Below the pieces are notes generated by a model. That model was not told the origin of the DNA. It worked only from the letters and a program-made list of their open reading frames with translations, and did not search any database. A program made the position numbers and the translations under genes. Source: Macrostomum lignano (taxonomy: Eukaryota). Taken from it: DNA of 64,000 nt. Location of the stretch: NCBI GenBank assembly GCA_002269645.1, contig NIVC01000010.1:2170001-2234000 (forward strand), in the 5' to 3' direction. Shown here one piece after another: positions 1-64,000 of this stretch; within the stretch, counting starts at the first letter, position 1; each line of letters starts with the position of its first letter.

Positions 1-370
1 ACATATGTATATGTCTATCAGTGACTAATTACATGCAAGGCTCCGCAAATAATAAACAAGTTAATAAATCCAAATATTAATCTAAGAAAAAGCAGAAAGA
101 TAAACAAGGAAACAAATTTTCTTGAATTTGAATACTATTTCATTTGCTAATCTGGGCAACGATTTAGACTTCATGTATTTCATTACATTCAAGCAACACA
201 AACAATAAGCGTGTAAATAAATAAATTTTTCGGGACAATTCAATTATTAAAGGCGTGTTGAGACACGCAATAATTTAATTAATACTAATGTAAATTAATT
301 AGCAAAAAGCAATTGAATAATCGACAATAATTACTACTGTAAGTACCAACCAGAATGCAAACTCGAATTA

Positions 371-674
371 GGCTGGTTTTCGCCGAGGCAGATTCAATGT
401 TTATCTTTTGATATGTTGTGCCTTTCTAATAGCTCTATTGATATTCATAAAGGTTGTCGTTCAGAAAACTACGATTCTATAACAATTTTTTATTCTATGT
501 GCATTCCCTACGATCATAATCGAAAAGCTTCAAGAATATCAATAAACGATAAAAAGTACAACATATCAGAAGATGAACACTGGGTCTGTCTCCTATCAAA
601 AGCAATAACAATTTTAATAAGAAAAAAATGAACACTTCCTATCTCTGTAGTGTATTTTTCGGCGAAGACCAGCC
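371..674. mobile_element. MITE, PIF/Harbinger-like
   Basis: 16-bp terminal inverted repeats GGCTGGTTTTCGCCGA / TCGGCGAAGACCAGCC with 1 mismatch. Flanks are TTA and TCA, resembling a 3-bp TWA TSD. Confidence 0.55.
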
Positions 675-1049
675 TCATAATAAACAATTTCTAAGAAACA
701 GTTTCCAGTCCTTCTATACTTGGAGTAGTCCTTGATCAAAGCTTGCTTGAAACAAAAAAACACAAATGAATCAATTAATTACTAATCAATAAGGTAATCA
801 ATAAGGTAACCTAATCAGGTAATCAAGAACCAATTTAGCAGCAATTAGCAGGTCATTTAGTCGGATTTTTATACCAATTACTTTATAAAGCTTCAAAACC
901 CTTTCTGTTAAATAAATTCTTTTAAAGAAAATTGTTTATTTAATCAGCGCGCTTCTGTCAGGCTGTCAATCAATGAGTCGCGATCGCATCAGACCGTGTC
1001 AAGACAAACAGAAAAAATTCAGCTAGAGGCAGTTGCACAACGGTCAGCA

Positions 1050-2938
1050 CTACAAAACGTAGGTACTCTTGGCCATGCTGGAGCTCTTCTGCTCCTGATC
1101 CGTGTGAGTCTGGTAGGCAATCTGGATATTGTCGGGTATCTTCAGCGCCTCCTTCAGCCTCTGCCCGATGTTCACACACGAGTCGCGCTTATCGGCTGTC
1201 CGAGTCCACACGGACAGCTTGTCCTGTTTGGCTCGGATTTGAACAATCGCTCCGCAGACTTCGTCAGAATCTTCGTCGAAACCTTCGCCGATAAGCAGCA
1301 GCAGAGTCTCAATCCAGAAGCTGTCCATGCTGTGGTTGCGCTTGTTCTTATCCAGGGTGATCAGCCAACGGCCGCCGTTCACGTTGCCGGGATCCTCCCA
1401 CATGGGGTTGATGCCGTGCTTGAACAGGGAGTAGTCACAGCCAACCGGCAGCTTACTAGCTGGCTGAATGTGATTAAACAGAGCCCAGAAGTCTTCTACA
1501 AAACTGAAGCTGGTCACTTCTTTTTGATTTTCGTTCCACGATTTCTGGCGATCGTTTTTGAAGAACCAGAGAGTCCAGCTGCGAGTTGATTAGGGGATTA
1601 TGACTGTCAGAGACATAATAAAATGGTTTCCAGGGCCATCTAAAGGGTTGTCAAGGATACTTAAACTGTTGTCAGGGGCATTAAAATAGTTGCTAACGTC
1701 ACCTATACGGTTGTCAGGGATATCAAAATGGTTGCTAAGGTCCCCAAAGCGGTTGTCAGGGGCATCAAAATAGTTGCTAACGTCACCAATACGGTTGTCA
1801 GGGACATCAAAATGGTTGCTGAGGTCCCCAATACGGTTTTCAGGGCCATCAAAATGGTTGCTAAGGCAACTCATACGGTTGTCAGGGCCATCAAAATGGT
1901 TGCTAAGGCAACTCATACGGTTGTCAGGGCCATCAAAATGGTTGCTAATGCCACTCATACGGTTGTCAGGGACATCAAAATAGCTACTTTAGCAACAATT
2001 TTTACTAAATATATGCTGCTGTTATTCGAAAAAATGACAATTTTTTACACCCTTTCTTAGCTAGAATATAAATTGCCTTAAAGAGCTTAGTAAAGAAAAA
2101 AGAAACCAGGAAAGGATGATAGGGGCAATAGAAGCGTTTGCCAGAAGCGCTTTGCATCGGGTTATCCGCCAGACAGACAATATTCAAGGCAGCAGGCATT
2201 AGCGCGCATACTCCACTCCCTCACCTCTGAATTCTAAGGCATGCAGAAGCCGCGTACAAATCTCATTTGACCTTTTCATTCATTCAGGAATTCGGATTTG
2301 CACTTTTATTTTAGCCAGTAAAGAAGAGAGAAACAACGCTAAAATCTTTCTCTCTCTCTCTCTGCACCAGAAGGGGCCAAAGATGGTAAACCTGATATTT
2401 CTGCGAGTGCCGAAAAAAACACACAACAAAATTGTCAAGATTGTTCGGTTGCGTACAGGTAAAAACATATAGAATGTAGATCAGTCAGCAAAAATAATAA
2501 TCGACTTTTATTGCCTGGTTTGTGATCCTGGATCGAAGCTCGCGATGCTCAATTAAAAACCGAAATCAAATAAAATAGCTAACATCTCTACCCTATCCTT
2601 TACACTGCTGAGCCTCTTAGACCCACAGAAGTTGCAGAAATCTGCAGACTCCATGCTTCTAATTTGACTACTAATAGAAGTTTTAAAATCCTAAGAATAC
2701 TAACAATGCGGCCCAGGCTCGATTCCAAGTGCAGTCACATTAATTTGGAGTTGATGAGACACACTATGACAGAGTTATTGTATTACACTAACCGGTTATG
2801 AAGTGGGTGCTTCTGCGGGTCGCCAATAGCAACGGCAGATTCTTCGCCATTCATCTCAGCTTCAGCAGCGGCGGCGGCTGCAGCAGATTCCATAGGCATT
2901 CGCGGTGCCACTTCGGATAGTCCAGCTGCAGATGTCAT
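1050..2938 (-). CDS. eIF4E: Eukaryotic translation initiation factor 4E, class I (2 coding exons, about 224 aa)
   Basis: Exon 1 is 2938-2793 (MTSAAGLSEVAPRMPMESAAAAAAAEAEMNGEESAVAIGDPQKHPLHN-R, donor GTTAGT). Exon 2 is 1578-1050 (acceptor CAG), and the phase-2 join gives KHPLHNRWTLWFF. All 8 conserved Trp are present (HPLxxxWxLW, KSW, EDFW, PMWED, GGRW, FW, SVW). AATAAA on the minus strand at about 936-941. The ORF track starts it at an internal GTG. Confidence 0.95.
1620..1990. repeat. 42-nt minisatellite in the eIF4E intron
   Basis: Unit CAAAATGGTTGCTAAGGCAACTCATACGGTTGTCAGGGCCAT, about 9 copies. It explains the repetitive ORFs at 1590-2060. Confidence 0.9.
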
Positions 2939-3509
2939 TCTGGTTATACAGTAGCAATGCTTTTGAATTAGACAAAATCGAGCTGAAAGATGAAAAGCAG
3001 GAAGCTATGTACTAAAATATCTCTAAGGAAAGAACTAACAATACCGCCTTGAAATTTCATGTCTTACCTAATGAAGCATTTTAAAAAAGCATAGTTAAGA
3101 TGACACTTTTATGAGTACTCGTATTAAGTACAAAAGTACAAAACTTATAAGTATGCTATTAACTGATACTAGCACCTTAGATTTTGTTGGTAACAAATCA
3201 CTACATTTGCACATTGACTGACTCTTAAGATATGCCTTGCCATGCTGATTTATTTATCATTTAAACCACTTTAAAGCTCACTTTCAGGGAGGTTATTGAC
3301 ATAGATTTTATTTTGCGGGATTTAATCAATCACTTTCCCTGACATATTGCAAGGATTATTGTATGTATCTAAATAAGCGAGCTTCTCTCTTCTCTTCCTT
3401 CGTGACTCGAGAAATTTCTTAATGAAATTTTGTCTATGGTAAGAATGTACATACAAGTATGGCTCCGGGATTTATCTGAATACATCCCGCAAAATTAAAG
3501 TAGTTTAAA

Positions 3510-3648
3510 TAAGATATTCTATGGGTTTTTTGGTCGGTATTTCACTTAAATCCCGAGAGCCTTCGGGATTTAAGTGAATCGGTTCTAAATAAGCCTTCGG
3601 CTCTTGGGATTTAATCACATACCGACCTCAAACCCATAGAATATCTTA
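3510..3648. mobile_element. Short foldback/MITE element
   Basis: About 30-bp TIRs TAAGATATTCTATGGG...GGTCGGTAT / ATACCGACC...CCCATAGAATATCTTA with TA ends. Internal perfect 16-bp hairpin TTCACTTAAATCCCGA-gagcct-TCGGGATTTAAGTGAA. Confidence 0.7.
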
Positions 3649-4216
3649 TACATAATTTTAAGCATATTTGTTACTATTTATTTTTGACATGATTAATTAC
3701 TTTCTATTAGTTTGTTTATAGATACTTACTTAATATAGCAAGTAAGAAACAAACCTAACTTTGATAGACTTTGTTTAGTCAATGTAGCCCAAAAAGAATA
3801 TGCAATGCATTTAATTTTTTTAGTAGAACACAGTTACCAATACCAACTACAAAATTGACAAAGATAAAATATAAACCTTTTAAATAGTTTAAACTTCCCA
3901 GAAATTCATCACAGCTTAAGTCTTCAGTTGTTTATGCTCTCAAAAGACTAATCTATGGAAAGGATAGAATAAAAATTGGGATAGGGCCAAAGGCAATTAG
4001 TGTTATTTTACATGGCTAAAAGACTTAGTTTTCCTGAAAATTGCAACTAGTTACCTCTGTTTGTAACTTAGCTGCATCTGCTTGCAACTTAGTTGCCTCT
4101 AGCTACAACATGGTCTCTGTTTTATATTTTTTCTTTTATATATTCTTTTTTTCATTTTTGATTAGCATTTTGGTATCTTATCTTGGCTAGATCTCTTGCC
4201 ACCTAGCTAAATTGGC

Positions 4217-4745
4217 CATAGGTGTAGGAACACTTCAAAAAGTAGGGGGCCAGGTTCAGTGACAGATTTAGGAAGGAGGGGGCATAGGGCATATACCCCC
4301 ATTGAGTTAGATTTTTTTATATGGAAAAGGCACATTATTATATATCAATTATTTTCCAAATCCATATTTTTAGCACTTATTTTATAAAGTGCCACAACCA
4401 CTCATTTTAGTGCTGCAAACACTCATTTTTGGTGCCATAGGCACCCATTTTAGCGCTGCAGGCACTCATTTTAGCGCCACAAGCACTCATTTTGGCACCA
4501 CAAGCACTTATTTTAGTGTTGCAGATACTCATTTTGGTGCCATAAGCACTTATTATGGTGCTGCAGGTGCTGTTTTGTCACCCTGCAGCAAAATTCAGTC
4601 ATGCAAAGCAGAAAAAACAAAAATAAGCAAGAAGTCTACATTTTACATTTAAAATGTTGAGGGGCCAGATACCATTATTGCCTCTCCCCATTTAAAGTAG
4701 GAGGGCCATGGCCCCACTAGCCCCTCTCTCATTCCTACGCCTATG
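4217..4745. mobile_element. Non-autonomous DNA transposon (P- or hAT-like MITE)
   Basis: TIRs CATAGGTGTAGGAA / TTCCTACGCCTATG. Perfect 8-bp TSD AAATTGGC at 4209-4216 and 4746-4753. It contains a short 21-nt repeat tract at about 4390-4570. Confidence 0.85.
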
Positions 4746-5108
4746 AAATTGGCTAGGTTGGCTAAGTTTTAGGCATGTAATGCTAGGTCTAACTATGCCA
4801 AACCAAAAAAGAGAATCATAGGCCTAGACAAGCATAAATATTATAATTATAGTACAGTTTCAAAAATTATCTATTTTGGTATAATAATAATTATTTATTA
4901 CTGTTAAGACTCTAATTCACTTATATATTTTATTAGGCCTAGTTTTTTTTCTACCTATATCTAAACTAGCTAGGCTAGCTAGCTAGGTTTAATACATATC
5001 TCCTGGGTCCATTATAAAAGTATTGCTGGTATTACTATTAGGCCCTAAGCCTTTTTTCTTGGTTTTAGTACTATAAATTATTAATAATAACTAATCATAT
5101 TATAGTTG

Positions 5109-5468
5109 GGGGCTGTAGCCCAGTGGTAGCGCAGCTGCTCTGGTGTGCCATGACCCAGGCTTGATTCCAAGTGCAGCCACATTAATTTGGGGCTGGATTG
5201 GAATCTTGGCTTGGCTCGCTTGTGCAATTAACGGCCTTGAGAGCCAACCCCCCCAAGGCGCAGTGAAGTGTACATGCCTAACAATTGATAAAAGTTAGGG
5301 CCGCTATACACTCCTGTGTGAGTGTGCGCCTGCGTAACATATCCACGCGCTTGTATGCCTGCTCAGGGGAGTTGGCAGAATGGGCAGTAATGCCTCTTGC
5401 CGGTTGTGTGCCAATGACGCTTAAATTGCGCCAGGGTGCACACAACCCCCCTGCCTTTAATAAAAAAA
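5109..5468 (+). mobile_element. tRNA-derived SINE, family A
   Basis: tRNA-Ala-like head GGGGCTGTAGCCCAGTGGTAG (A box) and GGCTTGATTCC (degenerate B box), A-rich tail. Homologous copy at 13380-13640 (minus strand), fragment at about 2705-2755, diverged relative at about 59690-59870. Confidence 0.85.
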
Positions 5469-7051
5469 TCATATTATAGTCTAGGCCTATTGCACATTGT
5501 ATTATATAATTAGAAAGAATACAAATATAAATATAGGCCCTAAATAAATTTCAAAATGCTTTTTAAAATATATTTTATCATTTATATAAATAAAAGTCAA
5601 ATATATTTGAACTTGTAATTTCAATTAATATATTATATTATATATATGGTTTTCATGCATTTTGGTGCCTATCAATCCTCGATTTGTTCTTTAAAACAAA
5701 TTCATTGAAAAAAATTAATTTGGAAGACAAAAAATAAACTTGTTCAGTTATTTGTAATTGCCTTCGATTAAATCTAGAATAGGCCCCTAACATGATTGAC
5801 TTTTAGCTTCATTCCATGTATTTGTTAAGCTGGGACCGAAAAACAAAATGAGGTACCGAAAAGCAAACTGGGGCACCGAAAAGCACAAGCACCAAAAAGC
5901 ATGGATACCATATATATTATGATTGCTATTTGTATTTGTTGCCATTTTTTATTATTATTGCCCTTTTGTAGTTTTGAACAGTTCCCTGCTATATTCTATA
6001 GGCCCTATGCATTGCTAGAATTAAAAACAAACCACATAGGCCTATGACTGTCAGATCTGCTAGTGCTAGGCCTAGGCCTATGCCTTTCCCATGGACTTAT
6101 GTTAAATTAAAGTTAGGCCTAAAACTATAGGCCTAGGCCTAATACAATGGAGCCCTTGAACTCCCTTGAAACTGAAAGGTTGCAATTTTTGAACCAGTAC
6201 AATGTAGTATGTACAATTGGCATCCTGTACTTTCATTCAAACTTTAGCACCAACACGAACTGAAAGATAAAGCTAGCTTACTTTAGGCCTAACAGCAACA
6301 GCCCTTAGGCCCTAGGGTCTACCTACATCTAGAATAGGCCTACATGTTACATGAATTGTGCGAATGTGCGCGTTTTACTTGGGTACATCTAAAGAAACGA
6401 TAATACATGTACAAATCAGACTAAATGTAAACTAAACTCTGTATTTAGAGTTTTGAGTGCTACAACTTGATACTGTATGTATCTTGAATTGTAGGCCTAC
6501 GCCTGAAAATTTTCATTGTAGACGAAATGACTCCATGAATATTAGCAGACGTCAGACGAAAGGGTGGCAGACGAAACGTACTACGTACTACGTAGCAGAC
6601 GAAATCACTGTCAACCATTAGGTGAGACGATATATTCATTCATTTGATATAGTCATTTAATCTTGAAGAAATTTTGAAATACATTTTCTGACGTGTGCTC
6701 TTGGCCAAAAAACACAATAACTTGATCTTGAAGGCGTTGAAGCCAGGGCAATATGAATAATAATGATTATTTCGAACAAAATGCAGATTTTGCAAAATTT
6801 AAAAATTAGTAAATGTATTTAGGAATCCTTTTAAAGAAACAATATAAAAATATGTTTAAATTTGAACATGTTAGCATAAGATTTTGTCGCTCAAAATTAC
6901 CTATTTTATTGTCTGTCTCGTTGTTTGATTCCTTATATATTTACTTTATTTTTCTGGCCACGAATTTGACACGATTGGTTTCAAAACATTTTTAAATAAA
7001 TTCTCTTTCAGTATTTTTAGTCATATCAGTAACATCTTTTCATCCTTGTGA

Positions 7052-7108
7052 GTCAAAAGTCAAAAGTCAAAAGTCAAAAGTCAAAAGTCAAAAGTCAAAA
7101 GTCAAAAG
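7052..7108. repeat. (GTCAAAA)n 7-nt tandem repeat
   Basis: About 8 direct copies. Confidence 0.9.
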
Positions 7109-8315
7109 TTGGAATAAATAGGCTCTAATATAATTTACTAATATTAAATCCGTATTTATAATATTTAATATTTTATACTGACGTCTGAACGAAGTACTCA
7201 ATGTTATTATTATTATTTTCAAAGTAGGTAGTACTGTAGTAGTAGGTGCTAGGCCTAGGGGTAGGGCTAGGTAAGGACTAAGGAGTCTATTATACCTTGT
7301 CTCTTCTCTCTATCTAATTTCTATGCCCAATGCCCTACGGACTGGGTGACCTAATTCATAGGCAGTCAGAGGCTAGAGGGGACAAGGGGTAACCACCCAC
7401 CCCACATTTGGCAGAGACATTAAAAAAATAAAAGGCAAGATGCCAGGGTCTAATCTAAGTGCATGTGTTGCCAAGGTACAGGCCCATCTGGCCATTCCAT
7501 TTACCCAGAATATGCCAATGGCTTATTCTTTGTTTGATAAATTTCTAGCTACACTAGGGCCTACTATCATATCAGTGTTGGCATAAAAAGACTACAAGCT
7601 GCTATTTCTAAGGCTATGGCTAAATCACTCCTCATACCACTAACAAATAAAACATTTTTATAGTCATTCATTTGTACTGATTTTTGTCACTATGTAGGGC
7701 CATAGTGCCTATCAGTTGAAAATTGATAATAATAATATATAAAAATATTTTTTAACTAGGCCTAAGCTACAACTACAACTACAACATTTTAACTTTAGGC
7801 TTGTGCTTAAAGTCAATATACTTAGCTTTGTGCCTTTTATAATATAAATTACTATTTTTTATATTACATTAGACCTAGGCTATTGCCCCTAAATTAATTA
7901 AATTATTTAGATCAAGCTGAAGCAGATAGATATTGTAATAGGTGTTATTCCTCTGTCTTTATGAACAATCCCACTATTGCCACCAAGTTGTTCCAGGTGT
8001 TCCCGTATGATACAAAATCCTACCGCTGTAACCAAGTTGTTACAGACCTTTTGGCTCTCTATAAGAATTTCACCGTTATGCCACCAAAGTTGTACTAGGT
8101 GTGTTTCCTGTGCACTGAGAATCCTACTAAATGCCACCAAAGTTGTAACAGGGGTGATTCTTTCTTCTTAATAATAATTTCACACTGTCACCAAAAGCTA
8201 TTACAGGGCTAATTTACTAATCTCTTAAGTTGGTAGCTGCCACCAGGATTATCCTATTAATAAATTGTGAGTTTATCAATCTTAGAATAATCCGAGAAAT
8301 GTTTCTTAGAATTGA

Positions 8316-8395
8316 TCTGAGTATTTAGTCTGAGTATTTAGTCTGAGTATTTAGTCTGAGTATTTAGTCTGAGTATTTAGTCTGAGTATTAGTCT
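8316..8395. repeat. 13-nt tandem repeat (TCTGAGTATTTAG)n
   Basis: About 6 direct copies. Confidence 0.9.
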
Positions 8396-9557
8396 TAGAA
8401 AAACTGTTAGCCCTGAAAGATTTCACTCTTCTGATTATTCTGGTAGCGTTCTATTATTCTGGTAGCGTTCTATCTAATAATGGCCTGAGCGGTATTTTGG
8501 CTTACTGGTATATGTATTTCATGTACTTTGCAAGTCCTTGGGCGTTACCGAGATCAGAGGGTCACAGCCTCCGGTTATTCTTACACGTATCACTTCAGAT
8601 CTACTTCGCAACTTCTTACTACTCAACACTTTCCTTCTCAGTAGTATATACGGTACACACTTCCGTCTACTTCACTCTTTCTTAATCTTAAAGAATTAAC
8701 ACAGAAAACACTTCTTCAATTCTTATTTTCTCGGAACTCTTACTATTCGTTATCAATTACTTATTGAACCGCGATGCGCGAGGTTGGTCTCTCTTCCGCC
8801 GAAAAAGCTTCTATTTATACTAAAATTTGCTACAGTTTTAAACAAAAATTCGTTAGTGCAAAATATTATAGAAAATACGAGTATTAAAACAAAATATGTT
8901 TCTTAGTTTTGGCATGAATTCAAATTGACTAAATGGTGACTATTTTATAAAGAAATCGGAAGGGGCCCTGCACAATATCTATATATTTATTTGTATTTGT
9001 ATGTATATATTGGTATATATGTATTATAGCATATATAGTATCTATATGTAACTATGTTATTTATGTCTAATGTTCAAAACTGATTATATGATTATATGAT
9101 TTCTAATTAAATGTTATAGTTTTTCCTATCTATTGTAAAATCAAAACTAAGTTGCTAGGTCCTAGCTATATCATTATAAACATTATTTTATTAACTTTTT
9201 ATTTGTATTTATCCCTCTTATAATTAGCATACAATAAACTATAATAAAGATCATTATTTTTGTTTTGTTCAAATAAATATTGATTATAATCATATATGAA
9301 CTAATAAATCTTACATGATACTAAATATTTATTTTTATATTGTTAACTAATATAAATCTTGGATCCATTTTAGACTAATTGGCTCATTTTTTCTTTTAGT
9401 AGTAGTTTATTTACAAAAAACTTTAAGACTAAGTATATAGCATATTTGATTAGGCCTATATTTTAGGCCTATATATAAATTATCTAAAATATAATAGTCT
9501 TTACAATAATTATTTTTCCTTTTCAGAGCTCAGCATCTTAATATCAAAGTACCAAAG

Positions 9558-9684
9558 ATGATGAGCAAGGTGTTAAGCATATTGTCACTGCCAATATTCT
9601 TTACTCTTATCTATCTGATTTCTAATGGTAGCAGGTGAGTTAATGTACAATATATAATATATTGTATAATTTCTAAGGCTCCTA

Positions 9685-9724
<40 letters not shown>

Positions 9725-12700
9725 TTATTAGACATTTTCTCTTGAACCTACCCTAATAGGCAGCTATGCAAACAATAGCTTAGCAGTAGCTATTATGCAA
9801 TATATCTGAAGGCTGTGTACAGCTGTTCAGTCCAAGGACTAGGAGGGGTCACCATACCCACCCCCATTATCCCAACTTATGATGGCACCCATTTTACAGC
9901 TGGGTATAGGGGCATTGCTATGGGTTTTATGATAGAGGAAAAAAGGCAAGAATTCAACATGTATACTATTTTTAGAATCAGTGTTGTCAGCACTCATTTT
10001 TGCACTGCAGGCACTCATTTGGTACCACAGGCACTCATTTTAGCACTACAGGCGCATTTTAATGCTGCATTCATAAATTTTTGCACTGCAGGCTCTTTTG
10101 ACATTTCATTCACTCATTTTAGCACTGCAGGCTCTTTTTGACACTTCATTCACACATTTTAGCACTGCAGGCTCTTTTGGCGCTTCATTCACTCATTTTA
10201 GCATTGCAGGCTCTTTTTGGCGCTTCATTCACACATTTTAGCACTGCAGGCTCTTTTGGCGCTTCATTCACACATTTTAGCACTGCAGGCTCTTTTGGCG
10301 CTTCATTCACACATTTTAGCACTGCAGGCTCTTTTTGGCGCTTCATTCACACATTTTAGCACTGCAGGCACTCATTTGGTACCACAGGCACTCATTTTAG
10401 CACTACAGGCTCTTTTTGGCGCCACAGGCACTCATTTTGGTGCCACAGGCTTTCATTTTGGTGCCGCAGGCTTTTATTTTGGTGCCACAGGCTTTCATTT
10501 TGGCGCCACAGGCACTCATTTTGGTGCCACAGGCACTCATTTTAGCACTACAGGCTCTTTTTAGTGCCACAGGCACTCATTTTAGCACTACAGGCTCTTT
10601 TTGGCGCCACAGGCACTCATTTTGGTGCCACAGGCTTTCATTTTGGTGCCACAGGCACTCATTTTGGTGCCACAGGCTTTCATTTTGGCGCCACAGGCAC
10701 TCATTTTGGTGCCACAGGCACTCATTTTAGCACTACAGGCTCTTTTTGGCGCCACAGGCACTCATTTTGGTGCCACAGGCACTCATTTTGGTGCCACAGG
10801 CTTTCATTTTGGCGCCACAGGCACTCATTTTGGCGCCACAGGCACTCATTTTGGTGCCACAGGCACTCATTTTAGCACTACAGGCTCTTTTTGGCGCCAC
10901 AGGCTTTCATTTTGGTGCCGCAGGCTTTTATTTTGGTGCCGCAGGCTTTTATTTTGGTGCCACAGGCTTTCATTTTGGCGCCACAGGCTTTCATTTTGGC
11001 GCCACAGGCTTTTATTTTGGTGCCACAGGCTTTCATTTTGGTGCCACAGGCATTCATTTTGGCGCCACAGGCACTCATTTTAGCACTGTAGGCTCTTTTT
11101 GGCGCCACAGGCACTCATTTTGGTGCCACAGGCACTCATTCTGGCACTGTAGGCTCTTTTTGGCGCCACAGGCACTCATTTTGGTGCCACAGGCACTCAT
11201 TTTAGCACTGTAGGCTCTTTTTGGCGCCACAGGCACTCATTTTGGCGCCACAGGCACTCATTTTGGTGCCACAGGCTTTCATTTTGGTGCCACAGGCTTT
11301 CATTTTGGCGCCACAGGCACTCATTTTAGCACTACAGGCTCTTTTTGGCGCCACAGGCACTCATTTTGGTGCCACAGGCTTTCATTTTGGTGCCACAGGC
11401 ACTCATTTTGGTGCCACAGGCACTCATTTTGGTGCCACAGGCTTTCATTTTGGCGCCACAGGCACTCATTTTAGCACTACAGGCTCTTTTTGGCGCCACA
11501 GGCACTCATTTTGGTGCCACAGGCTTTCATTTTGGTGCCACAGGCACTCATTTTGGTGCCACAGGCACTCATTTTGGTGCCACAGGCACTCATTTTGGTG
11601 CCACAGGCTTTCATTTTGGCGCCACAGGCACTCATTTTAGCACTACAGGCTCTTTTTGGCGCCACAGGCTTTCATTTTGGCGCCACAGGCACTCATTTTG
11701 GTGCCACAGGCACTCATTTTAGCACTACAGGCTCTTTTTAGTGCCACTGGCTTTCATTTTGGTGCCGCAGGCTTTTATTTTGGTGCCGCAGGCACTCATT
11801 TTGGTGCCACAGGCTTTCATTTTGGTGCCACAGGCACTCATTTTGGTGCCACAGGCTTTCATTTTGGCGCCACAGGCACTCATTTTGGTGCCACAGGCAC
11901 TCATTTTAGCACTACAGGCTCTTTTTGGCGCCACAGGCACTCATTTTAGCACTACAGGCTCTTTTTTGCGCCACAGGCACTCATTTTGGTGCCACAGGCT
12001 TTCATTTTGGTGCCACAGGCACTCATTTTGGTGCCACAGGCTTTCATTTTGGTGCCACAGGCTTTCATTTTGGCGCCACAGGCACTCATTTTAGCACTAC
12101 AGGCTCTTTTTGGCGCCACAGGCACTCATTTTGGTGCCACAGGCACTCATTTTGGTGCCACAGGCACTCCTTTTGGTGCCACAGGCTTTCATTTTGGTGC
12201 CGCAGGCACTATATTTTGTTTCCATGAAGCAAATTTGTTGATTTCCATAACGGGTCACTAGGTTGGGTAGTGGGACAAAGCATTGGCATGTCCCCATAGC
12301 TTTTACTTGAGGGGAGGGATATTGTCCCCAGGTGGCAACGCCCCTGGCTGAGTGACCTGAATAAATACAGCGTTAAACGACTTGCTCAAATACACAAATT
12401 GCTTCAAGTGAGTAGAGAATCGAACCCCCGACCTTTCAGGCTACGAACCCCTATTAGTCTATTAATCATGCATGTCTGTTGTGGCCCGAAGGAATAGTGA
12501 ACAACCTTAGTGTCTACAAGTATATAATGTAAACCCTGTCACATGTCAGGTTTCACTAAAATTTTACTGTTTCCTACTTACAGGTACTTTCTGACGTCGG
12601 ACATATCGCATGTGTCCCAGCTAGTTAAAGTAATCTTAATTGGTTTTGTTGCCATGCCAATCGCCGCCTTTCTGATTGGCTATTTTCCTGAAAATCTGCG

Positions 12701-12785
12701 ACCAAGTTTCTACCTGGATATCTGGCGCTACGAGAAGCGCAATGCTGGTAAATGGGACGCTAAAGAGAAGACTAAGGCCAGCTGA
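9558..12785 (+). CDS. Small two-TM membrane protein, 92 aa, with C-terminal KxKxx motif; family not recognised
   Basis: Exon 9527-9634 (acceptor TTTTCCTTTTCAG, ATG at 9558, donor GTGAGT) joins in phase 2 to exon 12584-12785 (acceptor TTTCCTACTTACAG). Product: MMSKVLSILSLPIFFTLIYLISNGSRYFLTSDISHVSQLVKVILIGFVAMPIAAFLIGYFPENLRPSFYLDIWRYEKRNAGKWDAKEKTKAS. The frame is open 10 codons upstream of the ATG, so a longer N-terminus is possible. Confidence 0.7.
9907..12346. mobile_element. hAT-like non-autonomous element carrying an expanded minisatellite
   Basis: Ends TAGGGGCATTGC / GCAACGCCCCTG (imperfect TIR, CAGGGG-type). Flanked by GCTGGGTA / GCTGAGTG, a decayed 8-bp TSD matching the SINE sequence GCTGGGTG. 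Confidence 0.65.
9985..12208. repeat. About 21-nt minisatellite array (about 2.2 kb) with interspersed variant units
   Basis: Core TTTTGGTGCCACAGGCACTCA or ...GGCTTTCA, punctuated by TTTTAGCACTACAGGCTCT units. It is the source of all ORFs at 10138-12297. Confidence 0.95.
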
Positions 12786-13379
12786 TCTGACTGACCTGAG
12801 AGCGTTAATGTACCTTTGGCTGTCTCAGAAAAAATATGATATAAACCTTTAATTATAATGTACTGTTAACTTCCTTGCTTGTATGTTTTTATATTGTTTT
12901 TAGACATTCTGCAGCTCGTTTTTTATTTATTACCTTATAGCTGAAATTGTTGGAATGGTCCACAAGAGCAATTGAATTTTTAACTTGAAGGTCAACGACT
13001 TACTCCTAATGACCGCAATTTGATTGTGTTAAAGTCTATTACGACCTAGAGTCGATGCAGCACTGACTTAAATGTATTGGTAACTCTAAGATATGTAGTA
13101 GGACTTAATGGCCTTCAAGATTACACTTCTGACTAAATAGCCATGGGCAGCAAAGACGACAAATTTTTGATTAAGTAAAATGGTCGCATGTTTTTATTTG
13201 TAGTCGCAAGAAAGTAACTAGAAAAGTTTAATCGTTTTATTTGTAATTTTTCTGATTTAAAAAAAATAGAACTTACCAGTTCTTTTCGACAGCTTTGTAA
13301 TAATAGATTAATTGAAGTAAAATGTTTGTGTTTATTCATAACAGCCGATTTGATGCACCAATGCATAAAAACACTTTAA

Positions 13380-13640
13380 GAGACAGGGTCCTGGCGTTAT
13401 TCAAGCGTTACTCTACACAACCGGTGAGAGGCATTACTGCCCATTCCGCAGAATCCCCTGAGCAGGCACACACACAGGAGTGTACAGCGGCCCTGACTTT
13501 ATTTATCGTTAGGCATGTACACTTCACTGCGCATTGGGGGTTGGCCCTAATTGCACGAGCAGAGTTTCCAATTTAGCCCCAAATTAACGTGACTGCACTT
13601 GGAATCGAGCCTGGACCGTTGGCACACGAGAGCACCGCAG
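13380..13640 (-). mobile_element. tRNA-derived SINE, family A (second copy)
   Basis: The reverse complement aligns to 5109-5468 (CCAGGCTCGATTCCAAGTGCAG...CAGTGAAGTGTACATGCCTAAC...GCTCAGGGGA). Confidence 0.85.
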
Positions 13641-15248
13641 AGTTAGTTTTGAGAGGCTTAGGATGTTTTAAAAAGAAAATTACTATTAATTTCCAGATCA
13701 ATTGTACTTAAAATTATTGTACAAGATAAAACACCCACTCTTAGTAGGTTTGACTTGTGCATATCGCGTCTACATGTAGCTAAGTCGCATTCGTTACTTT
13801 TTTTAACTGACACGAGGGTAGATGCACTTTTAACAAGTGACAATTCTAGTATCTATGCAGAAAACAGCTATAATAAAGCAATTAAGAGTGCTATGCAACA
13901 AATCTGTTTATGTATGTTTATAAACTTGAATTGCCAAACAGCCCAACTCAAATATACTTGTACAATATAGAACTAAAACAAACTGGCAAAAAGAACTCAT
14001 AAAATTGAATCCACTCGTGTATGGATATTGGATATCCCCAAGGCATTAAAAGCATTTGGGAAAGATTAGCGTTTAGCTAAAGGAAAACATGCACTTTCAT
14101 AGAGATTTTATATTTCGCCTTAATTTCAGAGATGTTTAATTAAAGCTTAACAACAAAAATTAATAACATACATAAGTAAAGTTAATGCAGAGCTAAAGAA
14201 AGCTTTAGATGTGGGAAGCATGTAATATCACTTGAAAAAATACACAGTTTTCAGTCTCAGATTCAGAACAAAACTATTAATTTAGGGATCATGCAACTAA
14301 GTAAAGAGAAATTTATAAATTAAAAGCGACAAAATACGAGTAGGCAGTGGTTGAAAAGAAAACAGATTCTGCGGGATAAAAATGCAAAACGGGTTAAATA
14401 ATAATTCAATTTTATAACTCTCCCATGGCCCGTTAGAGTGAGAAGAACTCCAAGAATTCGACAGGTAATTCTTATTCGGCCTGAATACAATAGGCTGTGC
14501 ACTACACGTATGTACTGTATCTGAGATAAGTGAAGGAAAACCGCATCGATGATAGAGAGGAAAGTTCTTAAACCAGCGGTTACACGTACAATTGACAATA
14601 ATTTAATTTTTCAGTAAGGTAGCTATAAGTAGTATGACAAGATTATTCTAACTAAAACACTATAAAAAACGAACAAAATTGCCTTAATTTTTTCGGATTT
14701 CACATAAGCTAACTACTATAAGTAACAAGATGAGGATTAAAATTAGTTAGTATCTCTTTTTGGTAGTAGCAAAGCAAGTTAGGCTAAAATTGTTGATTAT
14801 TATTAATTAGTTCAGCTGGATAGGCAGACCACGGGTTCTGAAAACAAAATGGCAACAATAAAATCGTATTTATTAGCCAAAGAGACCTGATCTGATTTTA
14901 AATAATAAAAACTTACTTAATGCATTGCCGCGACTTATAGAGACAAGAATGGTTTAGTTACGAAGCTGAAATTAATTGAGAGAAGAACAGCAAATGACTT
15001 TCACGGGGCAGTGTGAAGTGGGTCGCAGATTCTTGCCATTCTCACACTCGCGCTACCTGCCTAACCGCTACCAAATCAGCTTAACTAGGATTCACTTAGG
15101 CTCGCAACCATTAAAAAAATTCATCCAAGAAATTCAAGTAAAAATTTCTAAAACATCCCCTGTCTGCTTTCAACGCTTCAGCTTGATTTGCGAACTTGAA
15201 AAAGGAAGTTATTTTTAGTACAGAAAAAAACAAAAAAAATCTTTTTAC

Positions 15249-18200
15249 CTGCCCAATAACTCGTTCGTCCTCGTCTTCCTCCATGTCATCCTCGTCCCCA
15301 TCTTCGCCCTGTTAAATTAAAATAAAGTTCAAGTAGTATTTCCAACCTTAATTAGGACTAAAGGAAGACGAATCGCCAAGACTAAAGTTTATGATTTATC
15401 TAAACATGGTTCCTTAGTAATTTCGATACGCGTTTTAAAACCTCTCCCTGTCTGAACGGGATCAGGTTGAATTATCTCCCGAGATATTCTCGTAGATATT
15501 CTTTTAGCAAAGAGCGAGATTTATATTCCTAACTGAACGTGCAGCAAAAACAGCTGTCTATAGTCTATGGTTTGACTGTACTGTGTGGTGTACAGTTTAG
15601 TGTTGATTTGTAATTAATAAAGAATGCGTGTTTGGAGTAAATGCGTATGTTGCAATATGCGTGTAGAAACTTTATATATCTGTCCCTCATCAGGTTCATA
15701 GGCGGAATTTTGAATCTATCCGATAAGAGGGAGTGTCACAACATACATTTATCTTGGCCTTTTTTATTGAGACAACCCGTTATATAATCCTTGATTCTAG
15801 ACGGCACAGTCAACAGAGTTGACCATAGACTATACTCTAGATTATTTACCATAGTCTATTGACCATAGACTAAACTGCCAATTTAACATTTCGCTATGCA
15901 AAACAACACACATGCGCAACACCCGGCGCCCAGCCAAGGTAAGTCGCAAAAATGCCCACCCGAAAAAATACAGACGTAGTACTAGTTAGATGACGAGGCA
16001 TTTGGCCCTTAAAAGACAGTCAATTACTCCTGCCGTTTACTCAAAATTGCGTTAATTTTTGCTTTGGGTTTCTTTCGCAGGCAAGTCGCAGTTTTGGTAA
16101 AAAAAAAGTAAGTCGCACGGCCAGTGTAAATCAGAGGGGGTTGCGCATGTGTGCAAAACAATATGCGACGGTTTGTCCATATTACTTTTAAGCCGCTATA
16201 ATTTACTGCTTGCAAGGAGTCTAAAAAGAGCATGTCAATAGAAAGCTATAATATTCAAGAGACGATGTACGCTCGTATTATTTGATAATTTATTTTTACT
16301 TATTCTACTGTCGAAGATTGAGATTCAGGCTGACGCTTGACTGGAGTTTGAAGAGTCAGGAATCAGTAAGCCTATGATAAATATCAGAATAGATAGAAAT
16401 CACGCAGTGTCAGATGCAGGATCAATCAAGCATTCAGTGCTTATCAATTTTTCATTGGGTTTCATACATAGTCAAAGGAGCCAGCTTCATCCGTTGCAAC
16501 TTATCAAGCAGCTTAATTCCCCACGGCCTGGCTTATTGAATTTCTCTCCTTTCTATCAAACGACTCTGGAGCTCCCTATCTGTAGCTTAAATTCCATTTC
16601 CCAGCGAAACAGCACGGAAAATAGAAGGAATCGATCGATGACACATTTAAGAGACTATGAACGTCATTCAAACTTCTATTTAATGTAGCAATTCTGCCAA
16701 TATTTCATACCTTTAAAAAAGGATTCTATTTTAACTGGGGCAATTTAAGTACTGCAAACTAAAGCTGGCACTCACCTCGTCATCCTCGCTTTCGTACTGC
16801 AATGAAAGATATAAAGTTCTTATTAGTGCTTTATAATTACAATACTTTTATACGTAATTACTTAAGACCCAAAATTCTCAACTATTTTACAATCCTTATA
16901 CACTAACAGTAGTTGATGTACTTTAGTGCAGACTCGCAGAAAGTAAGACGTACTTCACTCCATTTCTAATATCAGTTCCATAGCTGGATAAAACGCTTAA
17001 ATTCAACGTGTTTATTTGAGGTAGTCAAATAATAATTAACAGTAATCGATGCAATTGAACTGGGTAAATGCAAGAGCATCAACACAGACAAAACCACAGA
17101 AAAAAAACAAATTAAAAACTGAAGTACATCGTCTAACGACAAAATTAAAACACGAGTGCCTAATCAACTCAATTATTTGTTGATCAAAACTATACACAAA
17201 ACTGACAACCGAAAAATAATCAGCTAACGAACTATAATAAAAAACAGCCCTTAAATTACACTACTAAATTTATTAATCACGATAAAACTGAAGAGCTAAT
17301 CAAGTAACAAGGAGCAAAGTGAATGATTACTTATTAGCGGTAGCGAATGGAATATCTACATTTAATAATGATGATTTACTAGACGAAATACATATATACA
17401 CAAAATTCAATTAACTATTCATACTATTAAACTAGTTTGTTTAACTCATGATCATGCTACAGTCTCTTTGTAGTAGAACACAGTTCGACCACCGCTGCGA
17501 CCGCCGCCGCCGCCACTGCCGCTTCCACCTTCGCCACCGTTGCGTCGCTCGGGCAGCCGGCCCAAGCTGGCATGCCTATCAAACTCAGCCGCTCCTTCGC
17601 CACCAACTGGATAGTCAAAATCGTCGTCGACATCATCATTGTCCTCGTCGTTATACTCGACAGCGTCTGCTACCGTCGAATCAACTACCTGACCGCGTTG
17701 TCTACGGTGGTGACGCCTTCGACGCGACGAACCGTAGCAGTTCAGCGAGAAGCGCAACTCGCTAGACATTTCCGACCACAGCGAGCGACCTTCGTCAGCG
17801 GCGGCTTCTGCATTTTTTCGCGTATTCCAAACAAACTCAACAACGGCTACAAAGACTGCTAGCAGCAGGCCGCAGACAAGCACTACGAAAATGCCGCCAA
17901 CGTTGTGCATGCCCAGCTCAGAGGCCGTTGTCTCCTGCGGATCTTTGCCTCGGCAAGTGCCAGTCTCTTTCCACCATTTATTTTTAAGCGCCTGCAACTG
18001 CTGGTCGCGCTGTAGTTCGAGAATTTTTAGGGTCAGTTCGTCGCGAAGCTCCTCACGATTCGGCCTGATCCCAAGGCCGTAGCCTTTGCTATCGATTAGG
18101 CCGCCAATCTGCACTAAGTTGCACTGACGCTCAATGTGATATTCGATCATTGCCGATTCCATTAAGAAAGCATATCCACCCCTTTTCACTCTTTCAATGG

Positions 18201-21200
18201 CTTCCATTGTGGTGGCCGTTTTCAAATGTTGCCGTGATCTCATATACTTGGCCATCCTAGCGTAGGTTTCTATATGAGAAGTTTCGAAGAATGTCTCAGT
18301 CGATCCGCCAGCTAGAACGCCATATTCTATAGCGGTCTGTTTCGATAGATCGTCTGCGCTCTCTATTGGCGATACCATGCGTTCAACAGTAAGAAAAGCG
18401 GCCAGGTTAGCCGTATACGAGCTTATTATAATTAGCGTGAAGAACCACCAAATGCCAGCAACGATACGCGTGCTGACAGCTCGGGGATTTATATTCGATC
18501 CTTGTTGCATAAGCGTGCCAACTGTGAACCAGAAAGAGTTGGATAATGAGAAACTGTTCACTAAGTAGCCGATATCTTCGTCGCAAGGATGCGGCGAAAC
18601 CCACTCGTAGGGCGAAAATCTCGCTAGAGCGTAGATCATTAGCGTCACCAACAAGTAAGCCGCAACAACGTACAACCAGATTTCCACAGCTAACGGATTA
18701 AGAAAACTAAACAGACCGGGCTTTTCACCTTTCGGCTTCTTGAAAAGAATGCTAATGCCTAAATTCATAAACGGTTTAGTGAAATCGATCGCCTTCTCTC
18801 GTTCGTAAGTGATAGTAAAGGAGCCCAGGGCAATGTCAGCCCTGCCGTCAATAAGTTCGCGAACCATGCCGTTCCACTCGCAGTTACAACCGCTATTTTC
18901 GGTGGCTACTGACCCCGATGCCTGATCCCTAGAAGCAGAAGACGATTCCAACTGCTTCGTCTGCTTATTTTTATCGCAAGGCAGTTCAACACAGATTCCG
19001 TATTTGTCGTCAGGAGATCGATAGATAACCCAGTCCATGCCGGTTCGATTGGCTATTAGCTCCATCATGTCGATGCAAAAGCCTTCCAGGTGTTGGCGGT
19101 GAAATTCTACATCTGGTCGAATGTGACCATTAATTAAATAGCGATTATGATATTCGCGCTTGACCCAGATAAACGGCTTAGCAGCCAATGCTACAACGCG
19201 AAGCACTTTGTTCTTCAATGGATAGACAACTGCCAAATCGTAGGGCTCGCTAAAGACTTGCAATCCATGTCTGGGAGTCCAGTTGGCGAAACGAACCGGA
19301 CCATTTGCTTTCAGATGATAAAGATCAAAGCTAACCGCCTGTCTAGACTTCTTGCTGTCGAATCTTAACTGGCCAGTAAGACCATTGCGCAAGTCCACCG
19401 AGTGCAGATAATTCATCAGACTACCACCAAACGGCGACCGCAACGCGTTGTTGTGCTCTCCAGCAGTGCCGTTAAATGACATCAAAGCATCGCAGCTCGG
19501 ACCAAGCGGTGGCTTGATATGCCTACTGAGGCTGAGACTGGCAAGAGCGCTGGCCAGCACCTGAACAGCATCGTAGATTAACGCTGCGCCAAGCGTCATT
19601 TGCCCGCCGCGTGTTAGCAAGACTCCATCCGGATTAACTAATCGTTGCTTGTTAGACCAATCGCGCATATCAGCCAACACGGAATTGTAGTGCGTCCAAT
19701 TGCCAGGTACAACACGAAATGCAGTTAGATTAACGTGATTATGCCTGTAATCTTCAAGGTCAAGTGTCATAGCGTCCAAGTTAGCTAATATGTAATGATA
19801 GCGTCGGTTCATCAATCCGCGATTAGTAGCGGCGCGTAAAAAATGAGCAGTGGCTTCTAAACTGAGGTCCAGAACCATGGTGCACCAGCCAGCTGAGTCG
19901 ATCTCAGAGAGTAGACTGTATACTTGACTAGCCAGGTAGCGTTTAATCCGAAAATATAGTGCCCTAGTCTCGTGACGATTGCGCAAAATTCTCTCTAGAC
20001 GGAATAGACTTTCGTCATTCTCATAAACTATAAGAACATCCTGCCATTTAAAATAGTCGATAGCGGCTATAACGCTCAGACTGATATGATCAAGCGACGG
20101 ATAGAGATTGAGCACAAAACCGTGGGCGGCATTTGAAGCGGATTCTTGAGCAGAAATCATCGGACGCAAATCCAACTGCGGCGTTTGCGTAGCCGTCGCC
20201 ATAGAAGCGAAATACTCGCTAGTTGCGCAGGCATGATGCGGACCGATCAGTGCCAGGGCGCCGGCTTCAAGCATCCGGCAAACGGCTTGGTTAGCTTGAA
20301 AACTGTCCTCGCCTTCGGCTAGCATAGTTACTATTGGCAACAGGTCGTGACGACAAAATATTGTTGAATCATTATTTGAGTATCGTCGACTCATACTAGC
20401 CAAAGCGTAATGGAGCGCGTTACGTTTGCGTAATTCTTCAATGCCAGAGCCGAATATGGCTCCTAATCTTAGCTTAGTTTTGTGCACGGGACAGGAGGCC
20501 GCTGCTGCAGCAGTTGCAGTCAAGTGCGCAGCCACAACCAACGCCAGCAGAGTGGGCGATAGCCAATTCATTTTATGTTATTTATTAAGTTGAGCTTCTT
20601 TGATCAACAAGTTAGTTGTTATTAGCTACAGATTGACAGTTGGTTGACTTTGAAACAGGGCTTCGTTCTTGCTGCATGGTCTGATTTTTTTATTTTTAAA
20701 AAATCACACAAACAAAAAGCCGCAGATATATTAATAACAATAATAATAATAATGAATTCGGCTTAGCCGAGAGGAGAGGCAACTTAGCAGTCGGATAGGC
20801 CACACCGGGAAGAGCCGAGGCTGATATAAGTGAAAGCGGTGGAAAAAGAGAAGAGAGGAGAGGAGGAGAGAGGAGGACAGTGGAGAGAAGGAGGGTCGAG
20901 GTGGCAGCAAGGGACGGTGACTGGCTGGAAAGTTCAGGAGGAGGTTGAGCTAAGGGGAATCTCCAAAAAGAGAGCGAGTGAAATAAAAATACGGTGTGAG
21001 GTAGGTGCAGGGGAAACCGAGGGGATTATACAGTATATTGCGGGCAGGAGGGGGGAAATGAGCTAAACGAGAAATGGGAGGACAGATGGGCGGGAAATCC
21101 GAGCCAGAGAGGGTCGAAAAGACCCTGGGATATTTCAGAGAAAAGCAAAAGAGGAATCGGAGGATGTTGAGACTTGGCAACGTAGAGAGGATTTGGGGAG

Positions 21201-24200
21201 TTGTAAAAAGGAAACAGGGAGAAACCGAGGAGGCAGTATAATACGGTAGATCAGTGCCAATTCTGCAGGATATTCTCGTGAGGACAATTTACGACAAGGG
21301 AGAGAATTAGCTGCAGAAGAATGAAGCGAGTCGGTGAAGAGGGTTGGCTGGTTTTGGGATAGAGTTCACAAGCTGGCGTAGTTTGTATTGAGAAACTGCA
21401 ATATTGGCTGTGTTGAATAAACATAATTATGGATTTTTTCTCTATTTGACAGTTATATCCCAAATTGCCTTAAGGGATACCACACCTTTAGGATACTGTA
21501 AGTAGGTACTGTAGGATACTGTAAGAAGTGCTGTAGGATACTGTAGTGTAAGAAGTGCTGTAGGATACTGTAAGAAGTGCTGTAGGATACTGTAAGAAGT
21601 GCTGTAGGATACTGTAAGAAGTGCTGTAGGATACTGTAAGAAGTGCTGTAGGATACTGTAAGAAGTGCTGTAGGATACTGTAAGAAGTGCTGTAGGATAC
21701 TGTAAGAAGTGCTGTAGGATACTGTAAGAAGTGCTGTAGGATACTGTAAGAAGTACTGTAGGATACTGTAAGAAGTGCTGTAGGATATTGTAAGAAGTGC
21801 TGCAGGATACTGTAAGAAGTGCTGTAGGCTACTGTAAGAAGTGCTGTAGGCTACTGTAAGAAGTACTGTAGGATACTGTAATATGAGGTGCTGTAGGATA
21901 TTTTAGGAAGTGCTGTAGGATACTGTAAGAAGTGCTGTAGGATACTGTAAGAAGTGCTGTAGGCTACTGTAAGAAGTACTGTAGGATACTGTAATATGAG
22001 GTGCTGTAGGATATTTTAGGAAGTGCTGTAGGATACTGTAAGAAGTGCTGTAGGATACTGTAAGAAGTGCTGTAGGATACTGTAAGAAGTGCTGTAGGAT
22101 ACTGTAAGAAGTGCTGTAGGATACTGTAAGAAGTGCTGTAGGATACTGTAAGAAGTGCTGTAGGATACTGTAAGAAGTGCTGTAGGATACTGTAAGAAGT
22201 GCTGTAGGATACTGTAAGAAGTGCTGTAGGATACTGTAAGAAGTGCTGTAGGATACTGTGTTGTAGGAAGTTTTGTAGACTAGTATATAGATTTTAAGAG
22301 CAGCTTAAGGTTGGGATTCTTAGCAGATTTACCAGCTGGACTCAAACCCAGATTAAAAATTTTTACGTCTAAAAGTTACTCTTTGGGGCATTTAAATCCA
22401 TTTGCTTAAGCTTCTTAACTAAAAACCTCTTTACTAAGGATCAGTTAAATTCTAAGTAAAAAAATCTGTAGCACTTACGTCTTCATCTTCGAGTCCTTCG
22501 CCAGTGAAGTACAGGACCGCACGGGGTATGACTCTTTCGCGAAGAAAGTGCCCGATTTCGAAGTCAGATTGAAGCAGGTCTTCGATCTCTTCGTCCTGTA
22601 ATTTTATTGAGTATCTGATTGAGCATTTTAAATTGTAATCCCGATCGAGTGCTTAGCTGTCACCTAAAGTGCAGCTTGAATATGAAACAAATACTGCACC
22701 ATTATCTACCACACACTAATTTAAAAGACATTCACTGTACCAATGAAAAGTGCAAGCAACCTAACCTAGTATTATAAAAACCATATATCAATGCCCCTTA
22801 GGAAAACTGGGTTTTTACCGCACGATTCTGCAAAAAATAATAATGTTAAAGCTTTATGAATTTAATGTAATTACCTAGAATTACATTAGCACTGAACTGC
22901 CAAATGGAAGCTGTTGTTGAAGGACAAATGACCCTATCTAACACCCGGAACTGACTGACCATATCTAACACCCCAAACACACTAAAACTTTCTTACACCT
23001 CAAACAGACTGAGCCTATCTAACACCCGGAACTGACTGACCATATCTAACACCCCAAACACACTAAAACTTTCTTACACCCCAAACAGACTGAGCCTATC
23101 TAACACCCGGAACTGACTGACCATATCTAACACCCCAAACACACTAAAACTTTCTTACACCCCAAACAGACTGAGCCTATCTAACACCCGGAACTGACTG
23201 ACCATATCTAACACCCCGAACAGACTAAACCTATCTAACACCCCGAACTGACTGACCATATCTAACACCCGGAACTGACTGACCCTATCTAACACCCCAA
23301 ACAGACTGACCCTATCTAACATCCCAAACAGACTGACCCTATCTAACATCCCAAACAGACTGACCCATCTAACACCTCAAACAGACTGACCCTATCTAAC
23401 ACCCCAAACAGACTGACCCTATCTAACATCTCAAACAGACTGACCCTATATAACATCTCAAACAGACTGACCCATCTAACACCTCAAACAGACTGACCCT
23501 ATCTAACACCCCAAACAGACTGACCCTATGTAACACCCCAAACAGACTGACCCTATCTAGAATATTAAACCAGCTAGAAATTCTAACAATTTGATTAATG
23601 ACGAAAAAAGAGTAAACATCAGAACCCATATCACTGTCTTATAATAATTATCGAAATGGAAAAAAGTTAATCTGATTTAATCTACCTATCTATCCAAGAA
23701 CTGCCGGTACAAACTTATAGGAAATTAATTATATTCAAAGTCCCAGCCTTGATCGCATTAGCACTCGCACATCTTGACAGGAAATATCCCTAGCTCCCAT
23801 TATTACACATAGGAAATCAATCAATATTGTATACAATCTGCAGAAACTGCAGAAACAGAATTATTTATCTACATCTATCTATATGTCATTAGAATATATC
23901 AACTATACTTAAATTCAATCATCATAGCCAACATCAATCAATCAATCAATCTATCAATCAAGAAAATTTCTCGCGCGCATAAACGATAATTGCATCAAAT
24001 CTGGTCGGTAAAAATACGCGAGATGAGAAAAGGGGATAGAGAGAGGGGGGGAGACAGACATAATGAGAGAAACAAGGATAGAAGGTCTACAAAACTGACT
24101 TATATACGTAGATATTATTATTACACGCTAGCCAGTATATTAGCAGGGTACTCGTAGCGTGCAGCATGGCCTCAGGGGGGTACGCGTGAAAGAGCGAGAC

Positions 24201-27200
24201 GGAGGCACTCGAACAAACGAGATAAGAAACAGAATCAGCCAGGGAGCACAGCATCAACACATCTGGCTATGATAGGAAACAAGAAATGCAAGAGTAAAAC
24301 AAGAATCAACACGATTAGGTAGAATCAGTGCTTGTTTATATGAGAGAGGAGGGTAAGAAAACAGAAGGGGGGCAGAGGAGAGGAAGAGAGGAGAGACAAA
24401 GAGGGAGAGCGAGGAGAGAATAGAGAACCATACAGTAGAGTTAGAGGAGAACCAAGAGAAGAGAGAGGAGAACCAAGAGGAGAGAGAGGAGAACCAAGAG
24501 AAGAGAGAGGAGAACCAAGAGAAGAGAGAGGAGAACCAAGAGGAGAGAGAGGAGAACCAAGAGGAGAGAGAGGAGAACCAAGAGAAGAGAGAGGAGAACC
24601 AAGAGGAGAGAGAGGAGAACCAAGAGGAGAGAGAGGAGAACCAAGAGGAGAGAGGAGAACCAAGAGGAGAGAGGAGAACCAAGAGGAGAGAGGAGAACCA
24701 AGAGGAGAGAGAGGAGAACCACAGAGGAGAGAGGAGAACCAAGAGGAGAGAGGAGAACCAAGAGGAGAGAGGAGAACCAAGAGGAGAGAGAGGAGAACCA
24801 AGAGTAGAGAGGAGAACCACAGGAGAGAGGAGAACCACAGAGGAGAGAGGAGAACCACAGGAGAGAGGAGAACCACAGGAGAGAGGAGAACCACAGGAGA
24901 GAGGAGAACCACAGGAGAGAGGAGAACCACAGGAGAGAGGAGAACCACAGGAGAGAGGAGAACCACAGGAGAGAGGAGAACCACAGGAGAGAGGAGAACC
25001 ACAGGAGAGAGGAGAACCACAGGAGAGAGGAGAACCACAGAGGAGAGGAGAACCACAGAGGAGAGGAGAACCACAGAGGAGAGGAGAACCACAGAGGAGA
25101 GGAGAACCACAGGAGAGAGGAGAACCACAGGAGAGAGGAGAACCACAGGAGAGAGGAGAACCACAGGAGAGAGGAGAACCACAGAGGAGAGGAGAACCAC
25201 AGAGGAGAGGAGAACCACAGGAGAGAGGAGAACCACAGGAGAGAGGAGAACCACAGGAGAGAGGAGAACCACAGGAGAGAGGAGAACCACAGGAGAGAGG
25301 AGAACCACAGGAGAGAGGAGAACCACAGAGGAGAGAGGAGAACCACAGGAGAGAGGAGAACCACAGGAGAGAGGAGAACCACAGGAGAGAGGAGAACCAC
25401 AGGAGAGAGGAGAACCACAGGAGAGAGGAGAACCACAGGAGAGAGGAGAACCACAGGAGAGAGGAGAACCACAGGAGAGAGGAGAACCACAGGAGAGAGG
25501 AGAACCACAGGAGAGAGGAGAACCACAGGAGAGAGGAGAACCACAGGAGAGAGGAGAACCACAGGAGAGAGGAGAACCACAGGAGAGAGGAGAACCACAG
25601 GAGAGAGGAGAACCACAGGAGAGAGGAGAACCACAGGAGAGAGGAGAACCACAGGAGAGAGGAGAACCACAGGAGAGAGGAGAACCACAGGAGAGAGGAG
25701 AACCACAGAGGAGAGAGGAGAACCACAGAGGAGAGAGGAGAACCACAGAGGAGAGAGGAGAACCACAGAGGAGAGAGGAGAGCCACAGAGGAGAGAGGAG
25801 AACCACAGAGGAGATAGAACTACACAGTAAACACAGGAGAGAAAAGATAGAATTTTCAGGCCCAAATCCAAAAAGGCATCAAAGTGTGTCCACTTAGATA
25901 AGATTAGGACCCATATAATCTACAGCACGATATCAGATATCACCAAGTCTTCGATAACAAACAGGAGAAACATGCACAAATAATTTCCATTCCAGGCGTG
26001 AATTTCCAGAAGTCCTTGCGCGGCCCAATATATAGCCCAGCAGCATGCAGAGGCAACAGGGCATATAAAACACTCAAGCAAGCGCACACAGTACCTTCCG
26101 ACCTCGATGATGAGAGAAAGGAAGGAAGAACCGCGTTAATTGCATTAGAATGCAGCTCAGCTCAGGCCACCCCTATCCCTAGCCCCCCTCGCCTCAGTCC
26201 AACAAGAAAAAGCCGACGAGGCTGAGAGCGTTAAATTGAATTAGTGAGGCCGAGTGCATCCTATTAGACAAGAGTTCGAAGCGAAAAAATGTGCAAGTCC
26301 ATCAATACTTTGGTGGAAAACTGAAGTTTACCTGCTTAGCCTAGCCTACTCAGATTACTTCCTGCTAGAGAAACATCTCAGAGAAAGACTATTGACCCAA
26401 AGCTGTTTAAGTGTGTCCATGTGTCTTAACTATAATTAACTAAGCCAGTTTTAACGGTTCAGGGGTCACTGCTCAGTGAAATCGGCTTGCCCAAGACTCT
26501 GGGTCCGTGCTAGATTTAATGTAGAGTCTCTGAATCATGTTTGAAGTGCCCCAACTAGCCTACTGAGTTAGTAGAAAGTACCTCAATTAAACAAGAAAAG
26601 AAAATTTATAAGTTTAAAAAAATTATAAACAGAAAAAAATTAACAAGCTAATAAGCACTTACATCTGATCCCAACTCGTCAATAGCTGAAACAGTCAAAC
26701 GGGATAAGGTAAGAAAAACAAAAATAATAAATTAATTTACAAAATCTTAGTTGCAAACACGCGATGCCCATGAGACAATTATTGCGACAGGATAAAATAG
26801 CATACAAAAAGCTTATATTGCTACTAACAACCGATTTTGAGTAGAAATATACGAATTTTACTTCTAGTTTTACTCTCAACAATTTAATTCTTTCGCAAAT
26901 CACGATAATTACATCCCAAACTTTCTCATTAAAGTCAGTCCATCAAATCAACAAGTCAATCTATCAAATCAACAAGTCAATCTATCAAATCAACAAGTCA
27001 ATCTTTCAGAAATCAACAAGTCAATCTATCAGAAATCAACAAGTCAATCTATCAGAAATCAACAAGTCAATCTATTAGAAATCAACAAGTCAATCTATCA
27101 GAAATCAACAAGTCAATCTATCAGAAATCAACAAGTCAATCTATCAGAAATCAACAAGTCAATCTATCAGAAATCAACAAGTCAATCTATCAGAAATCAA

Positions 27201-30200
27201 CAAGTCAATCTATCAGAAATCAACAAGTCAATCTATCAAAAATCAACAAGTCAATCTATCAGAAATCAACAAGTCAATCTATCAGAAATCAACAAGTCAA
27301 TCTATTAGAAATCAACAAGTCAATCTATCAGAAATCAACAAGTCAATCTATCAGAAATCAACAAGTCAATCTATCAGAAATCAACAAGTCAATCTATCAG
27401 AAATCAACAAGTCAATCTATAAGAAATCAACAAGTCAATCTATCAGAAATCAACAAGTCAATCTATCAGAAATCAACAAGTCAATCTATCAGAAATCAAC
27501 AAGTCAATCTATCAGAAATTAACAAGTCAATCTATCAGAAATCAACAAGTCAATCTATCAAATCAACAAGTCAATCTATCAGAAATCAACAAGTCAATCT
27601 ATCAGAAATCAACAAGTCAATCTATCAGAAATCAACAAGTCAATCTATCAGAAATCAACAAGTCAATCTATCAGAAATCAACAAGTCAATCTATCAGAAA
27701 TCAACAAGTCAATCTATCAGAAATTAACAAGTCAATCTATCAAAAATCAACAAGTCAATCTATCAGAAATCAACAAGTCAATCTATCAGAAATCAACAAG
27801 CCAATCTATCAGAAATCAACAAGTCAATCTATCAGAAATCAACAAGTCAATCTATCAGAAATCAACAAGTCAATCTATCAGAAATTAACAAGTCAATCTA
27901 TCAGAAATCAACAAGTCAATCTATCAGAAATCAACAAGTCAATCTATCAGAAATCAACAAGCCAATCTATCAGAAATCAACAAGCCAATCTATCAGAAAT
28001 CAACAAGTCAATCTATCAGAAATCAACAAGTCAATCTATCAGAAATCAACATGTTAATCTATCAGAAATCAACAAGTCAATCTATCAGAAATTAACAAGT
28101 CAATCTATCAAAAATCAACAAGTCAATCTATCAGAAATCAACAAGTCAATCTATCAGAAATCAACAAGTCAATCTATCAGAAATCAACAAGTCAATCTAT
28201 CAGAAATCAACAAGTCAATCTATCAGAAATCAACAAGTCAATCAAATCAGAAATCAACAAGTCAATCTATTAGAAATCAACAAGTCAATCTATCAGAAAT
28301 CAACAAGTCAATCTATCAGAAATCAACAAGTCAATCTATCAGAAATCAACAAGTCAATCTATCAGAAATCAACAAGTCAATCAATCAGAAATCAACAAGT
28401 CAATCTATCAAAAATCAACAAGTCAATCTATCAGAAATCAACAAGTCAATCTATCAGAAATCAACAAGTCAATCTATCAGAAATCAACAAGTCAATCTAT
28501 CAGAAATCAACAAGTCAATCTATCAGAAATCAACAAGTCAATCTATCAGAAATCAACAAGTCAATCAAATCAGAAATTAACAAGTCAATCTATCAAAAAT
28601 CAACAAGTCAATCTATCAGAAATCAACAAGTCAATCTATCAGAAATCAACAAGTCAATCTATCAGAAATCAACAAGTCAATCTATCAGAAATCAACAAGT
28701 CAATCAATCAGAAATCAACAAGTCAATCTATCAGAAATCAACAAGTCAAACTATCAGAAATCAACAAGTCAATCAAATCAACAAGTCAATCTATCAGAAA
28801 TCAACAAGTCAATCTATCAGAAATCAACAAGTCAATCTATCAGAAATCAACAAGTCAATCAATCAGAAATCAACAAGTCAATCTATCAGAAATCAACAAG
28901 TCAATCTATCAGAAATCAACAAGTCAATCAAATCAACAAGTCAATCTATTAAACCTACAATCTAATAGCAAAACAAGCCAATAAGCCACTCACTCTGCGT
29001 TGGCGGATTGAAGAAGTTAAAGAACGAATCCGCCTCGACAGTCTTCGTGACAGTTCGCTTCTGCCCGCTGCCCCGGTGCTTCTGCACTTTGCGCACCACT
29101 TTAACCGTGGCATTTTTGCCAGCCTTCCACAGGATCTCGCAGCCGCTGCAGCGAACAATCTCGGGGCCCTCATAGTCCCACGGGTGCTCAGGATCCGGCA
29201 CCATTCTCAAATAATAATGCTTAGTAAGCATACTATTAGAGAAGTATTCGTTTGGCGAGAAATGAAACTCCAATACGAAACCGCTCTGCTCTCCGCTGAA
29301 CGTGATCACCTTGATGTCGGTCAGGTGGCGCAGTATCGGCTCGTCTTGATCGCGAATCATCTGGCTCAGCAGGTCGACGTTCTTGAGCGCCGTCAGCCAG
29401 AACCCCGGCACGCCTGGGCCTGCGGGCTGCTGCAGCTGCTGCTCCGACTGAGGTGCGTCACCGGCCTGACCTCCGGCTCCGTTGGTCAGAGCCGTCTGGC
29501 GAGGGAAGGGGGGGATAATGGCTCTAATTAGGATATCTGATTGGGATTTCTAATTGGGATCTATATTGAGATTTCTAATTAGGATTTAAAGTGGGGGTTT
29601 ATAATTTGGATTTCTAATTGAATTTCCAATTGGAATTTCTAATTGGGATATAAAGTGGGGATTTCTAATTGGGATTTCTGATTGGAATTTCTAGTTTGGA
29701 TTTTTAATTAGGATTTCTAGTTGGGATTTCTAATGGGGATTTCCAGTGAGGATTTCTAGTGGGGATTTCTAATTGGGATTTCTAGTGGGGATTTTTAAAG
29801 GGGATTTCCAGTGAGGATTTCTCGTGGTGATTTCTAGTGGGAATTTATAGTGGTGATTGCTAGTGGGGATTTGATTTATAGTGGGGATTTCTAGTGAGGA
29901 TTGCTAGTGGGGATTTCTAATGGATCTTCTACAGGGGATTTCTAATTGGGAATTTTAATGGGGATTCCTAGTGGGGATTTCTAATTGGCATTTTTAGGGG
30001 GATTTCTAGTTGGGATTTCTAATGGAGATTTCTAATGGGGATTTCTAATGGAGATTTCTGGTGAAGATCTCTAATTCTAGTAGGGATTTCTAGTGCGGAT
30101 TTTTAATGAAGATTTCTAGTGGGGATTTCTAGTGGGGATTTCTAGTGGGGATTTCTAATTGGGATTTCTACTGGGAATATGATAGCTAAACAATCGCCCT

Positions 30201-33200
30201 CACCTTCTCCCTCAGCAGATTTGCCAGTTCAACCTCAGACTCCGTGGTCTCCGGCCAGTCAGCCTCCTCATCAGTTGGCTCAACGCTGCCCAGAACAATT
30301 TGCTGTCGCCGATTCAACTGCTCGGCAAATCGATCGGCGTAGCGCATCTCCAAATCGTGCAGCTCGCGGTAGAACTCGGACTCAATTTCCAGCGAGCGGA
30401 ACTGCAACTTCTTGAGGGCGCGAACCCGGCGCTTCACCGGCTCCGGCAGCCTGCGGTGCGACATCATTGGTTGGGGGCGATTTTTAATTTTAATTTTAAT
30501 TGAGAGGCGATTTTTATGGGGATAAAAATAAGTTTAATTTTAATTTTAATTTGAGAGGCGATTTTTATGGGGATTAATTTGAGATGCGATTTTTATGGGG
30601 ATTAATTTGAGAGGCGATTTTTATGGGGATTAATTTGAGAGGCGATTTTTATGGGGATTAATTTTAGAGGCGATTTTTATGGGGATTAATTTGAGAGGCG
30701 ATTTTTATGGGGATTAATTTGAGAGGCGATTTTTATGGGGATTAATGTGAGAGGCGATTTTTTTAAGGAATTAATTTGAGGGGCGATTTTTATGGGGATT
30801 AATTTGAGATGCGCTTTTTATGGGGATTAATTTGAGAGGCAATTTTTATGGGGATTAATTTGAGAGGCGATTTTTATGGGGATTAATTTGAGAGGCGATT
30901 TTTATGGGGATTAATTTGAGAGGCGATTTTTATGGGGATTAATTTGAGAGGCGTTTTTATGGGGATTAATGTGAGAGGCGATTTTTTGAGGGATTAATTT
31001 GAGGGGCGATTTTAATGGGGATTAATTTGAGAGGCGATTTTTATGGGGATTAATTTGAGATGCGATTTTTATACGGATTAATTTGAGAGGCGATTTTATG
31101 GGGATTAATTTGAGAGGCGATTTTTATGGGGATTAATTTGAGAGGCGATTTTTATGGGGATTAATTTGAGGGGCGATTTTTATGGGATTAATTTGAAAGG
31201 CAATTTTTTAAAAGTTATAAGTTTGAATTGCAAGAGTGTGAGGTGTTTAAGATGCCAAAACACACAACATGTATAACAAAAATATTTTTATGTTTTTTAA
31301 TAACGAATGAAAATGATACAGATAGCAGTCCAGACTAGATTAATACAATAGCATAGAGCAGTAATTATAATAAAAAATCCAGCCCAAATGATAGATGGAC
31401 GGTTATAAGATATCAAGTAAATCAAAAAAGAAGATATAATAAGGATGCGATAATTTTAGAACAGCTCGAATAATATTCTCCCATGGGGAATGCAGGGCAA
31501 GGCAAGATTAATCCCAAACATCCCAAATATCCGTCTTAGATTTTTTCCCATTTCTTGACTTCCGAAGGCAGAATTTTTAATCCATCAATCATTTTTATTC
31601 TTTTTTTCCTGTGAAAGAATATTTAGTAGGATTATATTTTACACAAAGGGAGAATTTATGTATCTTTGTCGTTGGAGATTAAAAGTACTTAGAGAGTCCT
31701 CAGAGTGTCACGAGATAAAGGACCCACTGAAATACAGAATGATACGACTGAGATAACCGAGGGCCATATATTGGTCCCAGGTCGCTTCATGGAAATAGAA
31801 ATTTCAAAATCTACACAGTATAATTTTACCAGCAGAAATTTTATACCCCAGAACAGGGGCCGGCAAACTTCGGCCCGCGAAGCCCCTCTATCCGGACCAG
31901 CTCGAATCTTTTGAAATTTCACAATAGCAATCCGGCCCGCTTAAGATTTGCGTCTCTTCTCAGCTCTCTTCTCTCCTCACTCCCTTCTCTCTTCTCTCCT
32001 CACTCTCTTCTCTCATCACTCCCTTCTCTCTTCTCTCCTGACTCCCTTCTCTCTTCTCTCATCACTCCCTTCTCTCTTCTCTCCTCACTCCCTTCTCTCT
32101 TCTCTCATCACTCCCTTCTCTCTTCTCTCCTCACTCCCTTCTCTCCTCACTCCCTTCTCTCTTCTCTCCTGACTCCCTTCTCTCTTCTCTCATCACTCCC
32201 TTCTCTCTTCTCTCCTCACTCCCTTCTCTCTTCTCTCATCACTCCCTTCTCTCTTCTCTCCTCACTCCCTTCTCTCTTTTCTCCTCACTCCCTTCTCTCC
32301 TCACTCCCTTCTTTCTTCTCTCCTGACTCCCTTCTCTCTTCTCTCATCACTCCCTTCTCTCTTCTCTCATCACTCCCTTCTCTCTTCTCTCCTCACTCCC
32401 TTCTCTCTTCTCTCCTCACTCTCCTCTCTTCTCTCCTCACTCCCTTCTCTCATCACTCCCTTCTCTCATCACTCCCTTCTCTCTTCTCTCATCACTCCCT
32501 TCTCTCTTCTCTCCTCACTCTCCTCTCTTCTCTCCTCACTCCCTTCTCTCATCACTCCCTTCTCTCATCACTCCCTTCTCTCTTCTCTCATCACTCCCTT
32601 CTCTCTTCTCTCATCACTCCCTTCTCTCTTCTCTCATCACTCCCTTCTCTCTTCTCTCCTCACTCTCTTCTCTCCTCACTCCCTTCTGTCTTCTCTCATC
32701 ACTGCCTTCTCTCCTCACTCACTTCTCTCATCACTCCCTTCTTTCCTTACTTCCTGCTCTCTTCTGTTATCACTCCCTTCTCTTTTCTCTTCTCTCCCTA
32801 CTCCTCTCTTCTCTTATCTCTCCTCTCTCATCCAGCCATGAGCTGGATGCTTTGTTTGTTTCTCAAGTTAAAAACAATTGCCAAAACTTCTTGCGCAACC
32901 AAAGAGGCGCATAAATTCGCGCAATCTATGGCAAATACCCAAAACATGCACTTCCTCACAAAGAACCTTGACATATTTGTGCCTCTTACCTTTGATAACT
33001 GCCAAAGGCATCCAGACGTTTCTCTGCCACCGTGGACTCGTCCGTGTCAGACATTTTAACCGATCAAAATTTGCTTATTACAGCTTTACAGCTCGACTTG
33101 GGGTCGTTGAATTTCTATGCAATATAAGCACACACTTGCAAGAATATGCATGCGAAGGCACTCATATATATATAGCAACTCCACTCTCTCCAACTTGAGA

Positions 33201-36069
33201 AGTCAGCCCCACGTCCCAAGATTCGGGAGAATCACCCCTCATACATACAATCAGGCTTAGTTTCAATAAAAAACAGCCGCCGTAGTCATGGAGACCACTG
33301 AAACAGGATTTGGATGGTGGAAAGCTTTCCGCCTAACAGTTGAATACCTGAGGTCAAAATCAAATGAAATACCCCAGCATCTCTACCTGACCATTCAAAG
33401 CTGCAGAAATCCTGGATTTCATGAAAAGTCTTGAAACCTCAAAAATCCCAATAATCTGAAGGCTGCGTACGGCTGTTCAGTCCAAGGACTGGGGGGTCAC
33501 CACACACATATCTTCAATTACCCCAGGTGATGCTGACACCCATTTTACAGCTGGGTGAACTGAAGCAATGCAGAGTTAAGTGTCTTGCTCAAGGACACAA
33601 ATTGTTCCGATTAGTTAGAGAATCGAACCACCGACCTTTCTGTCGTGAGTTCGACGCTCAGACCACTAGGCTACAACCCACTTTAAAATGGAAATTTAAG
33701 TTTAAAAGATTTAATCATAAATTCGGGTGTTTAGGGGAAATACTCCAAAGTCCAGACCATGCGTTTCCCCTCGGTCTCTTTGGCTCAACTTTGCTCAAGC
33801 CCCACCCCACCTCCCGCCGCCTGCAAACGTCAGATACGCCAGCTAGGCAAGGGTGACTCTGCTCAGCTGTGACGCGGTTAGAAAACTTTTCTTCGGGATT
33901 CCAGGTGGTCTCAAACTCTTCACCCTAGGACTGGATAGAAAGAAAATCGAACCTTTAAGTCCGACTGATTATTCTCTTTCCTTCCTAAATTCCCATGAGT
34001 CACCAAGTGCGAGAGTGTGACGAAGCGCTTTCTAAAAAAAGTTTCAAAATCGATTTAGTTTACTAAATTTTTGAATCAAATAGCTAGGCAACGACAGCAC
34101 TACGTATGCAAGCGCATGCATTGCGCTATATGGGTGGGGCGGGGGAGTTGCTAGAAGGTGACAGCCGGAGTGTGTCGTGGAATTAACGTAGCCACGAAAA
34201 TAAAGTCCGAAAATTAGCCCGCAATGCTTAGTAAATCTTAATTCGGGACTGCTTGCTCCGCAGCGGCTCGAACTGCAGCGCTCACAAGAGATTTACCCTT
34301 GTAGGTACCCTTGTTTCACTTGTAGGTTTTCATTTCTATATACATGTACATACAGGGATACATCTGTGAACATACATGCGCAACAGTCGGCCGATCCGGC
34401 CGACCGATTTGGCGGCCAACCAAGAAAGTCGAAAAAATTCCCACCCGAAAAAATACCAAAGTGTAGTACTAAGTAGCTGACGAGGCATTTTGACTTAATA
34501 AGACAGTCATAGTTACTCCTGCCGTTTATTCAAAGTTGCGTTAATTTTGCGTTGTTTTTTTACAAGTAAGTCGCATTTTTGGCCAAAAACTACGTCGCAT
34601 TTTTGTTAAAACTAAGTCGCATAGCCGACCGAATTTTGGAGGTTGCGCATGTATGTCTGTGAACGACTAATTCATGCATATGTTATGTCGCTTTGTCCCA
34701 TAAATCTTTTTATTAGGACTTAAGACATGCTGTGGCTCATTCGATCTAAGCTACTACGAGCTAGTCTATTACTCAAACATGACAGATTAAATAAAGGAGA
34801 CAAGATTCAAAGATTATTTAGTTGTTGTAAAACAAAAGATGGTTCTACGTATCGAATTTCCCTGTTATCTGCTGTCGGACTAGACTCTGGACTATTGAGG
34901 CATGATTCTTCAGTCCTCTTTAAACAACCTAAATTCCTATTTCATGAACTCCCTCTTTAGCTCAAAATTTGCTAAGCGTACGGAAGAAGAAGCGCATGCT
35001 GCTTCCCTGATCTGAGTTGAAATGTATGTAGCGCTTCAGCATTTTCCAGGCCATTTCCTTTCTAGATTTGATGGATAAGAAATGCATACTTCTCTGAGAG
35101 CCCAACTGCTCTTTAATTATAGTGAATCCCGCAAAGCTCTAACAACGTAACAAGCCTAACTACTGACAGTTTCACACCGGAAACTACTATTAGTAGCGTC
35201 AATGCAAATTGTGTTCCGTGCTAAGCCATGCCTTTCTACACATTCAACTGATGAAAGAGAATGAATCAGTAGAAATCTGTATAGATCAAGAATCCTTCTT
35301 TCAAAAATAAAAACCTAATTCTAACCTTCAATCTCAAGAAAATCATTCTTAAATTTACCATTTACTATTCAATCATTTTCACCAATAAAAGCCAACTATA
35401 AAGGCAAGAGTGTTATTATTACACCTGCCCCAATGTGCAGATGTGCAACCGACAGCTCAGTCGCAGCTATTGCCCGGCGCATCTGAAGGCTGCGTACGGC
35501 TGTTCAGTCCAATGACATTGGGGGGTCGCCATCGCCACACACACCCTCAATTACACCAGCTAATGCTGGCACCCATTTTACAGCTGGGTGAACTGAAGCA
35601 ATGCAGGGTTAAGTATCTTGCTCAAGGACACAGTTGTTCCCAACCAGGTCGAGATTCAAACCCCCGATCTTTCAGTCGTAAGCCCAAGGCTCTAACCACT
35701 AGGCTCCTACTCCCAAGGTCCGAGGATAAACTATAATTATTCACTCCATACTTAAATGATTTAATTTATAGACCTAGCGAGTTAACACCCTTAAGAAAAA
35801 TAAAAAAACAAGATAAAACTCACTGTTTATAGTTGGCCATGGCTTGCAATTTTGAATCGAATGGCAGCTCCTTCTGGTATTGAGCCAGCACACTTGGATC
35901 ATTTAGCAGAGCATCAACAATATTTTCACCTGACAAAGAAAAATTTGAAAATTTGTTTCAGCTAGCCAGAACCATGTTACTAAATAAACAATTATTTATA
36001 AATAATAAATTACAAAGATATTATCTTACCATCCTGAGCTGTAGAATTTTCCTCAATGTGACCTGACAT
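15249..36069 (-). CDS. NAP1: Nucleosome assembly protein 1 (NAP1/NAP1L1-4 family), at least 8 coding exons; terminal exon unresolved
   Basis: Exons 36069-36030, 35929-35824, 30450-30204, 29495-28994, 26685-26663, 22595-22479, 16796-16776 and 15308-15249. All introns are GT-AG and all phases are consistent (1,2,0,1,0,0,0), giving 372 aa so far. NAP1 motifs: LPEPVKRRVRALKKLQ, GVPGFWLTALKN, FHFSPNEYFSNSMLTKHY, ADSFFNFF, DFEIGHFLRERVIPRAVLYFTGE, and an acidic tail. The last exon is probably within about 14770-15200. Confidence 0.93.
15559..15834. mobile_element. MITE with TATAGTCTATGGT termini
   Basis: 13-bp perfect inverted ends TATAGTCTATGGT / ACCATAGACTATA plus subterminal TTGACTGT / ACAGTCAA. 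The CCATAGAC motif recurs near 41100-41300 and 58290-58440. Confidence 0.6.
15907..16153. mobile_element. MITE family C (14-bp TIR, 8-bp TSD; hAT/P-like), copy 1
   Basis: TIR CACACATGCGCAAC / GTTGCGCATGTGTG, perfect TSD CAAAACAA. The internal sequence is homologous to 34371-34655. Confidence 0.9.
17452..20571 (-). CDS. GRIK: Ionotropic glutamate receptor, kainate-type, 1039 aa, intronless CDS, nested in NAP1 intron 6
   Basis: Signal peptide and ATD. S1 (GFCIDM, EWNGMV, TITYEREKAIDFTKPF), M1, pore NSFWFTVGTLMQQG, SYTANLAAFLT, S2 (GGSTETFF, FLMESAMIEY, KGYG), M4, C-terminus KETVA. The sequence resembles the kainate class more than AMPA/NMDA. Confidence 0.95.
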   Translation of the reverse strand: MNWLSPTLLALVVAAHLTATAAAAASCPVHKTKLRLGAIFGSGIEELRKRNALHYALASMSRRYSNNDSTIFCRHDLLPIVTMLAEGEDSFQANQAVCRMLEAGALALIGPHHACATSEYFASMATATQTPQLDLRPMISAQESASNAAHGFVLNLYPSLDHISLSVIAAIDYFKWQDVLIVYENDESLFRLERILRNRHETRALYFRIKRYLASQVYSLLSEIDSAGWCTMVLDLSLEATAHFLRAATNRGLMNRRYHYILANLDAMTLDLEDYRHNHVNLTAFRVVPGNWTHYNSVLADMRDWSNKQRLVNPDGVLLTRGGQMTLGAALIYDAVQVLASALASLSLSRHIKPPLGPSCDALMSFNGTAGEHNNALRSPFGGSLMNYLHSVDLRNGLTGQLRFDSKKSRQAVSFDLYHLKANGPVRFANWTPRHGLQVFSEPYDLAVVYPLKNKVLRVVALAAKPFIWVKREYHNRYLINGHIRPDVEFHRQHLEGFCIDMMELIANRTGMDWVIYRSPDDKYGICVELPCDKNKQTKQLESSSASRDQASGSVATENSGCNCEWNGMVRELIDGRADIALGSFTITYEREKAIDFTKPFMNLGISILFKKPKGEKPGLFSFLNPLAVEIWLYVVAAYLLVTLMIYALARFSPYEWVSPHPCDEDIGYLVNSFSLSNSFWFTVGTLMQQGSNINPRAVSTRIVAGIWWFFTLIIISSYTANLAAFLTVERMVSPIESADDLSKQTAIEYGVLAGGSTETFFETSHIETYARMAKYMRSRQHLKTATTMEAIERVKRGGYAFLMESAMIEYHIERQCNLVQIGGLIDSKGYGLGIRPNREELRDELTLKILELQRDQQLQALKNKWWKETGTCRGKDPQETTASELGMHNVGGIFVVLVCGLLLAVFVAVVEFVWNTRKNAEAAADEGRSLWSEMSSELRFSLNCYGSSRRRRHHRRQRGQVVDSTVADAVEYNDEDNDDVDDDFDYPVGGEGAAEFDRHASLGRLPERRNGGEGGSGSGGGGGRSGGRTVFYYKETVA
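21490..22262. repeat. 22-nt minisatellite
   Basis: Unit GCTGTAGGATACTGTAAGAAGT, about 35 copies, in NAP1 intron 6 upstream of the iGluR. Confidence 0.95.
22935..23560. repeat. 27-nt minisatellite with an 81-nt (3-mer) higher-order part
   Basis: Monomer CTAACACCCCAAACAGACTGACCCTAT. Trimeric blocks repeat at about 22955-23200. Confidence 0.9.
24420..25815. repeat. 18-nt purine-rich minisatellite
   Basis: Unit GGAGAACCACAGGAGAGA, grading into GGAGAACCAAGAGGAGAGA. It is the source of the 476-510 aa pseudo-ORFs. Confidence 0.95.
26935..28950. repeat. 23-nt minisatellite (about 2 kb)
   Basis: Unit AATCTATCAGAAATCAACAAGTC, highly homogeneous, fills most of NAP1 intron 4. Confidence 0.95.
29525..30180. 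repeat. Degenerate 13-nt tandem repeat
   Basis: GGGGATTTCTAGT-like units fill NAP1 intron 3. Confidence 0.85.
30480..31200. repeat. 28-nt minisatellite
   Basis: Unit AATTTGAGAGGCGATTTTTATGGGGATT, abutting the NAP1 exon 3 acceptor. Confidence 0.95.
31854..31945 (+). mobile_element. hAT (Charlie-type) terminal fragment
   Basis: CAGGGGCCGGCAAACTTCGGCCCGCG...ATCCGGCCCGC is the typical Charlie-type 5' end. No convincing partner end was found. Confidence 0.55.
31955..32830. repeat. About 23-nt CT-rich minisatellite
   Basis: Unit CTCACTCCCTTCTCTCTTCTCTC. Confidence 0.9.
33455..33675 (-). mobile_element. CORE-type tRNA SINE (family B)
   Basis: The minus strand reads TGTAGCCTAGTGG (A box) and GGTTCGATTC (B box), then GTGTCCTTGAGCAAGACACTTAACTC...CAGCTGTAAAATGGG, which resembles the MIR/CORE domain. 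Confidence 0.8.
34371..34655. mobile_element. MITE family C, copy 2
   Basis: TIR CATACATGCGCAAC / GTTGCGCATGTATG, perfect 8-bp TSD TCTGTGAA. Confidence 0.9.
35481..35706 (-). mobile_element. CORE-type tRNA SINE (family B), second intact copy
   Basis: Homologous to 33455-33675. Confidence 0.8.
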
Positions 36070-36799
36070 TGTGATCTACTTGAATATTATATTTTCTATT
36101 TAGATTATCATGAATGTTTTCAGAAATAGTTAAAAATACTACTACTTAGAAAGTAATACACAGAAAAATTAATAATTATATACATTTATAGTTTACAAAG
36201 GTATGTCTATATGTGTGCCTATTATTATACTAGAAATAATAAAGATAGTTATTATTTTATACTAATTGAAAATATAACTGATATCTGAAAAGTGGAAAAA
36301 TATAAAGAAATACTACTAGTATCTGTATGCAAAATTTTAGCAATGCATTTAGTATGTCAAGATGTTCAACATTTTTATATTATAATTTATACATGAAGTC
36401 TTCAAATTAGCCTATTTACTATGCTTGTATTTACTTGACAATTTACAATATTATTTATTATATGCATGGTAATATTTTTTTACTATCTAAATATTCATTC
36501 AATTATAATATATGTATAAATGTATAAATAAAATGAATACATGTAAAAAATACATAAACAAGCTGTTGAAACCTGCGGATTTTGAACCTAGGGAATTCCA
36601 ATCCCCGGAACTACTTTTGCATGTATTCTGAAATCTAAGGCCATACACAAACAAAAACTTGTTAATAGTTAGTAGGATAGAGGTAGACATAAAATGGAGC
36701 ACATTTGTGTAAAATTAGGGTTTGAGACATTGTTGGCTGGGGTACTGCGCAGAATGTCAGGCAATGTCTGTCTGACTCTAAAATATATATTGCTAAACT

Positions 36800-37440
36800 C
36801 TGGTCTCTCCCTGACTCTCCCTACTTCCCTTGGATCCTTTAAAATTTCTATCATCTCTTTGTTTCCTCTCATCTCTCTTGTCCCTCGTCTCTCATCTCTC
36901 CTCTCCCCTCTTCTCTCATATCTTCCCTCATCTCTCTTCTCTTTCATCTCTCTTATCTCATCTCTTGTCTCTTCTTTTCTCTCTCCTCTCCTCTCTCCTC
37001 TCTTATCTTCCTTCTCCTTTCTTCTTTTCTCTTTTCTTCCCTTTTCTATACTCTGTCTCCCTCTCTTCTCTCACTCCACTCTCCTCTCTCCGTTATCTCT
37101 CATCTCATTTCTCATCTCTTCTTCCACCTCTCTCATCTCTACAACCTTAGAGATGTAGAGATGTATCTTTATCTCTACTCTCTTCCCTTTACTCTCTCAT
37201 CTCTTCTTTCATCTGTTTCCTCTCTGCTCTCCTCTCTGCTGTCTCCTCTCTCCTCTCATCTGCAGCTCTCTGCTCTCTCATCTCTACTCTCTCCTCTCGC
37301 TTTTCCTCTTTCCCCATCTTCTCCCCCTCTCTCTCTCATCGTCCTCACCCCCTCATCTCTCCTATTATCTTTTATCTTTTCTTTTATCCCCTCTGTCGCC
37401 TCTCCTCTCTTCGAATCATCTATTCCTTCTTCTTTCCACT
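36800..37440. repeat. CT-rich low-complexity tract
   Basis: Nearly pure pyrimidine on the plus strand. It produces Leu/Ser-rich pseudo-ORFs. Confidence 0.85.
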
Positions 37441-37999
37441 TTCAACTGCCCTTCAGCTATGAGCTGGATTCTTTATCTGGCCTTTGAGGTAAAAGTCTGC
37501 CTATCCCTGCTTGGAAAGCCAGTTTGTGGGACATAGTACTCTCATGGTTGTTCTCATGCTTTGATCACGTCATATTTCTTGCCAATTTGCAGCCCTGAAA
37601 GGAATTTGTGTATCTTCAGCTCCACTGCAGTCTGCATCAGTCTAACAACCAAGGAAATACGCATTTCTTAGGAGGCCATTTAATATTTACACAGTACCTT
37701 TAAAAGAAACCTAAAATTTCCATGGTGTGCCTAATTTAGTGGGGTTGTATTGCATTGCATAGCATCGCCTTTTCATAAATCTTTCACTTTTACAAACCAT
37801 GCTGGATAGTAGATTCCCTCGATTTGCCAATTGCCATCTAGTGTTAAACTGCTGCAGAGTTTGCCAATACAGAGGGGAGGGCAGTGGTTAGAATTTCTCA
37901 CTAAACTGTTATGGCTAACGTAGCCTTTCCACTCTCGGGGTGCAGAGAAGGCTATAAATAAAGTTATTCCAAAACACTGTACATTTGCTATGTACATTC

Positions 38000-38673
38000 A
38001 GTCCTATCGCCTGACCCTTCGTCTGGCTCTGGGGGAATGAGTGAGTGAGTGGCACAAACAACAGAAAAAGCAGACAAACTTCACATGCTTACAGTTTCTT
38101 TTTCGGTTGGGTTACAGAGTTGAAACTTTACATTTAGACAGAGAATGAGTCAATGAAGAATTGTGTCAGGTTTGAAGTCAATCGCTTTACGTGGAGCAAA
38201 CTTCTGGCAGCTGAAAGTTAGTCAATTTTGAAACCCTTTTACACATCTGGGCCCAGATCGGGAAAGAGAGGCAGGCAGGCAGAGGTTGGGGTGGTTGCTA
38301 CACTGAAAAAACAGCCTAACTTTAAAAGTGCACAGCACTGCTCAGGATTAACTTTGAAACTCTAAATTTTACATGATTGTGCCAAAATAGTTTAAGATTA
38401 TCTGTGTAAAATTTGAAGAGAATCGGTAGAAGTGGAGCGGCGCTATGAAGGATTAAGTGAAAAAATTGCACATTTTGAGCAGTTTTTTGTACTTTTAGGC
38501 ATGAAGACTTGAGTCTAGGAAATTTAAAGGTAGCCTTTAGAAATTCTCTATAGTAAGTTTAGGGTGGGTGTAAAGTTTGGTGTCATTTGGTTGAGCGGTT
38601 TGGGAGTCCATAGCAAAGTAATTTGTCCACAGACAGACAGACAGACAGAGTTTTGATTTTTATATGTAGAGAT
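38000..38673 (-). mobile_element. Non-autonomous Helitron/Helentron-like element
   Basis: The minus strand begins ATCTCTACATATAAAAATCAAAACTCTGTCTGTCTGTCTG (TC start plus GTCT microsatellite) and ends near a degenerate GC hairpin with a CGAAG loop (about 38000-38030). Boundaries are approximate. Confidence 0.45.
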
Positions 38674-39589
38674 AAAATATCATTCTATAAGATTATGAAC
38701 TATATGCTATATGTGCACTTATTTGGAATTTAATTACATTATAATATATACATACTTATTTATGGTAAATGAATAATATTACTTATATAAATATACTATA
38801 AGTAAAGTATATATAATATAGATATCATATATGTCCCATTTATATTCTATAGTCTAAAGTTAAAATTATATATAATAAATATAGAAAAAATTTTGGTATT
38901 CTTTTGTTTTACAATATCTATAGCCCAATTGATTACTTGCATCAATTTCATTATACAAGACCCAATGCTCAATAAAAAAAGTAATTGAAATTGAAATTAA
39001 AACAAGTGAGCAAATTGCAAAAATCTTCATTTAGCATACTAGAGCACAATGCCTATATTCACTTTTATTCTGGGGTTTTTTCCTCAAAATTGTTATGCCA
39101 TTTGGCATTGGCATAATGGCATCAAAATTGTTAAGCCATTTTCAATTTTGACATGCCATTGGCATTGCCATTGGCATAAAATGTAAAATAGCACTTTGAG
39201 CCTAGCCCATATTAGTGTTTCCTTTCAGGTTCAAATAGAAGTGATAATAGCTTGCCAGATTGGCAAATTTAAAAGCAAAACTCTAATTTAGAACTGGGGA
39301 TTCAGCATTGGCAATTTGGCAATGGCATAATGGCAAAAATTATTATGCGATTTTGGCATAATAGCATCAAAATCATTATGCCATTGTTAATTTTGACATG
39401 TTATGGCATGCCTATAACACAAAAAACGCAGCTTTTATTATATGATACCCTTAATGGAAAATTTGTTAACAATGCATTATAAAATGAAACTAAAAGTAAG
39501 GGGGAGACAAAAATGAGGGAGAATAAGAATTAGATATAGCCATGCAAAAATCCTAAAATTGTAGTTTACTAGAGCATATTCAAGGCGGG

Positions 39590-39966
39590 CAGTGGCAGCG
39601 CAGGGGGGGGGGGCAGGGGGGCGGGCTGCCCCCGGGTGACCACCCCTCACCACCCTTAGGGGGTGACCACCCCCAGGGGGTGACCACCCACTTAAAAAAA
39701 TTGGTACGATGGAACCTATAGGACAATCATTGGGCCATCTAAAGACTGAAAGTATTTGATTGTCTGTAAAGTATTTTTACTATGTGCTTGAAAGTATTTA
39801 CATAATTACATTTAATTATTGAAGAGTTAAGGATCTTAGATCAACTTTAATGATAATTTTTTTTGATAATTTTTTCTGGGGGTGACTACCCAGCCAGGGG
39901 GAGGGGTGACCACCCAACCACCGCCCCCCCCCCAGCTGGAGGTCCTCAGGTCCTGCGCCGCCACTG
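39590..39966. mobile_element. hAT-like MITE (CAGTGGC termini)
   Basis: TIR CAGTGGCAGCGCAGG / CCTGCGCCGCCACTG, TSD AAGGCGGG / AGGGCGGG (7 of 8). Confidence 0.85.
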
Positions 39967-41826
39967 AGGGCGGGGTTTTCACAAACTCAAAATTTCACAA
40001 GCAAAACAAGCTAAACAATCACTACCCAAAATCAAACTTATAGTACTAGATATTTTGCTATACTAATAGTTAGAAGTTAGGATGATGCTATTTTAAAGGA
40101 AATTTTCCCATATGCCTGCATTAGGCCTAGTATAAATGGATTTCTAACTCTAAATTCTAGTACTAAAAGCACAAGGAATAGGATAAATTTACAAAATTCA
40201 TATTATATAATATTCTAAAGCCAGCCTAGCCTACTAAGTGTGCCAGCTTCTTTCACTTTCAGTGCAAAGGGTGAATGCTATTGATTAGGTGGGCCATCTC
40301 TTGGCACAGACTGCAAAAAGGTTTTTCCCGCAATTCATCATCGTGATAGATATCATCTGACATCCATAGGCCCTAGCATATTAATTAATGTCTAGTGAAA
40401 ATAATTTTAAGTTTTGGCATGGACTACTGTCTACTCAGTCAAAGTATTAAGTAGTCCTTGACTTTTGGTTTATAAGATGCATAAGAATACACATTTGCAA
40501 CACTAAGTTGTAAGACTTTTGTTCTTAAAGACACTCGAAAAAAATTCAAACCATAACAAGCTACAGCTTTACTTAAAAAAAGTAGACTCTGCGCACTCGA
40601 GCTCCTTCAAGCCTTCAAGTTTCGATTTGATTTGATTTTCAAATGGTTTCTTCGAAATAGAACAATTCAAGTATTGTGCCCTAATGTTGAAACAAAATTC
40701 ATTATTGTAGAAACTATATTTTGCAAATTAATAATATTTAAACAATTAGGAAACTTTTTTTATTTTTATTGCGCTTCATATTCGTGAAATAAACAAAATA
40801 GCTCAGTGATTTGAGTTCTCAGTCTATGGTGAATATGAACTCTGAGCTGGGATTTGCAATCGCACTAAACTGAACGGATTAAAAACCAAATAGAAAACAA
40901 GACGTTTAAACTGTTCTAAGCAGTTCTGCAACATAATTTCAAGGACATAGAGCATAAATATGTACCTGAAAATTATAGTATCCTACTTCTAATTCTTAAG
41001 AAAATTCGTAAAAATACATGTAAAATTCTGCAGCCTATCAGAATTGGTCTCTGGGCCATAAGGCGAAGACGAGGCCTAGAAGCGCAGTCTGAAGTCGATC
41101 TAGGCCATAGACAACGAAATCAAGTGGGGATTATAATATTTAATTGCCGCAGCCAGCGGAAGGAAATGAGACTAAGCCTCGGTCATAGACTATTGGCTAT
41201 AAGCTCTATAAAGCCGAATATTCTGTGTAAGATCTTGGCCTCCAAGAAACGCCTGATGGGAGTGTCAACTCATTTGAAAGAATGTTTTTAGCCATAGACA
41301 ATATTTCTTGGAGTCCACGAAATGAAAATACACAAAGGAGCTGAGATAGGCAGCTGGCCGGGCCAAAGCGGGGATTAAAATCCTCAGCAAGGGAAATCAT
41401 TTTAGTATATAGGATTTGGGCAGCTTTGCGATCGATCGGTGCTGATAGTTGGAAAGCATTTAATGAAAGTAAACCGCTGTAAATAGCAAAAAAACAAAAC
41501 TTTAAACAATTAATAGTTAACTGTAGAGGGCAATAAGAAGCTCGCAAACAATCTGGATTGGATCAGATCCATCATCATTAAAAAAATTCAGCTACTTCAA
41601 TACCGGTGCATCTACACAAGGCCGTGGTTTAGCCACAGCCGCAATTGAAAGTATATATCCGGGTCCTAACTGCTGCGTCACCAGCATCGCGCTAAAACGC
41701 AGTATGTAAAATACTGTACAAAAGAGCTCAATTAATTTTTTGTAAACTGTCTGCCCAAATGTATATCAACTTGGGGTCAAGTTGTCTTGTCAAACCCAAG
41801 GACAACTGAAGTTACGTTATATAATA

Positions 41827-41950
41827 TAGTTGTCCTTTAGTTGTCCTATAGTTGTCCTATAGTTGTCCTATAGTTGTCCTATAGTTGTCCTATAGTTGTC
41901 CTATAGTTGTCCTATAGTTGTCCTTATATACGTTATATAGTTGTCCTTGG
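41827..41950. repeat. 11-nt tandem repeat (TAGTTGTCCTA)n
   Basis: About 8 direct copies plus degenerate flanks. Confidence 0.85.
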
Positions 41951-43509
41951 TCAAACCTCGTACATATACACATGTAAATGCAAATTTTTAGAGCATATCG
42001 AGAAGTACATGTATTCCATTTTCCAATTAAAAGGTACTTTTATATTGATCGTAAAAAGCGATAGTTGCTCTGATCGAGTTGTTTATTCTAGTAGACAAAT
42101 AGATTACCTAGCTGGGGCTTACTTACCAGATAGTGTTCTCACACTCGTCTACACCTGATCAGACAAATTATCCTTTTTTCCTTCCATAATTCTCCAACCC
42201 CATGCACATCACTTTCCATAGTGCTTCTCAACAATCCCCTTCGCTTTAGCACTTTGCATTACTTCCGGTCTATCTTCGCGTTCTAACAATTGCAAGTACC
42301 GCATCGTCGTCTCGATCTGTCCTCTACGAGCAATCTTGAAAACCCCACTTTACCTCAAGCTACGGTCGAAGTATCTAATTTTTTCCTGAAAGCTACAGTA
42401 CATGAACATGTATGTCAGATGAAGATAGAGGTAATGGAGCAGTAGGGAGTTCAAATTTCACACCGAAATATAGCAGATGTTCTACAGAGATTCAACATGC
42501 ATGTACACACTGCTGTAAATCATTTATGCACATTTGCACGAACGTATGTCGAATGTAAGATGTCATAACTACTATTGATAGTAAGGTAATGATTTACTCC
42601 ACCTCAACATTGAAGGCATAGATTGATGTACTTTATGAATTTGCTGAGCAAAACTATTACATTTCAATGTATTATCCATCGACCTAATTGCAATAATATC
42701 AAAATCAATGGCTTATATTCCCTTTGACAGCTAGGGTAGTGAATTTGAACGCAGTGGTCCGTCACAAAAGCATTAAACTAGTAAGTGCAGAGCGAAGTTA
42801 CATTATTGACCAAATTGCGAATAAGATACGCGCAGGCAATATGTTAATGAGTACGAGAGGTGTACGAGCGTATATGCCACTGGAGTAAAGGAATACAGAA
42901 CAGCTATTTTGTCACGACTGTGGTATCCTTGAGAGCCGCAGACGTAAAGACAGGCACATACAGACACACACACACACACACACAATCACGCACCGGGCAC
43001 TTGTTGGTACGGTATACAATGGTGGGCACTTATTTTGCAATTTTTTTTGACACACGAAAACACACACATACACACAGTGCAATGACCTATTAAGTATTTT
43101 TAGCATTTAAATGATGAAAAAAAGCATACATTGAAATAAAAAAGCACGTCCCATACTAATAGTATGATCTATTGAAAGTGAAGGAATAGCATATCATCGT
43201 GTAACAATATTGTCCTCAGTCCAGCGAATTCAGCATTACTTGAAATACAAAAGGCTTCGTTAAAGCCAATCCGCATAAAGGAAAAACTAGTTATAAGCAG
43301 TCAATTTACCTTTACCTTTACTAATACGCTATAATGCTGTACGCAATATGCCTGACTAATATGAATAAAAAATTCAATTACACTTGCGCTTAGGAAAAAA
43401 CCTAAAATTGACAGTGAAACTGAAAAACTGAAACGCAGAGATTAGTTAAGCAGATTAAACAACAAATTCCGGTCCAGTGAGAAAACAGGAGTCTCGTTAT
43501 TTAGAGCAC

Positions 43510-46500
43510 TCTGGCATCCAGCATTACGCTCGTAGACTATTAGCTGCTCTTCTGAGTTCGAAGCTGACAGGTCCGTTGCAGTCGGCATCGGTTGAGTCGA
43601 CTGCCAATTTAGTCAATGGGTTTCGTTTCTTCTTTTCACTGAAACCTGTGGTGGGATTAGCAAAAGATCGATTTCGCATATCTATTTAGTGATTTCAAGG
43701 ACGACAAAATCATTCTTCTCTGCATGTCAGATCCAGAAGATGCTAGTTTGCTTGCAGCTTTCTGTAGGAGCATTCTACTTTAGTAAAGTGTACCCATTCT
43801 AAAATAAGCTGTTTTTTATATGTCCCAACAAGTCTCTGTGCAGTGTGTCATCCGTTTGCCCATCAATTTGTTCTGGAGCCCTTTATTAATTGAGTTCTTT
43901 AGGTGACTTAACAAATGCGGAAAAAACTAGACACACACACAGTGGCCCAACACTTCGTGTCCCAATAAATGCTAGGAAAAATGCACTGCAGTGTTTAAGC
44001 ATCTCTTCTGAGGGGCCCTTGCATGCATAGCTATAGAAGCTGCTAAGACCCGATCTGAGAGTTAAAAGTACAAAAAGTTATAACGCTTCTAGACACGAAA
44101 ACGAATGCAGCCACAGCATGAACTAACCTTTCATTGAAGCTTCTGCTTAAGACTTTGATGCTGTGAAGCATTCTGGCATCTAGCATTACTCTCGTAGACT
44201 ATTAGCTGCTCTCCTGAGTTCGAAGCTGACAGGTCCGTTGCAGCGGCATCGGTTGAGTCGACTGCCAATTTAGTCAATGGGTTTCGTTTCTTCTTTTCAC
44301 TGGAACCTGTGGTGGGATTAGCAAAAGATCGATTTCGCATATCTATTTAGTGATTTCAAGGACGACAAAATCATTCTTCTCTGCATGTCTGCTCCAGAAG
44401 ATGCTAGTTTGCTTGCAGCTTTCTGTAGGAGCATTCTACTTTAGTAAAGTGTACCCATTGTAAAATAAGCTGTTTTTTATATGTCCCAACAAGTCTCTGT
44501 GCAGTGTGTCATCTGTTTGCCCAACAATTTGTTCTGGAGCCCTTTATTAATTGAGTTCTTTAGGTGACTTAACAAATGCGGAAAAAACTAGACACACACA
44601 CAGTGGCCCAACACTTCGTGTCCCAATAAATGCTAGGAAAAATGCACTGCAGTGTTTAAAGCATCTCTTCTGAGGGGCCCTTGCATGCATAGCTATAGAA
44701 GCTGCTAAGACCCGATCTGAGAGTTAAAAGTACAAAAAGTTATAACGCTTCTAGACACGAAAACGAATGCAGCCACAGCATGAACTAACCTTTCATTGAA
44801 GCTTCTGCTTAAGACTTTGATGCTGTGAAGCATTCTGGCATCTAGCATTACTCTCGTAGACTATTAGCTGCTCTCCTGAGTTCGAAGCTGACAGGTCCGT
44901 TGCAGCGGCATCGGTTGAGTCGACTGCCAATTTAGTCAATGGGTTTCGTTTCTTCTTTTCACTGGAACCTGTGGTGGGATTAGCAAAAGATCGATTTCGC
45001 ATATCTATTTAGTGATTTCAAGGACGACAAAATCATTCTTCTCTGCATGTCTGCTCCAGAAGATGCTAGTTTGCTTGCAGCTTTCTGTAGGAGCATTCTA
45101 CTTTAGTAAAGTGTACCCATTGTAAAATAAGCTGTTTCTAATATGTCCCAACAAGTCTCTGTGCAGTGTGTCATCTGTTTGCCCAACAATTTGTTCTGGA
45201 GCCCTTTATTAATTGAGTTCTTTAGGTGACTTAACAAATGCGGAAAAAACTAGACACACACACAGTGGCCCAACACTTCGTGTCCCAATAAATGCTAGGA
45301 AAAATGCACGGCAGTGTTTAAAGCATCTCTTCTGAGGGGCCCTTGCATGCATAGCTATAGAAGCTGCTAAGACCCGATCTGAGAGTTAAAAGTACAAAAA
45401 GTTATAACGCTTCTAGACACGAAAACGAATGCAGCCACAGCATGAACTAACCTTTCATTGAAGCTTCTGCTTAAGACTTTGATGCTGTGAAGCATTCTGG
45501 CATCTAGCATTACTCTCGTAGACTATTAGCTGCTCTCCTGAGTTCGAAGCTGACAGGTCCGTTGCAGTCGGCATAGATTGAGTCGACTGCCAATTTAGTC
45601 AATGGGTTTCGTTTCTTCTTTTCACTGGAACCTGTGGTGGGATTAGCAAAAGATCGATTTCGCATATCTGTTTAGTGATTTCAAGGACGACAAAATCATT
45701 CTTCTCTGCATGTCTGCTCCAGAAGATGCTAGTTTGCTTGCAGCTTTCTGTAGGAGCATTCTACTTTAGTAAAGTGTACCCATTCTAAAATAAGCTGTTT
45801 TTATATGTCCCAACAAGTCTCTGTGCAGTGTGTCATCCGTTTGCCCATCAATTTGTTCTGGAGCCCTTTATTAATTGAGTTCTTTAGGTGACTTAACAAA
45901 TGCGGAAAAAACTAGACACACACACAGTGGCCCAACACTTCGTGTCCCAATAAATGCTAGGAAAAATGCACTGCAGTGTTTAAGCATCTCTTCTGAGGGG
46001 CCCTTGCATGCATAGCTATAGAAGCTGCTAAGACCCGATCTGAGAGTTAAAAGTACAAAAAGTTATAACGCTTCTAGACACGAAAACGAATGCAGCCACA
46101 GCATGAACTAACCTTTCATTGAAGCTTCTGCTTAAGACTTTGATGCTGTGAAGCATTCTGGCATCTAGCATTACTCTCGTAGACTATTAGCTGCTCTCCT
46201 GAGTTCGAAGCTGACAGGTCCGTTGCAGTCGGCATAGATTGAGTCGACTGCCAATTTAGTCAATGGGTTTCGTTTCTTCTTTTCACTGGAACCTGTGGTG
46301 GGATTAGCAAAAGATCGATTTCGCATATCTGTTTAGTGATTTCAAGGACGACAAAATCATTCTTCTCTGCATGTCAGATCCAGAAGATGCTAGTTTGCTT
46401 GCAGCTTTCTGTAGGAGCATTCTACTTTAGTAAAGTGTACCCATTCTAAAATAAGCTGTTTTTAATATGTCCCAACAAGTCTCTGTGCAGTGTGTCATCC

Positions 46501-49500
46501 GTTTGCCCATCAATTTGTTCTGGAGCCCTTTATTAATTGAGTTCTTTAGGTGACTTAACAAATGCGGAAAAAACTAGACACACACACAGTGGCCCAACAC
46601 TTCGTGTCCCAATAATTGCTAGGAAAAATGCACTGCAGTGTTTAAGCATCTCCTCTGAGGGGCCCTTGCATGCATAGCTATAGAAGCTGCTAAGACCCGA
46701 TCTGAGAGTTAAAAGTACAAAAAGTTATAACGCTTCTAGACACGAAAACGAATGCAGCCACAGCATGAACTAACCTTTCATTGAAGCTTCTGCTTAAGAC
46801 TTTGATGCTGTGAAGCATTCTGGCATCTAGCATTACTCTCGTAGACTATTAGCTGCTCTCCTGAGTTCGAAGCTGACAGGTCCGTTGCAGTCGGCATCGA
46901 TTGAGTCGACTGCCAATTTAGTCAATGGGTTTCGTTTCTTCTTTTCACTGGAACCTGTGGTGGGATTAGCAAAAGATCGATTTCGCATATCTATTTAGTG
47001 ATTTCAAGGACGACAAAATCATTCTTCTCTGCATGTCAGCTCCAGAAGATGCTAGTTTGCTTGCAGCTTTCTGTAGGAGCATTCTACTTTAGTAAAGTGT
47101 ACCCATTCTAAAATAAGCTGTTTTTATATGTCCCAACAAGTCTCTGTGCAGTGTGTCATCCGTTTGCCCATCAATTTGTTCTGGAGCCCTTTATTAATTG
47201 AGTTCTTTAGGTGACTTAACAAATGCGGAAAAAACTAGACACACACACAGTGGCCCAACACTTCGTGTCCCAATAATTGCTAGGAAAAATGCACTGCAGT
47301 GTTTAAGCATCTCTTCTGAGGGGCCCTTGCATGCATAGCTATAGAAGCTGCTAAGACCCGATCTGAGAGTTAAAAGTACAAAAAGTTATAACGCTTCTAG
47401 ACACGAAAACGAATGCAGCCACAGCATGAACTAACCTTTCATTGAAGCTTCTGCTTAAGACTTTGATGCTGTGAAGCATTCTGGCATCTAGCATTACTCT
47501 CGTAGACTATTAGCTGCTCTCCTGAGTTCGAAGCTGACAGGTCCGTTGCAGTCGGCATCGATTGAGTCGACTGCCAATTTAGTCAATGGGTTTCGTTTCT
47601 TCTTTTCACTGGAACCTGTGGTGGGATTAGCAAAAGATCGATTTCGCATATCTATTTAGTGATTTCAAGGACGACAAAATCATTCTTCTCTGCATGTCAG
47701 CTCCAGAAGATGCTAGTTTGCTTGCAGCTTTCTGTAGGAGCATTCTACTTTAGTAAAGTGTACCCATTCTAAAATAAGCTGTTTTTATATGTCCCAACAA
47801 GTCTCTGTGCAGTGTGTCATCCGTTTGCCCATCAATTTGTTCTGGAGCCCTTTATTAATTGAGTTCTTTAGGTGACTTAACAAATGCGGAAAAAACTAGA
47901 CACACACACAGTGGCCCAACACTTCGTGTCCCAATAATTGCTAGGAAAAATGCACTGCAGTGTTTAAGCATCTCTTCTGAGGGGCCCTTGCATGCATAGC
48001 TATAGAAGCTGCTAAGACCCGATCTGAGAGTTAAAAGTACAAAAAGTTATAACGCTTCTAGACACGAAAACGAATGCAGCCACAGCATGAACTAACCTTT
48101 CATTGAAGCTTCTGCTTAAGACTTTGATGCTGTGAAGCATTCTGGCATCTAGCATTACTCTCGTAGACTATTAGCTGCTCTCCTGAGTTCGAAGCTGACA
48201 GGTCCGTTGCAGTCGGCATCGATTGAGTCGACTGCCAATTTAGTCAATGGGTTTCGTTTCTTCTTTTCACTGGAACCTGTGGTGGGATTAGCAAAAGATC
48301 GATTTCGCATATCTATTTAGTGATTTCAAGGACGACAAAATCATTCTTCTCTGCATGTCAGCTCCAGAAGATGCTAGTTTGCTTGCAGCTTTCTGTAGGA
48401 GCATTCTACTTTAGTAAAGTGTACCCATTCTAAAATAAGCTGTTTTTATATGTCCCAACAAGTCTCTGTGCAGTGTGTCATCCGTTTGCCCATCAATTTG
48501 TTCTGGAGCCCTTTATTAATTGAGTTCTTTAGGTGACTTAACAAATGCGGAAAAAACTAGACACACACACAGTGGCCCAACACTTCGTGTCCCAATAATT
48601 GCTAGGAAAAATGCACTGCAGTGTTTAAGCATCTCTCTGAGGGGCCCTTGCATGCATAGCTATAGAAGCTGCTAAGACCCGATCTGAGAGTTAAAAGTAC
48701 AAAAAGTTATAACGCTTCTAGACACGAAAACGAATGCAGCCACAGCATGAACTAACCTTTCATTGAAGCTTCTGCTTAAGACTTTGATGCTGTGAAGCAT
48801 TCTGGCATCTAGCATTACTCTCGTAGACTATTAGCTGCTCTCCTGAGTTCGAAGCTGACAGGTCCGTTGCAGTCGGCATCGATTGAGTCGACTGCCAATT
48901 TAGTCAATGGGTTTCGTTTCTTCTTTTCACTGGAACCTGTGGTGGGATTAGCAAAAGATCGATTTCGCATATCTGTTTAGTGATTTCAAGGACGACAAAA
49001 TCATTCTTCTCTGCATGTCAGCTCCAGAAGATGCTAGTTTGCTTGCAGCTTTCTGTAGGAGCATTCTACTTTAGTAAAGTGTACCCATTCTAAAATAAGC
49101 TGTTTTTAATATGTCCCAACAAGTCTCTGTGCAGTGTGTCATCCGTTTGCCCATCAATTTGTTCTGGAGCCCTTTATTAATTGAGTTCTTTAGGTGACTT
49201 AACAAATGCGGAAAAAACTAGACACACACACAGTGGCCCAACACTTCGTGTCCCAATAATTGCTAGGAAAAATGCACTGCAGTGTTTAAGCATCTCCTCT
49301 GAGGGGCCCTTGCATGCATAGCTATAGAAGCTGCTAAGACCCGATCTGAGAGTTAAAAGTACAAAAAGTTATAACGCTTCTAGACACGAAAACGAATGCA
49401 GCCACAGCATGAACTAACCTTTCATTGAAGCTTCTGCTTAAGACTTTGATGCTGTGAAGCATTCTGGCATCTAGCATTACTCTCGTAGACTATTAGCTGC

Positions 49501-52500
49501 TCTCCTGAGTTCGAAGCTGACAGGTCCGTTGCAGTCGGCATCGATTGAGTCGACTGCCAATTTAGTCAATGGGTTTCGTTTCTTCTTTTCACTGGAACCT
49601 GTGGTGGGATTAGCAAAAGATCGATTTCGCATATCTATTTAGTGATTTCAAGGACGACAAAATCATTCTTCTCTGCATGTCAGCTCCAGAAGATGCTAGT
49701 TTGCTTGCAGCTTTCTGTAGGAGCATTCTACTTTAGTAAAGTGTACCCATTCTAAAATAAGCTGTTTTTATATGTCCCAACAAGTCTCTGTGCAGTGTGT
49801 CATCCGTTTGCCCATCAATTTGTTCTGGAGCCCTTTATTAATTGAGTTCTTTAGGTGACTTAACAAATGCGGAAAAAACTAGACACACACACAGTGGCCC
49901 AACACTTCGTGTCCCAATAATTGCTAGGAAAAATGCACTGCAGTGTTTAAGCATCTCCTCTGAGGGGCCCTTGCATGCATAGCTATAGAAGCTGCTAAGA
50001 CCCGATCTGAGAGTTAAAAGTACAAAAAGTTATAACGCTTCTAGACACGAAAACGAATGCAGCCACAGCATGAACTAACCTTTCATTGAAGCTTCTGCTT
50101 AAGACTTTGATGCTGTGAAGCATTCTGGCATCTAGCATTACTCTCGTAGACTATTAGCTGCTCTCCTGAGTTCGAAGCTGACAGGTCCGTTGCAGTCGGC
50201 ATCGATTGAGTCGACTGCCAATTTAGTCAATGGGTTTCGTTTCTTCTTTTCACTGGAACCTGTGGTGGGATTAGCAAAAGATCGATTTCGCATATCTATT
50301 TAGTGATTTCAAGGACGACAAAATCATTCTTCTCTGCATGTCAGCTCCAGAAGATGCTAGTTTGCTTGCAGCTTTCTGTAGGAGCATTCTACTTTAGTAA
50401 AGTGTACCCATTCTAAAATAAGCTGTTTTTATATGTCCCAACAAGTCTCTGTGCAGTGTGTCATCCGTTTGCCCATCAATTTGTTCTGGAGCCCTTTATT
50501 AATTGAGTTCTTTAGGTGACTTAACAAATGCGGAAAAAACTAGACACACACACAGTGGCCCAACACTTCGTGTCCCAATAATTGCTAGGAAAAATGCACT
50601 GCAGTGTTTAAGCATCTCTCTGAGGGGCCCTTGCATGCATAGCTATAGAAGCTGCTAAGACCCGATCTGAGAGTTAAAAGTACAAAAAGTTATAACGCTT
50701 CTAGACACGAAAACGAATGCAGCCACAGCATGAACTAACCTTTCATTGAAGCTTCTGCTTAAGACTTTGATGCTGTGAAGCATTCTGGCATCTAGCATTA
50801 CTCTCGTAGACTATTAGCTGCTCTCCTGAGTTCGAAGCTGACAGGTCCGTTGCAGTCGGCATCGATTGAGTCGACTGCCAATTTAGTCAATGGGTTTCGT
50901 TTCTTCTTTTCACTGGAACCTGTGGTGGGATTAGCAAAAGATCGATTTCGCATATCTGTTTAGTGATTTCAAGGACGACAAAATCATTCTTCTCTGCATG
51001 TCAGCTCCAGAAGATGCTAGTTTGCTTGCAGCTTTCTGTAGGAGCATTCTACTTTAGTAAAGTGTACCCATTCTAAAATAAGCTGTTTTTAATATGTCCC
51101 AACAAGTCTCTGTGCAGTGTGTCATCCGTTTGCCCATCAATTTGTTCTGGAGCCCTTTATTAATTGAGTTCTTTAGGTGACTTAACAAATGCGGAAAAAA
51201 CTAGACACACACACAGTGGCCCAACACTTCGTGTCCCAATAATTGCTAGGAAAAATGCACTGCAGTGTTTAAGCATCTCCTCTGAGGGGCCCTTGCATGC
51301 ATAGCTATAGAAGCTGCTAAGACCCGATCTGAGAGTTAAAAGTACAAAAAGTTATAACGCTTCTAGACACGAAAACGAATGCAGCCACAGCATGAACTAA
51401 CCTTTCATTGAAGCTTCTGCTTAAGACTTTGATGCTGTGAAGCATTCTGGCATCTAGCATTACTCTCGTAGACTATTAGCTGCTCTCTGAGTTCGAAGCT
51501 GACAGGTCCGTTGCAGTCGGCATCGATTGAGTCGACTGCCAATTTAGTCAATGGGTTTCGTTTCTTCTTTTCACTGGAACCTGTGGTGGGATTAGCAAAA
51601 GATCGATTTCGCATATCTATTTAGTGATTTCAAGGACGACAAAATCATTCTTCTCTGCATGTCTGCTCCAGAAGATGCTAGTTTGCTTGCAGCTTTCTGT
51701 AGGAGCATTCTACTTTAGTAAAGTGTACCCATTCTAAAATAAGCTGTTTTTATATGTCCCAACAAGTCTCTGTGCAGTGTGTCATCCGTTTGCCCATCAA
51801 TTTGTTCTGGAGCCCTTTATTAATTGAGTTCTTTAGGTGACTTAACAAATGCGGAAAAAACTAGACACACACACAGTGGCCCAACACTTCGTGTCCCAAT
51901 AATTGCTAGGAAAAATGCACTGCAGTGTTTAAGCATCTCTTCTGAGGGGCCCTTGCATGCATAGCTATAGAAGCTGCTAAGACCCGATCTGAGAGTTAAA
52001 AGTACAAAAAGTTATAACGCTTCTAGACACGAAAACGAATGCAGCCACAGCATGAACTAACCTTTCATTGAAGCTTCTGCTTAAGACTTTGATGCTGTGA
52101 AGCATTCTGGCATCTAGCATTACTCTCGTAGACTATTAGCTGCTCTCCTGAGTTCGAAGCTGACAGGTCCGTTGCAGTCGGCATAGATTGAGTCGACTGC
52201 CAATTTAGTCAATGGGTTTCGTTTCTTCTTTTCACTGGAACCTGTGGTGGGATTAGCAAAAGATCGATTTCGCATATCTATTTAGTGATTTCAAGGACGA
52301 CAAAATCATTCTTCTCTGCATGTCTGCTCCAGAAGATGCTAGTTTGCTTGCAGCTTTCTGTAGGAGCATTCTACTTTAGTAAAGTGTACCCATTGTAAAA
52401 TAAGCTGATTTTTATATGTCCCAACAAGTCTCTGTGCAGTGTGTCATCCGTTTGCCCATCAATTTGTTCTGGAGCCCTTTATTAATTGAGTTCTTTAGGT

Positions 52501-54655
52501 GACTTAACAAATGCGGAAAAAACTAGACACACACACAGTGGCCCAACACTTCGTGTCCAATAAATGCTAGGAAAAATGCACGCAGTGTTTAAAGCATCTC
52601 TTCTGAGGGGCCCTTGCATGCATAGCTATAGAAGCTGCTAAGACCCGATCTGAGAGTTAAAAGTACAAAAAGTTATAACGCTTCTAGACACGAAAACGAA
52701 TGCAGCCACAGCATGAACTAACCTTTCATTGAAGCTTCTGCTTAAGACTTTGATGCTGTGAAGCATTCTGGCATCTAGCATTACTCTCGTAGACTATTAG
52801 CTGCTCTCCTGAGTTCGAAGCTGACAGGTCCGTTGCAGTCGGCATCGGTTGAGTCGACTGCCAATTTAGTCAATGGGTTTCGTTTCTTCTTTTCACTGGA
52901 ACCTGTGGTGGGATTAGCAAAAGATCGATTTCGCATATCTATTTAGTGATTTCAAGGACGACAAAATCATTCTTCTCTGCATGTCTGCTCCAGAAGATGC
53001 TAGTTTGCTTGCAGCTTTCTGTAGGAGCATTCTACTTTAGTAAAGTGTACCCATTCTAAAATAAGCTGTTTTTAATATGTCCCAACAAGTCTCTGTGCAG
53101 TGTGTCATCCGTTTGCCCATCAATTTGTTCTGGAGCCCTTTATTAATTGAGTTCTTTAGGTGACTTAACAAATGCGGAAAAAACTAGACACACACACAGT
53201 GGCCCAACACTTCGTGTCCCAATAAATGCTAGGAAAAATGCACTGCAGTGTTTAAAGCATCTCTTCTGAGGGGCCCTTGCATGCATAGCTATAGAAGCTG
53301 CTAAGACCCGATCTGAGAGTTAAAAGTACAAAAAGTTATAACGCTTCTAGACACGAAAACGAATGCAGCCACAGCATGAACTAACCTTTCATTGAAGCTT
53401 CTGCTTAAGACTTTGATGCTGTGAAGCATTCTGGCATCTAGCATTACTCTCGTAGACTATTAGCTGCTCTCCTGAGTTCGAAGCTGACAGGTCCGTTGCA
53501 GTCGGCATCGGTTGAGTCGACTGCCAATTTAGTCAATGGGTTTCGTTTCTTCTTTTCACTGAAACCTGTGGTGGGATTAGCAAAAGATCGATTTCGCATA
53601 TCTATTTAGTGATTTCAAGGACGACAAAATCATTCTTCTCTGCATGTCTGCTCCAGAAGATGCTAGTTTGCTTGCAGCTTTCTGTAGGAGCATTCTACTT
53701 TAGTAAAGTGTACCCATTCTAAAATAAGCTGTTTTTTATATGTCCCAACAAGTCTCTGTGCAGTGTGTCATCCGTTTGCCCATCAATTTGTTCTGGAGCC
53801 CTTTATTAATTGAGTTCTTTAGGTGACTTAACAAATGCGGAAAAAACTAGACACACACACAGTGGCCCAACACTTCGTGTCCCAATAAATGCTAGGAAAA
53901 ATGCACGGCAGTGTTTAAAGCATCTCTTCTGAGGGGCCCTTGCATGCATAGCTATAGAAGCTGCTAAGACCCGATCTGAGAGTTAAAAGTACAAAAAGTT
54001 ATAACGCTTCTAGACACGAAAACGAATGCAGCCACAGCATGAACTAACCTTTCATTGAAGCTTCTGCTTAAGACTTTGATGCTGTGAAGCATTCTGGCAT
54101 CTAGCATTACTCTCGTAGACTATTAGCTGCTCTTCTGAGTTCGAAGCTGACAGGTCCGTTGCAGTCGGCATCGGTTGAGTCGACTGCCAATTTAGTCAAT
54201 GGGTTTCGTTTCTTCTTTTCACTGGAACCTGTGGTGGGATTAGCAAAAGATCGATTTCGCATATCTGTTTAGTGATTTCAAGGACGACAAAATCATTCTT
54301 CTCTGCATGTCAGATCCAGAAGATGCTAGTTTGCTTGCAGCTTTTTGTAGGAGCATTCTACTTTAGTAAAGTGTACCCATTCTAAAATAAGCTGTTTTTT
54401 ATATGTCCCAACAAGTCTCTGTGCAGTGTGTCATCCGTTTGCCCAACAATTTGTTCTGGAGCCCTTTATTAATTGAGTTCTTTAGGTGACTTAACAAATG
54501 CGGAAAAAACTAGACACACACACAGTGGCCCAACACTTCGTGTCCCAATAAATGCTAGGAAAAATGCACTGCAGTGTTTAAAGCATGTCTTCTGAGGGGC
54601 CCTTGCATGCATAGCTATAGAAGCTGCTAAGACCCGATCTGAGAGTTAAAAATAC
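43510..54655. repeat. 661-662-bp satellite, about 17 head-to-tail copies
   Basis: The marker GACCCGATCTGAGAG recurs 17 times at about 661-bp spacing (about 44048 to about 54632). Copies differ by only a few substitutions or indels. Confidence 0.97.
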
Positions 54656-55847
54656 AAAACTTATAATTTTTGTGGTTGGACACGTAGGCTATTGAATGTC
54701 AATGGATTCAGACGAAATATCAAGTTTTACTCAAAGCTTTTACAGCCTACCGGTTAAAGTCGACGGATCCTTTGGCAATTGCGCCACATGACAGTTGAGC
54801 AAAGATGATATCCCTGAAGTAGAGATAGAAATAAGCAGGAGCAGTATTTTTTATAGCATTTAAATATAAATGCTTCTTGTTTCCGACAATTTCTTTTAAT
54901 ACCACTTACATTTTTATCGCTGTGCCATTCCATGCTGTTCCTTTCCATACCATGGTGACTCGGGTGCCATGGCAGAGGCAGAGTTGACCATTGATTTCAG
55001 CATAGCGAGTACATGCCAATTTTGTTTACCGTACGTTTGCGGGGTGGCGTCAATAATAGACTAAAATAAATGTACACTTAACTAGCAAGGGGACTCTGGT
55101 AAATTGGAGCCATGTACACAGGGGGGTAGGGCTTAGTCCTAACATGTACGGGGTAAGTCCTAATAGGAGTGGGCAATTGTAAACGACACTGTAGCACACA
55201 GTCCCAACAATTTATAGAATATCGAATGCGCGCAGCAGTCAATAGCAAGTCCTAACAAGAGTAGGCTGTTGTATTCAACACTGCAACACTGTCCGAACAA
55301 TTTGGTTCGTGTAGAGTACTGATGCCCATCACAGTCAAGTACATGTAAGCCCTTGTCATTTCTTTAGGTTTATCTCCATCCAGAACCATCCTTTGACAAT
55401 AAAATACCCTTAAAAGTATTTTGCTATGTTTTGCTATGTATGTATTTTAATGTATGCTATGTATATAAGTCTTGAAACAAAGACTGCAGCAAATGAATGC
55501 GCTTGAAATCTACTATTAGTAAAAATATGAGAAAAAACCAATAAAAATATACGGGAGCAGATTAGCCATTTCAGTGTCCCAATAGTGATTTGGTCGAATT
55601 TTATATCATTTTTCATTATTGGGACGCCAGTTTTTGCTTAATTATGGACTCAGAAAGTAAAATTATTAAAAATGAGTTGCACCATCAAAAAGAGGCTGTC
55701 GAGCTGAATCCAAAGAGTATTTTTTTGAGCTGCTATTGTAAGTTTTTTGGAAGTGTTGGACGGACTTGATGGGACAGTCCCAACATTTTTTTTGGCCCAA
55801 CAGCGCGGGTCCCGTTGTATGCGTATGGCCCAACAAATGCCCCGTGC

Positions 55848-56478
<631 letters not shown>

Positions 56479-57059
56479 GAAATTAAAAAGGATGAATGAC
56501 ATAAATAGACAAATTCAAAAACTGAGAACGAGCCTTGTTGAGCTGTTCGCAAATAATGCTGTCCATAAGTAGGTATACGTGAGAAGCTCCCAGCCTTAAG
56601 CTAGGACAAGCTAGATCTGGCCTAACCTACTGATTCGTAGAAAACTTTCATTGACAGCTTGGCGGGCGAATTGTATATACGACTGCTTATTGATCAGTGT
56701 TAATTTTAGTTTGCTGCTGTAGGCAATTTGCTTTACACCCCATCAGTTTAGACGACAACAAATCAGTAATTATTTACATAGTAATGCTGAACTATACATG
56801 CGGCATGTACATAAATGTAATTTGTATTCGTTCGACGCGCTACAAGAATAATTGAAATTCGGCGCGTGAAACTCGTGAAGAAAAATCGATAAAAAAGAGA
56901 TCTACAAATGACCTTATTTTCCGAAATGAGTAGACGAATGTAAATTTAAATATTTTGCAACGTTGCTCCATAATGAAAGGGCAGTTTCATTGGGCATTTT
57001 TGAAGTGCCATAGTCGTCATGTAAGTGTCTTTGCTGGAGTGCCTTTGCTTATGGAGTGC

Positions 57060-57600
57060 CATCATGGAGTGCCTATGCTCATGGGAGTGTCTTTGCTCAT
57101 GGGAGTGTCTTTGCTCATGGGAGTGTCTTTGCTCATGGGAGTGTCTTTGCTCATGGGAGTGTCTTTGCTCATGGGAGTGTCTTTGCTCAAGGGAGTGCCT
57201 TTGTTCATGGGAGTGCCTATGCTCATGGGAGTGTCTTTGCTCATGGGAGTGCCTATGCTCATGGGAGTGTCTTTGCTCATGGGAGTGTCTTTGCTCATGG
57301 GAGTTCCTTTACTCATGGGAGTGTCTTTGCTCATGGGAGTGCCTATGCTCATGGGAGTGTCTTTGCTCATGGGAGTGCCTATGCTCATGGGAGTGTCTTT
57401 GCTCATGGGAGTGCCTATGCTCATGGGAGTGTCTTTGCTCATGGGAGTGTCTTTGCTCATGGGAGTGTCTTTGCTCATGGGAGTGTCTTTGCTCATGGGA
57501 GTGTCTTTGCTCATGGGAGTGTCTTTGCTCATGGGAGTGTCTTTGCTCATGGGAGTGTCTTTGCTCATGGGAGTGTCTTTGCTCATGGGAGTGTCTTTGC
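57060..57600. repeat. 18-nt minisatellite
   Basis: Unit GGGAGTGTCTTTGCTCAT, about 30 copies. It is the source of the ORFs at 56955-57680. Confidence 0.95.
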
Positions 57601-57874
57601 CATTGTTAGTAGGGAGTAAGCTAGAATTAAAAAAATCAATGAAAGCATTTAGCGCAGTATATAATTTTTTTGCGTTTTAGCTTGCTCACTTTGGATGCTT
57701 CAATATATATTGTATTTCACTTAGCTTAAGTTCCTCATGTGTCCAGTTAAACATATTCAGTAATGTATTTATTAGTAAAACATTAATAATTCCTTTTTTA
57801 ACTTTGATGACAGGTCAGCTATATCCGGCAGTAACGCAGTGGATGCTTCAAAATATTTTTCCTGGCTCTCCGCA

Positions 57875-60766
57875 TCACTCCTGACCAAGGCGTCGCAACT
57901 TCTCTTCGTATAATTCCTGCAGCCGTCGTTGCAGCCGCTCGCGCTTCGATTCAGCTGACAAGATGGCATCAGCGGCGGCGCGTTTGATCTCCATGAGACC
58001 GCCGCCAGCCATGTAGCGGACTGGCCAGCCGCGCCTGCTGACAGCTGACCTTCTGTAAGCGGGAAAATAGCTCGAAAATTCAATAGTCGCGAAGAGAGCT
58101 CGAAAATTTGAACACTAGGAGAAAAAGAGAGAGAGAGAGAAAGAGTCTATGAAAGAGGTTGCCACTGGTATCCTTCTTTGTGCTGATGTCTGTGTGGCCG
58201 AACTGTCAGCTTGGTTGTCTTTTTACGTCGCCCTTTGATTTCCCATTTACACCCCTTGAAGCATGGGTATAATTACTGTGATTGTGCCATAGACATAGAC
58301 TGAGAGAAAGAACAAAAGACCGGGGGAAAGTCGGGGGGTGCTGGGGGTGTGGGGGCTCACGTTTCAACCATAGACACTTTCATTTGATTAAAACAAAACA
58401 GCAGCCACTGCTATAGAACAGCTCTCGGCCATAGACAATTAGGCCAGTCAAGCTGACACAGACTGCAAGGCTCTGCTCTCTGCTTTAAAGACAATCTAGT
58501 AGAGTATTTCAAACCCATTTATCTTGGCTACAGACCTTCATTTCTACCCTTTATGCTGATTTTGAATTGTATTATTTACTTGATTGACTTTATTGGCTAT
58601 GATCTAAATGAATGCCTATAATGTGGGTTTACTATATGTTAAATATCTCTTTAAGAAGTTGCAACACGCAGGTGAATGCCACTCAGAGAAAATGCTTCTA
58701 AATCTTGTGTGAAATTGATTAGCAATTTAAAAAAAACAGACGTTGTATCTCACAGAAGGCCCTAAGCATCGACCGTGTTTCCATTTCAAGTGACAGCACG
58801 ACAATGGATTTATAGCTATAACCCTACACAACAGCCATTATCTAAATCTTTTTTTCAAATCCAGAGCTTTTATAGCTTTTAAAAGGGACACCAATGTGAG
58901 ACAAGTCAGTTGGTCTTGGAGGCAAGAGACAAACTATCCAGCCAACCAATGCATTTCAATTTCAATAGAGAGAAATCTCTCACAGTCCAACAGCTGGGAG
59001 CTCCAATCAATCACCTAGAAGCTGAAGCGCTAGATCCTGTCAGCTGGAGCAGCTTACTCATTAATAAATAATCCTTTGTCTCTACTGAGTTGCTTGGCTT
59101 GTTGCTTCTGCTGGTCTGTTCTCTCTCTCTATATCGGTTTTTTCCTCTCGACATCACTGTCGTATCGACAGCTGCTGCGTTGGAATCCGGGTGGGCAGTA
59201 AGCCGCTTAAACTCTGCGCAGGCCACTATGGGCTATAATAGTCTGAAGCTGTTCATGCAAAGCTTCAATGGCTACTGCCTCTCAATACTGTCACGCCATC
59301 TACACAGCACGTAAAGCCAGTTTACTCAAAAAAAGTTAAACGACTCAAAAAGAAAACTTTTCAATGTGTTTTTTTGTTATTCGATTGGGGCGGCGGTTTT
59401 ATTGTGGCGAGTGTTCCGCTATTCGCTGTAGGGAAAGCGATTTCCGCAGAATGGGAAAAAAATAAATTTCATGCTGTTTTATGAAGCTGATGCGAGATGA
59501 ATTTCTGTATGTGGAGTGGCATTGTTCTCCTGGCGCCCTGATGCAGAAAGCCATTAATACCTGAGCAGGTCTATAGATGCTTCGTGGGTGGGGCCCCAAG
59601 AATGAAAATAAATGGATTCCCTGATACTTTGCTGGTAACTGCTTCAAGCGATGCAGAAATAGAGAAAAATAAACAGGTATACGGGTAGATAATTAGCGAT
59701 TGAAGGTTCGATTCCTGCGCGGCCACATTCCTTTTTGTGCGAGAGCAAAAAACTCAAACCCCCCGAGACGGTGAGAGAAAGTCTGGGCGGCTGTACATCC
59801 TGTGTAAGCGTGTACCTGCGCGTTCTTGTCTGTGTGCGCAAGCGTGCTCAGGGGTTAGCGGAATGAGCCTGACTGTTAGCTTACCCAAATGCTGCAAACT
59901 TACTAAACACTAAGTCAGGCACTAAGTCAGGCACTAAGTCAGGCACTAAGTCAGGCACTAAGTCAGACACTAAGTCAGACACTAAGTCAGGCACTAAGTC
60001 AGGCACTAAGTCAGGCACTAAGTCAGGCACTAAGTCAGGCACTAAGTCAGGCACTAAGTCAGGCACTAAGTCAGGCACTAAGACAGGCACTAAGACAGGC
60101 ACTAAGACAGACACTTAAGACGGACACGAAGTCACTAAGTCAGACACTAAGTCAGACACTAAGTCAGACACTAAGTCAGTCAGGCACTAAGACAGACACT
60201 AAGTCAGGCACTAAGACAGACACTAAGTCAGGTACTAAGACAGACACTAAGACAGACACTAAGTCAGGCACTAAGACAGACACTAAGTCAGACACTAAGT
60301 CAGACACTAAGTCAGACACTAAGTCAGACACTAAGTCAGACACTAAGTCAGACACTAAGTCAGGCACTAAGTCAGGTACTAAGTCAGGCACTAAGTCAGA
60401 TACCACTACAGCCACAAGACTCTATAGTGTCGAGACCATGATAAAATATCATGGTTAGACTGTCACAACCGCAGTGACTCTGGTAAACCCAATAGACTGT
60501 CATTCATCAAGGTAAGGTTTAACTGATTGATAGATACCAGTAAACAGAAGAGTCAACAAAACAGACCTTCCGTCGGCCTCCTCATGCCCAGATCGTTTGT
60601 CCAGTTCCTCCTGCGATGCAGGCAATGCAGTGACCAGGTCCATCACAGCCAGCACAATAACTGAAATGAAGTTTACCAACTATCATAGGTTCGATTCCTT
60701 TTTTAAATCTATTTTTCGCTACTCACCCAAAGAGCAGAAAACTGGCAGTAGAGCGTACTTCGACAT
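57875..60766 (-). CDS. Secreted neuropeptide/peptide hormone precursor, 103 aa, 3 coding exons (ELH/DH44/CRF-like helical peptide, tentative)
   Basis: Exons 60766-60727 (donor GTGAGT), 60660-60567 (acceptor TTCATTTCAG, donor GTCTGT) and 58052-57875 (acceptor TTTTCCCGCTTACAG); phases 1 and 2 fit. Product: MSKYALLPVFCSLVIVLAVMDLVTA-LPASQEELDKR-SGHEEADGRR-SAVSRR-GWPVRYMAGGGLMEIKRAAADAILSAESKRERLQRRLQELYEEKLRRLGQE. It has a signal peptide and several dibasic sites. Confidence 0.8.
59905..60405. repeat. 12-nt minisatellite in the neuropeptide gene intron
   Basis: Unit GCACTAAGTCAG / ACACTAAGTCAG. Confidence 0.95.
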
Positions 60767-61124
60767 TTTATGCTCGCAAATTTGATGATATTCTTTTAAA
60801 TATTTTTTGATATCTGAATTTGGAAATATCCCGGCAGAGAAGCTACGCGCCAAAGTTGAAGAAGACAAATTTATTAATATTGTTCAAGCAATGAGAAACT
60901 GCCGGTCAAACAGGATGTTGGTGTGCCAATCCAGTCAGCTGCTGATTGGTTCAGGAGGGAGAGCGGCGCTTCTGACGTGTCCTTGTCCAATGTGCTGATG
61001 GTGAAGCACTCGTCCTGGTCCCTATAGTTATCCAAGTCATGTAACACTCTTCTGTAGAATGCTTGCTGAGCTGCATCAAAGCCTACCTAACATGTAACAT
61101 TCCAATATACATCGGGACATACTT

Positions 61125-61745
61125 ATCTAACAGGTGACACCCATATCTAACAGATAACACACTTATCTAACAAGTTTTACCCATATCTAGCAGGTCACGA
61201 CTTTATCTAACAAGTGACACCCTTATCTAACAGGTAACAAATTTATTTAACAGATAACACCCTTATCTAACAGGTGGCGCCCTTATATTTTTTTGTTATA
61301 CCCATATCTAACAGGTGAAGACTTTATCTAACAGATGATGCCTTTAACTAACAGATGACCTTCTCCATCTAACAGGTGACACCCTTATCTAGCAGATAAC
61401 ATCTTTATCTAACAGGTGACAGCAATATAAAACAGGTGGCAGCAATATCTAACAGGTGACGCCCTTATCTAACAAGCTCTACCCATATCTATCAGGTAAC
61501 AACTTTATCAAACAGGTAAAGACTTTGTCTAACAAATTAGGAGGACAAATGGGACACCCTTATCTAACAATTGATAACCTTATCTAACAGGTTATATTCA
61601 CATCTAAAAGGTAACAACATTATCTAGCAGGTGATGACTTTACCTAAAAGATGACCTTCTCATCTAACAGGTAACGCTCATATCTAACAGTTATTCTCAT
61701 ATCTAACAGGTTATACCTATACTGTACAGGTGGCGCTCTTATCTA
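61125..61745. repeat. Degenerate about 20-21-nt tandem repeat
   Basis: Recurrent CCTTATCTAACAGGTGAC-like units. Confidence 0.8.
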
Positions 61746-62289
61746 ACTATCTTTGCTTATGATGAAAGTATCTATTCTCGGTAGAATTATATAATAAAGC
61801 TTTTAGAAAGTAATGCTCAGCACATTTTCATTTATGAGCTGCATTGAGAACTGTTGCGCGATCGTAAAGTTAATCCTTAGCTGCTAATTAAACGAAGGAA
61901 ATTAAATGCTGATTACAAAAGCCCTTAGTTCCCATAAATGCACCGTAATCTTGAGGGACAATCGTATGCGTCTTACGAGAGTGCAAGCAAGACAAAGTTT
62001 CATGATGACGAACTTTAAGATCCTGATTAGAAATATGAGTATCTATTTTGTAATTATATTAAGAAATCAAAGCCATAAACTTTTCACAAAACTTATTTAT
62101 CCATGCGTACGCAATGGGGGACAGGGGCGGACCCCTCCCCATAAGGTCTTCACAAAAGTAAGTTGCACTCCTCAAAAAAACTAAATGAAAAGGGCAAAAA
62201 ACATTTATAAATGACAGAAAAGCTTAACTTTTGTCACCCCTTGGACTCGGCATCTACCGACCTACGAGGCTGGAAAATTAGCGCCCACC

Positions 62290-62728
62290 AAAAGACAGGG
62301 GCGTCCATAAAGAGACAGGGGTGCCCATAAAGAGACAGGGTACCCATAAAGAGACAGGGGCGCCCATAAAGAGACAGGGTACCCATAAAGAGACAGGGGC
62401 GCTCACCAAGAGACAGAAGCGCCCATAAAAAGACAGGGGTACCCATAAAGAGACAGAGTACCCATAAAGAGACAGGGTACCCATAAAGAGACAGGTACCC
62501 ATAAAGAGACAGGGTACCCATAAAGAGACAGGGTACCCATAAAGAGACAGGGTACCCATAAAGAGACAGGGTACCCATAAAGAGACAGGGGTACCCATAA
62601 AGAGACAGGGGTACCCATAAAGAGACAGGGTACCCATAAAGAGACAGGGTACCCATAAAGAGACAGGGTACCCATAAAGAGACAGGGGTACGCATAAAGA
62701 GACAGGGGTACGCATAAAGAGACAGGGT
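62290..62728. repeat. 17-18-nt minisatellite abutting the retrotransposon
   Basis: Unit GTACCCATAAAGAGACAGG(G). Confidence 0.95.
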
Positions 62729-62730
62729 AG

Positions 62731-64000
<1,270 letters not shown>

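Follow-up and report, generated by a model that had tools for sequence, protein, structure and literature searches.

How is a complete ionotropic glutamate receptor gene accommodated within an intron of another gene on the same strand, and by what route would it be expressed? The question is raised by a locus of the flatworm Macrostomum lignano on scaffold NIVC01000010.1, from which a stretch of 64,000 nucleotides was analysed (the window; scaffold position = window position + 2,170,000).

Structure of the host gene

The sequence-only reading had named the host as NAP1, and this is borne out by the NAP domain (PF00956; precomputed matches on the proteins P0008 and P0130) together with an acidic C-terminal tail, YESEDDEGEDGDEDDMEEDEDE. 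Just one canonical GT-AG exon combination matches the 375-aa GenBank protein PAA94506.1 (P0130) exactly, giving a model of nine coding exons separated by GT-AG introns and spanning ~21 kb of the minus strand:

36030..36069, minus strand: coding exon 1, with the ATG at 36069 (unique GT-AG model equal to PAA94506.1/P0130)
35824..35929, minus strand: exon 2 (GT-AG model; tblastn, 100% to P0008)
30204..30450, minus strand: exon 3 (GT-AG model and tblastn)
28994..29495, minus strand: exon 4, the NAP domain core (GT-AG model and tblastn; PF00956 on P0130)
26663..26685, minus strand: exon 5, 23 nt (GT-AG model)
22479..22595, minus strand: exon 6 (DEEIEDLL...EGLEDED), donor GTAAGT (GT-AG model; 81% to the cDNA-like contig L003)
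16797..22478, minus strand: intron 6, 5682 bp, which holds the nested receptor gene (GT-AG model)
16776..16796, minus strand: exon 7, 21 nt, YESEDDE (GT-AG model; micro-exon peptide YEDEDDE in L003)
15249..15308, minus strand: exon 8, GEDGDEDDMEEDEDERVIGQ (GT-AG model and tblastn)
14954..14965, minus strand: exon 9, LRN and stop (GT-AG model)

The coordinates first proposed for exon 6, exon 7 and intron 6 prove exact to the base in this model. The peptides of exons 6, 7, 8 and 9 are all present in the transcript-based GenBank NAP1 protein, the Mlig_3_7 annotation having been built from RNA-seq and a transcriptome (PMC5730564), and exons 3-9 are contiguous in L003, a 1390-nt cDNA-like Logan contig from a related species. 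The transcript-based annotation and this uninterrupted contig agree with the earlier proposal that exons 6 and 7 lie in one mRNA, and together they show that the exons flanking intron 6 are evidently joined in NAP1 mRNA. Scanned in full against Rfam for known noncoding RNAs, the window gave zero matches at the gathering threshold.

The nested receptor

The receptor coding sequence (20571-17452) lies wholly within NAP1 intron 6 (22478-16797), in the orientation of its host. On the scaffold, it occupies NIVC01000010.1:2,187,452-2,190,571, minus strand, and its duplicate is on NIVC01001022.1.

17452..20571, minus strand: CDS without introns, coding for a kainate-type ionotropic glutamate receptor of 1039 aa that has a signal peptide, an ATD, an LBD, a pore, TM domains and KETVA at its C terminus (ORF, Pfam, structure-based match, database matches, dN/dS)

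An in-frame stop is found two codons 5' of the ATG. Pfam matches to ANF_receptor (PF01094, 3e-30), Lig_chan-Glu_bd (PF10613, 3e-29) and Lig_chan (PF00060, 2e-52) delimit an ATD, a bipartite LBD, a pore loop and three TM segments, and in an alignment to 5kuf_A, the stretches ityeREK, flmES, lMQQgs and ssytanlaafltverm correspond to the ligand-binding Arg of S1, the ligand-binding Glu of S2, the pore Q (Q/R site) and the gate, the gate motif SYTANLAAFLTVERM being kept. Scored against individual subunits, the protein is closest to GluK2 (623 bits), its best relative of solved structure, then to GluK1 (594), GluK3 (576) and GluK5 (511), followed by the AMPA subunits GluA4 (467) and GluA2 (447). 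The best 120 database matches to the receptor core are all named kainate-type and reach up to 64% identity in the core; no protein longer than 669 aa was returned, and P0001 and P0002 were missed, so that absence from such searches is not evidence. By these measures, the nested receptor classes as kainate-type, nearer to the GluK than to the GluA, GluN or GluD subunits, and the earlier description of a complete, same-strand, kainate-type open reading frame at this position holds on the strength of its 1039 codons, its Pfam domains and the lead of GluK2 over the best AMPA score.

The protein shares with kainate receptors (GluK1-3 and Drosophila KaiR1D-like) the ATD-LBD-TMD organization, the ligand-binding Arg and Glu, the pore Q (MQQG) and SYTANLAAFLTVERM, and its C-terminal -ETVA resembles the -ETMA with which GluK2 ends. 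It is unlike them in a ~35-residue insertion in S1 (residues ~528-562), in the low-complexity acidic and Gly-rich stretches of its C-terminal tail, in having GGST in S2 where they have DGAT, and in the absence of introns from its gene.

A second copy of the locus and selection on the receptor

Positions 4954-46069 of the window are 100% identical to the published scaffold. A second M. lignano scaffold (L001), 91-96% identical, is collinear with it over more than 50 kb and carries the same nesting of the receptor in NAP1, which shows that the nesting evidently predates the duplication of the locus. Both 1039-codon open reading frames are intact, with zero indels and with 41 synonymous and 17 non-synonymous differences between them (window versus L001: dN 0.007, dS 0.060, dN/dS 0.12). 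Because the two copies differ without indels and at this ratio, the comparison shows that the nested receptor is under purifying selection.

Misassembly, and derivation of exons 7-8 from another gene, had been named at the outset as findings that might undo the nesting. The region is indeed rich in minisatellites, which can mislead assemblers, but the identity to the published scaffold and the recurrence of the arrangement on two independent, collinear scaffolds speak against an artefact, and the acidic tail that exons 7-9 encode runs on continuously from the NAP domain in the GenBank proteins of both copies and in L003. An assembly artefact is scarcely conceivable, then, and so is an origin of exons 7-9 in another gene.

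Nor is the layout itself exceptional. Human F8B lies in intron 22 of F8 in the same direction, and OMG, EVI2A and EVI2B lie in NF1 in the opposite direction. Among nested genes in human, ~37% share the strand of their host and 41% have a single exon (PMC3192792), so the NAP1/receptor pair is an ordinary same-strand nested gene, a minority layout and not an anomaly. The sequence-only reading was correct in that most nested genes are antisense (~63% in human) but overstated how rare the same-strand minority is (PMC3192792). As in other animal intronic nested genes, a whole single-exon gene sits in one host intron and the functions of the two are unrelated; here, the guest is on the host's strand, is known from sequence and belongs to a flatworm with SL trans-splicing.

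Origin of the intronless receptor

The ionotropic glutamate receptor genes of other animals are multi-exonic, and a 3.1-kb coding sequence without an intron also stands apart in M. lignano, the genes of which average ~5 introns (PMC5730564 Table 3). Both points favor insertion of a processed retrocopy into the NAP1 intron, and the receptor is like processed retrogenes in that an intronless coding sequence occupies a new context, the intron of an unrelated gene. The hallmarks of such an event were not found, although they could have decayed: there is no A-run of at least 6 in the receptor 3' flank (17451-16797) that would represent a poly(A) tract, and no direct repeat or shared k-mer of at least 10 nt between the 5' and 3' flanks that would represent a target-site duplication. 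No intron-bearing parent was found either, the only paralogue found being P0002, which is 58% identical and likewise intronless (3030 bp for 1009 aa). It lies outside any NAP1 gene, no NAP1 exons being found within 10 kb on either side (L002). Given that this free-standing paralogue shares the intronless state, intron loss in the receptor is probably older than its nesting in NAP1. The earlier suggestion that the intronless coding sequence is compatible with retroposition thus carries little weight, and we regard a retrocopy as unlikely; it would concern the origin of the gene only and is compatible with the mode of expression that we favor.

Proposed expression of the nested gene

Several elements of intron 6 around and within the receptor bear on how it would be expressed:

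21489..22259, no strand: 22-bp minisatellite, repeated ~35 times towards the 5' end of intron 6, with two sense-strand YTNCAG acceptor-like motifs per unit
20720..21490, minus strand: unique, pyrimidine-rich, ATG-poor block, a candidate for the receptor promoter or 5' UTR
20470..20474, minus strand: cryptic AG acceptor (aaaactaag/CTAAGA), first exon base 20472, used by the old ab initio model P0128
17011..17366, minus strand: receptor 3' flank, in which ATTAAA at 17366 and AATAAA at 17274 and 17016 are candidate poly(A) signals

The explanation that we prefer, with somewhat better than even confidence, is that the receptor is an independent unit nested in NAP1 intron 6, which would have its own promoter and be removed by host splicing. 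As a separate transcription unit, it would be driven from the conserved, ATG-poor block ~0.15-0.9 kb 5' of its ATG, and one of the AATAAA/ATTAAA signals that lie 85-440 nt past the stop codon would set the end of its transcript. In transcripts begun at the NAP1 promoter, the receptor unit would be present in full as part of intron 6 and would leave with it when exon 6 is spliced to exon 7, the poly(A) signals within the intron being mostly ignored. Within this block, positions 20800-21399 are 0.99-0.995 identical between the two genomic copies, compared with ~95-96% in the 3' flank, in copies that are just 4-6% diverged. The block contains 2 ATG where 9.2 are expected (0.005 of simulations at or below the observed count), in a stretch of low complexity. 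No promoter motif was identified in the block, and two small open reading frames there, 20830-21066 (+) and 20950-21180 (-), were rejected as coding, as Pfam gave no match.

A different route is suggested by the habits of the species, in which ~30-39% of genes are trans-spliced, ~15% are in operons and ~7% of assembled transcripts have several trans-splice sites (PMC5730564; PMC8629364). The receptor, being on the strand of NAP1, could lack a promoter of its own and have its mRNA cut from the NAP1 primary transcript by SL trans-splicing 5' of its ATG. Just 5' of that ATG, AATAAA occurs at 20694 and 20586, adjoining a pyrimidine tract that ends in ...atcag, and read-through of the exon 6 donor meets a stop after 10 codons; in a variant of this route, AATAAA 20694 might serve as the poly(A) signal of a short NAP1 isoform, which would make an 'alternative operon'. 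Against this stands the rule of Conrad et al., as cited in PMC8629364, by which an acceptor with a donor upstream in cis is expected to be cis-spliced and not SL trans-spliced. Because the exon 6 donor lies upstream, good intronic acceptors should be cis-spliced, which favors an own promoter over processing from NAP1 pre-mRNA. Between the minisatellite and the ATG, the YTNCAG trans-acceptor consensus occurs at 21396-21401, 21311-21316, 21263-21268 and 20925-20930, with none between 20925 and the ATG, the motif being too short to be informative alone. Exon 6 is separated from the ATG by 1.9 kb (~1.1 kb if the minisatellite is not counted), against a mode of ~100 bp for operon spacers (PMC8629364); even the repeat-adjusted distance exceeds 1 kb, and the annotated NAP1 3' end is downstream of the receptor. 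Processing from a shared transcript would also force a presumably neuronal receptor and a chaperone into co-expression. SL-resolved operons of M. lignano, C. elegans and Ciona likewise have same-strand genes on one primary transcript in a trans-splicing species, but here the downstream gene is inside an intron of the upstream gene and not past its poly(A) site. On balance, we consider an operon-like origin of the receptor mRNA improbable. Slighter still is the chance that the receptor is an 'intronic cistron', expressed from the NAP1 primary transcript through a splicing/polyadenylation switch. If this were true, cleavage at AATAAA 20694 in some cells would yield a tail-less NAP1 isoform ending ...EDEDVSATDFFT, with the downstream RNA rescued by SL trans-splicing as receptor mRNA, while in other cells the receptor would be lost through exon 6-7 splicing, so that a single promoter would serve two unrelated genes.

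At neither copy does the transcript-based GenBank annotation call the receptor as a gene, and no RNA-derived contig for it was found in homology searches, which have blind spots (P0001 and P0002 were missed). These absences would fit a transcriptionally silent relic or a recent, undecayed pseudogene; however, two intact reading frames, the excess of synonymous differences, the dN/dS between the copies and the retention of all functional motifs argue otherwise, and a pipeline based on transcriptional units can easily miss a rare, presumably neuronal mRNA that is encoded within an intron of a well-expressed gene. We therefore think it very doubtful that the receptor is silent. Even less credible is a NAP1-receptor chimera as the true product. 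The 1222-aa UniParc model P0128 joins ...EGLEDED of NAP1 exon 6 in frame to LRFGAIF... at receptor residue 34, by way of the AG before 20472, but it stems from ab initio annotation that also invents introns inside the receptor, and a membrane receptor fused in this way would lose its signal peptide. In both the transcript-based model and L003, exon 6 is joined to exon 7 instead.

The BOX15 suffixes 'g1/g2' were considered as operon positions and rejected, as they label copies within a 95% cluster.

Implications

An intact kainate-type receptor gene under selection and its duplicate are missing from the GenBank annotation of M. lignano. UniProt and UniParc hold the receptor only as truncated or NAP1-fused models, and a search of public assemblies for the exact sequence of the window's receptor protein gave no record. 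The practical value of the finding lies with the M. lignano community; for biology at large, it adds one more example of a known and fairly common same-strand nested layout. With acceptor-like motifs by the dozen and the poly(A) signals of the receptor in the intron, the locus is also a convenient natural test case for how a trans-splicing animal keeps a sense intronic gene from disturbing host splicing.

The nested receptor and its host gene

Canonical GT/AG sites were enumerated around tblastn matches, and their combinations were translated and compared with the NAP1 protein P0130 (GenBank PAA94506.1, BOX15_Mlig006736g1), whose coding locus lies on NIVC01000010.1 of assembly Mlig_3_7 (GCA_002269645.1). 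The 41,116-bp locus around P0130 (L004) matches window 46069..4954 at 100% identity, and a window position p is therefore scaffold position p + 2,170,000. Exactly one nine-exon combination reproduced the 375 residues of P0130:

NAP1 exons and intron 6 (GT/AG model equal to P0130)
36069-36030, minus, exon 1
35929-35824, minus, exon 2
30450-30204, minus, exon 3
29495-28994, minus, exon 4
26685-26663, minus, exon 5
22595-22479, minus, exon 6
22478-16797, minus, intron 6, the same interval as in the sequence-only reading
16796-16776, minus, exon 7 (21-nt micro-exon)
15308-15249, minus, exon 8
14965-14954, minus, exon 9

This unique model agrees exactly with the exon 6 and exon 7 coordinates first read from the sequence. 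The whole receptor CDS lies within intron 6 on the host's strand, as an ORF of 1039 codons (20571..17452, minus) that starts at the first ATG past a stop and contains ANF_receptor, Lig_chan-Glu_bd, and Lig_chan, the full iGluR architecture. The exon map and domain matches thus bear out both the nested arrangement and the two gene families proposed. The Mlig_3_7 gene set is not an ab initio prediction; its sources are RNA-seq, a transcriptome assembled de novo, poly(A)-site reads, and trans-splice sites (PMC5730564). Both GenBank NAP1 proteins end in ...EGLEDED-YESEDDE-GEDGDEDDMEEDEDERVIGQ-LRN. An independent 1390-nt Logan contig (L003, run SRR28338165), which presumably comes from another Macrostomum species, codes for a NAP1 with 79% identity. 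It runs unbroken from the exon 3 to the exon 9 equivalent, and both the 21-nt micro-exon (YEDEDDE) and a 3-codon last exon are present. Given these transcript-based tails and the continuity of L003, NAP1 does not end before 16796, its last exons do not belong to another gene, and the region is not a misassembly, the three possibilities originally raised against the nesting. The first ~320 nt of the contig (L003:1-320) have no match to NAP1 exons 1-2, and its called ORF starts with MRFSARLPEP rather than the MSGHIE... of NAP1; either the assembly is chimeric or the 5' end differs.

Among all PDB sequences searched, the receptor scored highest against GluK2 (623 bits), GluK1 (594), GluK3 (576), and GluK5 (511), with 7ysv, a chain named only "Glutamate receptor," falling between GluK1 and GluK3 (584) and the AMPA-type sequences below all GluK (GluA4, 467; GluA2, 447). 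This similarity ranking supports a kainate-type assignment. Among molluscs and arthropods, proteins with a kainate-type name are up to 64% identical to the core. In the alignment with GluK2 (5kuf), the Arg (ITYEREK) and Glu (FLMES) that bind agonist are present, as are SYTANLAAFLTVERM and a Q/R-site Q (MQQG). The C-terminus, KETVA, is like ETMA, the PDZ ligand of GluK2.

A second copy and the origin of the arrangement

M. lignano is a free-living flatworm, described in PMC10468722 as a hidden polyploid with a recent whole-genome duplication. Collinearity with the window extends over >50 kb of scaffold NIVC01001022.1 (L001), where nucleotide identity is 91-96% and a second NAP1 (P0008) has a receptor in the same intron:

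Second copy
L001:22382-22498, NAP1 exon 6
L001:24472-27591, receptor ORF
L001:28233-28253, NAP1 exon 7

The two receptor CDSs align without gaps and differ at 41 synonymous and 17 non-synonymous positions (dS 0.060, dN 0.007). The gap-free alignment and the dN/dS of 0.12 indicate purifying selection on the receptor gene since the duplication, and because the second copy holds the receptor in the same intron, the nesting is older than the duplication of the locus.

Roughly a third of human nested genes are sense-oriented, and single-exon guests are typical (PMC3192792). The rarity first ascribed to same-strand nesting was thus overstated; it is only mildly unusual, and the locus is a new, well-defined case of an already known arrangement. 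A 3.1-kb CDS without introns is atypical of M. lignano, where genes have about 5 introns on average (PMC5730564), and had suggested retroposition. The sole paralogue recovered, the free-standing receptor P0002 (58% identical), lies about 2.15 Mb away on the scaffold that holds the nested gene. It too lacks introns (3030 bp for 1009 aa; the locus translates directly to the query), and no NAP1 exons occur in the 10 kb on either side of it. The nested receptor has no A-run of at least 6 on its 3' side and no direct repeat of at least 10 nt common to its two flanks. On these grounds, the intronless state probably predates the nested locus, and retroposition is left unsupported. The receptor may have arrived as a retrocopy, by a DNA-level move, or through extension of NAP1 around a neighbour.

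Proposed expression of the receptor

The receptor is probably an autonomous transcription unit inside NAP1 intron 6. The unique stretch that separates the intron's 22-bp minisatellite from the receptor ATG is unusually conserved: between the two copies, 20800-21399 shows 4 differences in 600 bp, whereas the receptor 3' flank diverges by about 4.5% and synonymous sites by 6%. Only 2 sense-strand ATGs lie in that stretch, against 9.2 expected under a first-order Markov model (two or fewer in 0.5% of simulations), and the 747-nt run without ATG that precedes the start codon fits the expectation for a long 5' UTR. This conserved stretch and the ATG depletion point to an autonomous unit. Candidate poly(A) signals past the stop lie at:

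17366, minus
17274, minus
17016, minus

It is unlikely that the receptor mRNA is instead cut from NAP1 pre-mRNA by spliced-leader trans-splicing, even though this process is in use in M. lignano (PMC5730564, PMC8629364), with about 30% of genes trans-spliced and about 15% in operons (PMC8629364). Under the accepted rule, as quoted in PMC8629364, an acceptor is trans-spliced only if it has no upstream cis donor, whereas here the NAP1 exon 6 donor lies upstream; the spacing exceeds 1 kb, against about 100 bp for operons, and the 350 nt next to the receptor ATG contain no YTNCAG consensus.

A unique pyrimidine-rich block at 20720-21490 (minus) is ~99% identical between the two copies and almost ATG-free, and the upstream ATG at 20677 is absent from the other copy (ACCATGCAG vs ACCATACAG). 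Each 22-bp unit (CAGCACTTCTTACAGTATCCTA) of the 21489-22259 array (minus) has two matches to YTNCAG, the M. lignano acceptor consensus, placing about 70 acceptor-like motifs immediately 3' of the exon 6 donor, all bypassed by the annotated mRNA.

Repeats and neighbours

Each long NAP1 intron (introns 2-6, window 21489-32814) has its own distinct minisatellite, and these make up much of the gene's 21-kb span:

21489-22259, 22-bp
22929-23559, 27-bp
24443-25808, 18-bp
26945-28774, 23-bp
29523-30175, 13-bp
30546-31208, 28-bp
31953-32814, 16/23-bp

A satellite at 43505-54666 (period about 661-662 bp, ~17 tandem copies, ~98.5% identical, flat GC of 0.42) is known from self-matches offset by 662 bp; the tandem-repeat scan covered periods up to 500 bp. 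Neighbouring calls are:

1050-1517, minus, eIF4E exon, C-terminal two thirds of the domain (PF01652, 1e-49), from a gene downstream of NAP1
9534-12785, plus (L004:33285-36536, locus minus strand), GenBank 100-aa gene

The latter overlaps a 21-bp/145-bp tandem array at 10329-12218 and so is probably no real gene but an ORF derived from the repeat; a 100-aa call is also present at the matching L001 position (32911-34653). Two NAP1 intron 2 ORFs (33527-33856 and 35410-35736, both plus) have the common peptide ILQLGELKQCRVK.LAQGH, and 5127-5467 matches the unrelated P0002 locus (L002:19274-19612) over 340 bp at 88%; both observations suggest dispersed repeats or fragments of transposons. A 189-aa ORF at 62749-63318 (plus), in a GC-rich (0.53) stretch adjoining a 19-bp tandem array, gave no Pfam match.

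Implications for annotation

GenBank has no called gene for the receptor at either copy, and an exact-sequence look-up across public assemblies returned no gene on record with its product. In UniProt the receptor exists only as a truncated 944-aa model (A0A1I8I3N7) that corresponds to the L001-type copy. The UniParc model P0128 is a 1222-aa ab initio chimera in which receptor residue 34 is fused in frame to NAP1 exon 6, at the AG before 20472, with loss of the receptor signal peptide. The older M. lignano annotation includes this NAP1-iGluR fusion, and a NAP1 fragment falls in the receptor's 90% cluster, apparently linked via the fusion model (proteins P0128, P0129; UniParc UPI0007A3255E, UniProt A0A1I8HV33). 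Both annotation pipelines were evidently confused by the same-strand nesting. The locus is of modest general interest, with some value for the annotation of M. lignano, and it may serve to test how an animal that trans-splices suppresses intronic poly(A) signals and acceptors.

Follow-up and report, generated by a model that had tools for sequence, protein, structure and literature searches.

A Macrostomum lignano prepropeptide family with a conserved 15-residue candidate signalling peptide

Three-exon gene and its family

The locus described here is probably (we would put it at roughly 60%) one copy of a lineage-restricted prepropeptide family, seen so far in Macrostomum lignano only, whose precursors would release a non-amidated signalling peptide of 15 residues. 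It lies in a window of 64,000 nucleotides of contig NIVC01000010.1. The conserved element of the precursor is, on the alignments presented below, this 15-mer, GWPVRYMAGGGLMEI, which is set between predicted cleavage sites, and not the helix that forms the tail.

The three-exon gene is real, and its model was already public as a hypothetical protein. Joining the minus-strand coding segments 60766-60727, 60660-60567 and 58052-57875 (Table 1) gives 312 nt, from an ATG at 60766 to a stop codon that ends at 57875, and a protein of 103 residues. Both junctions, 60727>60660 (GTGAGT...TTTCAG) and 60567>58052 (GTCTGT...TTACAG), are canonical GT-AG, and the splicing proposed in a first-pass annotation of this DNA, together with the protein that it quoted, is thereby reproduced. 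That annotation also held that exon 3 is displayed in the wrong frame by mechanical ORF calling and, indeed, the longest such ORF across the exon (57772-58083, minus strand) differs in frame from the spliced CDS. It considered the gene hidden, which it is not: the product is 100% identical across 103 residues to GenBank PAA94507.1 / UniRef A0A1I8HT75, hypothetical protein BOX15_Mlig025753g1 from the same contig (annotated gene range 60868-57875, minus strand). The annotation of M. lignano derives from a genome-guided RNA-seq transcriptome obtained via StringTie/TACO/TBONE (PMC5730564). An AATAAA downstream of the stop codon is also found in both homeologous loci. The window is highly repeat-rich and minisatellites flank the gene; tRNA and Rfam scans of the gene region and of the entire window gave no match.

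Table 1. Features of the precursor gene (positions in the window)
Feature	Position	Strand	Remarks
5' transcribed leader	60767..60868	-	reaches at least this far upstream; the 'partial' PAA94507.1 (P0001) translates the leader in frame and starts LSSSTLARS...
Exon 1, coding part, 40 nt	60727..60766	-	runs from Met1 into codon 14 (first base) and covers the initial half of the signal peptide; donor GTGAGT
Intron 1, 66 nt, phase 1	60661..60726	-	within the signal-peptide hydrophobic core; same position and phase at 8/8 family loci
Exon 2, 94 nt	60567..60660	-	remaining signal peptide (to Ala25, 60626) and acidic spacer LPASQEELD-KR-SGHEEADG-R
Intron 2, 2514 nt, phase 2	58053..60566	-	holds a 12-mer minisatellite, 59908-60399
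Exon 3, coding part, 178 nt including stop	57875..58052	-	RR sites, conserved core, KR, C-terminal helix
Arg51-Arg52 dibasic site ahead of core	58031..58036	-	KR in both other paralog groups
Conserved core peptide GWPVRYMAGGGLMEI, residues 53-67	57986..58030	-	predicted bioactive product; 11-13/15 identical among the three paralog groups
Lys68-Arg69 dibasic site behind core	57980..57985	-	invariant across family members
C-terminal associated peptide AAADAILSAESKRERLQRRLQELYEEKLRRLGQE, residues 70-103	57878..57979	-	predicted amphipathic helix; the segment first called ELH-like
AATAAA, putative poly(A) signal	57768..57773	-	sole canonical one in the 375 nt past the stop, beginning 102 nt downstream of it

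Run exhaustively against 1.84 billion representative proteins, HMMER (phmmer) found two further groups only, each of them from M. lignano (P0006, E = 1e-6; P0007, E = 4e-4). The family comprises three paralog groups (Mlig025753, Mlig029116 and Mlig028524), each represented by 2-3 homeologous copies of nearly the same sequence. All eight loci are intact, with three coding exons and two GT-AG introns, the first in phase 1 and the second in phase 2. At every one of them, intron 1 falls within the signal peptide and intron 2 lies 1-7 codons upstream of the dibasic pair ahead of the core. The RNA-seq-derived annotation and the exon structure shared by the paralogs back the gene model, and the general reading as a spliced, small secreted precursor with prohormone-convertase sites is supported. 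A chance ORF or a transcribed pseudogene, which the position of the gene between minisatellites in repeat-rich DNA might favour, is scarcely credible against the RNA-seq basis of the annotation and against eight intact loci, in three diverged groups, that keep the frame, the splice sites, the intron phases and the core.

Features of the precursor

The N-terminus resembles a signal peptide, as had been proposed: heuristic scoring finds Lys3, a 17-residue hydrophobic core with a Kyte-Doolittle maximum of 3.2 at residues 9-19 (11-residue window), and V-T-A at positions -3 to -1 of the likely cut. AlphaFold places a helix at residues 3-25, and a hydrophobic core of 3.2 with equivalent features recurs in all three paralog groups; these signal-peptide calls, like the cleavage calls, are heuristic. 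The acidic spacer and the KR/RR sites stand as first described, the precursor having seven dibasic sites in total. Family precursors measure 81-103 residues and have no Pfam family assigned; Pfam searches with the whole precursor, the tail alone and the paralogs gave 0 matches at E<=10.

The charged, amphipathic C-terminal segment of the first description is likewise borne out. Its 34 residues have a hydrophobic moment of 0.66, reached by 3.4% of shuffles, and a net charge of +1, and AlphaFold predicts a helix at residues 63-102 (pLDDT 74-89) preceded by disorder at residues 53-62. The tail contains K81R82, R87R88 and R98R99. The precursor ends in R98-R99-L-G101-Q-E-stop, in the homeologs too, so that the Gly has no basic partner and the earlier doubt about amidation was well placed. 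The core peptide contains no Cys and no amidation signal.

Conservation of the 15-residue core

All eight loci share the pattern [KR]R-[GA]WPVRY[MV]xGGG[LV]MEI-KR. The pair ahead of the core is RR in Mlig025753 and KR in Mlig029116 and Mlig028524, the pair behind it is KR throughout, and the residues R52, W54-P-V-R-Y58, G61-G-G63 and M65-E-I-K-R69 are invariant. Measured among paralogs within this one species rather than among orthologs, identity between groups reaches 73-87% in the core (11-13/15) versus 15-38% across spacer and tail (3-4/16-20 for the spacer; 5-11/24-29, or 21-38%, for the tail). The first-pass annotation had mentioned GWPVRYMAGGGLMEI in a side remark as possibly a separate peptide; on this comparison it is the sole segment conserved across the family. 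The replacements between homeologs (A72D, I75T, K81E and L92F) all four fall in the tail (P=0.012 under uniform placement) and none in the core; the dibasic site K81R82 is absent from the homeolog. Part of the core identity could reflect gene conversion or codon bias instead of selection on the peptide, because the synonymous sites of the core are also rather similar (3-4 synonymous differences per 19 codons).

A profile search with a five-sequence family alignment recovered M. lignano proteins; a bacterial EF-Ts, at E=0.22, was the one other match and we consider it spurious. Searching with a 43-residue alignment whose core had been made degenerate by conservative synthetic substitutions gave 0 matches at E<=10 and missed even the family's own proteins, so that it is uninformative about other flatworms. 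A candidate fourth member upstream of Mlig028524, ending in NSWPLQGVAGGGAFVGK followed by a stop, for which no family-like signal-peptide exon was found, is probably due to chance; the NSWPLQGVAGGGAFVGK stretch is identical in both homeologs, hence its conservation is uninformative.

The C-terminal helix and the CRF/DH44/ELH question

In the first-pass annotation, the C-terminal helix (residues about 67-101) was read as a divergent CRF/DH44/ELH hormone acting on a secretin-class GPCR. The segment is indeed helical, amphipathic and C-terminal in a secreted precursor, and, aligned locally with the ELH fragment that had been quoted, it scores 33, a value that about 5% of composition-preserving shuffles reach (3.6-8%, depending on the query segment). 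Against this reading, a search of Pfam, including its CRF and ELH families, gave no match at E<=10 for the entire protein or the tail alone, and a PDB sequence search at E<=10 returned no CRF or urocortin chain. The proposed pattern D-xx-L-xx-E-xx-RER-x-QR-x-L-x-[ED]-L fits the flatworm protein but not the quoted ELH fragment, to which it can be matched only with gaps (two in the best alignment). Human CRF and Drosophila DH44 score below 86-96% of shuffles, the homeolog tail scores 25 against ELH (P=0.33), and both paralog tails are at chance. Three dibasic sites also lie within the helix, one of which, K81R82, is lost in the homeolog. Length favours neither side: the tail has 34 residues, mature peptides of the family about 36-46 that no dibasic processing site interrupts, but some members tolerate basic pairs and the three sites of the tail may or may not be cut. 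Amidation is predicted for the CRF/DH44/ELH family motifs (PMC6425005), whereas in the tail Gly101 is followed by Gln-Glu-stop. Finally, the helix takes all four homeolog replacements and is the least conserved, fastest-changing part of the precursor. As judged from these comparisons, the family label is largely refuted and we regard the hormone reading as highly improbable.

The tail could also belong to a longer ligand. If Lys68-Arg69 were left uncut, the product would run from Gly53 to Glu103, some 51 residues with a calculated mass of 5927.16 Da, its flexible N-terminal part being the conserved 'message' and its helical C-terminal part the variable 'address', a layout like that of class-B GPCR ligands without homology to them. 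The continuous AlphaFold helix through the KR site (63-102), behind a disordered 53-62, leaves room for such an uncleaved form, and an RE..L.RRL.EL pattern is common to the Mlig025753 and Mlig029116 tails, with 11/29 residues identical. We nevertheless find this form unlikely: every member keeps the KR behind the core, whereas the residues downstream vary, the Mlig028524 tail bears no relation to the others and lacks amphipathicity (moment 0.30, P=0.58), and the tail gathers the homeolog replacements and holds further dibasic sites. It is very unlikely that the family represents a highly derived, uncleaved two-domain ligand of about 51 residues for a secretin-class (class B) GPCR, in which the conserved flexible N-terminus could activate the receptor while the variable amphipathic helix docks. 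Were this so, its action would be CRF/DH44/ELH-like, perhaps that of an unrecognisable descendant, and the original idea would be partly rescued.

A candidate signalling peptide

We favour a precursor that is cut on both sides of the core. The 25-residue signal peptide would direct the protein to the secretory pathway and be removed after V-T-A. Prohormone-convertase-type cuts at Arg51-Arg52 and Lys68-Arg69, followed by carboxypeptidase trimming of the basic residues, would then release GWPVRYMAGGGLMEI as a linear 15-mer with a computed monoisotopic mass of 1635.79 Da; the forms of the paralogs compute to 1665.80 and 1619.81 Da. This peptide would carry the signal, most likely as a neuropeptide or a peptide hormone acting on a receptor; the candidate lacks C-terminal amidation, a modification common but not universal among neuropeptides. 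The acidic spacer and the amphipathic helix would be precursor-associated pieces. Amphipathic helices aid granule sorting in other granule cargo and, speculatively, the tail helix may aid folding or sorting into regulated secretory granules.

A search of published supplements for the gene IDs and core motifs found no expression, peptidomic or receptor record. The four gene IDs were likewise absent from the full-text papers searched and from the supplements of Macrostomum expression studies, whose files may be cut short or carry other identifiers, and 'WPVRY' did not occur in the full-text papers searched. The core motifs were also absent from the planarian prohormone paper (main text and supplements) and from two schistosome neuropeptide papers (main text).

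There is an appreciable, though minor, chance that the same precursor and processing serve a gland secretion and not a neuron, the product being a prostate or seminal-fluid, adhesive, pharyngeal or defensive peptide. The family was found in Macrostomum only, secreted proteins that are small and lineage-restricted are reported to be frequent among the genus's reproduction-related and gland transcripts (PMC7336406, PMC10092323), and no evidence of neuronal expression came from the published supplements searched. What speaks for a signalling peptide instead is the short conserved sequence with invariant dibasic brackets and drifting flanks, the classic signature of convertase processing. A tail charge of only +1 is unlike that of a cationic antimicrobial peptide, and none of the four gene IDs turned up in the supplements searched, those of reproduction-related studies included, with the same reservation about the files.

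Should the 15-mer prove to be a genuine signalling peptide, M. lignano would gain an orphan neuropeptide family, so far seen in that species only. Transgenesis and RNAi are available in this flatworm model, whose peptide signalling has been little charted, and the three paralog groups would provide natural variants for receptor deorphanisation. The finding has no bearing on any long-standing open question. It also carries two cautions: charged helices rich in Arg, Glu and Leu at the end of precursors can look CRF/ELH-like through composition alone, and automatic database names are unreliable for such proteins. UniProt calls one homeolog 'Promotilin' and a paralog 'Adipokinetic hormone', two names that contradict each other and that Pfam does not reproduce.

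Comparison with known peptide systems

Like those of the CRF/DH44/ELH family (PMC6425005), the secreted M. lignano precursor ends in an amphipathic, charged helix, some 34 residues long and rich in Arg, Glu, Leu and Gln. It differs in that the tail has internal dibasic sites and shows no profile similarity, amidation signal or conservation among paralogs, and in that the element conserved among its paralogs sits outside the helix.

The two database names fare no better as identities. Neither the M. lignano query nor P0006 has a motilin or AKH match in Pfam at E<=10, and the motilin/ghrelin family gave none at that threshold. In AKH precursors, a pGlu peptide follows directly after the signal peptide and has an amidated, W-containing octa- to decapeptide end; in the M. 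lignano family a spacer follows the signal peptide, and there is no Gln or Gly-Lys-Arg arrangement. Galanin, compared as galanin(1-15), and spexin, with their G/N-W-T motif at the N-terminus, have only Gly-Trp in common with the core, with scores of 18 and 14 that 22% and 29% of shuffles reach, and one paralog has Ala-Trp in place of Gly-Trp; we rejected this relationship as well.

Pedal peptide/orcokinin-type peptides, which are linear, non-amidated invertebrate neuropeptides with a centre rich in Gly, are alike in their length of about 15 residues, their free acidic C-terminus, their run of Gly and their release at dibasic sites. Precursors of that type usually carry many tandem peptide copies with different motifs, unlike the M. 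lignano family with its single copy per precursor and its W-P-V-R-Y motif, which was not found in the planarian and schistosome peptide lists searched. The layout itself has parallels in preprogalanin, with GMAP, and promotilin, with the motilin-associated peptide. No sequence relationship to either was detected, but they too consist of a signal peptide, a short spacer, one short peptide bracketed by dibasic sites and a longer charged C-terminal peptide whose sequence is not conserved, in a precursor of about 80-100 residues without Cys.

Results

The three-exon structure and the protein proposed in the first-pass annotation both hold: the 312-nt spliced coding sequence of the gene translates to MSKYALLPVFCSLVIVLAVMDLVTALPASQEELDKRSGHEEADGRRSAVSRRGWPVRYMAGGGLMEIKRAAADAILSAESKRERLQRRLQELYEEKLRRLGQE, exactly as quoted there. 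The remark that the ORF track displays exon 3 in the wrong frame is also right, since the longest stop-to-stop ORF in that region belongs to another frame and the correct frame has just a 45-aa ORF in a mechanical ORF listing. However, the gene, which had been presented as hidden, is already deposited: a protein-search match of the 103-aa product (100% identity, full coverage) is PAA94507.1, entitled 'hypothetical protein BOX15_Mlig025753g1, partial [Macrostomum lignano]' in GenBank, and UniRef A0A1I8HT75, in the same cluster, is the identical 103 aa. It is not new to the databases, only unnamed, and the annotation has no other gene in the 10 kb that flank it on each side. Because the M. lignano annotation was built from a genome-guided RNA-seq transcriptome (StringTie/TACO and the TBONE boundary pipeline) and not ab initio (PMC5730564), the spliced transcript is independently supported.

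Features of the window and of the family loci (window positions unless a locus is named)
Feature	Position	Strand	Details
Annotated gene range (NIVC01000010.1, GCA_002269645.1)	60868-57875	minus	
Exon 1, coding part	ATG at 60766	minus	40 nt; ends TTGG, donor GTGAGT
Intron 1		minus	66 nt; donor GTGAGT, acceptor TTTCAG
Exon 2	60660-60567	minus	94 nt; ends GGAAG, donor GTCTGT
Intron 2		minus	2514 nt; acceptor TTACAG
Exon 3, coding part	58052 to TGA at 57877-57875	minus	178 nt; terminal coding exon
AATAAA	57773-57768	minus	single copy; starts 102 nt 3' of stop
Off-frame ORF over exon 3	57772-58083		
Dibasic-core-dibasic block	58036-57980		19 codons
T-arm-like motif	~60700 (intron 1), ~59715 (intron 2)	minus	GGAATCGAACC
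Glutamate receptor ORF	17452-20571	minus	uninterrupted, 1039 aa
Satellite array	43345-54465		~17 head-to-tail units of 661 bp, mostly 97-100% identical
Minisatellites	10329-12218, 21489-22259, 22929-23559, 24443-25808, 26945-28774, 30546-31208, 31964-32814, 55952-56384, 57062-57600, 59908-60399, 61121-61715, 62305-62729		
Unannotated ORF	L007 1034-1129, L008 487-582	minus	C-terminal end KRSSASSCASQPVFTDRNSWPLQGVAGGGAFVGK, then stop

When 1.84 billion representative proteins were scanned exhaustively with phmmer, only two others besides the query, both of them M. lignano hypothetical proteins, fell below E = 0.001: P0006 (E 1e-6; group Mlig029116, three loci) and P0007 (E 4e-4; group Mlig028524, two to three loci). 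Searching a 5.8-billion-protein collection with a profile built from the family alignment brought in no members from other species, and the family is known from this single species; relatives in other flatworms are possible, as a 15-residue motif is too short for whole-database E-values across phyla. What the three groups have in common is not the helix but a 15-mer between basic pairs, which reads RR-GWPVRYMAGGGLMEI-KR in the window gene, KR-AWPVRYMSGGGLMEI-KR in one other group and KR-GWPVRYVTGGGVMEI-KR in the remaining one, vindicating a side remark that the N-terminal segment may be a separate peptide. Identity between groups amounts to 11-13/15 in this core, 3-4/16-20 in the acidic spacer and 5-11/24-29 in the C-terminal tail. 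The exon structure, rebuilt for all eight loci, always comprises three coding exons and GT-AG introns of phase 1 then phase 2, intron 1 interrupting the hydrophobic core of the signal peptide and intron 2 sitting 1-7 codons ahead of the dibasic site that precedes the 15-mer. This shared structure confirms the common descent of the family and the frame of exon 3.

Across the 19-codon block, compared at one locus per group (L001, the window locus; L004; L007), only 3-4 synonymous differences separate the groups, while protein identity in the flanks is down to 15-38%; codon bias, nucleotide-level constraint or gene conversion could explain this similarity. The automatic UniProt/UniRef names of members (A0A1I8H4U9, A0A1I8JFX4, A0A1I8JHN8) conflict ('Promotilin', 'Adipokinetic hormone', 'Secreted protein'), and neither hormone name, borne by near-identical or paralogous members, is backed by Pfam. 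The unannotated ORF ending in KRSSASSCASQPVFTDRNSWPLQGVAGGGAFVGK (identical between both homeologs) lies on the strand opposite to Mlig028524, some 5 kb upstream of that gene. It is faintly core-like (W-P-[VL]...GGG; tblastn E-value 0.045 in a small search space), and its end would be an amidation signal. The sequence upstream of it showed no signal-peptide exon of the family type, and its likeness to the family is probably due to chance.

The headline interpretation of the first-pass annotation, an ELH/DH44/CRF-like helix in the tail, is wrong, although the observation itself is real. On the combined evidence that follows, the resemblance is compositional, that of an Arg-, Glu-, Leu- and Gln-rich helix: (i), neither CRF nor ELH was matched in Pfam (E<=10), whether the query was the precursor, its tail alone, the core plus flanking sequence or either of the two paralogs. 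(ii), a PDB sequence search (E<=10) yielded no CRF-family ligand, its four matches being weak and unrelated. (iii), the best local alignment of the tail with the quoted ELH fragment contains two gaps and scores 33, as do 5.0% of composition-preserving shuffles (3.6-8% by query segment, for a comparator picked post hoc); the homeolog tail scores 25 (P = 0.33), those of Mlig029116 and Mlig028524 are at chance level, and human CRF and Drosophila DH44 score below 86-96% of shuffles. (iv), Gly101 is followed by Gln-Glu-stop, whereas peptides of the CRF/DH44/ELH family are predicted to be amidated (PMC6425005). (v), three dibasic pairs lie inside the ELH-like segment. The regular residue pattern invoked for the likeness fits the flatworm tail but fails on the very ELH fragment quoted for it.

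AlphaFold, run on a five-sequence family alignment, predicted a signal-peptide helix (residues 3-25), disorder over residues 29-62 (pLDDT below 50) and one helix over residues 63-102 (pLDDT 74-89). The modelled helix continues through the KR site, the sole hint of an uncleaved 51-residue form, a minor alternative that we consider highly improbable. The maximal hydrophobic moment of the tail is 0.66 in the window gene (3.4% of shuffles), 0.60 in Mlig029116 (6.4%) and 0.30, that is, not amphipathic, in Mlig028524. Two near-identical homeologous gene copies, L002 (NIVC01002400.1) and L003 (NIVC01001022.1), have the same splice sites as the window copy and differ from it at six codons, all within exon 3: two synonymously (codons 46 and 96) and four by replacement (A72D, I75T, K81E, L92F). 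All four replacements fall in the C-terminal 34 residues (P = 0.012 under uniform placement), and one destroys the K81-R82 dibasic site. We read the tail as a weakly constrained, precursor-associated peptide, with a possible role in secretory-granule sorting by analogy with other granule cargo.

The window also carries an ionotropic glutamate receptor gene (Pfam Lig_chan 1.8e-52, ANF_receptor 3.4e-30, Lig_chan-Glu_bd 2.6e-29), apparently intronless over its full length. The 661-bp satellite explains the flat composition profile at 44-54 kb. Minisatellites are unusually dense (periods 4-28 bp, plus two arrays at 39 and 60-81 bp); one within intron 2 repeats the 12-mer CACTAAGTCAGG ~41 times, and an 18-mer array just 3' of the gene (30 copies) accounts for the long spurious ORFs there. 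The T-arm-like motif of both introns might mark tRNA-derived SINE fragments; ARAGORN detected no tRNA in 55000-64000, and Rfam had no match in the entire window.

Discussion

The 15-mer is conserved between invariant basic pairs in small precursors that have no domains. We thus propose, with a probability of about 0.6, that a convertase-released 15-mer acts as an intercellular signal; its cleavage, cell type and receptor are what we infer. The signal peptide would be cut off after Ala25, a convertase would cut at R51R52 and K68R69, and trimming of the basic residues would free a free-acid 15-mer of 1635.79 Da to act between cells. The main rival, a gland product, would share this biochemistry with expression in gland instead of neurons, and seems to us rather unlikely. 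The family is an orphan candidate signalling-peptide family, seen so far only in M. lignano.

Galanin(1-15) and spexin align with the flatworm peptide at chance level. The motifs W-P-V-R-Y, Gly-Gly-Gly-[LV]-Met and Met-Glu-Ile-Lys-Arg are absent from the planarian and schistosome peptide lists searched; the family may already have an npp number in Koziol et al. 2016, reportedly the main flatworm neuropeptide discovery paper. No sequence relationship with preprogalanin or promotilin was found, but the layout is like theirs, a single-peptide precursor with a C-terminal associated peptide.
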